From contig JAYWIR010000006.1 of assembly GCA_036172245.1 (NCBI GenBank), positions 4,650,001-4,714,000 of the forward strand: a DNA stretch of 64,000 bases, read 5' to 3'. The translations under genes and the position numbers were made by a program. This document shows positions 1 through 64,000 of this stretch, one piece after another (position 1 is the stretch's first letter; every line of letters begins with the position of its first letter). Source of the stretch: Raillietiella orientalis. Taxonomy: Eukaryota. The notes under the pieces are model-generated. The model was not told the origin of the DNA, searched no databases, and saw nothing but the letters and a program-made list of their open reading frames with translations.

Positions 1-780
1 CCCGAGTGCCCCATCTCGCGCCGGGGCCAGATCCTGGGTATTTCGGGGAAGATCTGCGGTGGCCCCCAGTGCTCTTTGACACCTACGCCCTCCCCTTAAA
101 GTGGCAGGAGTCGACGCTGCTGCTGGCGCACTGGAGTCTGCCGTGCATCACTGGACACGGGGGTGTGTGAACCCCCCGCACTGTGCCAGGTGCGGGGAGC
201 GGGAATCCGTCCCGCACCTGCTAGTGGACTGTGTTGCCCTCCGTCCCCTCTGGAAACGCTTTGCGGCGACCCTAGGAACCGCCGGCGGCAACTCCAGGGA
301 CGCTCTGAAACCTCTCTTCGTTCGCGCCTCTCTTTGGCCTGCAGCCCAAGCGTAGGAACAGCCCTATGTGGGATTGTAGCGATCTGGGGCGACGCAAGAG
401 GGGGGGGGGGGGGCATAGCAACAGGTATGCCGCCATCCACTTTACCGTCCGCTTCCCGAGGATGGATGGCGACAAGATGGCCCCACCTGAAGAGCAGCAT
501 GCAGCAAGAGCTGGTCGACATCCTGACATGGATGCAGTGGATCGCCCCCAATCGACAGTGATCCCTTCCCGCACCCTTCCAAGTTTATTTTCTTTTTGTT
601 TGCCCCCTCCCCTCTGCTGCCGTGGAGAACCTCACCGGTCTGCGTACCGGGGCAACCCGGCAAGCTCCCGTTGAAATGGACGTAATCGAACCACCGACCG
701 GTCCAAAAAATTACCACAAAATTCGTACATGTGGCACACATGGCACACCCGAGTGGAAATCCAAGAGCTCCCAGTTAAGA
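1..780 (+). mobile_element. Tx1-like non-LTR retrotransposon, 3' fragment (ORF2 C-terminal zinc finger + 3' UTR)
   Basis: Frame 101-355 reads HWTRGCVNPPHCARCGERESVPHLLVDC..LRPLW, the CxxC..E...H...C zf-RVT motif of L1/Tx1 ORF2. It is followed by a T-rich 3' UTR shared with other copies. Frameshifts and stops are present. Confidence 0.8.
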
Positions 781-3700
781 AAACCTTCGTTTTCCTTTCT
801 ATTTCGTGTCTGAAGCTTGAGGGGGAAAAAAAATTCTTCTTTTTCATGGTAAACTCGAGGTCCTGTTTCGAAGTCGTCTTTTCTTGAAAGGGTTTGCAAG
901 AAGACAGCGAGAGGGAGCGCAGTTCCGTTGGTCCGATTTGGACACGACACGTGGGTCACGTGGCCGTGCGGTCCGTTCGCGGAGAGCGGCGCCAACTGGG
1001 CAGTTTGGTGGACCGAAGCGAACATCTTGATGCGCACTCCTTTAGGATCTGTTCCCAAGGGATCACGCGCGCCGGGCACGCAGCGCCAGTGAAAACACCG
1101 ACGGTGGCAACGGGAAGGAGCTCCGTGCCTCATCATGTCAGGAGGTCTTCCTGAAAGGAACCGTCGTCCACCCGGACCGCCCCCGTGCGAGTCGTTGTTC
1201 CATTACGTAAGCAGTGGAACGAATGCTTGTTGACCGCGAGGGTGAAACACCGTCGCGTAGAAGCGTTTCCTAAGTCATCGCACCCCCCACCCTCCCACCC
1301 TTCCTTTTCCTTGTCATCTAACGCAACCTTTAGCCTCCCTTTGTCCTCCCTGCCCTGCGCCTCCAGGTCATCACGTCGAGTAGGAGGGACTCACCGACGC
1401 CGGACGGGGCCTCCAGGAATGGGCTTTGTATGGCGGTGTTGAAGTGCCGGGCATCTTCAGTGAGGACACACACGTGTACAAGCGTGGCACCGTGGCGCCA
1501 CGGTTCCTGCCTGCCTGGGGTTGGCGGGATCGCTCGAGGTCTTTCAGCAAGGCGGGGCCGACCGTTCGGACCGCTGTAAGGCGTAACTGCAAAGAATGCG
1601 CTGTCTCTCACAATGCCGAAATGCTACGCCAATATATCGGATGATAGAAGAGGAAAGAAAAAAAAAAAGGGTGGTGGTGGAAGTGTGAATCATTTCCGAT
1701 GGTATGTCATTAGCGAGTCGCTAATAATTGTTCTCAATTATGCCATCGGTTTTTTTTTTTTTCCTATCGTCATTATCATTATTGATCGCTGAGAAGCTTA
1801 CGATTAAGGAGAAAGGAAATATTTCATCGAGCCTATTGAGAAAGAAAAGGACCTGTCGACTGCTGCCTGTTGGCGGAATGAGCGAAGAGATCGCGGCTCG
1901 CCGCAGCGTTTGGACCGCTTCCAAGATCCGACGCCGCGGTCGGAGCGTCCGGGCGCGGTGCGGTTTCTCCCGTAGTCCCAGCAGCGATCTCGAAGGGGTG
2001 GTGGGCGAGACCGTCGTTGCCTGCAGGGGGGCGGGTGGGGGGGCGGAGGAGGATGCGAGGACCACCCCGAGGGAGGTCGCGCCGCGCGTCCCGAGAGAGA
2101 GTTCGCATCGGCTGATTCGCGTCGCTGCCCTTTCGCGTTCGCCTCTGCGCGGAGGCGTTCCGCCCATCTCGAGCCGTGGGGATAAACCCTTCGAGATGGG
2201 GGGATCCCCTCATTCTGCGCTCGAAGAGGAAGGTGCGGCGTCGTCTCCTCCATCTTCGATTCGGTTCCGTGAGGTTTCGTTCGTCGGTTCGCGCGCACAG
2301 GCGCACCCCCTCCCTCCGCGCGCGCGCTCGCTTGCTTGAGATGCACGCAGACAAAGGAGCGCGGGTGCGCACGGGGAACTCAAATCTGTGGGTGATTTGT
2401 TTAAAAGATTTCACCCGGCGAACACGCCGAGAATAGGTGGCTTCCTGTAACTCTCTGCATCAAAGTAAACGATCAGTTTTTGTTACGGCTGAGAGGTTCG
2501 TGATGTTTATGTAGCAGTAGAGAAGAAGCACGCGCTTCCCCCCCCCCCTCTCCCTTTCCCTCCCCCCTCCGTTGTCTTTCGCGATCGGAAGACCACGGAG
2601 TCACCCAGAATTGCATGAACATTAGGCAGTTATCTTCTCCACGCCGGAAATTCCTTCGGCATGTGTTCATCGGGCTAAAAACACACACCTACACACACAC
2701 ACACACACAAAAGGAGAAGGAAAAAAACAGCCGATCTTATCGGTCCTTTCCACTGGAAAGCTCCGCACGCTCGAACTTCTGGGAAGCAACCATTTTCTTC
2801 CCGAGGAGGATTTGGGAAGAAAGAGCTTTGCGATCTCTCTCCGTTGCTGCCCGCGGAAGGGGCAACGGCCGGACCCGACTGCCTGCTTCTTCATCCCCCT
2901 TATTCTCGGAACGGACGGTTCCCGAACGTCCGTCGGTCCGTTTTCCGTTCCGTCCGAAATTCGAAAACGGCCGAAACGACGGCCCTTCGCGCGGATTCGA
3001 GCGGCCCCGGTGGGCCCGAAGGCGCGCCCTCCAGATATGCGGAAAATCCTCGCTCGAGACTGGGGATGCGGTTCGCCATGACGACGGGAAAGGCCGCCAT
3101 GAATGGCTCGCTGGGTCCGCGGTGGGCGGACGGCGCGCAGAGGACGCCGACGACGTGGACACGCGCGCGTCCACGTCGTCGGCTTTCGCGCTTCTCGGAC
3201 GCCCGAGCTTCTCCGCGAGTGGGTGGATGGCCCCGCGGAGTCCACTTTAGCAAACAGGCTCGCGCCGAAGGAGGTGTGGCTCCGAGATGGCTCGCCAGCC
3301 AGCATCACCTTCGGTTCTGACTGGACCTTCGCGCGGGGGGTGAGCCACCTGGTTGCTTCCCCGCTGCGTCGGAGGGAGGCGCAACCGCCGCCGCTATGGG
3401 GAGAGAGAAGGACGCCCCTGCTCGGCAGCAACACCTGGAGACGGGGGAAAACGCGGGACCTCCTTGCGCAACAGGTGCTCCGTCCGCAGCCAGGAGCGGG
3501 AGCGGGAAGCTCCCGTTTTCGCTTTCGTTCCCATGCGCCAGTCAGACGAGTCCAGCGGGAAACCTTTGCTTTGCTCTCCCACTTTCGCCAGTCGTCCTCT
3601 TCGTGCCGCCGCCATTCGGCGCGGTTCGCGTTTTATTCACGCGCGTCCTTCGCGACCGCTCCGCGGCGTTCCAACAATCAAATGGAGAAACCACGGGCGC

Positions 3701-6700
3701 CGCGTTGGCTCCGCTTCGTTGCCCTGCCAACGCTGAGGAACTCGCGGAGGAGCGCGCACCGCCTCCTGCCCCCCCCCTCCCCCATCGCGTTTCGGCTGCA
3801 GACGGCGACCTTCGGCGGAGGTGGAAGTGACGAGCCGACCGTGCGTGTTTTTTTTTTTTTTTTGTCCAAACGAAGGGGAAGCGCAGCGCCACTTTGGTGC
3901 GCACGTACTCGTGCACCCTTTGCCCCCCTCCCCCGAAAGTGCCAATCCTGGGCGATCTTCAGGATGCTGTCGAGACCAGCGGTGACCGCTGCCTCCTCCC
4001 GTGGAAGCGATGCATTTCGAAGCTGCGCGCTTTGCTTCTTCCCCTTTCTTCACTTCCCCTCCCCCCCCCTTCTCTCTCTCTCTCTCTCTCCCCCTCCACG
4101 CACTGGACGGCAACACCTCTTTGCATGCACTTCCGCTGCCGCTCCGGAACTGACATTTTTTCATCCTTTCGTACCCATGACGAGAATGAATTTGTGGTTT
4201 GGAAGCGACATGTTTTTTTTTTTTTTTTTTTACCACTTCGGAAAGATAAAAAGAAAAGGTCTGCAGGGCGGACTGTTCGCTCAGCGCGCCGTCCACACGC
4301 CCTGCGGCGGGGTCCGTCCGCACCTGAACGACAGGCGAGCGCGCGCCGAGAAAGTCCGCGGCTGCTACTGGCCGGGGGACTCGACGGGGTCCCCAGGAGA
4401 TTCTTCCGGGGGGGGGGGGGCAGGGCGTTGCTGCTTCCGCCTCCGAATTCCCTCCGTTTCCTCCAGACCTGGAGAAGGCGACAGAGCAGCGTTCCCTCCA
4501 GAAATCATTCATGGAAACTCGCGAATCCCGGAACCTCACGTGTGGACGATGCTGGCCGTCCCACGGGAAAATCCGCCTCCGCCCTTTTTCCCAACGCATC
4601 CGCTCCTCCTCCTTTCGCGATATGACGGCTGGAAATGCCGAGACAGACAGGAGCCCCCCCCCGACAGACACACATACAAACACATACAGCCTCGACACTG
4701 GATACGAAAAAACAAGTTTGTTTTTTCGTGCGTGTCGTTGCGGGCGTGGACGGAAGATGTCGGCAGAGGCGCTCAGCAAACGTGGACTTCGCTTGTCGGG
4801 TGACAAAGCGCTTGGAATGGAGAGGTTATTTCCCGTTTTGTTTTCGCTTGCTAAGTGGGTTCGCGAGTCCCGAACACGCGCTCCTTGGGCGTTCGCTCGG
4901 AACAAAAGTGGACGTCCATTTTCCCAGCGCTTCCGCCCGGTAGTTGCTGCCCCCCTCCCCCTCTCGTCTCGCCCTCGGACTTTGCCCCGCGAGAACTCGA
5001 TCCTCCGTGTCCGCGCGGGAGGGATCGTCTTTCGCGCGGCCGCCCCGCCACCCCGCCGTGGCTGCGGACCGATGGGTGGGAAAGGGGGAGAGAGGGGGAA
5101 AACTCCCTGACGCTGCACGGATGGAGTCGTCCCTTCCCGCAAGGAAGCAGCCAGGCTTCCCGCGAAACGGTGGCGGCAGGCGCAGGCAACTCTCTCTCGC
5201 CTCAGGGCGCGGGGGGAGGGTGGATCGGTCTTACCCGCTCCTCGGGAAGTACGGAGGAACGCGGCAGGGCCGGGAAGCCTCCTCCCCCTGCTGGCCTTAT
5301 CCGGACCCGAGATAACTCGCGGCGGTGTCGTAGCGGAGCGGTCGTTATCTCGGGTCGTCCCCTCCGGCCTTCGGCGTCGCTGCCGCTGCCTCGCGGTGCA
5401 GATGGCTTGGCAATTTGCCGCGCTCTTGGGGGGCGCGTCGATCGCCGAGAGCGGGCTCGCCGTGCGCCTCCTCCCTCCTGTCGTCGGTTGTGGTCGTGGC
5501 GGGTAATCCTTGGATCCGTGGGCGCGGCCCCCTCGTCGCATGGGAACCGTGCAGGCGCTTGCATCTCCCAGGAGTGGGTTCGCGCGCCCACCGGGGAGCG
5601 AGCGGCGGCTTCTTGTGGCGCGCGTTGCGTCATCACCGTCCGTCGAGAAGCCACCGACCGCCCTTCGGCGTCCGAGCGCGCGCTCTGCGATCCTCCGCCG
5701 AGTGCCTTGCGGAGTCGACGCCTGCACAGGCGACGTCCGGGGTCCTCCTCTCTTCTCCACCTCTGCTGCCCACTCCCCCAGGATCCCGAGTCCTAGGCGG
5801 CCTACCGCTGCCAGAGGTGCGCGCTCAGCACGGGCGTGCCGCCAGCGGAGCAGCCTGACCCTGCTCGGACAGTAGGAAGGCAGCGATGCCGGAGGCGCTT
5901 GCGAGGATCGACAAGAGGAGGGGGACGGCTCCGGCGCCCGAGCTCCGAAGATGAGCAGAGAGGATGATCATCCTGCAGTGCGCGTCGGGATTCCGACTCA
6001 CCGTGGGATGGACATGGAAGGCGCGCCCGGGACCCTCTCTGTCTCCCGACCTCAGTCCCTCCCTGCCCCTGACCAGAGAAGCGGACGGGTATGAAAAGGG
6101 CTGCCTCTCCAGCTAGGTTCGGAGAGCCTATGCGGACAAGGGGGCGAGGAGGAGCTAACGATGCTGGCGCTCTCCGCGCCTGCGCTCGAGGCGGATATTG
6201 CTGTGGCAGGGGCTTTTCGGATGAGCCTACTGGAGCTCTGGGCGGAGAGGCGAGAAAGGGCCAGTGGGATTACTGCAGCGCATACACGCCCACAAGTCAC
6301 CGCAGCTGCGCACTCGAGTTTGCTTTACCCGTTCGCAGAGGGGAGCACTATCGTGCAGGCCGTCGCCGCAGGCGCGGTCTTTTAGGGGCGCTGGGAGGAG
6401 GCATGGGTGAAGGGAACCGGCGTTGCCTGCTTTTCCCCTCCCGTCAAGTCTCTCTCTTCCTATCGGGAAGCTCCCCGCAAGGCAGCTGGGGTGCCGCCTT
6501 GCGTGTTGCCTTGGAAAAAGCCGTCCTGCAGCAGCATCTGGCGGGAGGCGGGCGAACTTCCAGTGGCAATAAGCGTCTTCCCCTTGCCGACCGTCGCTCC
6601 AGTACTCGGTCCTGGCCGAGGAGGGCAGTGGTGGCTCCTTACTCCGCTCGTACGGGGAATTGCAGACTCGGAGGTGGACGACTTCCGGGACGGGAATCGT

Positions 6701-6759
6701 TCCTTTCGATGTTAGACGACAGCATCGTGCTATCATGCAGCGTCCGTCCGCGATGGTGG

Positions 6760-7335
6760 TTTGACACCCGGTTGCCCAGGGGCGTTTATGTGCATAAAAT
6801 AAACATAGATGTCGGCGGCAGGGTGCCTGGTCCTGCCATGTCACAAGTGCCACAACGGGAACCTGGAGAGAACCGGCGGGTACGCCGTTCGCCTCGGCAG
6901 CACAGGGGGAGGCGAAGCAAACAAAAAGAAAAAGGAAAAAAAAGATATATCTATATATATGTAAAAAATGCGAGGGTTCTGGAAGGGATCACCGGGTAGT
7001 GGAGGGCGCCCTCTGCATCCTGTGCAGGGTGCCGGCGAGTTCCTGTTTCAAGACTCCCAGCTGCGGCCATCTTGACGCTGTCCTCAGGAAGAGGACGGCA
7101 AAATAGATGGCGTCCCTGTCGTCCTGGCCTCCTCTGGCGTTGCTCCATGCAGCTGCGGTCCCACCGCGTGGGCAGCAGAATGCTGCTGGGGATGCGGCCG
7201 GCATGAGGGTGTTGCGCGAGAATAGGCTCTTCCAAACGTCTCTGGAGTTGCCCTGGGGGTTCTGCAGGAACGCGGCAAAGCGTTCCCACAGGGGGCAGAG
7301 GGCAACACAATCCACAAGCAGGATTGTGTTGCCCT
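6760..7335 (-). mobile_element. Tx1-like retrotransposon 3' fragment
   Basis: Minus frame LLVDCVALCPLWERFAAFLQNPQGNSRD...AIYFAVLFLRTASRWPQL is homologous to the copy at 1-780. It ends in the family's ATAAAC-GCCCCTGGGCAACCGGGTGT terminal motif. Confidence 0.8.
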
Positions 7336-7756
7336 CCGCCGCGATGGTGATGGTGGTTTGACCAGCTGACACCCACCGGGACAGGCGGCGGCCGGTCGCT
7401 GTCACGGCGGCGCGGGAAGCACGCGGCACCAGCGCTTACGCAAGGCGGCGGGGGATTGGCGGAGGACGCTCACCACCGCTGTGGCGGACATCCTGCTACC
7501 TGCAGCCGCGGGGCTTCCGGGAAGGCCGTGGACTTCCGCCCAGAGACTCAACATCGACCGACAGGAAGCGGTGCCCCGTAACGCGAAAAGAACGCAGGAG
7601 GAGCGAGCGCGGGCAGGGGTCGCGTGCCCCTGAGGACTTGGGTGAAGGTCCCCGAGGCGATGGGCGGAGGCAGGGAAGGAGCCTGTGCCCGGCGTTCGCG
7701 CGCGCCCTCCTCGATGCTCTCTGTGTCCTTCTTTGCCGCCCCGGTAGCCCCCACGC

Positions 7757-7959
7757 TTTCCCGTGGCGGCGGCGGCCGCCGCACCTTTTGTCGCTCTGGG
7801 CGCTGTTGCGAACGCGGCTGGCAGGAGGAAGTGGCGGCGTCATGACGATCCACGCGCGCCTGCCGGCCGGCCGGCTGCTGCGGGACTCTGGCGGCGTCCC
7901 GGACGGAGACACCCTTTAAAGCCCCGGGCGCGTCTTCTTGCGTGAGTCGTACACGTCAG
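7757..7959. repeat. Left arm of 203-bp inverted repeat (partner 9735-9937)
   Basis: Reverse complement of 9735-9937 with about 2 mismatches, read directly. Confidence 0.9.
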
Positions 7960-9734
7960 TCTTGTGGTCTTCGTACGCGACCCTGACGATAGCGAGAACT
8001 TACAAAGGCGACCAGCTGTTGCTCTTTTTTTTCTTTCTTTTTTTTGCACCTCCTTTCGGGAGAGGCAGGGCATCTCGCTTTGCGGCGAAGAGCGACAAGG
8101 ACTTCCTATTGGCCTCGAAGATGCACACACACAAAAAAAAAGACAGTCAAAACCTGTTGATGCGTACCAGGAAAACAGCGTTTCAGTCGAAAGCGAAATG
8201 AGGTGGTTCAACTGAGAAAGGAAGTTGATTTTTCACTGCATCCCACTGATGTCATCTTCCGTCCATGCTTGCAACGACGCGCAAAGGAAACAAAAACCCT
8301 CCCCCCTCCCTCCCCAAACAGAAGACGAAAGTTCTCCTGTCTCCGTCCCCGAGTGTAATCAGTCCCTCTTCCTGTCCCAGCGCTGCGCTCAAGGGCGTGT
8401 GTGCATTCGTCCACCGCCACACGCGAAGATGACCCCGCGGACGAACAGCGGTCGCCTTGCCCGACGCACGCGGCTCGCCGGCGCTGCACGGAGCTCCCAA
8501 AAGGAAGGAACGGGACGAAGTGAATCAACAAGAGCCTTGAACGAGGTTGGTTGCCAGGTAACCGCAGGAGAACGCTCAGCGGAGCTGCATCCCACGTGGC
8601 GCGCGCGGCGCTGCTCATAAAGAGGAGCACACGCGTGAGGGAGGAACGGAGAAGGGTGGAGCCCGGAGCATGCGCGCGTGCACCGCAGGGCCATGGCACG
8701 GGTGGTGCCAGCGATGGCTCGCATTTCCGCCCCTCCCTTCGCGCCCGCGATACCTCCCGCGTGGCGCGTTTGCCTCGTTTCCACGTCGACGCGCTGTGCT
8801 TCAGAAGTGCCCACCCGAAATCACATCAGTCCGCAAATTAACTTAGAGAAAAAAACACACACACACACACACGCACGCACAAAAAGGAAAAAGGCAGAAC
8901 GCATCCGTCCGTGCAATTTGCAATCAAAAGGAGAATTACTCTGCTCGGAGGAGGAGCCGAAAACACTTGATGCTGCAAGGATGTGTTTTCGATCGGAACA
9001 GCTGACCTTCGGGTCACCCAGACCTCCCCCTCTCAAACGGACGAATGAAAACGAACTCCGCTCGTTCCGCCACGCTCGCTGCCTGTTCGCGAGCGCCGCG
9101 AACCAAACGCCCGGAACGGTCGCCTGGCTCACGCCTGGAAACCCACACGGCACACGCCGTCGTCATGTACTCCCTCGGATCTCAGGGCTTCGTTCCCTTT
9201 TTGCTTGCCGAAGACGAGTTCGGCCGTTGCATACGCAAAACCGATCGCGTATTCGCGCCAGATGATCGGCGTATCCAAGCAACCGACCAAGGAATTCTTC
9301 GTTATTTATTTATTTTTTCTAAAGGAAAAGCTTGCTGCGAAGCAGTTTTCCCGTAGTCTGAACAAAGCACGAACGCCGTAGGTGCGACTTGGTGTCCTCA
9401 ACAGGTCGTTTGAAAACAGTCGACAAGCCCTTGAAAGCGGTGTTTACCCACTCCGGCACGTTTTGTGGGGATCAGTTCCTCCGGATCGAGCATCTCCGGT
9501 CGTCCACAGAAGAAACCTGACCGGCCTCCCCCCCTCTTCTCTCCTTGGCGGGCAGCTCCCCACGGTTGAGCGCCCTCGACGAAAGCCGCTCGAGCAGCGC
9601 CAAGCGGGCGGCAGGCGCACTGCTTGCGGTACGAAAAACGGAAGTCCCTGCCCTTCCGCGAACGCCTGGAAAGGAAGTGGAAAGTGCACGGCCGCCGGCC
9701 GGCCCATCGTCGGCAGACGAGCGCGCGCCTCCCG

Positions 9735-9937
9735 CTGACGTGTACGACTCGCGCAAGAAGACGCGCCCGGGGCTTTAAAGGGTGTCTCCGTCCGGGACGC
9801 CGCCAGAGTCCCGCAGCAGCCGGCCGGCCGGCAGGCCCGCGTGGATCGTCATGACGCCGCCACTTCCTCCTGCCAGCCGCGTTCGCAACAGCGCCCAGAG
9901 CGACAAAAGGTGCGGCGGCCGCCGCCGCCACGGGAAA
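9735..9937. repeat. Right arm of 203-bp inverted repeat (partner 7757-7959)
   Basis: CTGACGTGTACG...GCCACGGGAAA is the reverse complement of the left arm. Confidence 0.9.
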
Positions 9938-12900
9938 ACCAACCAACATCCAACCTAAAAAGAGGGCACAGCGGTGGCGAAGCTGGAGAGGATGGCTTGG
10001 CCAAGACAACTTCAAGGAGACGGACTGCTCGTGCTCCTTTCCTTCCGATGGGAGAACGCCTTCATATCCCCCCAAGCGACTTCTCTCCCGCTCTTCCTCG
10101 GAGGCGTGCGTGCGTTGGTATCCTTGAAAGGGGTTTGTCCAGAGCAGCGGTTGCCAAGCAAGTTCGCATCCTTCTGCTCGAACGCCAGAGGTGCGGGGCC
10201 CAGGCCTCCTCCCATGGATGCGAAGAGCAGGCCAGGCGCGCTCCCCCTCTCCGCAAAGGAAAGGTTCGCGAGGCTGTCTGAGGCTGTCGCGCGCGCAGAC
10301 GCTCATCGCACTCCCACCCCTTCCGTCGACGACAGAGCGGGCGCGCGCGCGTATGCGCAACCCATTCCACGGCTTGCGCGACACGGCGACTAGGGCGCGC
10401 CCTGTAGCGAGACGATCGCTTTGCGCGGCGAATGAACGCACGCACGCGCACCCGGAGATTCTGCGCTGTCTGTGGGAGAAGGGCGCTCGCTCGCGTCTGG
10501 CTGTTCTTCGCACCAATGCAAGTCGCGCAAGGGTGCAACGCGTGCTGCGCCGGGATGCTCGTGAGGGTGCTCCTTTCCCCCCCCCCTCCCCCCAGCTGCA
10601 GATGCGCGCAGAGCGAAGACGCCGGAATGACCGCCTCTCGATTCTCCAGCGTGTTGCCACCACTGCGCGCCACCCAGTGGCGGCTCAGAGCAACGGCGAG
10701 GAAACGCCACTGGAAGAGAGGCATCTCCCGCATCCAGCGGGTTTCTTTTCGGGCGGATCGTTCCCCCCGTCGTGCCTCCCTTTCCACCCTTCGGCATAGG
10801 GAGCAGGGAACTTGGCGATGTCCGGGAAAACGCCGACGCTTTCTCCGACAGCCTGTCTGTCGCGTGTCGCCGGCGGGCTCCGTTTGCTCGGCTCGAAACG
10901 GCGCGCCTCCGCGTTGCCCGGGTGACCGCAACAATGACGGCTCCGTTGCCTGGTTTTCGATTGTCGTGTGGCGGCTGTTGCCCCGGCCGCGCTGCGCATT
11001 TCATGATTCACCTGCCAACCCTGGGAGTTTGTTCCGATTGGTGCTCTCCCCCTCACTCGGCTTTCGAGACGGCTTCATCCGTGCCGTCGGGTTCACATCC
11101 GTGCCCCGTCGGTCCACGTCCGTGCTGAACCCCGGGCCGGTCCGCTGCTGCAGGTGCACGCTTGAGTCGGCCTGGCGATTCGAAAAGTGTGGCTTTTCCT
11201 GAAATTTTCCGCTGCAAGCCATGGGTCTCGCGTGTGCTGCGAAGTGTTCTTTCCGTACAGGACTCCTTCTCAAGCAGTTTGCTTCAGTACGCCCGCTTTT
11301 CCTTTGAAGTTGGGTTCGTTGCACTACCCGAAAAGCCCTCATTTGCTTTCTGCTCTCTGATGGAAATGAGGGCCCCGAACAAAAAGCGGGAGGAAAGGAA
11401 AGCACATTTCGGATGCTTTCGATCTCAGAGATTCGAATTTGATAACCACTCACGAGCTGCGATTCTTTCTTCTGTGGAAACCGTTACCTTTCCTCACGAT
11501 CCGTGATTGCATGTTCATCATCCAGTTGCACTCTACACGGAGCCAAGTGCCCGTGGGAAAGCGGGTCGTCATCAGGTCATCGAAGAGCCTGGATCGCGCG
11601 TAAATAAAAAACAAATGGGGTCAGTTTCTGGAGCCGGGAGTAACGGAAGCGAGCGAGGGAAACGTCGGCCGAGCTTGCACGGATGGCCCTTTTCACCTGT
11701 TCGACCTCCCCGTACTCCCTGCCTTCCTCCATTGACCCCTCACCTCCCAGCTTAGCACGCAGAGCCACTTTGGCTTTCATGGATGGGGCTTTCCTTAGGA
11801 GTCGAATCGACCACCGTGCTGTGAGCGACTCGCAGAGGTGGTCCTTTTGGGAGGTACCTCTCCAACTGGCACGAGCGTATCGAAAGTGCGCGCTCGCGCG
11901 CGTTCTCACGTCCGGTGCCCGTCGACGCAGGGCGCAGCACGGGCAAAAAGAGCGCAGGAGGCGCGCTGGTTGCCGTTGGCTTCCCGCACGGTAGCCTCGC
12001 ACGCTCGCTCGGAGGTTTCCATCCCTCGTGCCGCGTCCTTTGCTGGGCACTCGGTCCGCCACCGCTGCAGATGGGGGGACCGGAGATGACGCGGCGACCT
12101 GCGCGGTTCGACCCGGACGAGAACTGAGACGGCATCAGGTGTGGTCGCTGCCGCTGCCTCCCGGTTGCGGCCGCCCATCCTCCCGGACGGCTCTCGAGTC
12201 CCTCTCGTTCGCCAGTGGCGCGGATTCCGATGCGCTCTCCGGACGCCCAGTAGAGCACCGGTGGCGCCGGTGGCTCTCCACGCCCACGCGCGGCCGCGGC
12301 TTCGCCTTCCCCACGCACTCGCCCGCTGCTCGTTCCCTCCCGAAGGGAGGGAACGAGTTGGTTGCAGCCGATGTGGCGAGATGGCACTGAAGTGAAAGAG
12401 AGAGAACGCTCTCTTTCCTACAGCCTCTTGGGAACCTCGTGCTTCCTCGTGCGTGGCGACCGACCCCCTGTGTTCCCGGAAGCCGTCAGCCTGCAGCTGA
12501 GGAAGGCCTTTTCCCGGTGGCAAGGACTTCCGCTTCGCACACCCAGTAACAACGTGGAAGGTGAGGGGAAGCTGCGCGGCTCGACCCGCTCTGTACGCAG
12601 GATGCCACGCCTCCTCGGTCAGGGTCGGGGATGGGCTGCCCCGCCTTCCTACTCCCCCCCCATCCGGACGCGGAGGACATCCTGGAAAGATCCTATGCGA
12701 GAGAGTGGCAGAAACGGGGGAACGGGAAGGAAGAAGGTGGGAGCACTGGATTACTGGATCGTCAACACCCACCCGGCACTCTCGGACCGGGTGAGAGGAG
12801 CAAGGCGTGTAGGCTGGAGTGAGCAGAGCGTCAACATAGGGGAAGCACCGCCAGCTCGGCCCAGCTTGGAAACCCACGACGACGCCCTCTGAAGCGGCGG

Positions 12901-14299
12901 TCGGGAAGCGAACGTTACCGCTCGTTCACCTCAGTGCCATCTCGCCGCGTCGGCTGCAACCAACGCTTCAGCTCCATGCTGGCCTAAGTTCGCACCAACC
13001 TCACGTGAGGACGGTGACAGAATCCTTCTCCTCCATCATCTTCCTTACCATCATCGTTATCTCCGCAGCCTCCGAGAACTTTCCGTTCGCCGCGGACGCC
13101 CGTGTCCAGATGCTGGTCGTCTTGGAAATTTCCTCTCGTCGTCTTCGTCTTCTCCCGCTCGACAGCCTCGTCCCGCGCCGCGTACAGACCGCGTCTCAAG
13201 GGGCAGCCGGGAGACTCCTGCATCGGGCGGGGCTTCCGAGAAGCCCTTTCCGCGTGCACCGTCGTTGCAGCCCCCGCCCAGAAGCGGCGGGGATGGCTAG
13301 TCGCGTTCCTTTCGAACGCGTGGGGGAGGGCATTCATTCGGTTTCCTCAAGTGACGGACAACTCGGATAAGGAAGGAAGAGCCTTGTGACCTTTGCCTTC
13401 TCCTGGCCCCAGTGAACTGGTCTCGAGGCGGAGGCGAACGCCCTTTCCGGCCACCGCAGCAGCGACCTGGACCGTTGCCGCAGAGACGGGAATACAGTGG
13501 CAGAGAGCGGCGACAGCAGCTAGCGAGGCGCAGGAGACGCCTGTATCAAAGGTCCGACCCTGCGCCTCCAGACAGTCTATGAGACGTGCTGCGCCAGGAG
13601 TCTCTTCTGAGGTTCTTCCTACCGCCTGTGGCCCACCGCTCAGGTTCGCGAGGTCCTTCGGATAGGCCGCAGTTACTGCCCCTGCGAGACTCCGTCAGGG
13701 AACTTCCGAACTTTGGATGTCGGAAGAGGACCGCATGCCGGAAGGATGGCTGAGCGCTCGGTTTCCCAGCTCGCTTTCGTGCTCCCTCCCGGAGCGAACG
13801 CTACCGTCACCAGTTCGGTCGCCTCCCATGAGATGGCAGATCACTCAAGTTCGCGGCTTCGAATAGTCGCGCACGGATGAGTGGGGTAGCAGCCTAGGGG
13901 TCGCAGCAAAGCTTGGTCTAAGGGGGCGGGGGTGGACAGTTCCCGAACCCAGCTGGCTGACAGACACAAGCAGTGATTCCAGGTCACACATCGCCAAACC
14001 AATCAGGGGAGCGAGATGCGATTCAGGGATGCCAGGCACAGGCGCCTTTCATTCCTGCGAACATGCGTGGTACTTCTGCGATGTGGACGTGGTACCAGGG
14101 TGATCCCAATTTCCCATGAATCCTCTGTTGACGAGGATCCTGGAGTCCCATGGAGAGGCGCCTTATCCTCCTGTTCGACCCCTCCTGGAGAGACTTTTAC
14201 TAGGGTGGTCAGAGACCGTGGCAGAGGAGGTGACCTCCCTAAGCACGACTGGGATGGTGGAATGGACTTCCTTACGCTAAAGCGAATGGAGTGATAGTT

Positions 14300-15445
14300 C
14301 CAATTCTGCAGACTCCCACTTGCTTCCAAGATCTGGACTACATTTTGATGCGCTCCGGCAAGAATCCTCGCCAAACAGGCAACTGGCTGCGAATTATTGA
14401 CCTCGGTCGCCATGGCCGCCGAGCGGAGTCTGAGCCATCTCGGCCCTCAGCTACGACACGTGGCTGCCTTTGTTCAGAAGAACCTCTGGATCTCCGTCTT
14501 CCCCGCGGACTGGACTGCCTGGTTGGAGGAGTCAGTTTTCTCTTGGGGAAAAACCAACGGCACGGGCGGGGCAGAGTTCATCTGCCTTCGGAACAGCAGA
14601 TATCCTTGTCAGCTGCTGAGGGAAATCCTGGGGATCTTCTGTGGGCTTCATTCACCCCTCTCGCCCCAGTGCTTCCCTCCCTAAGAGGAGCAATGGACAG
14701 CCAACATCCAGCGAGGTGGAAAGTGACCCACGTAATACAAAACAAGAAAAAACATTTGGATGCGCGGATAACTCGCGAGCTGGGCGGATGCCTCGACCCC
14801 GAGTGTCCCACCAAAAAGGCTGACCGCTCTCCCCAGCTTACGCTGGGGAGAGCTACTGCAAATTCCTCCGGAGGAGGTGAAGTGGCCCCCAGCGTGTTGG
14901 AACCCTCCCCCTAAAGTGGCAGGACTCGGCGACCCTGCTGTTGCACTGGGACCTCCCTTGAACGCCCACTGAAACCATTGGACCCGGGGAAGTGTAAGCG
15001 CAAGCCGCGGCAGGTGTGGCGAGAGAGAGTCCCTCCTGCATCTGCTCATAGAGTGTGTTGCCTTCCGTCCCATGTGGGAACGCTTTTCTGCATCCCTGCG
15101 GATCCCCGAGGGCAACTCCAGCGAAGATTTGAATGCACTCTTCCAGCGTGACGCCCTCACGCCGACCCCATCCCCAGAAGCACTTTGCTGCCTACACCCT
15201 CCAACGCGCAATGATCCCTTCCCGACCCCCCATCTTCACAATTTTTTGTACATATTTTTTGTTTTATGTTTCTTTTTGTTTGTCTCCCCTTCCCCTGTGC
15301 TGCCGAGGCGAACCTCGCCACCTGCGCGCCGGTTCTCGACGGGTTCTTTCTATACATTTGTAACGTGGCAGGATCACGTATCTTGCCACTGAGTCAGAGT
15401 TTTATTTTCCATAAATAAACGCCCTGGTGTGACCGGGTGTCAACC
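14300..15445 (+). mobile_element. Tx1-like retrotransposon, post-RT ORF2 + zinc finger + 3' UTR
   Basis: Decayed ORF2 C-terminus (CGERESLLHLLIECVAFRPMWERFSASL), then a T-rich UTR and AATAAACGCCCTGGTGTGACCGGGTGT at 15415-15440. Confidence 0.8.
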
Positions 15446-15719
15446 CTGAGCACGACCCCTTTGATCCACGAAAAACAGAACTATATGAGAGCAGTGGAGC
15501 AGATGAGAGCAGCTCATCTCCATGGAAGCAAGGAGGTCGAGCAGTCCCCAGACTCTCCCGATCACCCTTTCTCTCGCAGTCATTTTGCGCCTCCGGAAAC
15601 GCGAAGTCAAAAAGGGGAGGGGAGGGAAGGCAGGCAGGAGAAGAAAATGGCGTCATCGTCGACGGCACATGCGCTTTCGGCTGCGCCTGCCTTCCCTGTT
15701 TCCCACTTCCAGCCTCTCT

Positions 15720-16482
15720 CTGCAGCCATGCCCTCCCTTAGGGAACACATGGGCAACAGCCTCGAGGCAAAATGGGAGGTCAGTGCCGAAATCTCTGGCA
15801 AGAGACGAAAACTAGGTGAGTGGACGAGGGGTCAGCTAAGAGACGCTGAGCCCCCGGGGTCCCCCATTCGAGGACTGTTGCGCTGAGGAGAACCACTGGG
15901 ACTTCTGGTATAAGATCTGCAGTGGTCCCCGGTGTTCATGAACACCCTCAGTCTCCCCTTGGAGTGGCAGGAGTCGGCGTTGATGCTGTTGCACTGGGAC
16001 CTCCCGTGCAATGCACACAGACATCACTTGACACTGGTTTGTGTGTAAGGTGCGGGGATCGAGAATCCCTCCTACACCTTGCAACTGTGCTGCCTCCATG
16101 GGATCGAAGCGGCGTGGGGAGACGCCAACGGAGGAGTGAACGACAGGGACGCCATCCACTTAGCTCATTGCCTTCTACGGATAGCGGTCAGATGGCCCCA
16201 CCTAGACATCTATATAAAGCAAGGCCTTGCTGGTATCCTCTAAAGGATGCAGAGGACCGCCCTCAGCAGGACGTGATCCTTTCCCGAACCCCCCTCTCCC
16301 CAAATTGTTTTATTTTTATTTTGTTTATTTTTCTTTTGTTTGACCCCTCCCCTCTGCTGCCGTGGTGGACCTCACTGACCTGCGAACCGATACAACGACA
16401 GGGTATATACAAACAGAGCAACCACAAAAAAATGCAAATCTTTATTTTATTTTTAAGGAAACGCCCCGGCGAACCAAGGTGA
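15720..16482 (+). mobile_element. Tx1-like retrotransposon 3' fragment
   Basis: CVRCGDRESLLHL motif, shared 3' UTR, and a variant terminal motif at about 16458-16481. Confidence 0.75.
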
Positions 16483-16999
16483 AAACTTCCCTGCCTTCCG
16501 GACGAACAGCGCATCCCGCGAGGAAAGGAGTGATGAGGCGGAGGAAGGCGAGAGAGGCTGAAGAGGGCGCATGGACGACGCGCGCTCAGGAGCATCCGCC
16601 GCCAGCTCACCGCGGCGCGGACACGTAGCAGGTCGGGCCGGCTTCGGATTGGGCTCCTACCTGCGCGTTGAGGCAGAGCGACTCCTGCGCCTCAAGGAGT
16701 CCGCCGAGTCTGCTTCTGGACCCTTCCGAACCGCTCCGAGAGCTCTCGCGAGATCCGAGGCAGGGATGCCCGTGTTTTGTGCGTCTCCCTGAAGGGGAGC
16801 CGTGGACTTCCCTTCCCAGAGAGCGTGCGCTCGGGTCGCGGTCTCACACCAGGAGTCGCGGCGCCCGCGTGCCCCTGGGTGTTCTCCCTCGGGAAGGGGC
16901 CCAGCGCCCGGTTTTTCCTTTTTCCCTCTTCAGCGGATTCCCCCGGGAGGGGAAATTCCCATTTCTCCCAGGAGATTGGATGGAATTCTCCCAGGAGAA

Positions 17000-17335
17000 T
17001 TAAGAAATGGCTTCGTCGTAGGTTTCTAGTCTTCCCGCAGGATGACGTTGGCTGGCCTATTCGGGGGCGGCACTGCTGGAAGCCGGACGCCCCTGTTGAC
17101 TGGCAAGGATAGGAAGTCGACCTCTGGGGTCCTTCTAGGAATCAAGGAGCCTTTCGGGTTCCCCTCTGGTTCCCTTTCTACCATGGAGCTGGTTGATACC
17201 TTCCTCGGAGGTCGCCGCTCCAGAGTGCCAGAAGCGTGCTGCTTTCTTCGGGGTTCTCTTTAGAGGAGGAAACCAAAGATTTCTCAGGAGGGAACCTGCG
17301 AGGGTCAGGAGGAGCAGCCTCCACAAACCGGGGAA
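17000..17335 (+). mobile_element. Diverged internal fragment of the long tRNA-derived SINE family
   Basis: GGAAGTCGACCTCTGGGGTCCTTCTAGGAATCAAGGAG aligns with GGGAGTCGACCTTCGGGTCCTTCCAGGAATCAAAGGA of the 60429 copy. Confidence 0.65.
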
Positions 17336-17384
17336 CCTTCTGGAGTGAACAAGAAAGAGGTTCCCTTCTAAATCCCCTTCGAAG

Positions 17385-17900
17385 ACAACCAGAGTGCCGA
17401 CTCTTGCCCCCTGAAGTGGCAGGAGTCGATATTTCCGCTGTTGCACCCTGCAACGCACGCCTCCACTACTGGATGCTTTCCGACCCCTATAGGAACGTTT
17501 CGGAACGACCCTCCGGATCGGGTTGGTACCCCCAGAGACTCCTTACGGCTCTTCTTTGTAAGGGACGCCCTGCAGAGAGCCGCAGCCCCAGCAGCGCTTT
17601 GCACCATCCGCGGGATCGGCACAGTCCGGAGCGAAGAAACGAGAGATGTCGTCCACTTAGCAATTCGCTTTCTGCGGATAGCAACCAGATGGCCTCACCT
17701 GGTACCTATTCGAACGGATCTGCATCCTAGGAAGGATGAAGATTCCTTCCAGAGGGCGGTGATCCCTTCCCGATTCTCCCAAAGATTTTTACGTATTTTT
17801 ATTCACTCTTCATATTTTAATTTCCTTTTTGTTTTCCCCCCTCCTCCACCGCTGTCTAGAGGAGCCCCGCCGATCTGCCTACCGGTAAGCCGGCAGATCC
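17385..17900 (+). mobile_element. Tx1-like retrotransposon 3' fragment
   Basis: CCCCTGAAGTGGCAGGAGTCGA and RDVVHLAIRFLRIATRWPHL match the other copies; the T-rich UTR follows. Confidence 0.7.
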
Positions 17901-18055
17901 TTGAACAAAAGGAGTGTGGTTTATCACCCGAATTTTCCGAGGATTCCACACGATTCCTCGTATGTAGCAGAGAACTGCCAAAGCCGCGGCTGGCAGCAGA
18001 ATGGCCCGCATGAAAAGGTGCCCAAAAATGTTTCTGGGGCCTCCTTGGAGAATAT

Positions 18056-18500
18056 CTAGGATCGTTTCCAGACGATCCTAGAGAGGTCGGAGGGCGGCAC
18101 AGTCCACCAGAAGGTGCGGCAGAGTCTCCTTGTCACCGCACCTTTCTCAGTGGACATCCACACTCCCTCGTGTCCAGTGAGAGAGAGACGTGTTCTGAAC
18201 GGGATTCCCCAATGCAACATTAGCAACACACCTCCTGCCACTTCATGGGGAGGTTGCCACTGTTCCAACACGCTGGGGGTCACTTCACCTCCTCCGGAGG
18301 TAGCGCGAGCAGCCCGCCTCAGAGTAAAAGTCCTTTGGGCTGGACACTCCGGGTCGCAGCGTCCGCTAGCTGCCGAGTTGTCCACGCGTGTAACAGTTTC
18401 TTCCTGCCATTGATGAGGCAGGTCACTTCCCACTTTGTTGGACTGTCGCTGTCCCTAACGTTTTTCAGGGATGGAAGCACTGGGGCAAGGGGATAAACGA
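18056..18500 (-). mobile_element. Tx1-like ORF2 fragment
   Basis: Reverse complement aligns with 14660-15000 (PLAPVLPSL...KWEVT...KKLL.AWTTRQL). Confidence 0.7.
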
Positions 18501-18719
18501 CACTCACAACAGCTTGTGTGGGTGTCGTTGTGTGGGTTCCGCACGATCTCATACAGGGTCTGTCGAGCGAGCCTCCCCCTACAGAGGCAGGAGTATACCG
18601 TAAAAGGAGTGTGGTAGGTCCACTCATCCTACCACAATTTATGAATTTCTTTCAGATTTTAATAAACACCCCGGCGTATCCGGGTGCAAATCGGGGAAGA
18701 AACAAGGAGCGGACCCAAC

Positions 18720-19032
18720 AACCCGGGGGTTCTCTCCGGAGAGAATAAGGAAGAGGAGACAATCAGGGCGAGGATTCCCTTAGGGAATTCTCTACCGAGC
18801 GTTAAAGGAACGGACTCCCTCCGGAACCTTCCTGGATTCATAGGGTGGTGCCTTAGGGGTTGCCACCATAGCTTGAAGAGTCACACGCACCCTCGGGTGA
18901 CGTGGTGGACCGTGCTGAAGAGCTCCGTGGGCCCCTCTGAAAGGAGGCGAACGGTTCTTCAGCAATCCTTGAGAACCAAAAAACCCGAACGGAAAGCAAA
19001 GAAACCACAGGAACGCGAAAAGGATTTCCATT
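18720..19032 (+). mobile_element. 3' half of the long SINE family
   Basis: CTCCGGAGAGAAT...GGAACGGACTCC...TTCCTGGATTCATAGGG...AAGGATTTCCAT is collinear with 61005-61355. Confidence 0.75.
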
Positions 19033-19099
19033 GGGTCTGCCGCCGCTGCAAGGAAAAGGAAAAAACTGGATGCGTTTCGATCCGATTTCGGTCTCTTTA

Positions 19100-20300
19100 G
19101 GCGCACTCAACAGATTACCAGCATTCTATGAGCAGCATCAGAGTCTCCTGAAGTTCAGCGCTGCACTTAAGGACAGCGTCTTCAAAGAGAGAGTCGCCGA
19201 CGTTCCGAGTAGATCGGAGAAGAAAGCACGAGGAACCGAAACACTTGGATGGGAGTCTGAGATCACAAGTAAGTGCCCAGGGTGGTGTCCTTTCTTGGTG
19301 TCTGCTCATGGAGCTCCCGCACACGCTGCTGCCTTCGTCGAGACATTCAGCTCGCCTCTCTCCGCGTGATTTCCAATGATCCGAAAACGTTTTATCTAGC
19401 ACTGGATGCCACCAGACATGCTCAGAAGGAAATCAACACCTGACTTCCGGTGGCTTCCTTTTGGGCGTGTTTCCCTTCCCCTTCGACCTTCCGATGGGTC
19501 CTTGAGTCCGCAAAGCTGAATGTTTGGTGTGGTCAAGTGTCTCCCACTACGAAACTTCTTTTGTACAGTTTGATCGCGAGAAACGGTGCGGTATATGCTC
19601 GGTTGTGTGATTCGTGTACGTGCACACCGGCTGTTGTCTATGGGATTGCGCAGTCAGAAGGCACTCGTCAAAGGTCGCGTCAGTTTCTCTATCTGTATCC
19701 CAAGTGGCTGCTTGAGAACGTTAATACATTCGCTGCACATTCGATGTAAAAAAAAAAAAAAAAGCCTTCATCAACGGAAAAATTATGAAACCGATACCCG
19801 ATGATGAGTGCTGACCTTCAATGGGAAAGTCTCTTCAGGACCCTGGAATTCACCCTCATGAAAAGATTCGTGTTCGCAAAAAAGTTTCGTTTCAACGGTG
19901 TGAACCTTTCATCTCAGCTCCCAACCAGTCTATGGGAAGGCACAGTGCAGGAAGGACACATCCAAAGGTTTTGCTACTTTGTTCCTCCAAGTTCGAAGAT
20001 CGTCCCAGCACATATGCCCCACGTAATGCAAATCACCGTGTCTTCAATTCAACTACTATGGAAGGGTGAACTGAGGTGCTGCAAAAATGATCCGAGCGAA
20101 ACGCAAGCTAAGAATTATGCAGCAGCCCTTCCTCCTCAGAGCACCGAAGAGGGAGCAGCAGAGAGAGAAAGCGTTTGGATCGCATGCAGCAGCACTCTTT
20201 GTTTCCGCGTCCAGCACCTCGTGTTCAAATGATCTTTCCCACCCTTCCCCTCAACAAAAAGCAGGAAGAATGGTCCACCATCTTGCCGCACCAACTGCTG
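19100..20300 (+). pseudogene. Highly decayed intronless actin/actin-related pseudogene
   Basis: Collinear remnants over ~1.2 kb: LNV..VS...LLLYS..RNGAV...CDSCTCT...YGIA (cf. actin [44 protein letters not shown]), KNYE..LFRTLEF (cf. KSYE..RFRCPE), AERESVWIACSSTL (cf. PERKYSVWIGGSIL), KNGPPSCRTNC (cf. ESGPSIVHRKC). Contains stops and frameshifts. Confidence 0.5.
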
Positions 20301-21415
20301 CTCTGGTGTGCAGTGAGTGCGCTGAGCAAGTAGGGTCTTCACTGCTGCTATTGGAAAACATCCATTAGAACGTCTAAGAGCGACCATCTATCTGTGTGTG
20401 GGTGTGGGGGGGGAACATACTTCCGCCTACAATGCTTCGCGGAAGCTTTGCACTGCTTGCCATCAGGCAGAGTGACTGCCAACTTTACGGGTAACTCTGC
20501 AGGTGACACAAAGTTACCCCCCCCCCCCAAAAGGCTGGAAAATCCATCTTATAACAGTGTTGCAAACAGGTTCGTTCTCACACTTTCAAAGTTCTTTTTT
20601 TTTTTTTTTTAAGAAAAAAAAAAAAAAGTCGACCAGGGAAGGAAATCACAATCCAGTCTGAATGTGATGCACCGAGTCAAAAGGGCACCGCAACAGATTA
20701 CTACTCTTCGCCTGATCAGACCGAGAGCGAGACTGCGGAGTTTGGTTATCCTAAGGCAATTTTGGAGAATCCAGACTCTGAAAACCCAGCATTCAGCTGG
20801 ACAAGGAGCATTCCAAGTTTTCCCTACGGGAGGTTTCCCGTCTGTTCGATCCTGCGACCGTCTCGTCCGTTTCACACGACCACGCAGGGATGGCCTCGTT
20901 GGCACCGCCGGCACGAAGCCCCGTTGCCTGCGGCGGCAGCTTCTTGCTCGGGCGGGAAACTGGTTTCCGTGGCGTGCCGTCCACTCCTGTGGGCGAACGT
21001 ACTGGGTCTCTTCGAAATCCGGCACCCGAATGCACTGCATTCGGTTGAGCGACCGGAAATGCGAAACTGCGGAACTCGTAACCGACTTTCACAAATCGTC
21101 GGCAAATCCCGGCTCACGGGTTACTGTGAGAATTCCGGGCATCGCACGTGCAAAATCAAATGCAGCCATGACTACACTGCTTCTTCACTTGTTAGCCAAA
21201 CCCAAATGAGCAACTGAGATTCTCACGGACGAGTGAAAACACTACTGTTGGTGCACCAAGACAGTGCTGCTCTTGGTGTACCATTGGGAGGAGGAAAGGA
21301 ATGTAAGGCATTCCTGGTGTAAAGTAGCGAATAGGTTTCCCTATTCAGAGTACCCGAACATAAGCTAGGTGTCCTTTCATTTCAGGGGAGCCAAAGATTC
21401 CACTCCATTTGTAAT

Positions 21416-21738
21416 GGATGATGGAAATCCTTTGGGTTCTTTTTTTTCTTCTATCTTTTTTTCTTCCAGTTTTTTGGTTCGGCAAGTACCTCAAGAGCCG
21501 TCATGTGCCTTGCAGCACATGTAGCTCTTTAACACTGTTCCACACCACTCGCAGAGGGTGTGTGTAATTCTTCAAGATAGGGGGCACCTGGGAAGGGGTC
21601 CACCCTATGAATCCAGGAAGGTCTTGGAGTCCGTTCCTCTCATGCCAGGGGAGGGATCCTCCTCAGAAAGGGGATCACATCTCCACTCAATTTGCACCAG
21701 AGCATTCACTAGGCATCCCTTAATTTTAAGGAAACCAA
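21416..21738 (-). mobile_element. 5'-truncated long-SINE copy with 23-bp target-site duplication
   Basis: Minus strand matches the SINE 3' half over about 21416-21675. Flanked by AAAGATTCCACTCCATTTGTAAT at 21393-21415 and 21739-21761. Confidence 0.8.
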
Positions 21739-22162
21739 AAAGATTCCACTCCATTTGTAATTGCAATCACAGTGCAAAGATTTGCTTTCTGTGTGATGTG
21801 AGTTTCATTATGGAATTGCTGTGCTTTATGTTTGTCAATTTTAACTGTAATTTGTTTGGTGAGCTGCAAGCTGGAACACTTGGATGCATTGTGTTCTCAA
21901 AAGCTGGCACTTGAGAACTTTGAATCTTAAATGCTTTATTGTACAGTATGTCCACTGGCAATATGCATGTTGAAATAGTTAATGTCTTAAATCAAACTGC
22001 AATTGTCATTATCATGAAATTTTTGTTCACATACAAAACTAAATAAAGCTGAAAGTTTTCATCTCTAAAAATTGCAAACACAGGAACAATAGTTCATAAA
22101 TACCAACTTAGAGTTATTTATGGGATACTTAATTAAAAAGAATGCTTCAAGTACACTGCAAT

Positions 22163-22903
22163 TTAGTGGATGCCAAATAGCCGTTCTTTTACATCTGTCA
22201 CGATCCAATCTATGCCCTGAATAAGATTATCTCCTGTTACAGCACTGCAAGGCATGATGTGCCAGTGATGTGAAAGGACTGAATCCAGATCCAAAATCTA
22301 TACATACAACTAAATGCAAGTTATCTTATATAATGAAAGGGAACCTGTTTAATTTCTGTGGCTACTAAAGCTCCACTCAAGTCTTGTTTGTTAGCTAGCA
22401 CCAACAAGCTAGCACCAAGCAATCTCTGGATGAAATCAATAGATTTTATCTGTTTTACTATCCCATACCTCCTCCTGGAGCAAATTATGCAGTTCTCTAC
22501 TTGTATCCTTGAGACGTCTGCTATCAGCACTGTCCACCACCCATATTACTCCATCTGTGCTTTCAAAATAATTTTTCCAATAGACACGAAGTGACTTTTG
22601 TCCTCCAACATCCCATATGTTTAACTTACATCTGGAAATCCAAGAATATCAATACAAACTTTCGGGGCTGCCGTACTCTTTGTATGGAAAGGTGACTATG
22701 TTAAACCCAAGTGTGGGAGGAATGGTTCTAATGTCCTCATTAAGTAGCTTCTTGACAATTGTGGATTTTCCAGCATTGTCTAAGCCTCTTAATTAACATT
22801 AAGTTGAATCACAAACAAATGAGCTACATAAAGGATACAAGATGACTAGTCTCATTTCTTTTTCTTTCTGCTTAATTTTTTTCAATATTTTGTGAAGTAC
22901 CAT
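22163..22903 (-). CDS. ARL2: ADP-ribosylation factor-like protein 2 (ARL2-like small GTPase), 5 coding exons
   Basis: Spliced translation: [35 protein letters not shown]...PTLGFNI.../[25 protein letters not shown]...[21 protein letters not shown].../[16 protein letters not shown]...*. Introns are 51, 45, 43 and 47 nt, all GT-AG. Confidence 0.92.
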
Positions 22904-23725
22904 TGTAATCCGGGGCAATTTTACACCTCTACCAGTTGCAGAAAGCACAAAACATGAAACACATAGTGAGGTAGGTAAACATAACTAGAATATGCTGCCA
23001 TCAAAACAATCAGGAAGAACACAGAATCTGAAGCACTTTAAGGAAATCACGTTACTGAAAGCATTACATCTAATTTCCACATTTGGAAATACAGGTAATT
23101 AGCAATGAGCAAGTGTTCTCAAGGCCCAAGTCACCACACTGAATCAGTGACACTTCCACTGACGTGGTGAATTTTCTAAATTTTCGTTTCCTCCACGTTT
23201 CCATAGGTAGCGAGGGGTTTGGTCAGTTTGGATTGAGGGACGCAGTGCTCTGCCCAACAAATTATGTACCCGCCCGTTTCCTCAGTCCTACAAAACTACG
23301 AATCTCAAAACCAAGAAACCAAGAGCGTATTCCCGCAAATAAAAAAAAAAATGGGAAAAAACGGGGAAACAGAAGTGGAGGATTCGTTCCGAAACAAAAA
23401 TCGAAAAGGATACTGAAAATCGCTTTTTCTAATGGATCGAGCATGTACACTGCAAACAACAGCTCATATTGAAAACAAAAGAACTGTACGTGGGCTACGA
23501 ACTTTCTAATGTACTGTTCGAAACACTTTCTCATACTTTGAATGGCTTCTTTAAAACGAGTCTGCGATTCCGATAGTCCTCATGAGGGCAGCGGCTCTCT
23601 GCAAGGGATGTGGAACTCTCCAGAGTGCAGACCGCTTTACTGCCACATGGTGGTGTCTGAGGGTAAACTCAACGTGCGTCATTGCATGCCTACCGAGAAC
23701 GCCTTTACCGGAAGGAAAACAAACG

Positions 23726-23726
<1 letters not shown>

Positions 23727-23762
<36 letters not shown>
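23727..23762. repeat. (CA)n microsatellite
   Basis: Uninterrupted AC run. Confidence 0.95.
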
Positions 23763-23767
<5 letters not shown>

Positions 23768-24999
23768 AAGACTTCAGGCTCGTTTCCATCGTTACGCGGG
23801 GCAAGGCAATTATTCCATTCTTGGATTTAAAGGGTGCCTCGGCGGTGCAAGGAGAATGACCCACACGAACTCGGAGGAGGTTCCGAAGCAGGGGTGCCAA
23901 AGCCTTTCTGCCTGGTGGGAATCGGAAACTTTGCTTTCTTTCTGCTGAAACAGAGCCCCTTCACACAGGGGGTAGCGAGCAGTCTCCATGGACTGGCTCG
24001 ACATATCTCGGAGCCTGAGGGTTGAGCATCCGGCCCTCCTGCTCTCTCAGCCAGACGCTCCCGCCTCTGCCGCTGCCAGGTGACGGCACGGTGCAGCTGC
24101 AGCCGGCAGACAGCCTCGCGAGGCGGGGGAGATTCCGGAAAGGGGTCTCCTCCGTGGAGCCGTGACCTCCAGTGCCTTGTGGGTCGCGCGGGAGGGGCAC
24201 CTCCCCCCCTCCCGATGGGAGTAGGCGGTCAGCTCCGCGACCTCTGCTCCGAGCGCGCCGTCTAGCGGGGAAAGGGCTGGATATCCAGAGTCAAGTCCCG
24301 GATCGAGACGCACGAAAGGAAGGGAGGAGCGCATCCCACGCCTCTTCCACTTAGGCGTCTGTGGACGGATGGATCCGCAGCGCCTTCCGCCCCCGCACGG
24401 AGGGTACCTCCGCGGACGCGCCCCACGGATGCGCCTCCCATCCGCCTCCCTCGCTGACGGGAACGACCGCAGACGCTCTCTTCAGAAAGAGGGGAGAGGG
24501 ATAGGGAAGGGCTGAGTGGGGGGAGGAAGAAGGAGAAGCGGAGGACCCTCCCTTGAGCCCGACGCCCCTCCCTCCCTTCCGCCGCCCCACGCGCGCGGCT
24601 CTCCCTCGTCAGGATGGGGGAGGTGGTCTCCCGAAGCAGGAAAGAGCGACGGCCGAACGGCGGCACGCCTCCCCCCGAAGAGGGTGCTCGGCTGCCGGAG
24701 GTTTTCGCCTGGCAGCGCAGGGGTGCTCGGCGGTCGAAAGCGGCGAGGCGTGACATCACGCCGCCGAGTCGAATGACACGCAGTGCGGAGAGGGGAGGGA
24801 AAGGGGAGTTCGTTCATGCGGTCCCCGGACTAAGGAGGGAGCCACTGCCCGTTTCGCAGGGTCTCCCGCCCCCCACGCAGAACGCAGCCGGCTTGGCTAC
24901 CGGTATAGTCCCTCTCCCCCCACCCCTCACCCCGTGGAGATGAAGACGCGCAGGCAACAGCGCACAGGGGTCTCTGCAGTTCCTCCTGTTTGAAAGGGG

Positions 25000-26300
25000 G
25001 TGCGGGGGTGTGGAAAGCGAGCGATAGAAGCGCGTGGGGAGCTTCTCTGCCCTTCCCCTTCGATCACGTCCTACCGCTATCTTGCTGCCGGCGAGCCGAG
25101 GCATCCCTCGGAGCGGAGGGCATAACCCCCGCCTCGGGAGAGAGGAAGGCCGTCAAGATCCCATGGAGGGGTCAGAACGGTGCAGAGCGGTGAGAGAGGC
25201 GAGAAGGAGAGGGAGAATGACCGTCAGGGATGCCAGCACATCGGCCAGATGTTGACCCGCGCAGGGACGGCCATCTCTCCAGGCCTGCCAGGGCCGCTGG
25301 TGTCCCTCCGCCGCGCGGGAACCCCGCCGAGCCGATGCGGCTGCATCACCCCAGGCGCTCCCTGCAAGAGGGGGGGAGGGGAAGAACGGCCTTATCCGGG
25401 ATGGGGCAGCAGAGAGCGCCCGTGCGGCTGGCTCGAGATCCCTCCTCCCACCCCCTGCCCGAAGCATTGTACCCCCGCCATCCGGAAGGCAACCCCGAAG
25501 ACGGCCTCGGGATGGGTTCTCCACCTGCACTCCCCGCTGCCGGCCAGGATCTCGGAGCCCCTTCGGGACTACCTGCTGTCCCGGGGACCCGAGCTCTTGG
25601 CGGCGGCCACCTCCCGAGCTACCCTGTAGGCCTCCGCTTTCGGGAGAATCTGAGCGGCGTTCCCTTGGAAGCGCCGCTGCAGGACTCCGGGAAATGGCTG
25701 TGCCCTCGGAACACGCGGCGACGGGAGCCGCCTGGTAGGGTGAGAGTCTTCCCTACGCCGCTGCGGGAGTCGTGGAACCCCTAGGCGGCTGGAAGACGAG
25801 TGAGGAGGTCGACGCCGGCTGTCGTGGAGCCGAGAGAGAGTCCCCGGAAGAGCTTGAGGTCTCCGCTGATCTTTGCTCGGACGCTCTTTCGGTGCTCCCT
25901 CTGACGGACCACACCAGGTCGTGCTCCGCTTGGACTGTGCGCGAGGAGCGTCCATGCCTCGTTTCCGGGGAAACTGCGCCCCCGAACCGTTCCGGGTCTG
26001 AGTTTCTGCTCTCCGGGAACCGTGGCGCTTCGGCACCCTGTGGAAGCCCGCCGCGGACTCGCTGGGGCGCGCCTTCATTCGAGACGGGCTTTCGTGTGAG
26101 CGCTGCCATCTTGGCGGCCCGAGCGGCGACAGTGTGCCGCTTGCATCTTGCGGAGGCTGCCTAGAAGAGAGCATCCATCATCCCAGCCCAAAGATCTCTT
26201 CCTTCCCTTTTTTTTTCCTCTTGCATTTACTCTCCCTCCCTCCCTCTCCGGACTTCCCGAAGCGGGCCGGTGACAGCAGCGCCTCGTTCCGAGACAGAGA
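25000..26300 (+). mobile_element. Possible strongly diverged non-LTR (Tx1-like) ORF2 3' remnant
   Basis: Weak motifs (SYRYL; LYP...DGLG) followed by a pyrimidine-rich UTR-like tract laid out like the other copies. No clean ORF. Confidence 0.35.
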
Positions 26301-27403
26301 AAGGTCACCGGGAGTCAGTGCCACTGCAGTCCGGTGACCTTCCTCTTCCCAGCCATCCTCTTTGTTTTCCTTTCACTAACGCGTTGCTCCCTTCCTCCCT
26401 TCCCGGACAGAGTGCGTGGCGGACATTGGCTCAACCAAATGGCTGTTCCGGACGCTTGATCGGGCAAACGATGCAGACCACCGGGAACCCCATGCTTCTT
26501 AGACCGAGGAGGGTGCATCCCATTCCCTGGATATTTATTTATCCCCGTTCTCCACCTTGGTTTCATATTTCCAGCTAGGTGAACGCCCTTTCGTTTCGAA
26601 AAGGCCGCTTCTACACAGTGGCAGCAAGAATTTTTCTTTTTTTTTATTTGATTCAAACGAACGGTCCAGCGAACCGTACGAGAGGGCGATCACTCGAAGG
26701 AAACCTGGCAACCCTGCTAAGAGGCATCTCGGCCGCATCGTCGTGCTGAGGTGCGGCTGTCGCGGATTCGAGCCTTTCACACACTCCGCGGCCTGTCCTC
26801 TCTGTTCTCGGCAACAGGCAGCGGCCGTTTGAGGACCGGGCGTGGGACGGCGGCCGGCGGAAGGGAGGCAAGACAACTTCCAAACCAGGATAAAGCGGAG
26901 GTGGTGCTCAGGGGCGCCGCAAGGAAGGTGGCGGAGCGAACGACGGTCCTCTTCCTCCTTGAGGTCCCTGGATCGGTGAAGAGGACAGTAGCTCTCCGGC
27001 GCGCCACCTGAATCTGACCTCCCGCTGACTCGACGCTGCAGGAAGGAGGAGGGGGTGGGAAGTCCCGGTTCTGCTGGAAGGCCGTGCTCCCCTTCACCCG
27101 CCTCCACCTTCCGAACCGCCCTGTGACGCCTCTGGCGGCGGAGGGGGGGGAGTTCCATAGCCCTCGTGCCCTTGCGAAAGGATCCGGGAGAACCCACGGG
27201 GAAGCGAACTCTTCGGGAGAGCGATCGCTGGACCACCTGCAGCGACCACGACGTCGTGCGCTCGGTCGGATGGGGGTCGGCGCTTCCCACAGGACAGAAG
27301 TCCTTTCCAGGTGTAAACGAGTCTCCCGTTTCCGGGAGGAGGACTCCCACGCGCGGTTGCCTCAGCAACCTCCCTGCCGCTCTTCCCCTCCGCGTGGCCC
27401 GGT

Positions 27404-30400
27404 TCAGCAAGGGAGGGCGCGACAGGAGATCAGGGAGGAGACGATGGAGATGGCGATGGCGATGGCGGAGGGGGAGGTGAGAACTCGGCTGGCGGCGCCC
27501 GTCTGGCGGCACTCCGTCCCGTTGGTTCTCCTGGCGGCGCCGAGGGAGTCGATGGCGCGTATGCACACGGCGCAGGGGGCGGGGCGGAAGATGTGCTCCC
27601 GCGCGTCGTACTCGAGGTCGATGACGACCTCCGAAGGCTCCTCCCTTGGGGAGGCGGGGTCACCGGCTGCCGTAGCGGTGCACGGTAGCGCCGTCAGCCG
27701 GAAGCCGCCCACGTCCGCGTGGGTGGACACGAACCACGTGGCTTCCAGGGAGGAGGCGTCCGTCCTGAGGAGAGGAAAGGAGAGGGGGAGGTTGCCACGG
27801 CAACGCCCGCCCCGCCACGTCCTCTTACCTGCTCAGCTGCCGGAACCGCACGTCGAGCAGCCTGCCAGAGGGTAGGACCCGGCTCGCCTCCTCGGGGCAC
27901 TCCAGTTGGTCTTCGTCCAGGTCGTGCAAGGCGTGGCCCTGCAGGAGCTGAGGCCCGGCGCAGCGAGCGCCCCTCCAGCTCGTTCGGTCCGATCGTCCCT
28001 TCAGCAGGTGAAGCAAGGGCCCCAGCGCGCAGTCGCAGAGCAGCGGGTTGCCTGGAGGGAAGGAGAAAGGTGGTGGTGTGGGGAGGTCAGCCCTCTCAGC
28101 CGGGACTCCCCGACTGAGCGAGGTCACCTCACCTTCCAGGAAGACCTCCACCCCGTCCTGCAGGGCTGCCACCACCTCCCAGACGACGCGCCGCAGCCGG
28201 TTGCCGCGCGCGTCCAGCCGGCGCAGCCTGCCTGAAGTCGGGAGACCCCCCGGGAAGCCCGTCAGGTTATTGTGCGCCACAGAGAGGTCGGTGAGGACCG
28301 GGAGCTTCGACAGCGCCTCCAGCGGAAACGTCGAGAGCTCGTTGTGAGACAGATCCAGGGTGGTCAGCTCGGTGAGATTGACCAGCGCGTCTGTGGAAGA
28401 GCGGAGGATGGAGTCGCGTGCACGCCTTCGAGGTCCCGCCTCCCACCGTGGCCGAGGGAGATGACCTCGTTGTGGCTGAGGTTGAGACTGCGCAGACCGG
28501 ATGTCCCCGCCGACATCTCCCGGCCGACTTCCGACAGCAGGTTGAAGCTGAGGTCCACGTGGCGCAGCCGGTAGGGGACATAGGGATTCCTCGGGAAGCT
28601 CCTGGGGGTGAGGTGGTCCAGGCGGTTGTGGCTGAAGGACACCTGCAGAGAAAAGGCTCCCGCCGGTCCCGCCGAACCGGGAGGGAACGCCCACCTGCTC
28701 CAGTGAGAGGCAGTGCTCCAGGATGCTGCTCGTTCCGTTGTCAATGGACCGCAGCTCGTTGTGGGACAGGTCGAGGGTGGTCAGCGCAGTGAGTCCTGAA
28801 CGAAAAAGGGGTCTGTGCCGGAGATCCTACCCTCCCCCCCCCAACCTACTCCGCCCTCTCCGCTCTCTCTCACCTCGGAAGGCCTCCGGGGTCAGCGACC
28901 TCAGCTCGTTGCGGGACAAGTCCAGTGTCTGCAACTGCCGCAGCCTCTCGAAGGGGCGTTCCTCCAGCGCGCGCATGCCGTTGGACCCGAGCCGTGCCTC
29001 CAGGAGGACCGGGAGGTCGCCGAGGGACTCCCCGGAGAGGCGGGCGATCCTGTTGCCCTCCAAGTCGATCCGCTGGACGCTCTTCAGACCCTGCAGGGCC
29101 TCAGAGGGCACCCGGGAGAGGCCGTTCCCGCGGAGGACGAGATCCCTGAGCACCAACAGGTTGTCGAACGCCCCGGGGGGCAGCGAGTCAGGGCCTCCCA
29201 GCTCGTTGTGACCCAGGTCAAGCGTGAGGAGGGAGTTCATCTGCGGCCACGATCTGGGAGCGAGGCGGGAGATGTGGTTGTGGGCCAGTTGCAGCTCCCC
29301 CAGCGCTGGGGGCGGGTCCACGACCACGCGGAGGCTGTTGTGGCTGAGGTCGAGGGTGCGGAGCGACGCCAGCCTGGAGAAGGACCCGCGGGACACGCGC
29401 CCCAGGCGGTTGTGGCTGAGGTCCAGGAGGAGGAGGGTGGAGAGGGCGCCGAAGGTGGCGCCGGAGAGGGACTCCAGCTCGTTGTGCGAGAGGAGCAGTT
29501 TCCGGACGGCCGCCAGCCCCGCGAGGGACCCCGGGTCGACCCTCCTCAGGCGGTTGTGGCTGAGGTCGACGGTGTGCAGCGAGTGGAGCGCGGGCAGGGC
29601 GCCCTTGGGCAGCTCCTCGATGGCGTTGTGGCTGAGGTCGGCCAGCAGCAGCCCCGGCATGGCGCCGAACGGGACGTCCCTCGCCGAAGCCAGCCGGTTG
29701 TGAGCCAGCAGCAGCTCCCCGACGTCGCTGCTCTCCAACGAGCCGCGGGGCAGCGCGCGGAGGTCGTTGCGGCTGAGGTCGAGGCGAGAGAGGTTGGCGC
29801 AGCGCCGGAAGGAGCCCACTTCCACCAGGGAGATGGAGTTCCCGCTGAGGTCCACGGAGACCAAGAATAGGTCGGAGAAGTCGCCCTCCCGCAGAGCGGT
29901 CAGATTGTTCCCGGATAGGTCGAGCTCCTCGAGGTAGCGCAGGTCGCCGAAGGCGCGCGCGGGCAGCGCGGGCAGCCGGTTCCTCGCCAGGCGCAGCGTG
30001 GCGATCCTGCGCAGTGGGGCGAACGCGCCCGCCTCCACGCGGGCGACGTGGTTGTCGTCCAGGGTGAGCCTGCGCAGCTGGCGGAAGGCGCGCAGATCGC
30101 GGCTACGCAGTTCGTCCACGAGGTTGCCATCGGCGCGCAGTACGCGCAGCAGCGTGTTCCTGGCGAGCGCGGCGCCGTCCAGGCGCGCCAGCAGGTTGCG
30201 GGAGACGTTCAGCCAGATGAGCTTCCCCAGGTCCCGGAAGGCGGCCGAGTCCAGCCCTTCTAGGAGGTTGGACGACACGTCCAGGAACTCCACGTTGCGC
30301 AGGTTGCGGAACACGCCCGGCCGCAGCGCAGAGATGCGGTTGCTGCTGAGGTCCAAGCGGCGCAGCTTCGCCTGACCGCTGAGGTCCGGGACGCCGCGCA

Positions 30401-30929
30401 GCTCCTGGCGCACCAGTGACAGAGACAGCAGGCCGCCCAGCCCGGGGAGCCGGACGGCCTCGGTCAGGCCGCTACCGTTCACCACGAGCTCCTCGAGGGC
30501 GTTCAGTCGCAGCGCCGGGGGCACGTCGCGCAGCTCGGTGTTGACCAGCCGCAGCACGCGCAGCGTCCCGTTGACCCAGGAGAACGCCGCTGGCTCCAGA
30601 CCCGAGACGGGTGTGTCCTCGATGGTGAGTTCGGTCACCGACAGCCACCGCAGCAGGGGGCCGCGCAGGAACCGGAAGCTGTTGCCGCCCAGCTCCAGGG
30701 CGGAGATGGGACGGCGCACCCTCCTCAGGCCGACAGAGATCGAGGCCAGGTTACTCCGCCGGCAGCTGATCCTGAGACCCTTCTCGTTGCCCCCCTGGCA
30801 GACGCAGGGGTGGATGTCCGTGGCGCCGCCCACCGGGCAGGCGTGGTCGGCTGCCGCCGCAACCGCCACCGCCAGGCTGCAGAGGGCGACCAGCAGCAGG
30901 CGACCGTTCGTCTTCGGGGGCGGCGCCAT
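27404..30929 (-). CDS. Secreted/cell-surface leucine-rich repeat protein, chaoptin/artichoke-like, 6 exons
   Basis: ATG at 30929, signal peptide (LLLVALCSLAVAVAAA), Cys-rich LRRNT, many LxxLxLxxNxL repeats, FPRNPYVPYRLRHVDLSFN, LRRCT (GNPLLCDC...RCAGP...LECP), an FN3-like segment and a hydrophobic tail. Five GT-AG introns keep the frame to TGA at 27404. Very GC-rich codons. Confidence 0.9.
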
Positions 30930-31074
30930 CCCTACGGCCGCTCGCGTCCATCCAAGCGCTGGGTAAAGTGGGGTGGGTGGGAGCGGGCGCGTAGGCGGCG
31001 GCCGGAGAAAGCACGGCGCGCACCTCGCATGGGCGCTCCCTCGAAGACCCTGGCGGCAAACGACCATGGTTGGT

Positions 31075-31077
<3 letters not shown>

Positions 31078-31109
<32 letters not shown>
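31078..31109. repeat. (GA)n microsatellite just upstream of the LRR gene start
   Basis: Uninterrupted GA run. Confidence 0.95.
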
Positions 31110-31113
<4 letters not shown>

Positions 31114-33090
31114 GGGGGGGGAGAGGGAGGCAGCGGTCAGGCATCCCGCCCCGTTCCACCCTCACCATCCTCTTTCCCCGCGAGCATCTCCCACGACGAC
31201 ATTTCGTGACGTTTCGGGTCCTTTTGTCACGCAGCGGACGCACAACAGCGCGCGGGCGTCTGCTGTCCGGGGCGGTCTTTAAGGGGGGAACAGGGGAAGT
31301 TCCACGCTCCTCCCGATCCACCCACCCCTGTTGAGCAACGGTGCAAAGGAAACGCCGCGTTTCAAAATCCTCACCGGGAGGAGGGAATGCACGCTTCCAC
31401 GGGCACTCGGAATCGCAAATGGCCTCCGTGATCTGCAGACACCACGGAGGTCGTCAGCGAGCGTGTCCGGTGGCAACCGAAAAATGCAAAGCAAACAGAC
31501 AAACAACAACAACAACAAAAGACACAGAGGGAAGCAAAACCGACTTGACCACAAAATGCACGAGGAGGGAACCTTCTTTGCATTCCTGCGGCAAATCGGC
31601 AGTTCTCCCCTGCCCCACGCTCCCGCGTCTGTTTTCTGCGATCCGATTGCAAGAATAGGAAAGAAAAGAAAGAAAAAAAGGGGGAGGGGAGGGGAGGGGG
31701 GGAGGAAGGAGAAAGAGGGAGGCAAAAACAAAGAGCCGTGCCTCGCGTTTCTTCACAGGTTTCCCATCAAACTAGAGAAAAGAAGCGGAGGGCGCCCACG
31801 ACGGGCTAAGATGCGCCGCGCGCGCGCCCCCCCCCCCCCACACACACACATGCACATGCACACCGTGCCCTCTCTCCCTCTCTCCCGCCACACCTGCCTG
31901 TTGCTTTGGAGACCAGTCAGGAAGAGGCGACGGAAGCGACGGGCATCCCGGCAAGTGCACTTCCAGTCCACGCCACGCGCGCGTCCGACTGCGCGCGCGC
32001 GGTGCGTCCGCTCGCTTTCTCCGTGACCCGCGCCCGGAGTGATTGGGCACGAACTGAGCCTCCATTTCGAGCATGACCGCAGGGTGACGCAAACGCCTGA
32101 CCGTTGGTCTCGCACGCCCGACTCAAGGAAAAATCGTTTTTGAACACGGTCCGCTGGCGAGCGGGAGTATTTGTCATTCTTTCCGTATTGCCGGTGAGAA
32201 AGAAAGAATGTAAGGTGAAAAGGAAGAAAAAAAATTGGAAACGTTCGAGCAAAGTGTTCTGCTGGTCAGGGGGGCGCGCGCGTGCTCGCGGTTTCCGCCG
32301 AATGATTCCGAGTATGCTGAGAATTCGGCAAGGGTTCACGCGTTTCCCCCCCCCCCCCAAAAAAAAAAAAATTGGCTCTCGGGCAGAAATTTGTCGAATT
32401 TCATCTTAAGAAAGGAGATCTTAGGCAATCGGTTGATTCCCTCCCTCCTCGCCCCCCCTCCTTCCTCCCTAGCCCTCGGGCACTCGTTTCGCACGTTCCG
32501 TTTGGACCGGCTCGAGCCTGCCCTTTGAAATCCTGCAGCTGCAGGTGTTTTTCGCATCGGGTGGGTGTGCCGGGAACTGCTCCCGTGTTCCCGGCGAACG
32601 CGGACGGTGCCACGCGCGGGCCGAGGAAACATTTCCAACGCGCCAGTAAATAAATCGGGTAAATGCGGTCATCTGGGAAGGGATGCGAACGGACTCGAGT
32701 ATTTGGAATGGGCGAAGAAAGGCCCGGAAGGCTCGATTCCCTGAGGTGCTGAAGCGACGGGCGTGTCGCCGACGCATCTCCTCCACCGCTCGGCAAAAAG
32801 CACACTTCCAGGAGGAACGTCTCCTCAGATGCGCGTGAATTCGGAGACTCCGTTTCTTTTCCCTTCCAGAAGTGCTCGCTTCCCTTTCGAGGGCTGGCAG
32901 GAGATGTGGCAAACAACAACAACGACAACGAGGAAACCACTCGCATGCGTTTTCCATGCACGTCAGTTACTCTTCAGCCAATCTGCCGATTCAGCACGCA
33001 TTTCCGTTACTCGCCAAAGAACGAAAACGGGAAATTCGGCGTCACTGCGCATTTCGCGTGTGAGATGGAAAGAGAGAGAGAGAGAGGGAG

Positions 33091-33813
33091 ATGGAAGAAG
33101 AGTCCGCCGCAGCAGCAGTTGCCACAAGCATCGTACTCTTATGCCACCTGAGGGAAGGCGTGCCGGAACTTCGCCCAGTAACCAAAGGAAGCCCATACTG
33201 TTCACGCCAGACTGGAATTCTCACCGTCGACGCAAAGACAGCCCATCCTCCCCTCCCTTCATCCCCGAAGCAAACCAATTATCAATGCAAATGGGTTGCT
33301 TCTTTCGGGCAATTGAGCACGAGAAACCTACCATTCAGAGGGAAGCAGATGCAAGCCACAATTGATGCTGGCTTGTTAAAACCAGTAGTTCATGTTTTGG
33401 GTTACGGAGAGTTGTTCCAATCTCAAAAGGAAGCTGCATGGGCAGTTACTAATTGGACTTCTGGTGGTGCCTTTGATCAGACAGCTGACCTCTGTCCAGA
33501 GAATGAAACGCTGCAATCTTTTCGTAATTTGTTGCAGGCCAAAGATACTAAGATAATTCGGACCGTACTGGATGGCCTTGGCAATATTTTAAAGGCGGGT
33601 GGAACGGTGAACCAAACAGAGCGAGTAAGTTATGCCATTGAAGCTTGTGGAGGATCAGATAAATTAGAGATCTTACAAAATCACGCAATTTACCAGGAAG
33701 CACGGTTTCTTCTAGATGTGTACTTTGATACTGAATATGAAAGTGTTCCTCCTACTACCGTAGGTACATGTGAACTTCATGTGGCCTCACCAGAAGGTGG
33801 TTTTGCATTTTAA
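33091..33813 (+). pseudogene. Intronless C-terminal fragment of importin-alpha (alpha2/pendulin-like); retrocopy or retrogene
   Basis: QMQATIDAGLL...QKEAAWAVTNWTSGG...NLLQAKDTKII..VLDGL.NIL...IEACGG.DKLE.LQNH...GGFAF* matches the last ARM repeats and C-terminus of importin-alpha. No IBB domain or early ARM repeats; no introns. Confidence 0.85.
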
Positions 33814-34139
33814 GTATTTCTGGTACTGCATGGTGAGCTCAGGAAAGAGCTTCGTGCGTAGGAGATGTGCACCCTGGGGAGGATACCTCCCGCCTTCACG
33901 AGGGCAACGAGGAATCGAATTATTCTCTAGAATATGTCCTTAACTGATAACGGGGGGAGCTTACAGCGCTTGGGCTGAAAGTCGATGCGGTATTTACTCC
34001 ACAGAAAATGCTTGCCGGGAGGGACAGGGGCAACAGAGCATCCCGAGTTCGGGGATGATGGTGGCTGGCTGCACGATTTGCCGAGGCAAGGACCCCGGAC
34101 GTTTTGAAGGAAGCCGCTCACGAAAGGGTCCGCATGTCC

Positions 34140-36480
34140 CAGCAGACGTTCAGCGTAGATAAGGTACGTTCGCGCGGAAGGATGTGTGCCAGAAGCGCAA
34201 GCCTTTCATCACAGGGAGAGACCGAGTCTTCACGATAGCATGGTTCTTCACCGGGAGAGCGGCTGCAGGCCCTGCCATCGGGTGTCCAGCGGACGGAAAG
34301 CGGAACACATCCGACAGCGACGTCAAGGCGCACCCGGACGGTAGTCAGGGGCAAGCGGGCGGGCTGAAAGGTGGGGTGGCCATTTGCGAGAGAAGCACCC
34401 TAGATCACATCAGGGAAGTCGATATCCAGTGCGCGTCGCCTGAGGAAGAAAATCACCTCGAGCCTGCGTGAGCACAGTTCGACGGGAGGGAGTGCAAGCG
34501 TCTCTTGTTGCGAAACACCCCGGATCAAGGGAGGACCGCGACCCGCGTGGAGCTTCGGGGGCATTCCCTCTTCAACAGAAGAACGCCTCTGGTCTGGCAG
34601 GTCACAGATTGGCGAGACTCAACCTTCTTCCGCCTGTGCAGACACCATCCACCAGGGACGGCGCGGATCGCCCGTGCAGAAGAAGCATCCTCAAGACGTG
34701 CATCAGCAATCGATCCGCGGCTGCAGGATGGGGGTGACCCAGATCCAGAAGACCTCCTCGAAACGGCTGGGAGTTGGAAGTCGCCGACCAAGCCAATCTG
34801 GGAACAGATTCGAAGAGAAAGCCAGTTCTTCCGCTCCATGAATAAGGAAACCAAGTATTGAGGATTGGCTTTGTCTTTCGCCCGCCACCGTAACAGCAAC
34901 AGCGTAGTAGGATCCCCGGAACTCTGCGATCCGAGACACAATGGAATGTTTCGATGGCTCAGAAGCACAAGAAACTCAGAAGCACTGGCAGACAGGGCAC
35001 ATCAAGAAAGAGATGATGTGCTCGGACACAGTGCTCCCAGGATGTGATATTTAATCGAATCACATCATTCGTTATCAACACTTTGCCGATGAGGAAAGTT
35101 TCCTGCCGTAAAGTATTGCCAATGATGTAAAGGCACAAATATACATATTTTTCTTTTAATCTTCTCCAGAAACAATTTAACATTTGAGAGGATGTGATTT
35201 AACCTCTAATTAACTCCACTGGATTTGCCTTGAACCGCTTTCCTCGAACTGCTGTTATCAGAAAAGACATCCGGCCTTTTTCCAGTATATGAAACAATTT
35301 CCTAAGACGCCGACGCTTGACCTTGGAGGAAAAGTTCCGTAGTGTCGAGCATCATGTTAAAATCATGCAGTCGACATTGATGCCCGGTTGGCCTCACTGC
35401 AGGAATGGACTCACCAAAGCACCTTGTCCACTTTTCTTTCATTCAAATTAGCTCCTAATGTGCGAACAATAAAGATTCACGGATGCTGTTCGTCAGTGGC
35501 AGGCAGGTCAATTTTTTCCCCTCATTTCTGAAGAAACTCCGTGAAAATCGCGAGACAAACTCCTAAAGGGGAGGGAACGTTTTGGCCGCCGATAGCCAAA
35601 ACCCCATTCCGTCCTAGGAGCGGTGAACGGTTACGTTGAGTGCCGCCCTCGACCGCCAAGATTTCTCCTTGCCATCTGACCACTCCCAGCCACCGAGCCA
35701 GGGTAAAGTGGAGTAAACCAACTTCCCAATGAACGAACACTCTTGGATTGACCGTAAATCCTTTTGCCAAGTGGTACACATTCCATGACCAGCCACGCTT
35801 TGACTTCGGAACGCACGCAGCCTTCTGAAACGACGAAGACACCCATAGAAGAGCCGAGTACACGTTATTCACAGTGCTACGGACACTTGTAGGTGATTTT
35901 GCGTACGACTAAAGAACGTTTCGTTGGCGAAATCCTGAATTTTTTCTGGACAGGACGCGATTTACAGGAGGACCTGATGCATTTGGGTAGTTCATTCCAA
36001 CTCTTCGCGCTTGCGCTTCGAGATTTGCCTGGCTATTCTCCCATAACCTTCACAGCAGCTCCAGCGAGACACACAAACTGCTTCCCCATTCGTACACCTA
36101 GGAATTCTGCACTACGGTGCTGTGAAGCTTACGTACTGGAAGATGGCAGAGTCAACAAAAGTCGGTTTGCTAAAATGGAAGCTATCTTTAACACGGCAGC
36201 TACTCTGCTATCGCTACGTGCACGTTTCTCTATTTCCTTCGAAAGTTCCACACCAGTTGTATCTTCTATTCCGAAAACTTGGCAAAAGTGAAGCCAGTGG
36301 CCACTGACACATCTCGCTGAAATGGTCGCCACCTTTCCGGCTGACTTCCGGCTTTTCTTTCTTTTTGTCACACGGACGATCACAGAAGACTTTTGCTTTG
36401 ATCAATACTTCGGCGAGGATGGACTATTCGATGTTTTACGGGCAATCCCATACAAACGACTTGGGGGCTTAAAACACGAC
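34140..36480 (-). mobile_element. Decayed Penelope-like retroelement remnant
   Basis: Ordered minus-strand motifs across frameshifts: RLYG(LP)..H, VKDSFHF, YVSF, NGVLAIG...SPLGVCLAIFTEFL, FWRR, LFLDV, LRICSQ...GSPPS. These resemble the Penelope RT and thumb motifs (LYGLPKIHK, VKDS, VSFDV, DGVAMGSPL, WxRYVDD, FLDV, RICS..NGYP). Confidence 0.45.
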
Positions 36481-36786
36481 GGACGGAAGAAAATAGAAAT
36501 TCAGGAGGACCAACGTTTCCAAAACATTCCTTTAAGGCTGGAGTTCGAAGAGCTTGCTTCTCGGGAACGCTTCAAAGCCTCGGAACCTCTCCCATTAGGA
36601 GCTTGACGAGCGACACCCTTGTTTCTCACACCCTGTACACCACCACCGAGCCGTGCAACACGAGGTTTTCGAAGGGCGTCGCTGGGCAGTCGCTGCGTGA
36701 AGGATCGTCGGAAAAGTTCGGGCCGCAGCAAACTCCGGAGCACTCCATAAGAGAGATTATCGTGGTGCTCGTCCCGAACCAACCTA

Positions 36787-36903
36787 ATGGAAAGGTGCGC
36801 GCAGTCTGTGGAGGGGAATCTTTGCTGCGCTGCAGCTCTTGCAAGGCAAGCTCTTATTGCAGCCAGGAGCACCAGAAGCTCCACTGGAAAGCTCATAAAA
36901 AAG
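36787..36903 (+). pseudogene. MYND zinc-finger exon with a 2-nt frameshift
   Basis: Removing one GC from TGCGCGCA gives MERCAVCGGESLLRCSSCKASSYCSQEHQKLHWKAHKK, a complete MYND motif. No downstream exons were recognised. Confidence 0.7.
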
Positions 36904-37649
36904 TACGAACAGGTCTCTGGTCACCTGGGTCCACGCCTGGTTGCATCCCGAGATCCGAAGGAAGACGTGATGTCCGCTGGATATCACGACTTCAAAGTCT
37001 CACATGTACTCTGCAGGGAAACTCGTCTTTCCCGGGGTAAAAAGGAGTTTTCCCCCCTATGCGGGTATTACGCACCGAATTACGCACACATGGTTCAGGC
37101 CGACCAATCAAAACGATGTAGCGAACATCCCTGAGAACGTACTTCTTCCCAGTGCGTTGCATTCTTGATGTCAGGTGTTTCCCGTAAAAACTGCATCGTT
37201 CACATTATAATCCAAAACACATATGGAAGCAAAAATTTCAAATTCTTGGCCGCACGTCCTTCCATTTCGCCTGATTTTGATTTCACACTTCTCGTGTTGA
37301 AAAGGTAACCGGTAAACAACAAAGGTGGTACCTTTTTCCTCAAACTAATGAGAAGCAAATTCGAAAACACTAAAACTTTGATGAATACGCCTGTCATTCG
37401 AGCTTTCGTTCATCGGCTTTGTCCATTACAAGATACACTTTATCAAAGTAGCTATGCCTATTTGCCATATTCACTTTATTCCATACAAATCGCACCTTCC
37501 ACAATTTCTGTAATCTTGTTTATCTGAAGCTCACAATTATTTGCATAAGATTTGCATTTCTTACAGCTTGTTCTATGCGCAAATGTAAGTGAACTTCTTA
37601 GATTCATAAAAGGCCACCTCTTGAATCGAATTCGGTAATGATGCCACTT

Positions 37650-40588
37650 TCAAGGATCACAAACCAATCTACTAAGATCCATGTACCAACCATTCTCTTG
37701 AGACAGACGGTTTTTAATTTTCCGCATTAGGAAGGGTATTTTTTCATGATCTAGCATTCTGTTCCATCGGTTTAAATTTAGTGGCACTACCAAAATGCCC
37801 TCTGCTTCCAGATTACGTAAATCAAGGACCACTGGTCCTTTAATACGGTTGCCATTATGCAGGAGGTGATGGCGATGTATACACAGAATACCCACTCTGA
37901 GAGATTTGCAAATGCACAGGGTAAATGTATAATCAATGAGTACATACCTGTGATAATCTGAAAGATGAATATCTTGCAATGAAAAAGAATCCTGGAAATT
38001 GATTCTGGTAAAAGGGACAGGATCATATCCACGAGAGTATAGCAACAGATGGTCTGGTATAAAAATTGAATTAAAAAATCGTTTTACATGCAAAACAATC
38101 GGGGAACATGCTATGACATGACAAAAATACAGGCATAGGAATCCACTTATGATATAAAGTGACCAGATTCAATGTTTTTTGGTTCTGAATGCAATCCTGT
38201 AAATTTCGAAGTCACTGATTAATTCCAACTATTAACAATACTCGAATTCACTCAATTCACTCATTCATTAATGTGTGGGTTGCAATGAAATTGTTAGAAA
38301 ATAGCCCTTTCTAAACATTACGAAAGCCTGCTTTCTCAAGCAGGAATTATCACTAGCACTGACAAATTGCAAATGATAAAAAGACTCGAAGTTAATAAAA
38401 AAAATTGAATACACTACGGATAAAAATAAAAAAATCCATGATTCTTGATGAGGCCTCTGAATTTCTTCAAAATACAAGGAAAAGTACTAGTTGCTACTTT
38501 AATTACACATTCAATCACACGTCCATCAAAAAATTAGTCCTAGAGCAAGCAGACATGACTAACAAAATTACCTATAAATATTCCTAATTGACTGCAGACA
38601 CCAGATCTTACATAGTCTGCTGACTCCAAAACAGAATTCAGAGCATATTTCAAGGAATCTGATGGAAAATGATAAGGTGCAGCCTTTTCAGTCATTTGCA
38701 AAAGCTCTGAAATGCCACTATGATAACTGCAACCATGAGCAAGCATAGTCTGGTGCATTTGCAGGATGCGCCAAAGTTGTCCAGTTGGTACTAAAACATA
38801 AACAGAATCTCATGACAAGTGATTGTACTCTTACAATCACCAGATCTAAATGCTGAATAGATCTTATCAAAATACATTTGAATCAGTTCACAATCGAAAA
38901 CTCCTAGTATGCCCAAATCTTGTGCCAGAGTTAGTTTTCCTATATCCACCAAGTGCTACTGTAAAGGTAATAACACACAATGCATATGAGAACTGCAGAG
39001 CACCTTACGTAACTCAGTTTCTTGAATTTTTTGTAACAACTCATCAAAACCACATGGCTTATATCCAACAAGAGAAAATGAGTGAATAGCAGCAATCAAG
39101 CACTGCAAATCTCTCACATTTTGAATACTAGAGTGCACCAACACCTTGCACAGGTAATCCAAAAGATCAGTATTCAAATGTTGCTACAACAATGCATTAA
39201 TTTTGCCATTGGAGATATACTGACCATATAGCAAATTTGTAATGCAATACTGCATGCTACAGATAATCCTAATTCTTCCTTAACCACTTTATTACTAACT
39301 ATATCTAAAAAAATTCTGTTATAAAAGAGGCTCCGATGTTTTTTTCCTGCATGCATTGCCTTCTGCAATGCTTTTATTACTTTCCTGATATCAGTGGCTG
39401 ATATACAATCAGCAGATGTTATTAGTTGTTCAAACACTAGATGCAATAGCCATTCTTGGTTTTCAGAAAGCTGCTCATAATCAGACAACGATTGCACAAA
39501 ATTCACTGCTTCAAAAGGTTTCACTCTAAGATCATGCTTAAAAATACAAGCAATTAGTTTGTCAATTTTCTCAGCAGATATTCGAGCAGACAAAGCATAT
39601 CTCAAAAGTGGAAAAAGTTCTATTGGTTGTTCATAGTAGAACTCATTCTCTAATTTAATTTCAAATACCAAAGGAATTGCTTTCTTCAAAGCTTCTGTTA
39701 AGGGACAGACATCTAATTTATCCATAACTAATCCCAAGTGGACCAACTGTTGCAAACTTAGTGAATTTATTTCATGACGCACCATCTGAAGAAGGCCTTG
39801 AATCAAAGGATTTTCTGTTGGTATTTTCAAATATGGCACCATTTTTAATAAATCTACTACTTCGCTACTTCCGAGAAAGCAAAGTTTTTTTTGTAACTGC
39901 TGGCAGAGCCTAATGAATGTTTCAGGAAACTCTGGTTGTTGCTTGTATACTGCACTTTCACTTAAAAGAAAAACAAAACCAAACATTTTTTTGCAGAAAC
40001 GAGAGGTCCCGCACATTAATTTATTATCTAATTCCCTCAGAAAAGCATTCATTATGCACACGTTAACACTTTAAAAACAGCATGCTAATGACCAAACAAA
40101 TTTATGCTTCAATACCTATCAGTTTTGGAGATTTCATTTAGAAGGGCGAATGCTTTAAACAAGTGTTGACTATTCATCGTCTGACGATGATTTTCTATTA
40201 GTTCAAACAACTTATCAATGGTTTTTACTTCCTGTAATGAATTCATTAAAGCATCTTGTTCAAGACCGGGATGGCCTAACTCTGAAAAACAAAGCTGTGT
40301 GAAAACAACAAATTTATGTATAGAGTTTTACTTCATACATGTACGTTAGAATGCATATTTCAAGCTAATAACATGATAGCATTTTCAATACTTTCATAAA
40401 CAAATTACATTAACACAGATTGCAAATCCATAATTACTTAATTTTCGTCGTACTTTTTTTTAAACCTATACAACACAATTACCTGCTTTGTTACTTCCTG
40501 AAACATAGGAAAGCTTAAAGATTCCGAGAGGAGCGAAATACTCAAAGCGAATTGTGCATCGTTTGCAGATTGACACATTTAATGCCAT
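37650..40588 (-). CDS. FASTKD1: FAST kinase domain-containing protein 1-like (mitochondrial, C-terminal RAP domain), about 8 exons
   Basis: Exons read DALMNSLQEVKTIDKLFELIENH..MNSQH; LLQMVRHEINSLSLQQL...PLTEALKKAIPLVFEI; LGIFIDHLLL; and RAP-like GPVVLDLRNLEAEGILVVPLNLNRWNRMLDHEKIPFL. Short GT-AG introns keep the frame. The start codon and exon 1 are less certain. Confidence 0.8.
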
Positions 40589-41925
40589 AATATTTCTTAT
40601 AGCTCTTAGAGCTGTATTCATCACAAATACTTCACTTAGCTCCACTACCGCAAAATATCTTTCGCACGGTGCGAAAATTCAGGCAGTACCAAATTTCCAT
40701 CCAACAGTGTTTTCAATGCATAATAAGGATAAGAATTAGTGTGCCAACATGGTATATTAAAGACGATTAGATTTAAAATTGCTTACAAAAATGTTCGAAA
40801 ATTCTCCTGAGAGCTGCAAGGGAATTCTGTCAACACCGAGTGTCAATATTGATTTCTAAACATTGTTATATTTTGCACATATGAAATGTTTCCTTGTTTT
40901 TGCTTTGTTCTTCAGCTCAGTAATATTTAGATCAAAACACTGTACTATTTAAAAAATATTTATATAACTCAAAATTCTGCACCCTAATTGCACTTGGCAA
41001 TGAAAGGGACAATTTTCTTCAGAACATATGAAGATTCTAGGAACCATCATTCACTCTGGTGCACAACAACGATTCTATTCATCCTTCACGAGACAGAAAA
41101 CCGTGCAAGGGAGACATGGCCAAGTGACGCTTACAGGACGTGAGCCCTCCTGCACGAGCAGTAGGAGGCAAAGGAGGCCGGCCCGGAGCAGCGAGAAGTC
41201 CATTGTAGCTGTGAGTCAGTTCTAGAACGGGATGGAAGAACTGAGCCGCACGGGCACGCTCTGCAGAAGCACAGGTTGCTTCACGCTCCTCATCCGTCCC
41301 GCATCCCGCATCTATCAGCAAGTGAAGGGAAGTCCTGCACAGCAGAAGGCAGACCGCAGTCCGGAAGACAGACAAAGCTCCTCGGAGGCGGTCGAGCTCC
41401 ACGAGTAGATCGAGTGCGAGAAGATACGGCAGCAGAGACGCTTCCTTTTCCACAGGAAAGGAGGAATACATAAAGGTCCCAAGCACGGAATCCTTTCACT
41501 TTGTAGCCGAATCATCATCTGCCTCGAGTTGTTGCGCAACGCGTATAGAAAAAGCCCGACGACTGTGCCCAGCTTGTGCCCCCGCACGCCTGCCTTGGTG
41601 GCTTGCGTGAACTCTTCTAGACGTGTGTATCCTGACAGGATGGGTAGCTGCTTCCCATTTCCGAGTACTGAGGGAGATACTGAGAGCATGTGTGCAAGAA
41701 GGTGTAGTCGACGATAGCGCTCTGGCAGTGTGGGCGGACTCGACCCTCTTGGCTTTGTCCGTGAGCGCTCGGAGTTACCTCATGCCTTGTGCTGGGGGGA
41801 AGTTTTGGCCCTTAGTGTACGGGAAACGGAGGAGACGCTGCCTTCTAAAGACAGGGGTTGCCTTTCAGGCGGACGGCAAGCTGATCTCGCGAGCCTCTTC
41901 GTAGAACACCCTTCTTCGTAGAACA

Positions 41926-42778
41926 GCCCGCGTCAGAGGCCTTCTGGTTAAGGCTTCCGCGGGTGGCACCATGCGTCGCGGGTTCGAATACTTCGGCAGA
42001 TAACTGACGCCACTCCGTCGTTTGGGTTCCGAGTTTCTCCTGCAACGGCGCTGGTTGGCCGAGACATTCGGGCGTGGCACCGGCGGTGGATAAAGCCGGC
42101 GGCCTCCCGATGAAGGCCGGAACAATGGGAGTCGACCTTCGGGTCCTCCCAGGAATAAAGGAGTGGGGAGTTCCCCCTCCTGTGTGCAAAGGAGAGCGGA
42201 CCCCCGTCACCGGGGGACCGCCTCCGGTTTCAAGATGGAGCAGGAGCCCTCACGGGCACCTCTCCAGTTGTTCAAAGGGGCGGACCCCCTGTTGGGGGGT
42301 CCCTCCGAGTTGTCGCCTCTCCAGAAGAGTGCAAGGAAGCAAGCGAGAGCGATCCCCCTGCAGGAAGCTGCAGGGCCCCTTCTGAGTTTCGGGAGCATCC
42401 CTTCGGGGGTTGTCTTCAGAGGAGTGAATAAAGGAGCGGTTCCCTTGCGGGTTCCCTCCGGAGAAGAAATTCCTACAAGCGGATCCTTTCCGGGTTCCCT
42501 TCGGAGAAGTTGAAATGGAGAGGACACCACCCCATTAGGGGGGGGTGCTCCTCCGGAGAGAATGAGGAAGGAGATTCCCTTCGGGGTTCCCCTTCGGAGA
42601 CAACCAAGGTGGGAGGTGCGATCCCCCCGTCCAGGGAGGATCCCTCCCCAAGCGTGGGAGGAACGGACTCCGAGCCCTTCCTGGATTCATAGGGCGGACC
42701 TCCATCCCGGGGTGCCCCCTATCCTGAAGAATTACACGCCCCCCTGCGGGTTGCCGTGGGTGGAGGGGCGTGGAAACA
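41926..42778 (+). mobile_element. Long tRNA-derived SINE copy, 5' complete, 3' truncated, 15-bp TSD
   Basis: Head GGCCTTCTGGTTAAGG (A-box-like) and GGTTCGAATAC (B-box-like). Aligns with 60430-61235. TAGAACACCCTTCTT occurs at 41902-41916 and 42779-42793. Confidence 0.85.
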
Positions 42779-42859
42779 TAGAACACCCTTCTTGACACGG
42801 ATCCTTCTACCGCGTTTTCTTTCCTCTGATCCTACCGAACTTCGCGACCCATATTCTTT

Positions 42860-43050
42860 TTAGGAAAGTCCTGAGCGCTTCCAGCAGTTCGAAGACGCGT
42901 TGGAAGCACATAGTAGGCTGACGTCGGGATACGCGTGCAGAGGGTTGCTTTCCTTCTGGTGGCACAGTGCAGAGACGAGCACTGTCTTCGAGAGCGCCAC
43001 ACTTTCGGACTTGCAGTGGGCTTGGTCTTGTGACGCGTAGGAAAATGATT
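42860..43050 (-). mobile_element. Possible hAT (Charlie/SPIN-like) transposase remnant
   Basis: SALCHQKES then FQRVFELLEALRTFL resembles hAT ALC.EM.S....(RWLSRGKV)LQRVFEL.EE.R.FL, but the diagnostic RW motif is not preserved. Confidence 0.35.
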
Positions 43051-44059
43051 TCGGGAACCTGCTAATGAAGAGAGAATGATCAGTCGACAAAGTTCCGCTA
43101 TTTCAATATCAGCCGTTTTTGTTACTCTTAATTCTTCAAAACAAGCAAATGAAAAAAAAAAATCGGAAACAATTTGTTTGTTATTTTCACATGTGCAAGG
43201 TTTCGCCTAGCAGGATGTGTCAGCTCCGATCGAAATGCCAAGGAATAAAGATCATGAGCTCTGATTCGTAATGAAACATATTTTTTGGATGGGTGTAGTT
43301 TGTGCTTGAACTGGGAGATTATTAGCGCCTGTTGTGACGGAGCAAATAGTTGTGGGGCAGTGGCATGTCCACTACCCACAACGGGAGTTCGATGCGATAC
43401 GCTTCGGCTCCTCCGAGTGGTGAGTGACCCGTTTGTAGAAGCAGCATCTTTCCTCCCCTCCCGTTCCATTGCTTATCTGCTGAAGACCACGCGTGGTTGA
43501 ACTCGACTGCAAGAGCTCTTCGCTAGAACCATGCAGCAGCCTCCGTTGCCGACAGCGCGCACAGCAGGAATGTTTTCTTGGAAGGCTTCGGAGGTATAGA
43601 CGACAACCAAGGAATTTCTTGAGGATAAATTTCGACGCCGACCTTCACTATTATTACTGTCATCATTACTCCCTTTCTCGAACGTTACCAAGGGCACGTA
43701 GGAGAGCCGGGCGTGGTCTTTGGAAATGCGTTTGGTGCTCCAAGCCGCCTGTGAGGCGCAAGATAGTGGCTGAGACCCGCTGCTCGTCCGAAGGAAAAAA
43801 GGAACGGGTCCAGAATTGTCGCAAAGCACGACGTTGAGGAGTTCCTATTCTCTCAACGAATCCCGTAGTGAGGAGTCTGAGAAGGCACGCCGGAGAATGG
43901 TGCGCGTCATTCCGTTTGCAGCCGCTCTTCGCCGGCAACGTGGGAACCTTCTTCCGCTCTGCAAGCGGCGCTGCGTGTGCCAGGCGGCAGGCACTCGGCA
44001 AGGGTGCACCCTACACTCGCGAACTCTGTGGCACGTGCCTGCTGAGACCCGTGCTGTCA

Positions 44060-44350
44060 GCCACGAGGCTGCATCCTCCGCGTGTGGCACCGAGCGTTGC
44101 GGGTTCGAATTTCCAAGTGGAGGATCGACGCCAGAGAAATAAGTGCGCCGCGGGTTCGAGTTCCCCCCTCAAGAGAACGCTGGTTGGTGCACGGACTTGA
44201 AGTGCGGCACTGGTGGAAGCCCAATGCCCCCCACTGAGTGGCCGGATTGGGAGTTGACCATCCAGGAATCAAGGAGTCGGTTCCCTCCAAGGTTCCTTCC
44301 CAAGAGTGAGAGGAACGGATTCCTTCCTCTGGAGCTCTTCCTGGATTTTG
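44060..44350 (+). mobile_element. Short, diverged member of the tRNA-derived SINE family lacking most of the middle hairpin block
   Basis: TCCGCGTGTGGCACC...GCGGGTTCGAATT head, CCAGGAATCAAGGAG, then a direct jump to CCTTCCCAAGAGTGAGAGGAACGGA...TTCCTGGATT. Confidence 0.7.
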
Positions 44351-44727
44351 CGAGCTCCACGGTGGGTGCAAAGGCAGCGTACTGCAGGGGCCACTCCTTG
44401 CGCAAAGACCTATGGGCTTGTCATGGCACATCGGGCGAAGCAGAAAGCGCTGCAGGGAAGCTGAACGACGCATTCGGCGGAGGATCCGAAGATCAGCTGC
44501 CAGTCGGATCTACGGGAAGCAAAGATTCCTCCTGAAAACATGAAGTCCCCTTGAGACTAAGATAGCAGCTGCAGAACCCCTAGGCATGGACTCGGAAGCC
44601 AAGGAGACTGGCACCCGGACGCTTGAGGCACAGGGCAATGTGGAAGTGTGGTCAGGAATCTCTACGTGGAATTCGACCTTTGACCGAGAGCCCCGGACGA
44701 AAGGTTCCACTTCGCTTCCACTGGAGT

Positions 44728-45450
44728 GTTTGACACCCGGTTCCGCCAGGGCATTTATTTATATAAAATAAACACACACGTCTGTGGCAGGACGTTCGAT
44801 CTTGCGACGTTACTTATGAATACGAGAAGGAACCTGCCGAGAACCGGCACGCAAGGCAACGGGGTCTCCTCGGCAGCACAGGGGAAGGGGAGACAAACAA
44901 AAAGAAAAAATAAAACAAAAAGCATACAATCAAAAAACGTGGGGATGGTTCGGGAAGGGATCATTGTTTGCTGGAGGGTGTCCTCTGCATCCTTGTAAGG
45001 ATGCCCGCAAGTTCCTGTTTCACTGTTTCCAGATGGGGCGATCTTGACGCTGTGCTTAAAAACAGGGCCACAAAATACATGGCGTCCTTGTCGTTCAGGC
45101 CTTCTCTGGCGTTGCACCATTTCGGTCACGGTCGCGCTGCGTGGCACAAAGTGCTTCTGGGGATGCGGCCGGCGTGATGGCGTCACGCTGGAAGGGGCGC
45201 TTCAAATCGTCTTTGGAGTTGTCCCACAGTGATCCGCAGGGATGCGGAAAAGAGTTCCCACAAGGGATTGAGGGCAAGACAATCCATGGGCAGGTGCGTG
45301 AGAGATTCTCTTTCTCCGCACCCGCTGCAGTTCGGGCTCACCTCCTCCCCCGGCTCCAATGATGTGCCACGCTGGAGTGGTGGGTTCACACGAATGTGTA
45401 ACAAGCGGCGTTGAATGCTGATGTGGGGTCCTACCACAGGAGACCACATG
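44728..45450 (-). mobile_element. Tx1-like retrotransposon 3' fragment
   Basis: PNCSGCGERESLTHLPMDCLALNPLWELFSASL, shared UTR, terminal AATAAATGCCCTGGCGGAACCGGGTGT. Confidence 0.82.
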
Positions 45451-48400
45451 CTCCATTCGGAGAAGCTTAGGATACGAGGATGAAATGACCGCGATGTATA
45501 TAGATACGATTTTTCATGGGATCAAATTAAATTTTATATAATTCAAAATATATAAACTGAGTACAAGAAAATAGCAAGGATTTACTAATGCCTATAGTAA
45601 GAGGAAACAGACATTAGAAACCCTGGAATAAATAATAGATTTATATTACTTGCTGCATGCAACTGAAGCTGGGAAAATCAACTCAAGGTCAAATCTCTGT
45701 AGCAGCTTGCCACCTCCCTCTTCAAAGCACTGCCAGGAAGTAGCATGCTGCTACTGCTGCTGCACAGCATTCCCAGCAGGCTGCCCTCTTCCACAAAAGC
45801 AGCCTGGAATCGGCATGTTTTGCGTCAACCGCAGAGACAACAATCTATCGAAAGCCCTTCACATCCCCTCACCCCCACGACAGCATTGCAGAATACCCGA
45901 GGAAGATCCAAATGCACCGCTTGCCAAACTCACAACTCTGAGACACAGAATGGCGAAGGAAAAACGTAAGCCCCGGAGAACTCTCCGCCGTTCACTTGCA
46001 CGGCAGAGAGGGAAACGTCTGCCTCCTCCCCGCAGACAATCGGGTCGAATCCTTGGCAACCCTCCCAATCCATGGCCCGCCTTCTCAAGGTGGGCTGGAC
46101 GCTTGCGCCAACAACTCATCCCATCTCACTCCGCTCCTGCACTTTTTCTTTTCCCGGAAACCGAAAAGGCAAGCGATAGGGCAGCCGCTGGAAAAGTTGC
46201 CTGCCTTTTGCATGCAGCCGGCTCCTTCGAGTGCCTTGTCCTGAAAATCCTGACCGGACACTACACCCTAATGTCCCCGCTAATTCACACGCCGGATTCG
46301 ACTCACGCGTTGCCATTAGGACGTAATGGCGCGCTTCCGGTTCGACGTGAGCAGCAGCCATTTTACTTTGTTCCAATTTTTCACGTTTCTGTCACATGCG
46401 CTGGAGGAGCAACTGGTGCTCCCGCGTTCCCGAAATCGCACGGGCCCTTCGTTACGAAAGGAACCTGGATCGGATTCAGCAGTCAACTGGAAGAGTAATC
46501 CCCTCGAAACGAGTCTTCGGGAAAGCAAACTCCTCAACTAGGGAGTTGAGGAAGATCCAATTGCAGTTGAAGTGCAAAAGAGCGAACTTCTGCAGTGGGA
46601 GTTGACGATCCCGTAGTGAAACGAGAGAGCTGTGGGGTCGAAACTCGCAGGTGAAAACGCCACTGTGGCAGCCGCGTGGCTTGGGAAGGCGGCCGTGTTC
46701 CCGGCCCGCTGGGGCCCTTTTGCCCCCTACCTTCCCCGTGCGAAAACAACAACGCTGGGTTCCTTCGGATATCGCACGGACCTCGCCAATGCCACCAGGT
46801 CCGAGGTGAAGAACTGGCGATCCTACATTTCTCCGCAGCCTGCGGAAATTCACAAGCGGTGTCTTTGTGGAAAATCTAGACCGTGAGGAGGGGGAATGGG
46901 AGCTGTGAACTTGCAAAGCTCACACGATTACCTTCCATCTCATGCCTTGGAACTCCTGACAAACCTTCCTATTCGCTTGACGATGCTCCTCTGAAGAAAA
47001 ATATGCTGGCAAATTGGTGACCGCAGGTGATTTTTCTTAGTCCCCCTTGCCGAGCATTCGGAAATGAGCGTCTGAGAGGCCATTAACAACTTGTGCACTT
47101 TCATTCCTGGGCCCCGTTTTGCAAACTTCGCGCAAGTGGGGGAATGAAGGGAGAAGGGGGGGTTGCTTTTGTCTCTACTCCTATCGTTTGCTACTTCCCC
47201 TAGACATCCACGGGCACTTTGAACTTGAAATCCCGAAAGCACTTTCCCGTGTTCCAAAAAACAAAAAAAGAGGAAACGTTCTCCAAGAGCATACCTTCAC
47301 TGCAATGCCCTTAGAAACAGACTCCTCTGGTACTAAGAATCTTTGCTTTCTGTTCCTGAATTCAAATGCAACCAAGCAATTTTATTGCACCTGTTCCGAA
47401 CGGAAAGTTCATTGTAAACTTTCAGCATTTCGCCTCTCTTGCAGATGCAAGATGGGCTGCATCTTTGCCGAAAAATCTTGGAGTGCCATCCGATTTGTTT
47501 TTCCGAAAGAGAAGGGGGAGTAGGGGAGGGAAAAGGAAGGAATTTTCTTTTCTGGTTCAAGGAATCAGCTATCACCATGATGAGCCACGGCGCACTTGCG
47601 TGGTTCGAAAGAAGCGCTCCAGTGGAACCGACATCATCTTCAGGAAGAGAAAAATGCAATAAGCTCTGGTGTCACCGGAACGCATGTAGTCCACCTCCAC
47701 AGTAACCTGCAAGCGGAGCAGATCCTTCGGACGGGGGTGTATGCACGACGCGCTCCGCTTCCAGGACCATCCCTCTGCCAAGGCGACCGCCACCACTGTT
47801 GACTCGTAGAACATTCCAGTGCTCCAACGGGAAAGAAAGCATTTTCAGCAGAATTTCTTCAGCCGAGGAGCTTCTTCGGCAGCTCTCCCCTTCCTCAGCC
47901 GAGAAGGGACTTATGGCCCCTGTGCGTGTGTTTTTTCTCCCCTGAGTGAGCCGGTGTTTTGCTGAAACGCGTTCGGCTCTTGTGTCGGGACACTTTGCCT
48001 CGCCCAACTTGCCTCCGCCTTCACGAGCTCGGTGCGCTTCCTGGGTTCGCTGCCGCGAGGGTACATTGCGGGCGGAGGTGAAGCTCATTAGTGGACGGAC
48101 GTCTGACCACAGACGGGCCCCACAAACGGCGAAACACACATACCTTACGTCGTCTAACGATCTCTCTTTTCCTGTGCAAAAACATTCCTGTCACTAGGGA
48201 GGGGGTTGGTGCACTCCCTTGGGCTCGCAGAAGGGCACAGCTCCTCGAGTGGGTGGAATTCGATTCTTCCGATGCACCGGCGACGGAAGCGAGGGCCGGA
48301 GGAGTGGGGTAACTGCGGTCCTGACTTCCCCTTCTCCGCGCACCTACAGTCGACTTTCGCAGGAGGCTGAGGATGCCGACACCTTTTTTTCTTTCCCCTC

Positions 48401-51400
48401 CTCCTGCTCAGCAGTTGCAGGAGCCGCACCGGAGCGGCGCGCGTGCGGCTCCAGGATCCGGTGAGCACTCCGTACTCGAAAAGGTGCAGCACCTGCCTTT
48501 GTACTTCAGATGATAGTGGGCTGCTGATTTGAATAGCTGCGCTGTGGCAGTTTCTAGAGGAGCTCAATGAGCAGCGCCGTGCGCGGCGCCTTCCTTTCAA
48601 GAGCTCAAGAGATCCGCCTTGGACCGTCTGTTCTTTTTCCCCTTCAGGCAAACTAGTAGTCTCCTTCACTGTCGCGAGTTCGTGATGGGAGTTTCGGGCT
48701 CCAGCGATTGCATGGCTCCCAGGCTCGCTTTTCGGAAGGGTCCAGAAGCAGAGGGCCTCTTCCAGTTGTCTGAAGGCAGCCTAGGACAGGAGCATGGCTG
48801 CTTCTCTGACCACGTGCACTTTCGAAGGAGCAGATTTTCCTCTGAGATTGGAGGAGTTTCGTGGTAATCACATTATGTCAAAGATCCTGATCAACTATGA
48901 CTTCAAAGGCGCAGATCTTGGGGATCGCCGCTCGTCCATGGTCCTTGGTCGGCATGCGCTATTCGTGCTGGAGCGACCGAACGCGTGGACGAGGTCAGGC
49001 GCAGCCCAGGGAGCAGTGCAGACGGGAGCAGTGCAGCTCCATATTCCGTGATGCATATAAATGTACTCGCCATAAGGTCAGAGTTCGAGGAGTCGACATG
49101 CCTCGTAGCGGAGGTGTATGAAACGTGCGAGAACGGCGCGCTACTGATCGCCGAGTCCGTCGAGCCGAGAAAGCACGCTCTTCATCACACTACTGATCTC
49201 ATCGGCGCATGAAGAGGCCACTAGGCGGCAGCATGTTCGTAACGATCGACTGGTGTTCTTAGTATGAGCATCAGGAGGCAGAAGGAAGCCACATTCATTG
49301 GGTGAAAAGTTGCCTCTGACCGAATAAATTGCCACATCGAGCAAGCAAGACGAATTCCAGCCGGATGATTTTAGGAATGTCAAGAAATCTTGAAGAAATG
49401 GATAGAATAGCAATACGAAATTCTTTCAGATCCCTTTCCAGATGCAGATGGTGGTAAGGCGAAAATTTGTTGATCCGCGCTGGAGGAGCACGGAGGTGAG
49501 GGAAGGTGTCAACGCGTTTCGGAGTCTCCACACCCTCTTTCGGTCTTTCCTGAAATGGGTTACGGAATGGCACGAAGACAAACCAGCACAGAACGCGGGT
49601 GTTTGCGAAACACGGGCCGCGTGGGAGGAACCAGAAACCATTAAGAAGCATAGCTGCGATTCCATGACAACCATCTGTACCGAGGAGCCATTCACACGAG
49701 GATGGCACCTGGGAATTCTGGATGGGGACTTTGGCGTGGAGCCGCCAGATCACGCAGTTGTCGGAATCGGCAACAGCATTTTTTCTGGAGGGAATGCCAG
49801 AGTTCTTGCACAGAATTCGACAACCCAATGGCGAAAAGCAATGAGAATTTGTTAGGCTCTGAGAAACTGCAGTGCTTTGGCAGCAGCTGAAGGTTTAGTC
49901 CTTTGGATTCCTGGATACGTGTAAGGTTTGCTCCCTGTGATGGGAAATTTTGTTGGGGATCGGTCAATGCCTCCTGTTTTCCTGTCTCATCGTACTCATC
50001 GATTCAAAGTCTGTGGTCCAAGTGCACGCTCACAGATATCCATCTGTTGTACAACTGCTCGCATACACTTTACGGTTCCTCCGGGAAGAGTTCAGTTGAT
50101 ACAGTTCTGATGATTGATACAGCACGCTGCCTTCAGCAAACTTGCCGTTGTCCAGGAAACCAAGTACACTGCCATTAGAACACAAGTTTCGTGTATGGGT
50201 TCATCGGCATTCCCCCCTGAAGGTCTTTCACTCGGCATTCGGATCCCATTTCCCGGGCCTGGAGGTGCTTCAAACTTAAAATCAATTTAGGCGTGCAATT
50301 TTCGGGACGAATCCAGCAATTTCCATTGAGATAAACGGATTCTTGCGCAAAGGCCAAAGGCCAAAGGCCAGGCACAAAGGCACAAGGCTCACGGCCTCCC
50401 TGAATTACTCGAAGGCCAGCTAACAGTTAAATCAGGATCCTCATACTAAGCAATTGATCAGTGAAGTTCCTGTACTTCTGGAGGAAATTCGGAATTTCCT
50501 TCAAAAGCTGACCAATGACTTTGAGGCCAAAGGAATTTTAGCCTTTCAGCCGACTTTGGGGTGTTGGAATGCGAAACACCCCAAAGTCGGTCGAAAATTC
50601 AATTCTCATCGAGCCAGTTAGAAGAACTGAGAAAGGGTTCATTCTTTTCGTGGGCGCATTTCACGGGAAAGACTGTGCTGCGTGTGTGCGAGAAAATTTA
50701 TGCACGACGGAAGAACCGAATTCTTTCGGATTTGGAAATTTTCGAGCGGGCAGGTTTCATGGATTTCCTTCTTCATCGGTCTTCTTCATCATTACTCCTT
50801 TGTGATTGCCGAATAAGCTAGAAACGTTCGAGATGACTCTCCCAACGATAAGACAACAGGTGCCAAGTATGCTGTGACCCCAAGTCCTTCATCTGAAATG
50901 AGATGCTCGCCTGCTTGCCCCTGGTTTAATTAAAACTGCTCCGATGGCGAACGAAATGAAGGTTTTCCACTGACTGAGGATACCGAACCCATGAATTACG
51001 AGCGAGCACCACATTGGTGAATCTGCTGGCTCTCTGGATTAGTGGACGGATGCCCGATGAATGCAAAGGATGAAGGCCATTGTGATGGCGTCCATCTCAC
51101 ATCGAAGTGAAGTATGTCGTACTATGGGTGTCACTGATGATAACAAGTGAAATTCACTAACGCACTGTTTTTGTTCATGGATGACGACGGAAATTTCGAG
51201 AAGGCCAGTGGAACTGGACGTACGATCGGGCTCGTCCCGTTGCCATGTGTAGGTATGTAAACTGAAAGGCTGAATAGCGTGAGCGAACACGTAAACACAT
51301 GACGGTAACGCAGTGTTACTCCATCCTTGTTTGCGCGCCGTGTTTTGCCCAACTCACCTAAATTAATCCAATTTGACTTGCCGGACAAAGAAAAACACGA

Positions 51401-52328
51401 AACTCGCTTAAACTCGAGATTGCTTTCTGGAAATTTCTAATGGAGGGCACTGAAATCTTGATTGAGCTTCACATTCTAACTGGATCTCGAAACTAAAACC
51501 TGCGTCACCTTTTACGAGCAGCAGTGCGTTCCAAGGAGTGTCATTTTCCGCGGCAAAGGAATGACTGTTTTCAACTTTCTTTCTAGGGCGAGTGGTTCAA
51601 TCCTACAGCCACAAGTCAATTCTTCACTGAGTTTCTCCACATCGTTCGGACGTACTCATACGACAGTGATGGATGAACGAGTTCCAAGATCACGTTTCAG
51701 AGGAAAGACCGAATCTAATTATCCGTCGACGGGTGTCCTCACGAGCAAACGGTGACGATGGCCACGTACACATCCGAGCTACCAGCGTTGACTGACCCGA
51801 GTCCTAAGCCATCAACTACACTTGCAAGAACCCTCGCCATTGGCTTCGTGCTTGCAGCTTCTCCGGCTGCACCGCCATATTTTCATGGAAATCAATGCAT
51901 ATTCATGCCTGAATCTCTCATCGCAGAATTGGTACGGAGTTTCGCTTCGATTGGCTCAGCATTTTGTACGTTGCTCAACGGTACACTGAGCATTTAAAAA
52001 AAAAAAAATGGTCTGCTTATCGGCGACAGCTCCTACTCCGAGGCTTACGTTTCCGATAATCTGCAGCTCACCTTTTACTCATCCCGATTTCCTTGCAAAT
52101 CGGTGGACAATTCGATGTGTCCCCGAATCGGTACCTCGACAAAATTCAAGCAATGCTCTTCAAAATGGTTCGGTTTATCTTGAACATTCTTATACTATTC
52201 ATGTGGTCAGCTCATTGCCTTTCCGGCAAGATTCGGACCCTGTCGGGGCTGCAGTGCTCTTCGAATTCGGAAGGTGACCCAACACTTTTCGTGTTGAGTC
52301 ACCTCGGAAGCAGTGTTGGGCCACCTTG

Positions 52329-52650
52329 GAAGCAGCTAGAAGAGAAAATTTACTAGTCATGGTCTAACAACTAAAGAACAAGATATGCAGGACTTGTTCA
52401 ATCAGATAACTGAATTGAAATCTGCTGACACCCAGTGTAGCTGCTCTTCAGTCTCATCTCCTGGATGCAGCAGTGAATCTGTTGTTGGAAAAATTAACTC
52501 GTGAACTTGACCCTACTAAAAATAAATTGCAAGAGACTCAAAATGAACTCAGTGCCTAGAAAATTACTCCTGACAGTAACACAGGAAAGCTGCTTTTGGC
52601 CAAATGTCGCATGCTCTTCCAAGAGAATCAAACACCAGGGATGACACAGT
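52329..52650 (+). pseudogene. WTAP: WTAP/fl(2)d intronless pseudogene fragment
   Basis: EAARRENLLVM/LTTKEQDMQD...ITELKSA/SVAALQSHLLDAAVNLLLEKLTRELDPTKNKLQETQNELSA*KITPDSNTGKLLLAKCRMLFQEN. The conserved Trp of NELSAWKFTPDS is TAG (52557-52559), and there are two frameshifts. Confidence 0.9.
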
Positions 52651-52956
52651 CTAGGTTGCTCTGTTATCTCAAAACTGAGTTCCCGGTATTGATAATTTCA
52701 ACGAAAAGAAAATCTGCTAAAACAGAATCGTTATTTTGATAATTCCATTCAGGGCGTAAGAATATTTTCTACTGCTGATGCTGTGTTCTACACAGCATTC
52801 CAAAAAGTTAATTAACGAAGTATCTAATGAAAAGTAAAATGTCTCATTCAAATATCCATTCCAACAAGCAGGAAAACTGCAAGCTGATTAAATTCTGCAA
52901 AAAATTTATTGTAGAAACAATCGAACAAAAGAATCATTTTTGATTTTAGTTTTTCT

Positions 52957-55900
52957 TTAATATTCGGCAGCAAAGGGATAATTTGGATGGTCGGCAGTCC
53001 TGGAAGATCAGGTTGCAAAAATCTTCACAGGTAGCATGATTTCTTACCATTCTACAGCGAGATATCGCTTCTGTTTATTTAAGGCGAGAAGCCTGGTCAT
53101 GTCTTCATTGTCCAACTCAAAATCAAAAACTCCAATGTTTTCCTCAATACGACTTTTGTTCACAGACTTTGGGATGACGGCAATACCACGCTCAATCTTT
53201 ATTTGATCGACAACGTGGTTTCGAATCTCATTCTTCTACTCACCTGAAATCGTATGAGGATCTGCGCAACTGTTTTCTTATGTTTCTGTGCAATTGACTG
53301 AATGCACTTATCATCAAAAAGACTCTCATCATCATCCGGAGCATTAGGTCGATCCCTTGATCCCAGTGGACTGTAGGCTGTCAACACAATATTTTTTGAT
53401 TTGCAATATTCATGCAATTTGCTTTGGTTCAGGTAAGGATGACATTCCACCTGAAAGACACTAGTTCTATCCCAAACTTCGCCCCATAGCAGACCTGATT
53501 CACCACAGGTGGAATAGTGCACACATCTAGAATTCGCTTAATCTGCTGGCTGTTAAAATTGGACACTCCCAGAGAGCGCACTAATCCTTTGCGAACACAC
53601 TCTTCCAGGGCAGTCCATGTATCCACATAATCAACATCACCGTACAACCATTTGCCAGAAGCATCTTTTGGGAAGAGCTCATCCCCTTCCTAATAAAGAA
53701 ACTGGAAGTAATGTTAGTGTCAGCATTCCCTTAGCATTCCTTGAAAGCCATGGGCCAATGCACAAGATACAGATCGAGGTAATCCAATTGGAGATCTTTT
53801 AAAGTTTTCTCCAGTGCAGGTAACACCAGGGCAGGACGATGGACAGTAGACCACAATTTGCTGGTTACAAAAATCTCATCCCTGCTAATGGTGCCATCCT
53901 GGATTTTCTCTTGAATGGCGCTTCCCACTTCTGCTTCATTTTGATAGACAAATGCACAGTCAATGTGGGAGTAGCCCACAGATATTGCATGCTTCACTGC
54001 TTCATATACTTCTGTAGGTTTGGACTAAAACAAGAATTGCTAATCAGTAAAAACAGTCAACAAATACATGCTTGAAGTGTTTTCAATATAACTTTTGTCC
54101 AATGACTTTACTGATCCTTCTTAATTTTCACTTGATACTGATCAAGGTTCGTTCTTGCTTTCACGATGTTATTAATTACACATGCTTCCTGCATTTGATT
54201 TGAACGTAAATGGGAGTGGAATTTCCGAATCGAAAGCACTTGGAATGAAGTGTATTATTTCATAAGCACAAAATATTCTCTCATTTCTTCAAAATAGACT
54301 GATGGCCATTATTGCATGACTTGATATCTGCTACATCAAGGTTGCAAGGAGAAAATGAACTGTTATGTTGTTTCAAATTTCTACTAGTGATCAAACTTAT
54401 TTAAGTTCATGTATTTACATTGTTACCCATACCCATTAGAAAAATATGAAGTGTTACTGCCTCGGTTTCAGAGTCTAACTTACACATATGAACACCACAT
54501 GTTAGGTAACACAATGAATTGTTTTCATGTCCAAGATTCTCAAAATAACTAAGAATGAATTGGTACCACTTATATCTTTCTGCTTCATGTTTTTCCTTTA
54601 AAAGTATGATCTTTCTCTGTTCTTAGGATTGCATGTTAGGGTAGAATATCAAAAAGAGAAAGTAAAAAAAAAAAAAAAGGCCAAAATCATCGAAATATTT
54701 TTAGTTTTTATTAATGGGGTAATGATGCCTCTATCATAATGCACACCACTGTCAAAACAGCTTGTTTTCACATATCAAATAACTCCTTCACATAGCAGCA
54801 TTACAGGAATCTTTTATGCAAGAAATTCAGATTATGAATCAATTTATTTTGTAGACAAGTAACGAAAAAACAAAAAACAAACAAATCTCAATGACAACAG
54901 ATTTTATTTTCTTAAAATCCTATATGAACACTGGTACATTTAATCCACAATGACTACGGGCATGTATTCAAACTCCTCTTCAGACCAGAGAAGTGAATTA
55001 GAAACATGCTGATAGAGATCATAATGAAACTATTTTCAAGGCCAGTTCCTTCATGCTTCCACTCCCAAAATTTCAATGCTGCCTTGACTGTTCTCAGTTT
55101 TCAGATTCAAAACTGTAAACCTAAAAACCCAGTGCATTTAGTTCCTGGAAATGCTCAACATATCCAAACTCTCCACATTACAAAAATCCAAAGTTCAAAG
55201 ATTAGCTTTCATTCTTGAAATGTCCTTCTTGAATAAATAGCTCCTTAAAATCGCTGTTACTGTCATACTATGGAGCTGTTGTTCTTACTTATCCTTTTGT
55301 TGCATTTCATTCTACATAACCAAACAGAATTTATGAACTCTAATGATACAGATACTGATGGTCACTATTTCAAAGAATTCCATGGGACTTCAAAATAATG
55401 CATTTCATGTACGTCTCGACAAAAACAAAGCTACCTCCCTTGTGGCACTCACTCAAAAAGAAATGTGGACATTATTATAATGTATTGACACCATCGAAAC
55501 AGTTCTTTGTTCCAAAGTATGTTTTCAATTCTAAAATGAACTGGTGCTTTCTTCCTAAGAATTCTCATTAGCACAAATTCTAGGCAGTACAATGTGCAAG
55601 TATAATGAAGCCAATGAGCACACAAATTTGATTATCTTCATCATGTTTACTGTGTGTATCTCCTTTGGAGACTTCATTGATTTTCCTGAACTTAGCCATC
55701 ACACTCTTTGTTACCAAATACACTGATACTCCTACAGTAGCAAAAATGCTTCACTGGGATTGATGTGTAGGAAAAGCTGCAGCTCATACACTAGCATTTT
55801 CAATCATGCTATTTAAGCAAATCACAAATGCTGTAATTCACTCCAAAAACTTTAGTTATTTTACTCTTGATTATTTCCCCTTCACTTGCCATCCTGTAAT

Positions 55901-56991
55901 CTTCCTTGATCACAATCATAGAAACTCTTTTTGATGGCTCTGTGTTGAGTGTTCAGAATAAGGAAAAGATGGAAATAATGTGGAAGAATGAACGAATCGA
56001 ATCAAGTACTCTTAATTTTTTTTCTCAGAGTTATTTGCTATGTTCATTCTAGTGTGTTTCATTTTCTGGCATTCCAATCAACGCATTTGCCACTGTTTCT
56101 TTTTGGTTTTACAAACTCATATGCATACATGAATTCCTTCGTTGAAAGAAGCAAAAAAACTTACTCAAAAGCCACATGCAAAATAAAAATACCCACATAA
56201 ATGTGGATGGCCACAATATTTTGATTATTCTTGCCCACCCTTCACTGACTTGCTAACTGCTTGAGCTTCAAATTTCAGTAATCAATACCACAAGAGACCT
56301 GAACGCTCACCACTTATAGGCATCGTGGCCAAGCTTCAGATTTCATCCCATTCGTTAAGGCACATTCAGAGAAAACCTGCATGCTTGAGCTCCGGGCATT
56401 AATTCCTGTGCACTTCCGAAGTAAAAGAATGGACTCGCATTCCCATCGATTCATTGGCATTGAAAATGTGAGGAATGCAGAGGAACGTCCTTCATTCAGG
56501 GCAGGACACGCCTCCCGAAAACGAGAAAGGTGCTTTGCAGATCTTCCTCGAGGCACCGTCCCTGATCCCCACGGGCTTCCTCGAGGAGCCTCCGGGGCCG
56601 TCTTTTCCCCAAGTACCACCGACCTTCCGTTGCGTGGACTCCGCCTTCCGCCTTGGGCGACCAGCCGGAAGCACTCAAAGGCCCCATCGCACGAAGCAGA
56701 ACCGTCGCTGCAAATGCTGCAGATCAAAGCAGATCTTCAAAGAAAGCAGAAAAAGGAAAGCACTGGCGTAGCTGACGGATCGCCAAGAGCACAACTGGCA
56801 ATTTTCTCTTCGGAAGCGGTCGGACTCGTGAGGGTCACGTGCACCGACACCACCTTCCCGCGCACACGGAGCCGGCAGTTTGAAGGAAAAGGAACACGAT
56901 TGGGTTCCCGAATTACCTTCCACGTTCCCAAACCCAGGATCGGGATCGCGTAGTTGTTGGAAAGAGGTAGCTTTTGTCCAGCTCGCAGCAT
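52957..56991 (-). CDS. Aldo-keto reductase family 1 (aldose reductase-like), 317 aa, 6 exons
   Basis: Exons 56991-56917, 54024-53740, 53689-53495, 53450-53244, 53196-53048 and 52999-52957 total 954 nt. Motifs: [72 protein letters not shown]. Intron 2 must be GA-AG. Confidence 0.95.
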
Positions 56992-58119
56992 CACGTGACC
57001 GGCAACTCCCTCGTAGTACACTCAACCAACCACCACCGGTACTTCCGCGTGTCAGAGTGATCGAAGCACGTGGACGTGCCAAGCAGCATGGGAAGGCGGA
57101 GAAGACGCCCTGCCTGCTCAGAAGTCAACTAAATGGATTGTGGCCGTAATTTTCAGCCCCCCTTTTCCCCTGCTCTTGCTGATTTTTTGTTCATTCCTTT
57201 GCATTCGCGAGTCCACGAGAAACCTCTATGAGTTGGGGGAAGAGTAATTAGCAGTTAACCTCAAGAGCAGTGATTCTTCCGATTTAATGAATTCCTCCTC
57301 CCAGGCAAAGCTCCATCGGCAGTGGAAATTTGGGCATTATTCTTGCGCACGTGGCAAAATACCCCTTTTCTGATTAGGGAAGGAACCCTCATTCCTTCAT
57401 TTACCATTTTTTGCACGTGGTTGGACCACCGGTTCAATCACAGAGATGATGATGATGATTTACCATGTTCCCACATCCCCGGAAAGGTTGAAAACGGGAG
57501 CCAAGAACTCTCACAGGTCGGCATTGCAAAGCTGAAGGCTCTGTTTGGAAATGAAAATAGTACAAATGCATAAAGTGGACAATCATGAAGGATAAAGCGA
57601 TATTCAAAAAATGAACTATGCAATGTAGAATCTACAGAGACCTTTAAAAATAAAAAAATAAATAAATAAAAATACAGTACACGGATCGGTAAAGGAATTT
57701 CTAATACAACTTTATTTAACTTCATTGCGATGTTTTGGCATCGTCTTGTCGTATTATGTATCTCATGCCTTCATTTCATGCCTTTTCCATCAAAGCACGG
57801 CTTCAGTTTATGTGGAAAAATCACTGGAAATCCCTAGCACGAAAAAGTATACGGGAAAAACGTGTCAGCACGCAAGATGAAGTTTTTGATGAGCCTAAAA
57901 AAAAAACAGCAATTCTGAATTCGATTCCTGGATGCCATCTCTTGAAACCGGAAGAGAATCATGATCGGCATGGCGTCTGTGGCCATCTGGTCTCTTGTCG
58001 CCGAAGCTTCTAGCTGACCACTCGAGGTCACGTAAGCATCGCAAGCTACGATCGACGCTCCACTGGTGAAGAGGCGTCCTAGCATGTCTTTCACTTTGTC
58101 CCTTGGGAATCAGAAGGTT

Positions 58120-58870
58120 TATCTCCCGGATTTCCGGGACACTTATCATTAAAATAATACAGATACAAGTAATGTGTCCAAGTGCTGAAACACTTAGTGT
58201 ACCACGTAAGTCCAGCTTGCCATTCTCCGGTACGGAGAACGTCGAGGTCCGCTGTCGTGGAGAAGGGAGAGGGGGAACCACAAAAAACAAGCAAACAAAA
58301 AAGCCAAGAAAAAAGCGGAAGGGAAATGTTCCTTGGGGAGGGAAGAGCGTGGAAGGGATTACATCACGCCGGGAAACGTCCTCTGCGTCCCGTCCTGGAT
58401 ACTGACTAGTGGTGTTCTCATATTGTCCAGGTAGAACCATCTTGAGGCGGTCTTCAAAAAGATCTGCTCCCAGTGGATGACATCCCTGACTCTTCTCCCC
58501 GGGTTCTAGGCTGCCACGATTTCGCAGACTCAGCGAGGGACGCAGCTGGCGGGAGAGTGGCATCACGCAAGAAGAAGCGTCCAGAAATTATCCCTATGGT
58601 CGCCTCCCGGAGTTTCTAGGATCGTCAATCGCGTTGCCTCTTGGAAATTGGAGGGTCGCTCGTTACGAGCGTTTCCAAACACTTCAGAGGGTGCAGCAAA
58701 GTTTCCTTTTGCCCGCACATGGGGCCATGCTTCCTCTGAACTCCAGTGGTGACGGGGTGCGTTGCACGGGATGGACCAATGCGGGAATCGCGGCGCTGAG
58801 TCCTGCTGCTTGAGGGGAGGCAGGAAGCTGTCCAAGCAAACCTCGGGGACTTCCACTTCCTTCGACGGGA
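58120..58870 (-). mobile_element. Diverged Tx1-like 3' fragment
   Basis: GPMCGQKETLLHPLKC zinc-finger remnant, then VIPS, a T-rich UTR and a CCCGGAAATCCGGG terminal hairpin. Confidence 0.65.
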
Positions 58871-58879
58871 TTCCAAGTT

Positions 58880-61800
58880 GAACCTCACCCAGCAGGAAGT
58901 CCTTTGGGAAGGGCGACGGGGGTGGAAGCCTCAGTCAGCTGACCCGCGGTCCAGCAAGCCCAGCAGTTTTTCCTATCCTGAGGTCTCGCAGGACACCTGC
59001 CAACTTGCCAGTCGTCTCTGTCTCTGCAGTTCCTCCAAAGGAAGGACAGCGGTGCAGCAAGTGGGTTTTTTTGTACCCACGAGGTCTTCCTGGAGCGTTC
59101 CGTGATATCTCCCAACAAGCGGTGAGTGCGATTGGAGCACCGCAGGCACTGCGTCTCTTTTAACCCTTTCTGCCTTCGCGCCCACGCACCCAGCTCTTTC
59201 CCGTTTCCAGACCCTACAGTTCCTGGACGAGGAGGAGATCCAGGCGTGGTTTTGCGCGCCAAGGCAACAACCTGCCAAAGCCCTCAGGGGGGGGCAGTCT
59301 CGGAGGTTGTAAACGAGGACCGAGGGCGAGTCCCTTCAGGATGGCTGCTCGAGTGGCAGAGGAATCGAGATGGGACGCATCGACGGTTGGTCCAGTATTT
59401 CGCTGCCGGTGCGAGCCGTCTGAACTGCAGCTGGCGTTCCATCCGAGGCACTCGGGACCTCCATTTTCCCCAAAGGGCAATCCTGCGGAAGTTCTTCGTC
59501 TGCTTTCTGACCCTCTCCGGTGCGGGGGGGAGAGGTTCTGAAGTGAGCAGGGAGAAGTCGTCCGCTTACACAGCTGGTGCAGCGTGGTCTGGGAGGCTGA
59601 ACTGGGTCCGCTTGGGAATCCCCATGGTCAGGTGCTTTGAGCATCTCGGTGCATCCTTGGGGATTTCTCCCAGTCTGAGACCCACGGTACAGTGTCTCCG
59701 GAAAGAAGAGCCGGACCTCGGCCCGTTCCAAGATGGCAGATTCCCCTTGCCGGAACGGGTCGTCATATCGAACCCTTTTGTGACTCCATCCTCCGCCTCT
59801 TGCCTTTTTTGCTCCCTACCCCCCAAAAATAAAAAGTGAACCAAGGACCTCCTGAGGAAAGTCTTTGAGGGAAGGGCAGAGGTCGCGTTCCCACTTGGGG
59901 GACTTGTGGGCACTTTGCCGTGATGGTGGTCTTGGCCTCCGGGCGCTGAAGCAACTGAAGTTGCAGATCCAGTTCCAAACGCTTACCCTCGTGGCAGAGA
60001 TGTGATGCACCACCTGGCGCGAACCTGCGCACCTCCTCGTCCAGCAAGCCACCGGCAGCGTGAGACTCGCATCCTTCCTTGCGCGCCGTCCACTCATTTT
60101 CATCCACAGACGGACTGCACCTTCGGTGGGCGGCCACGCTGGCTAGGAAAAACGGATGGATCTGGTGCCGCCCCACGAAGGGTAGTGCCTGGTTGCAGGA
60201 AACCGTTCACACGTGAACGAGGAGCCAGGAGCCAAGCGCGAAACAGGTGCGACATTCCCTGTACGGGCCCTACAACAACTGCACGCTCCGGGAGATCCTT
60301 GAAGATCCAGGGAAGAGTGTGAACCTCCCTCGCTACCGCTCTGCCCTCCCTGAGGGAACACATGGGCAGCATCCTTGCGGCTAGATAGGAGGTTACTGTA
60401 GAAATCTCCATCAGGAGAAGAGGACTGTTGCCCGCGTCGGAGACCTTGTGGTTAAGGCTTCCGCGTGTGGCACCATGCATCGCGGGATCGAATACTCTGG
60501 CAGAAACTGACGCAACTGCGTCGTTGGGTTCCGAGTTTCTCCTGCAATGGCGCTGGTTGGCCGAGACATTCGGGCGTGGCACCGGTGGTCGTTTAAGCCA
60601 GAGGCCCCTGATGAAGGCCGGAACAATGGGAGTCGACCTTCGGGTCCTTCCAGGAATCAAAGGAATGGGGAGTTCTTCCTCCGGTCGTACAACGGAGAGC
60701 GGACCCCCTTAGCGGGGGTACCCTTCCGGTTTCAACATGGAGCAGGAGCCCTCACGGCACCTCTCCAGTTGTTCAAAGGAGAGGACTACCTGTTGAAGGG
60801 TCCCTCCGAGTCGTCGCCTCTTCACAGAGTGTGCACAAGGAAGCAAGCGGGAAGCTGCAGCGCCCCCCTGCTTGAGTTTCGGAAGCGTCCCTTCGGATTT
60901 CTCTTCAGAGGAGTGAACAGGAGCGGTTCCCTTCCGGATTCCCTTCGGAGAAGTTGAAATGAAGTTGAAATGGAGAGGACAGCCCCTCCCCATTGGGGGG
61001 GGTGTCCCTCCGGAGAGAATGAGGAAGGAGATTCCCTTTGGAGTTCTCCTTCGGAGACAACCAGGGTGGGAGGTGGGTGCGATCCCCCCATCCGGGGAGA
61101 ATCCCTTCCCAAGCGTGAGAGGAACGGACTCCGAGCCCTTCCTGGATTCACAGGGCGGAACCCTCCTTCCGGGGTGCTCTATCCTGAAGAAAAGAATTAC
61201 GCCCCCTTGCCTCAGGCGGAGAGGCGTGGAAACAAAACAGTGTGTTCAAAAGGGCCACGTGCGCCGCGAGGCACGCGACCGGCTCTTGAGGCTCACTTAG
61301 CAAACCAAAACAAAGAAAACCCGAAGAAAAAAAAAAAAGAACCCAAGGATTTCCATCATCCTAGGCCAATAGTAACGATCCCCTCGCGGGGTCGCTACTG
61401 GCCTTTAGAAAAAAAAAAAAAAAGAGGACTGTGCGAGTGGACGACGGGCCGGCTTACAGACGCTGAGACAACGAGTGCCCAGCCCCGAGGACTTTTGCTC
61501 TGGGGTGAACTCTTGGATATTTCGGAGGAAGATCTGCAGTGGTTCCCAGTGCTTTTGGACACTCGTGCCCTCCCTTTAAAGTGGCAGGAGTTGACGCTGC
61601 TGCTGTTTCACTGGGGCCTGCCGTGCATCACTGGACACGAGGGTGCGTGGACCCCCCGAACTGTGCCAGGTGTGGGAGGCGGAAAACCGTTCGCACCTGC
61701 TTGTGGACTGTGTTGCCCTCTGGTTCCTCTGGGAACGCTTTGCCGCGACCCTAGGAACCCCTAGTGGCAACTCCAGGGACTCTCTGAAACCTCTCTTCGT

Positions 61801-62245
61801 TAGCGCCGCCCTTTGGTCCTCAGCCTCGCTAGCAGCCCTCTGCTGCCTACGCGGGATTGTAGCGGACTGAAGCGACGTAAGAGGAGGGCACAGCGACAGG
61901 GATGCCACATTAAGATGGCCCCATCTGAAGAGCAGGATGCAACAAGAGCTTGCTGGCATCCTCGACAGGATGTAGAGGGACCGCCCCCAGCAGAACGTGA
62001 TCCCTTCCCTCATCCATCCCCAAGTTTATTTATTTTCATTTTTTTTGTTCCTTTTTTTTGTTGTTGTTTGCCCCCCCCCGCCTCCCCTTCCTCTTCTGCC
62101 GCGACTGAGCTCACCGGTCTGCGTAACGGTACCCCGACAGGCTCCCGTTAAATTGCACATGGTTGGACCACCAGTTCAATCACAGAGATGATGACTGTTT
62201 CTTTTTTTATATATATATGGAATAAACTCCCCGGTGCACCCGGGT
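58880..62245 (+). mobile_element. Longest Tx1-like copy (decayed RT through 3' end), interrupted by a SINE
   Basis: RT remnants LASRL...QQVGFFVPTRS and REKS...LGIPMVRCFEHLG...GRFPLPERVVISN, then the zinc-finger region at about 61630-61750, the UTR and terminal AATAAACTCCCCGGTGCACCCGGGT. Sequence on either side of 60429-61421 is contiguous by comparison with 15730-15900. Confidence 0.8.
60429..61421 (+). mobile_element. Full-length (~1 kb) tRNA-derived SINE with terminal hairpin, poly(A) and 11-bp TSD
   Basis: AAGAGGACTGT at 60418-60428 and 61422-61432; A/B-box-like head; A-run immediately before the second TSD; no protein homology seen. Confidence 0.88.
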
Positions 62246-62384
62246 AACCATCCGCAGTCCGACATCAGGCACGGGACCCACACCTGGCGCGGTTTGGGAG
62301 TGCCAGCGATAAGCGACGAGGTGCAGCGCAGATTGTCCCAATGCAGAAACAGCAGCGCTTCGTGCGGAAACACCGAGGTGTTCC

Positions 62385-62570
62385 AACACCAGGGACTTCA
62401 ACACTATTCCCGCCACGCGTGTTGACTCTTCGAGTTAGGGGTTTCCTGGGAAGGGACCACTCTATGAATCCAGGGAGGCTCCGGAGGAAGGAGTCCATTC
62501 CTCTCTTGGGAAGTAACCCCGAAGGCAACATTCCACCCTGGTTGTCTCCGGAGGGACCCCTTGGAAGGAG
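62385..62570 (-). mobile_element. Long-SINE 3' fragment
   Basis: Reverse complement GGAGACAACCAGGGTGG...CTTCCCAAGAGAGGAATGGACTCC...CTGGATTCATAG matches 61053-61200. Confidence 0.7.
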
Positions 62571-62574
62571 CCAA

Positions 62575-63450
62575 GACGATGGGGCGGACGTCTCTGCCTC
62601 ATCTCTTATCGCGCTTGGCTCCTGACTCCTCGCCCACGTGCGAACGGTTCCCTGCAACCAGGCGCTCCCGCTCGCGGGGGGGAGGGGGACAGGAGATCCA
62701 GAGGATATTCTTCCTGGCCAGGTGGCCACCTGCCGAAGGCGCGGTTCGCCATGGATGAGGCTGCGAGGACGGCGCTCAAGGAGAGACACGATTCCCACGC
62801 TGCCAATGACTTGCTGGGCGAGAAGGCGCGCAGGTTGGTGCTCGGTGGTGCTCCACATCTTTGCCACGAGGACAAACGTCCGCAACTGGGGCTGCAGCTC
62901 CAGTCGCTCCCGTGTCGAGACAGGCCTAGACCGCCGTCCCGGCGAGGAGTGAACAAGACTCGGGCCTCCCTTTGCCCCCAAGAGCGATCCGGAGGAGGTC
63001 CTCCGTCCGCTTTCTGATGCTGCATGGCGAAGGAGCAAACAAAAAGCAGGGGTCAGAGGAGGAAGGCCACGAATGAGTTTTGCAGGACAGCTCGTCCCGG
63101 AAGGAGGAATCTGCCATTCAGAAACGGGCTGAGCGTCGATTCTGCCTTTTGGAGGAAACAGGACCAGCCTGTTGTTGCGCAGAAGTTTCTCAATGAGATT
63201 CCCAGGTACTTCAAGCACCTGATCGTGGGGATCCCCAAACAAATCCAGTCCGGTTGCCCTGCCCGTGCCTCACCAACGGGAAGCACAGTCGCCGACTTAG
63301 TCCTGTTTCTATGCACAGCAGCTTCTCGGTGGATCAGATAGAGGGATTCCTCGAGCGATGCTGTCGGGGCTGACATGGTTGACAGGACCACCTTCAGGGA
63401 GGCGCAGCAATCTGTACGTGGGCATCTGATGGCCAAGCCAGGAGCTCCTG
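62575..63450 (-). mobile_element. Tx1-like ORF2 fragment (RT C-terminus and thumb)
   Basis: NRTKSATVLPVG...LGIPTIRCLKYLGISL...W..FLQKAE...GRFLLPGRAVLQNSF...RRDGGLGL; reverse complement aligns with 59550-60250. Confidence 0.78.
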
Positions 63451-64000
63451 TTCTTTCAAACTGCCGTCCTATTCGTCTAACAGGGAAGCCCCGAGAGCCC
63501 TGGAAAATCGGCTTCCCGGGAACAGCGTGCATTCCTGTGTGAGACGCCGTCGAGATTTTCTTGACTCTCTCTGGCCGCCGGATGCGCAATCCCTCGTGGC
63601 TCTCCGGTTTGACCACTTCCTTTGCACCACCGAATGCAAAGCATCATTGTTTGGTTCCCTTTGCCTCGCGGTGCGCGCTCAGAGCGATGCGCAGGCAGAG
63701 AGAGGTCTCTGAGAGAACTGGAGGCCGAAGCTTCAGAGGAGGAAATTTCCATCAGTCGAGAAAGCTGCCATCTCCAGACAGACCGAGTCCTCCAAATCGA
63801 CACGCAACTGAATGCGTTTCATCCACCCGCTTCTCGAGAGTTGCGGCATGCAGAGAAAAATTGATAGATGGCTTGAGTTAGCCCTTTGACGCTGGGCAAA
63901 CAGCGTAGTCGTAAACGCTTCCAGCGATCCATCAAGTGAAGGATTACAGGAACAGCAGGAAAGCTGAAGCTGCAACGTCCGGTTCGCTTGCGAGAAACGC

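Follow-up and report, generated by a model that had tools for sequence, protein, structure and literature searches.

Can an intron that begins with GA be removed from the transcript of an otherwise intact gene? The question is raised by an aldo-keto reductase gene in the 64,000-nt stretch of DNA analyzed here (the window), for which the original prediction held that the segments HWPMAFK and EGDELFPKD can be joined in frame only by taking out 50 nt (53739..53690), that no usable GT donor lies at hand and that read-through meets TAA after two codons.

An AKR1B-like gene is open only after removal of a 50-nt GA-AG intron

By reading-frame reconstruction, the gene is open only once the 50 nt from 53739 to 53690 on the minus strand have been removed. 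Together with the removal of four further introns, this yields a CDS of 954 nt, or 317 amino acids plus a terminal TAA, which is its sole stop; we found no other defect, and the claim that the rest of the 317-aa frame is intact thus stands without a second lesion. The five introns measure 2892, 50, 44, 47 and 48 nt, and only the 50-nt intron starts with GA, the other four reading GT...AG. Exons 2, 3 and 4 each match Pfam PF00248 by themselves (E = 2.6e-19, 1.3e-10 and 1.1e-06, above the gathering score), exon 2 alone finds the chains of human aldose reductase with E = 1.6e-35, and the spliced 317-aa model aligns over its full length with 11 homologs at 52-60% identity (147-189 identities over 311-317 aligned positions). 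The best named matches of the exons in protein searches come from hexapods and crustaceans, and these searches gave no annotated protein above 73% identity either for this gene or for the relative seen in the RNA contigs described below. In common with AKR1B-type reductases (aldose reductase, PDB 1ads etc.), the predicted protein aligns colinearly, carries the active-site residues, including the HWP motif, and falls in the (alpha/beta)8 family PF00248; it differs from them in being only about 55-60% identical to its best full-length homologs and in having N at residue 221, where homologs commonly have W. On its predicted product, we assign the gene to the AKR1B-like reductases.

Read on the minus strand, the sequence across the intron is TTC AAG / GAATGCTAAGGGAATGCTGAC...TTTATTAG / GAA GGG, with slashes at the junctions, and unspliced read-through gives E, C and then TAA. 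Apart from position +2, the anatomy of the intron is complete (Table 1). The branch A of the CTGAC and CTAAC motifs lies 30 and 24 nt, respectively, from the 3' splice site, which is within the tested CTRAY range of 18-40 nt, and the 3' end, ...TTCTTTATTAG/, is a terminal AG after a pyrimidine tract, as in U2-type introns. At the other end, the 5' GT or GC of U2-type introns is replaced by GA at 53739-53738. The fold of the intron (-5.4 kcal/mol, a value taken without a shuffle control) is unremarkable. U12-type introns have the donor /RTATCCTT and a branch site TCCTTAAC 10-15 nt from the 3' end. We rejected a U12-type assignment for the 50-nt intron, whose donor is GAATGCTA and in which neither RTATCCTT nor TCCTTAAY finds a match within 53690-53739.

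Table 1. Coordinates of the AKR1B-like gene, its GA-AG intron and associated features in the window (slashes mark splice junctions).
Feature	Position	Strand	Details
AKR1B-like aldo-keto reductase gene	52957..56991	minus	start to stop codon; 6 exons
Exons of the AKR1B-like gene	56991-56917, 54024-53740, 53689-53495, 53450-53244, 53196-53048, 52999-52957	minus	
GA-AG intron	53690..53739	minus	50 nt, phase 0, between K120 and E121; GA donor, AG acceptor
Donor site AAG/GAATGC	53734..53742	minus	exon-end AG, +1 G, +2 A (window 53738), +3 A, +5 G
Branch-site-like motifs CTGAC and CTAAC	53713..53723	minus	intron positions 17-21 and 23-27
Pyrimidine-rich tract and acceptor ...TTACTTCCAGTTTCTTTATTAG/	53690..53711	minus	
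Direct 8-nt repeat GGAATGCT	53722..53740	minus	two copies (53740-53733, 53729-53722), 11-nt period, spanning the donor
Rival GC-AG intron (AAT/GCTAAG ... GGAAG/GGG)	53686..53735	minus	50 nt; in frame, stop-free; FKEWDELFP

Splice choices around the intron

Aligned to human aldose reductase (3lz5_A), exon 2 stops at chain residue 117 and the second residue of exon 3 falls on residue 119; no residue is lost or added, so the exon 2-exon 3 join is gapless, and it is gapless against 11 close homologs as well. We enumerated all in-frame, stop-free removals around the site (n = 2010), and FK/EGDELFP is given only by the GA(53739)-AG(53690) register, as had been claimed for this join. The two GT-AG options both start at 53763 and delete VHWPMAFK, including the catalytic His, so that the statement that there is no usable GT donor is upheld, as is the one on the early TAA. 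AT-AC options delete at least 20 conserved residues. Use of an internal CCAG acceptor would add 12 nt ending in an in-frame TAG, and the GA(53739)-CCAG pair is absent from the stop-free list. The remaining alternatives in register or dinucleotide lose conserved residues or merely shift the register of the same product. The 50-nt piece is, in this assembly, a real intron whose donor is GA.

The donor motif had also been described as nearly duplicated. A repeat does exist and is in fact exact over 8 nt, but it is not unusual here: a repeat this good appeared in 238 of 20000 shuffles but in 2249 of 20000 random 73-mers drawn from the window, and we discarded it as a signal.

RNA junction in a relative

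Among public sequencing runs, only one contained part of the stretch, and no DNA run did; it is a metatranscriptome in the form of contigs (word share 0.05), which was aligned at 85% likeness, a setting at which joints often stem from other organisms, and the contigs are taken here to represent a relative. A 594-nt contig covers 53244-53448, 53493-53686 and 53737-53871, skipping 44 nt and 50 nt between these pieces, and goes on toward exon 5 after a further gap of 47 nt. Other contigs have loose ends that run into sequence resembling exons 1 and 6. The 50-nt joint is cut from 53686 to 53737 with 5 letters fitting either side, and 53690-53739 is one equivalent register. Contig cover is absent over the intron, a circumstance that carries no weight as evidence. 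The pieces differ from the window at 8 of 135, 8 of 194 and 21 of 205 letters (90-96% alike). Since they differ by 4-10%, the contigs represent either a relative or a divergent allele and not this sequence, and they therefore show the junction of the relative and not the use of the GA donor in the window. In a close relative, the mRNA of the orthologous gene is thus indeed joined at FK/EGDE; the intron of that relative may well have a GT donor.

Individual differences were listed only where they lie at least about 31 nt from the ends of the pieces, and the list thus leaves out the junction flanks. Seven of the 27 listed differences cluster in 12 nt (window 53338-53349), where the window reads N-A-P and the relative W-S-L, the W being common in homologs.

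The same contig bears on a second way of reaching a full-length protein, in which a GC-AG intron shifted by 4 nt would be used and Trp would replace Gly at residue 122. The original prediction had set the nearby GC aside as shifting the frame, which is correct with the TTAG acceptor only, as GC(53735)-AG(53686) is in frame, free of stops and gives FKEWDELFP. According to Frey & Pucker 2020 (PMC7072748), animals also use GC far more often than any other non-GT donor. Nonetheless, we consider this choice highly improbable: its donor AAT/GCTAAG has none of -1 G, +3 A and +5 G, the better TTAG acceptor stands 4 nt ahead of the GAAG that it would use, and W occupies the residue 122 column in 0 of 162 homologs, G in 109. 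The contig of the relative likewise has the Gly form, as its joint placement implies a Gly codon (K-E-G-D-E) and not the Trp codon of the GC-AG intron, within the 5 ambiguous letters of that joint.

Conservation of the intron position

We compared the gene with 75 metagenomic loci that encode relatives of exon 3, recovered by a protein-guided scan and reaching 73% identity at best. An intron at exactly the same phase-0 position is present at many of these (L004, L006, L008, L014, L034, L039, L040/41/44, L045, L048, L052/53, L055, L057, L058 and L065/66), and wherever a eukaryotic genomic contig among the 75 loci has an intron at that position, its donor is GT. At L072 the intron lies one codon off and is likewise GT. 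The closest locus by exon 3 (73%), L003 (L003:1261-2549), has no intron at the GA position and has intron positions in common with the window gene at residues 25/26, 186/187 and about 255, a pattern suggesting that one lineage lost the intron and another changed its donor. An exact search of JGI metagenome contigs for the 22-mer at the end of exon 2 gave 0 matches. In human AKR1B1, an exon boundary presumably also falls after residue 117.

On this comparison, the intron position is ancient and widely common to AKR1 genes. Because the position is ancient and all sampled contigs that have the intron use GT, GA is the derived state of an old GT intron. The same uniformity tells against the use of the GA donor, as every other sampled organism with an intron at this position has GT.

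Introns and base quality elsewhere in the window

Ten introns were rebuilt in the window, five in the AKR gene, four in an ARL2-like gene and one in a gene for the small subunit of serine palmitoyltransferase (SPT); nine are GT-AG and one is GA-AG. The GA donor had been called the only non-GT donor among about 21 introns, and it is so among the introns that we rebuilt, with the count standing at 10. Since the other nine use GT, there is no sign of genome-wide tolerance of GA. Eight of the ten are 43-51 nt long (window 22163-22903 and 52957-53739), and the 50-nt GA intron falls within this class. The GT donors (GTAATT, GTCTGC, GTGAGT, GTAAGA, GTATCC twice, GTACGG, GTATGG and GTTCCC) have little in common beyond GT. 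The ARL2-like gene (minus strand) encodes 184 aa and has introns of 51, 45, 43 and 47 nt, all GT-AG; the SPT small-subunit gene (minus strand) encodes 75 aa and has one 386-nt GT-AG intron. A search of the whole window with Rfam gave 0 matches, and thus no snRNA gene.

The SPT and ARL2-like genes lie close together: the SPT stop TAA (22923-22921) and the ARL2-like ATG (22903) are 17 nt apart on the same (minus) strand with no AG between them, and we regard the two as a putative operon-like or dicistronic pair (window 22903-22923). Both ARL2-like intron 1 (22788-22838) and the SPT intron (23028-23413), on the minus strand, begin GTATCCTTT, which we take to be the U12-type donor consensus, and in the SPT intron TTCCTTAAA stands about 12 nt ahead of the AG. 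The motif RTATCCTT has 5 matches in the window against 1.93 expected by chance, 2 of the 5 lying exactly at these two donors. With two introns of U12-type appearance, the organism seems to keep the minor spliceosome.

The rebuilt genes also bear on the quality of the sequence at the donor. Over the 1737 coding nt of the three genes we found no frameshift and no premature stop; gross base errors are therefore rare here, and gene models free of frameshifts argue for good base-level assembly quality. The A at +2 could nonetheless be a base-call or assembly error, or the assembly could hold the rarer of two alleles, and the functional gene would then have an ordinary GTATGC donor. A single T>A difference separates GAATGC from GTATGC, other introns of the window have donors of the GTATG type (GTATGG once, GTATCC twice) and the ancestral state at the position is GT. 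Against an error stand the clean 1737 nt and the second copy of GGAATGCT, 11 nt downstream, which also has the A and would fit an A that predates a small duplication, if there was a duplication at all; because the repeat is not significant, this last argument is weak. Overall, we judge an error or a minor allele to be quite unlikely.

Constraint on the gene copy and the fate of the donor

Of the 23 codons that contain the 27 listed differences between window and relative, 11 changed synonymously and 12 non-synonymously, which indicates moderate purifying selection since the split from the relative. When the 12 replacements were polarised against 162 homologs, the rarer state lay in the window at about 6 sites and in the relative at 3, with 3 undecidable. 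As about 6 versus 3 is far from significant, the window's side of the comparison carries no clear sign of decay, as far as residue frequencies tell.

These observations bear on the reading in which the A at +2 is real and the donor is dead. The window copy would then be a null allele or a very young pseudogene, its transcript retaining the 50 nt and meeting TAA two codons on, and the copy would be dispensable; AKR1 enzymes are usually multi-copy, which is the reason for supposing that one could be spared. Several lines favor such a loss. All other sampled genes with this intron have GT, as do 9 of the 10 introns rebuilt in the window. Under an ordinary spliceosome, moreover, a +2T>A change usually disables the donor: of 6 such human variants tested, 5 gave no correct product (Llinares-Burguet 2025, PMC12805630). 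The window protein also has somewhat more rare residues than the relative, including N for W at 221. By contrast, the 954-nt CDS has no second lesion, the splice context is exactly that of working GA donors (PMC5714493), the asymmetry in rare residues is the non-significant one given above, and N is found at 221 in 2 of 162 homologs. We regard a dead donor as unlikely.

The explanation that we prefer is genuine GA-AG splicing of the window copy, to which we give a probability of about one half. The intron would be a U2-type intron, handled by the major spliceosome, at an ancient AKR1 position, with a donor that changed from GT to GA; the pre-mRNA would be cut at AAG/GA and joined to the TTAG/ acceptor, giving the full-length 317-aa reductase. 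Recognition without a U at +2 would be aided by the exon-end AG, +1 G, +3 A and +5 G, by the two consensus branch sites and the pyrimidine tract, and by a length of 50 nt, typical of the 43-51-nt introns with little donor consensus found here. In favor of GA-AG splicing are the intron anatomy, complete except at +2, the ancient position, the intact remainder of the gene with its active-site residues, the junction in the RNA contigs of the relative, the lack of a clear excess of rare states on the window's side, the frameshift-free neighboring gene models, and an exon-end AG with +3 A, as in GA donors known to work (PMC5714493). From these features we infer that an A truly occupies +2 in the DNA and that the intron is efficiently removed from transcripts of this copy.

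Other features of the window

A 769-aa open frame (28827-31136, minus strand) lies in DNA of 66-68% GC and has LRR_8 stretches at 12 places; among its 40 best matches, nearly all are arthropod chaoptin/artichoke-like proteins, at 23-32% identity. With the hexapod and crustacean matches of the AKR exons, we take this to point to an arthropod-like animal that has no close relative among the annotated proteins searched. GC content is strongly mosaic when positions 1-32000 are compared with 36000-56000, 2-kb windows ranging from 0.33 to 0.68, and repeated LINE-tail-like frames occur where GC is high. Two frames, at 7548-7955 (minus) and 9739-10281 (plus), give almost the same translation and therefore form an inverted repeat pair. 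An open frame at 33064-33810 (plus) covers no more of an importin-alpha-like protein than its C-terminal Arm and Arm_3 part; it may be a fragment, the last exon of a gene or a retrocopy. Finally, a 298-aa open frame (37650-40070, minus) has no Pfam match and gave atlas leads of the FAST_1/RESC6 type (score 0.94-0.97, with a low recognition value); it is probably a gene for a FASTK-like mitochondrial RNA-binding protein.

Comparison with known GA donors

In human FGFR1-3, Brackenridge et al. are said to have reported in 2003 that a GA donor, serving as an alternative site, is used efficiently by the major spliceosome. The window intron has the GA donor in common with these genes, but the FGFR site is an alternative one that needs a GT, the canonical site, 6 nt upstream (as cited in PMC7072748), whereas the nearest in-frame GT in the window, at 53763, is 24 nt upstream and its use would delete the catalytic His. 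A likeness in origin is offered by ATM c.6347+2T>A (Llinares-Burguet 2025, PMC12805630): there too a derived +2 T>A sits in an old intron and correct mRNA is still possible, but human +2T>A variants gave it in only 1 of 6 cases and then at 12%. The same yield here would make the reductase gene a hypomorph.

Introns in the larvacean Oikopleura dioica are very short, as they are in the window. To our knowledge, O. dioica lacks the minor spliceosome, whereas the window holds two introns of U12-type appearance. O. dioica is moreover a tunicate, whereas the homology matches of the window are arthropod, and a larvacean-like reading of the tiny introns, the close gene pair and the GA donor finds no support in those matches. 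GA-AG introns in O. dioica do have the same flanks, with AG upstream and A downstream, and in both O. dioica and Eurytemora affinis, whose GA-AG introns have these same flanks, GA-AG outnumbers GC-AG (PMC7072748); the available part of a tunicate splicing paper (PMC13326754) contains no GA-AG passage. The view that GA donors, a known rarity, are common in E. affinis and Oikopleura agrees with Robertson 2017 (PMC5714493) for the copepod and with PMC7072748 for both.

What follows from the window intron depends on the fate of its donor. If the donor is unused, this is a mere splice-site null allele or assembly error in a member of a redundant enzyme family. If it is used, gene predictors and spliced aligners bound to GT or GC would break or drop the gene, as in E. 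affinis, and other genes in the genome would probably be missed likewise. An ancient intron that drifted to GA and yet works would mean that tolerance of A at +2 needs no newly inserted intron, and would bear on 5' splice site recognition in genomes with very short introns. More broadly, the major spliceosome of this lineage might routinely accept donors in which G is followed by a base other than T, as in Eurytemora and Oikopleura, here acting on an ancient conserved intron. This is a doubtful proposition; if true, relaxed +2 recognition would have arisen independently for a third time, in a genome combining near-consensus-free introns of 43-51 nt, introns of U12 type and one or more gene pairs that resemble operons. 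A genome of the Eurytemora/Oikopleura type would be expected to have GA or GG donors at 3-12% of its introns; the window sample is 1 of 10 rebuilt introns.

E. affinis invites the most detailed comparison. In this copepod, GA or GG donors were counted at 36 of 297 and 64 of 623 introns, the exon-end AG being obligate and +3 nearly always A (PMC5714493). The copepod introns are constitutive, as the window intron is predicted to be, and both there and in the window removal is obligatory for the frame, the exon ends in AG, +3 is A, the acceptor is ordinary and no helper GT lies nearby (PMC5714493), and the best named matches of the window genes are likewise arthropod. As far as the protein searches show, with no match above 73% identity, the window does not come from E. 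affinis itself. The two systems differ in the history of the introns: those of E. affinis are lineage-specific new gains and not ancient (PMC5714493), whereas the window has a single GA intron at an ancient position, with GT elsewhere. GA donors as such are already known, and it is this ancient rather than newly gained position that sets the window intron apart from the copepod cases.

Follow-up and report, generated by a model that had tools for sequence, protein, structure and literature searches.

A LINE-type repeat in the 64-kb stretch of DNA analyzed here (the window) is interrupted by a segment of about 1 kb, which raises the question of whether this segment is a mobile element in its own right and, if so, of what kind. 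The original prediction described it as a 993-nt insert bounded by short direct repeats and as a full-length copy of a long, hairpin-packed, tRNA-derived SINE. The boundaries proved to be well defined. AAGAGGACTGT has exactly two matches in the window, and these enclose 993 nt (60429-61421); the expectation from shuffled sequences is 0.02 matches, and none of 100 shuffles contained two. It is also the sole exact 11-mer in the window that is repeated at a spacing of 993, and 24 other spacings gave six such repeats in total. Furthermore, a paralog of the host repeat (15716-15808 and 15818-16010) contains one ACGAAAACTAG-type stretch at the corresponding site and no insert. Since this paralog is contiguous across the site, the segment must have been inserted there, and the flanking repeats are its target-site duplication (TSD); the predicted insert was thus confirmed by both the exact repeat pair and the empty paralogous site. 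The TSD and the empty site, together with a second copy that has the same 5' boundary, define the length of the element as about 1 kb; the insert (hereafter copy 1) comprises 993 nt, or 979 nt when the tail is left off. None of its eight ORFs gave a Pfam match, and the element is non-coding. Its build is SINE-like (Table 1): the head leads into a GC-rich body, which gives way to an A-rich region, and a 3' module and poly(A) complete the element. The terminal hairpin is followed by TTAG and then by A13, which merges into the AA of the TSD. The strings quoted in the original prediction were found as well: GTGGTTAAGG at 60449-60458, GGATCGAATAC at 60485-60495, and the terminal hairpin at 61363-61404.

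Table 1 Features of copy 1, its empty site, and the other family copies in the window
Feature	Position	Strand	Remark
Left TSD, AAGAGGACTGT	60418-60428	+	Exact-match count, shuffles
Single extra T between TSD and element start	60429	+	Missing in copy 2 and in the right-hand TSD context
Head, begins GCCCGCG	60430-60500	+	Folds as a 5' hairpin, not a cloverleaf
D-loop-like TGGTTAAGGC	60449-60458	+	In head
Box-B-like GGATCGAATAC	60485-60495	+	In head, 26 nt downstream of TGGTTAAGGC
Non-coding body, GC-rich and hairpin-rich	60501-61234	+	
Degenerate 27-nt sub-repeats in body	60888-60914, 60928-60954, 61033-61059	+	
11-nt tandem repeat in body	60950-60972	+	
A-rich region	61235-61338	+	Internal A12 run at 61327-61338
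3' module, GAACCCAAGGATTTCCATCATCC	61339-61361	+	GGATTTCCAT also in copy 3 and the 18677-19032 copy
Terminal imperfect hairpin, AGGCCA...TGGCCT	61363-61404	+	Within the window in copy 1 only
Terminal poly(A)	61409-61421	+	No AATAAA or ATTAAA upstream
Right TSD, AAGAGGACTGT	61422-61432	+	Exact-match count, shuffles
Paralogous empty site	15716-16010	+	Host-repeat copy unbroken across the insertion point
Copy 2	41926-42778 (nhmmer to 42781)	+	Positions 2-806 of copy 1, 81% identity
Copy 3	21416-21684 (nhmmer 21402-21684)	-	5'-truncated, about positions 650-933
Old diverged copy	16979-17396	+	Profile positions 57-696
Old 5'-truncated copy, A-rich end	18677-19032	+	Profile positions 570-990
Old copy with internal deletion	44075-44348	+	Perfect GGTTCGAAT at 44102-44110, lacks TGGTTAAGGC
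Old fragment	62424-62560	-	Profile positions 668-822

Relatives of the insert were sought in the window by nhmmer with a two-copy profile, and blastn was also used. The nhmmer search gave seven loci in 64 kb, copy 1 (60430-61420) included, so that the predicted number of about seven relatives is right when copy 1 itself is counted. These copies differ in age. Copy 2 begins at the same 5' position as copy 1, is flanked by TAGAACACCCTTCTT (41902-41916 and 42779-42793), with a 9-nt filler, CGTAGAACA (41917-41925), ahead of the element, and terminates without poly(A) in GGAAACA, which is the start of the A-rich region of copy 1; the two copies are separated by many single-base indels, and copy 2 has an extra sub-repeat block of about 32 nt. 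Copy 3 terminates at CCATCATCC, without hairpin and poly(A), and lies between exact 23-nt direct repeats (21739-21761 and 21393-21415). The 18677-19032 copy directly adjoins a host-type LINE copy, at the precise 3' terminus of that LINE. A shared 5' boundary, which had been named as a check of the prediction, was found in both window copies that reach the 5' region: each starts at GCCCGCG beside its own flanking repeat, although two copies are a small sample.

All three well-preserved copies thus have TSD-like flanks of 11-23 nt; poly(A) is absent from two of them (copies 2 and 3), and one (copy 3) is 5'-truncated. The target duplications of this length, the empty site, the poly(A) of copy 1, the 5'-truncated copy, and the tailless or 3'-shortened copies together identify the process as retroposition of LINE type, and the family copies are insertions that bear the marks of target-primed reverse transcription. 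A non-coding sequence inserted in this manner, with TSD, A-rich 3' end, and 5' truncation, is a retroposon, and the data support a multi-copy, non-coding retroposon family with a full-length copy of about 1 kb. The predicted 3' end fared less well: a long hairpin followed by poly(A) does terminate copy 1, the only full-length copy in the window that has both, but it is not the family-wide 3' end, because copies 2 and 3 stop earlier without either. The hairpin is also missing from the 18677 copy. Three good copies with three different 3' ends leave the canonical 3' end of the family unsettled.

No LINE in the window carries the tail of the element, nor does any resemble its head, body, or tail. 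The 3' copies of the host repeat have translations in which a CX2CX7HX4C motif can be read, and in one of nine frames (from three 3' copies) a zf-RVT match was obtained that lies below threshold (E 0.005, 17.9 bits against a cut-off of 27.5). Pfam detected no reverse transcriptase or endonuclease in the three read-through frames of 57001-60428, and among 34 ORFs near the element gave one hit only, at chance level. Five copies of the host LINE tail have AATAAAC, a CCCGG/CCGGG hairpin, and GTCAAAC, and no poly(A). In local alignments the tail of the element matched these five tails no better than shuffles did (P 0.36 for the maximum, 0.23 for the sum), so the common 3' tail of a stringent LINE-SINE pair is not seen with the host LINE family.

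The reading that we favor, and that we place slightly on the probable side, takes the insert as a full-length member of a SINE-like family of non-LTR retroposons, about 1 kb long, non-coding and non-autonomous, with indications of Pol III transcription, and copied by a LINE. With a box-A-like sequence from about 12 nt and the box-B-like GGTTCGAAT from about 56 nt off the 5' end as putative promoter signals, the transcript would pass through the TTTT-free body into the A-rich 3' part, and a LINE would supply in trans the endonuclease and reverse transcriptase that copy this RNA. The existence of three different 3' ends would be explained if that LINE accepts priming at A-rich or internal sites. 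In copy 2, priming seemingly began inside the A-rich GGAAACAAAACA, and AGAACA at the target would provide microhomology.

Pol III transcription is only indicated, by the box-like motifs and the lack of TTTT runs. GGTTCGAAT has only two matches in the window on either strand, and both lie at the same head position in family copies, namely in copy 2 and in an old, diverged copy (at 44102-44110); copy 1 is one base off. Its frequency by itself is unremarkable (at least two matches in 13 of 100 shuffles), and only the head position is telling. In copy 1, TGGTTAAGGC lies 26 nt upstream of the box-B-like motif. The original prediction that other copies would share the boxes held for GGTTCGAAT, present in copy 2 and the 44075 copy, but not for TGGTTAAGGC, missing from the latter. 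The A-box-like motif fits the consensus only loosely, and the old 44075 copy does not have it. TTTT is absent from copy 1 (992 nt) and copy 2 (853 nt), with Markov-1 chances of 0.034 and 0.095; since 9 of 90 GC-matched 1-kb strand tiles also lack it, this absence is only modestly unusual. A length of about 1 kb would be exceptional for a Pol III product. In the SINEBase description, box motifs are not taken as proof of Pol III transcription (PMC3531059).

In a more ambitious version of the favored reading, the element would be a true Pol III SINE that, at about 1 kb, exceeds every SINEBase family in length by roughly 50%, and whose TTTT-free, hairpin-dense body is kept for Pol III read-through and whose head has diverged from a tRNA to a remnant of box B and D-loop. 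We regard this version as rather unlikely. Slightly less likely still is the account closest to the original prediction, a genuine tRNA-His-derived Pol III SINE, the longest known, with functional RNA structures formed by its hairpin-rich body and its terminal hairpin. The box-like motifs near the 5' end do have tRNA-like spacing, and copies 1 and 2 are free of TTTT. However, neither a cloverleaf nor a tRNA profile match was obtained at very lax thresholds. ARAGORN found no tRNA in the whole window, and none in the heads of copies 1 and 2 even at -ps80, a threshold that yields 69 false tRNAs in the window. Rfam searches at E≤10 with queries of 1301, 201, and 84 nt, the last reporting hits down to 2.6 bits, returned no tRNA, 5S, 7SL, or other Pol III RNA; the hits were at chance level (mir-185, serC, and others for the element; Ms1, MIR2629, and HOTTIP_3 for the heads), and at the gathering score the whole window gave 0 matches. 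The Rfam search that the original prediction had proposed therefore matched no family. Both proxies for tRNA identity (ARAGORN and Rfam) were thus negative. Nor can an anticodon stem be drawn around the GTG that had suggested tRNA-His: by-hand reading leaves positions 27-31 unpaired with 39-43, and the minimum free energy (MFE) fold of the head is a 5' hairpin instead of a cloverleaf with GTG in the anticodon loop. With no ARAGORN call, no Rfam match, and no such stem, the assignment to tRNA-His was not borne out, and a tRNA origin of the head is possible. Since the claimed tRNA origin is unproven, we describe the family as an unusually long yet otherwise ordinary SINE-like repeat, and nothing points to a new kind of mobile element.

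Folding gave a similarly divided picture. The terminal hairpin (61363-61404) has an MFE of -22.5 kcal/mol (z -3.6), which was equaled in one of 200 shuffles, and the whole element folds with z of -2.4 and -3.7, values that would suit functional structures in a tRNA-His-derived SINE. Against such a role, the antisense strand folds as well (z -4.4), the covariation term over the best-sampled 200 nt of five sequences is unfavorable (+1.36) and gives no support for a selected RNA structure, and neither copies 2 and 3 nor the 18677 copy has the terminal hairpin. The hairpins with which the element was said to be packed are real, but they are equally strong in antisense and find no support in covariation.

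As unlikely as the tRNA-His account, in our estimate, is an internally deleted LINE derivative, with a 5' UTR joined to a 3' UTR, that is transcribed by Pol II and mobilized by its parent, the boxes being coincidental. SIDE, HAL1, and RIME-type elements are LINE-derived models for such a derivative, and a length of about 1 kb is typical of them. The length of the element fits this class and exceeds the SINEBase range, no similarity to small RNAs was found, and 5' truncation, seen in copy 3, is common in longer retroposons. However, the window contains no LINE that resembles the head, body, or tail, and a copy of much greater age has retained GGTTCGAAT at the same place in its head. Furthermore, no AATAAA precedes either A run of copy 1, and its tail is therefore not a Pol II poly(A).

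We consider it very improbable that a structured, non-coding cellular RNA of about 1 kb gave rise to the loci as retropseudogenes, an option raised in the original prediction. Such an origin would agree with the common 5' end, the variable, tailless 3' ends, and the hairpin-rich sequence; however, no Rfam family matches, seven loci of different ages are present in 64 kb along with many related contigs, and the copies are 19% apart with unequal numbers of sub-repeats, which self-propagating lineages fit better than copies of a single conserved gene would. LTR elements have TG..CA ends and TSDs of 4-6 bp. Least probable of all are plain 5'-truncated LINE 3' ends, or an LTR or DNA transposon. Both copies that reach the 5' end begin at the same position (a small sample), without scattered 5' ends, coding continuation, or run-on into ORF2, and the element has poly(A) and flanking repeats of 11-23 nt but no terminal inverted repeats.

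Returning to the favored reading of a SINE-like family copied by a LINE, its most distinctive feature is size. In SINEBase, 175 SINE families are 75-662 nt long, with a mean of 253, and SINEs, as interspersed and non-tandem repeats, are delimited both by a working criterion of <1 kb and by a definition of <700 bp, while an origin is assigned at ≥60% identity to tRNA, 5S rRNA, or 7SL RNA over ≥60 nt (PMC3531059). At 993 or 979 nt, the element lies just below 1 kb, above 700 bp, and beyond the 662-nt maximum of those families, and at 979 nt without its tail the predicted unusual length stands. The family resembles the commonest SINE build of SINEBase in being non-coding, interspersed, and multi-copy, in its head-body-tail organization with box-like motifs near the 5' end, and in its TSDs, poly(A) end, and presumed dependence on LINE machinery (PMC3531059); it differs in its length of about 979 nt, the absence of measurable tRNA similarity or a cloverleaf, and its heterogeneous 3' ends. 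The crocodilian SINEU elements, mobilized by Tx1-Mar LINEs, are another SINE family that was proposed to depend on a Tx1-type LINE and has many 5'-truncated copies, and there the SINE and its LINE have a strict target preference in common (PMC4494074). In contrast, our three good copies lie in three unrelated targets, and the head is not snRNA-like. Tx1, the name that the original prediction gave to the host repeat, is a tentative label here; LINEs of that clade are recognized by the placement of their reverse transcriptase domain and usually have target-site specificity.

Two other groups of retroposons invite comparison. SVA, HAL1, R2 SIDEs, and RIME are composite or LINE-derived non-autonomous retroposons of 0.5-2 kb, and the family is like them in size class, in variable sub-repeat number (copy 2 compared with copy 1), and in mobilization in trans with TSDs, whereas no parent LINE, Alu, LTR, or other known module is recognizable in the window. 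Tailless retropseudogenes are LINE-mediated, internally primed copies without poly(A). Copies 2 and 3 are likewise flanked by direct repeats and devoid of poly(A), and the end of copy 2 falls in an internal A-rich stretch that has microhomology to the target, but here the copies are members of a repeat family and not of a cellular RNA. With their three different 3' ends, the family copies exemplify tailless, internally primed copying by the reverse transcriptase of a LINE.

If the family is indeed transcribed by Pol III, it would stretch the size limit of SINEs, from the 662-nt maximum in SINEBase to 979 nt, and would raise the upper limit of length for retroposons driven by Pol III. It would then offer a natural test of the longest Pol III transcript that a LINE can mobilize, and a case for how Pol III processivity, terminator avoidance, and LINE copying bound SINE length. 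On a more modest reading its value lies in annotation, as a dense repeat (seven loci per 64 kb) that would otherwise be left unclassified or taken for gene structure; the animal genome in question has its nearest protein matches in arthropods, at an identity of only 26-30%.

Further relatives of the element came from contigs of one DNA run, X1 ("DNA?", share of words 0.05), which could derive from the source sample itself or from a close relative of it and is thus not independent support. At a likeness of at least 80%, 108 of its contigs aligned to the stretch that holds the element, as fragments and not as copies; their identities were ≥99% in 4, 95-99% in 9, 90-95% in 37, and <90% in 58. In one contig the match stops exactly at 60430, with unlike sequence beyond; another departs into unlike sequence just past A12 (loose end 61340), and a third (61219-61389) enters the terminal hairpin. 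Position 60487 is T in six contigs (depth 26.7 of 37.1), and most contigs aligned there read GGTTCGAAT, with T at the base where copy 1 differs. Scans of public metagenomes with two conserved element patterns gave 0 loci each, and full-text literature searches by topic brought up no SINE that is about 1 kb long and has a tRNA-like head. As to neighboring sequences, a FAST-like ORF used as query had no match among longer proteins, and an LRR gene in the window has its best matches in arthropod chaoptin or artichoke-like proteins, at 26-30% identity.

Both sides of copy 1, the 993-nt insert, are formed by AAGAGGACTGT, which occurred exactly twice in the window (0.02 matches expected from shuffles; none of 100 shuffles reached two), and this pair was the sole exact 11-mer repeated at 993-nt spacing in the window, six such repeats being found in total over 24 other spacings. 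The two flanks belong to one repeat family, the LINE-like host repeat split by the insert. Since another copy of this host repeat is uninterrupted at the equivalent point and carries the duplicated stretch only once, copy 1 is an insertion with target-site duplication (TSD), as this paralogous empty site confirms. The original prediction of an approximately 1-kb insert bounded by repeats was thus borne out, and the strings quoted in it, the terminal hairpin and the poly(A) tail of copy 1 were all found in the sequence.

Positions in the window of copy 1, its relatives and neighbouring features
Feature	Position	Strand	Remark
AAGAGGACTGT pair	60418-60428, 61422-61432		TSD of copy 1
Copy 1	60429-61421		993 nt
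GTGGTTAAGG	60449-60458		quoted in the original prediction
GGATCGAATAC	60485-60495		quoted in the original prediction
Terminal hairpin	61363-61404		MFE -22.5 kcal/mol, z -3.6
Copy 2	41926-42778		81% identity to copy 1 positions 2-806
Upstream flank of copy 2	41902-41925		filler CGTAGAACA between 15-nt repeat and element start
Copy 3	21416-21684	minus	5'-truncated; 3' end at CCATCATCC; no hairpin or poly(A)
Copy 3 with flanking repeats	21393-21761	minus	
Further copy spanning position 806	18677-19032		
LINE/family junction	18661-18700		
Uninterrupted host repeat	15716-15808, 15818-16010		paralogous empty site
Host-repeat copies	32-695, 6766-7322(-), 14903-15438, 15716-16340, 18090-18685, 44735-45045(-), 60329-62245		
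Inverted pair	59717-60241, 62609-63133		approximately 525 bp, 70% identity
Leucine-rich-repeat gene	27825-31136	minus	GC 66-68%
298-aa open frame	39177-40070	minus	35% GC stretch

Sensitive blastn and an nhmmer profile built from the two best copies revealed seven family loci in the window, copy 1 included, close to the roughly seven relatives that had been proposed. Copies 1 and 2 have the common start GCCCGCG, so that the proposed 5' boundary was recovered in another copy. Copy 2 lacks poly(A), its last bases being GGAAACA at the point where copy 1 goes on with AAAACAG; TAGAACACCCTTCTT flanks it on both sides, with a 9-nt filler, itself a repeat of target sequence, ahead of the element. Alternatively, a 7-nt TSD (TAGAACA) adjoins both ends of copy 2. 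Copy 3 is flanked by an exact 23-nt direct repeat, the upstream unit of which is separated from the element by 61 nt that are, by eye, about 65% like the downstream flank, an arrangement that a simple TSD does not explain. The four older pieces showed 66-80% similarity to the good copies. Because a further copy, like copy 3, spans position 806, neither the A-rich region nor the GGATTTCCAT module is a second insertion, and both are parts of the family. At one junction, a 5'-truncated family copy follows immediately, and in matching orientation, on a host-type LINE copy that ends exactly at its 3' terminus. This join represents a nested or adjacent insertion, or else a template-switch chimeric retrocopy; the latter would hint at the partner LINE.

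Contigs of a single DNA sequencing run covered 60430-61389 throughout (108 at ≥80% likeness, most below 95%). The match of one contig stops exactly at 60430, another extends out of the A-rich part and reaches into the terminal hairpin, and a third departs from the element right after the internal A12. These data show that the family is multi-copy, and they give no independent confirmation, because the run may derive from the source organism.

The element is non-coding: none of its eight open reading frames matched Pfam, and many single-base indels separate copy 1 from copy 2. An LTR element or DNA transposon was ruled out by the poly(A), the long flanking repeats and the lack of terminal inverted repeats. 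The proposed Rfam check yielded no family at gathering score in the whole window, and searches with 1301, 201 and 84 nt gave neither tRNA nor any further Pol III RNA at E≤10, the 84-nt search listing matches as low as 2.6 bits; the element is thus not recognisable as a tRNA, 5S, 7SL, snRNA or other Rfam family. The tRNA-derived, tRNA-His-like head that had been suggested was also not supported by ARAGORN, which found no tRNA in the window at default settings and, at -ps80, none in the head of copy 1 or copy 2 versus 69 calls elsewhere in the window. No stem surrounds the proposed GTG 'anticodon', and the fold of the head is a 5' hairpin pairing GCCCGCG with CGCGGG (z only -1.0 to -1.4). The insertion and the LINE-type retroposon family stood, a tRNA origin of the head was not supported, and the original interpretation as a whole was partly supported.

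Several features are nevertheless indications, and only indications, of a Pol III-type head: (i) GGTTCGAAT, the box B consensus core, occurs only twice in 64 kb on either strand, both times at the equivalent position in heads of family copies, one of them old and much diverged; copy 1 has one mismatch to it, and most DNA-run contigs have T at that place; (ii) TGGTTAAGGC, a D-loop-like motif, lies 26 nt upstream of the box-B-like motif in copies 1 and 2, so that the common 5' end and a box-A-like region are about 12 nt apart; (iii) no TTTT run is present in copy 1 (992 nt) or copy 2 (853 nt), with Markov-1 chances of 0.034 and 0.095, TTTT being also absent from 9 of 90 GC-matched 1-kb strand tiles; and (iv) no AATAAA precedes either A run in copy 1. 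The D-loop-like motif is missing from the old copy at 44075. According to the SINEBase article, boxes A and B are no proof of SINE identity (PMC3531059).

The description 'hairpin-packed' held, as copies 1 and 2 gave more stable folds than their shuffles (z -2.4 and -3.7). However, the antisense of copy 1 was at least equally well folded (z -4.4), and over a 200-nt stretch in five copies the covariation term was unfavourable (+1.36), with a compensated change in 4 of 24 pairs; we therefore see the element as palindrome-rich, sub-repeat-rich DNA with no demonstrated functional RNA fold.

Around the insertion signatures observed here, we infer polymerase, partner LINE and priming details as follows. 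A source copy would be transcribed by Pol III from the internal head, to which we give slightly less than an even chance, or else by Pol II or read-through. A LINE endonuclease and reverse transcriptase would then employ the A-rich 3' portion of this RNA in target-primed reverse transcription, leaving duplications of 11-23 nt. Incomplete copying may produce 5'-truncated copies such as copy 3, and priming within the A-rich region or elsewhere may leave copies tailless and shortened at their 3' end, like copy 2, where target AGAACA could pair with AAAACA of the element.

The host repeat, present in multiple copies, represents the 3' region of a LINE and carries a CX2CX7HX4C motif. No reverse transcriptase or endonuclease domain was found in three read-through frames over 3.4 kb upstream of the insert, and the 'Tx1' label is putative: one paralog gave only a sub-threshold zf-RVT match (E 0.005, one of nine frames), which is consistent with an ORF2 C-terminus of L1/Tx1 type. 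Five host-LINE copies share a poly(A)-free terminus made up of AATAAAC, a CCCGG/CCGGG hairpin and GTCAAAC (five in the window versus 0.01 expected); the element tail was no more similar to this end than shuffled sequence (P 0.36 and 0.23). SINEU, which is mobilised by Tx1, has a target preference in common with its LINE (PMC4494074), whereas the three good copies of the 1-kb family lie in three unrelated targets. The inverted pair bracketing the host LINE fragment and the insert is probably two opposite-orientation copies of another repeat.

Non-autonomous retroposons of 0.5-2 kb are known, so the 1-kb family is no new kind of element but a new, unusually long representative of a known one, which may already be catalogued in Repbase or Dfam. 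It is non-autonomous, interspersed and of LINE-type insertion, as in the SINEBase wording; its size is borderline, below 1 kb but above 700 bp and the 662-nt maximum given there (PMC3531059), and it lacks small-RNA similarity by the proxies used, ARAGORN and Rfam. The family works like a SINE and is a candidate for formal membership.

The organism is an animal. The leucine-rich-repeat gene starts like a signal peptide, resembles LRRNT at its N-terminus and LRRCT at its end, and has a single break near 28826, due to a stop or an intron; the proteins that it matched best are of arthropod chaoptin or artichoke-like type, with identities of only 26-30%. The 298-aa frame, unlikely by chance and helical-repeat in appearance, gave neither a Pfam match above threshold nor a homologue in a search of longer proteins; the Atlas leads were FAST_1/RESC6-type families, which only 10-30% of cluster members carry. 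Composition is strongly patchy, with 52-68% GC in repeat-rich stretches and 33-41% GC in islands at 22-24, 38-40 and 52-56 kb, and CpG is undepleted window-wide (observed/expected 0.91), with 0.47 at 52-56 kb.
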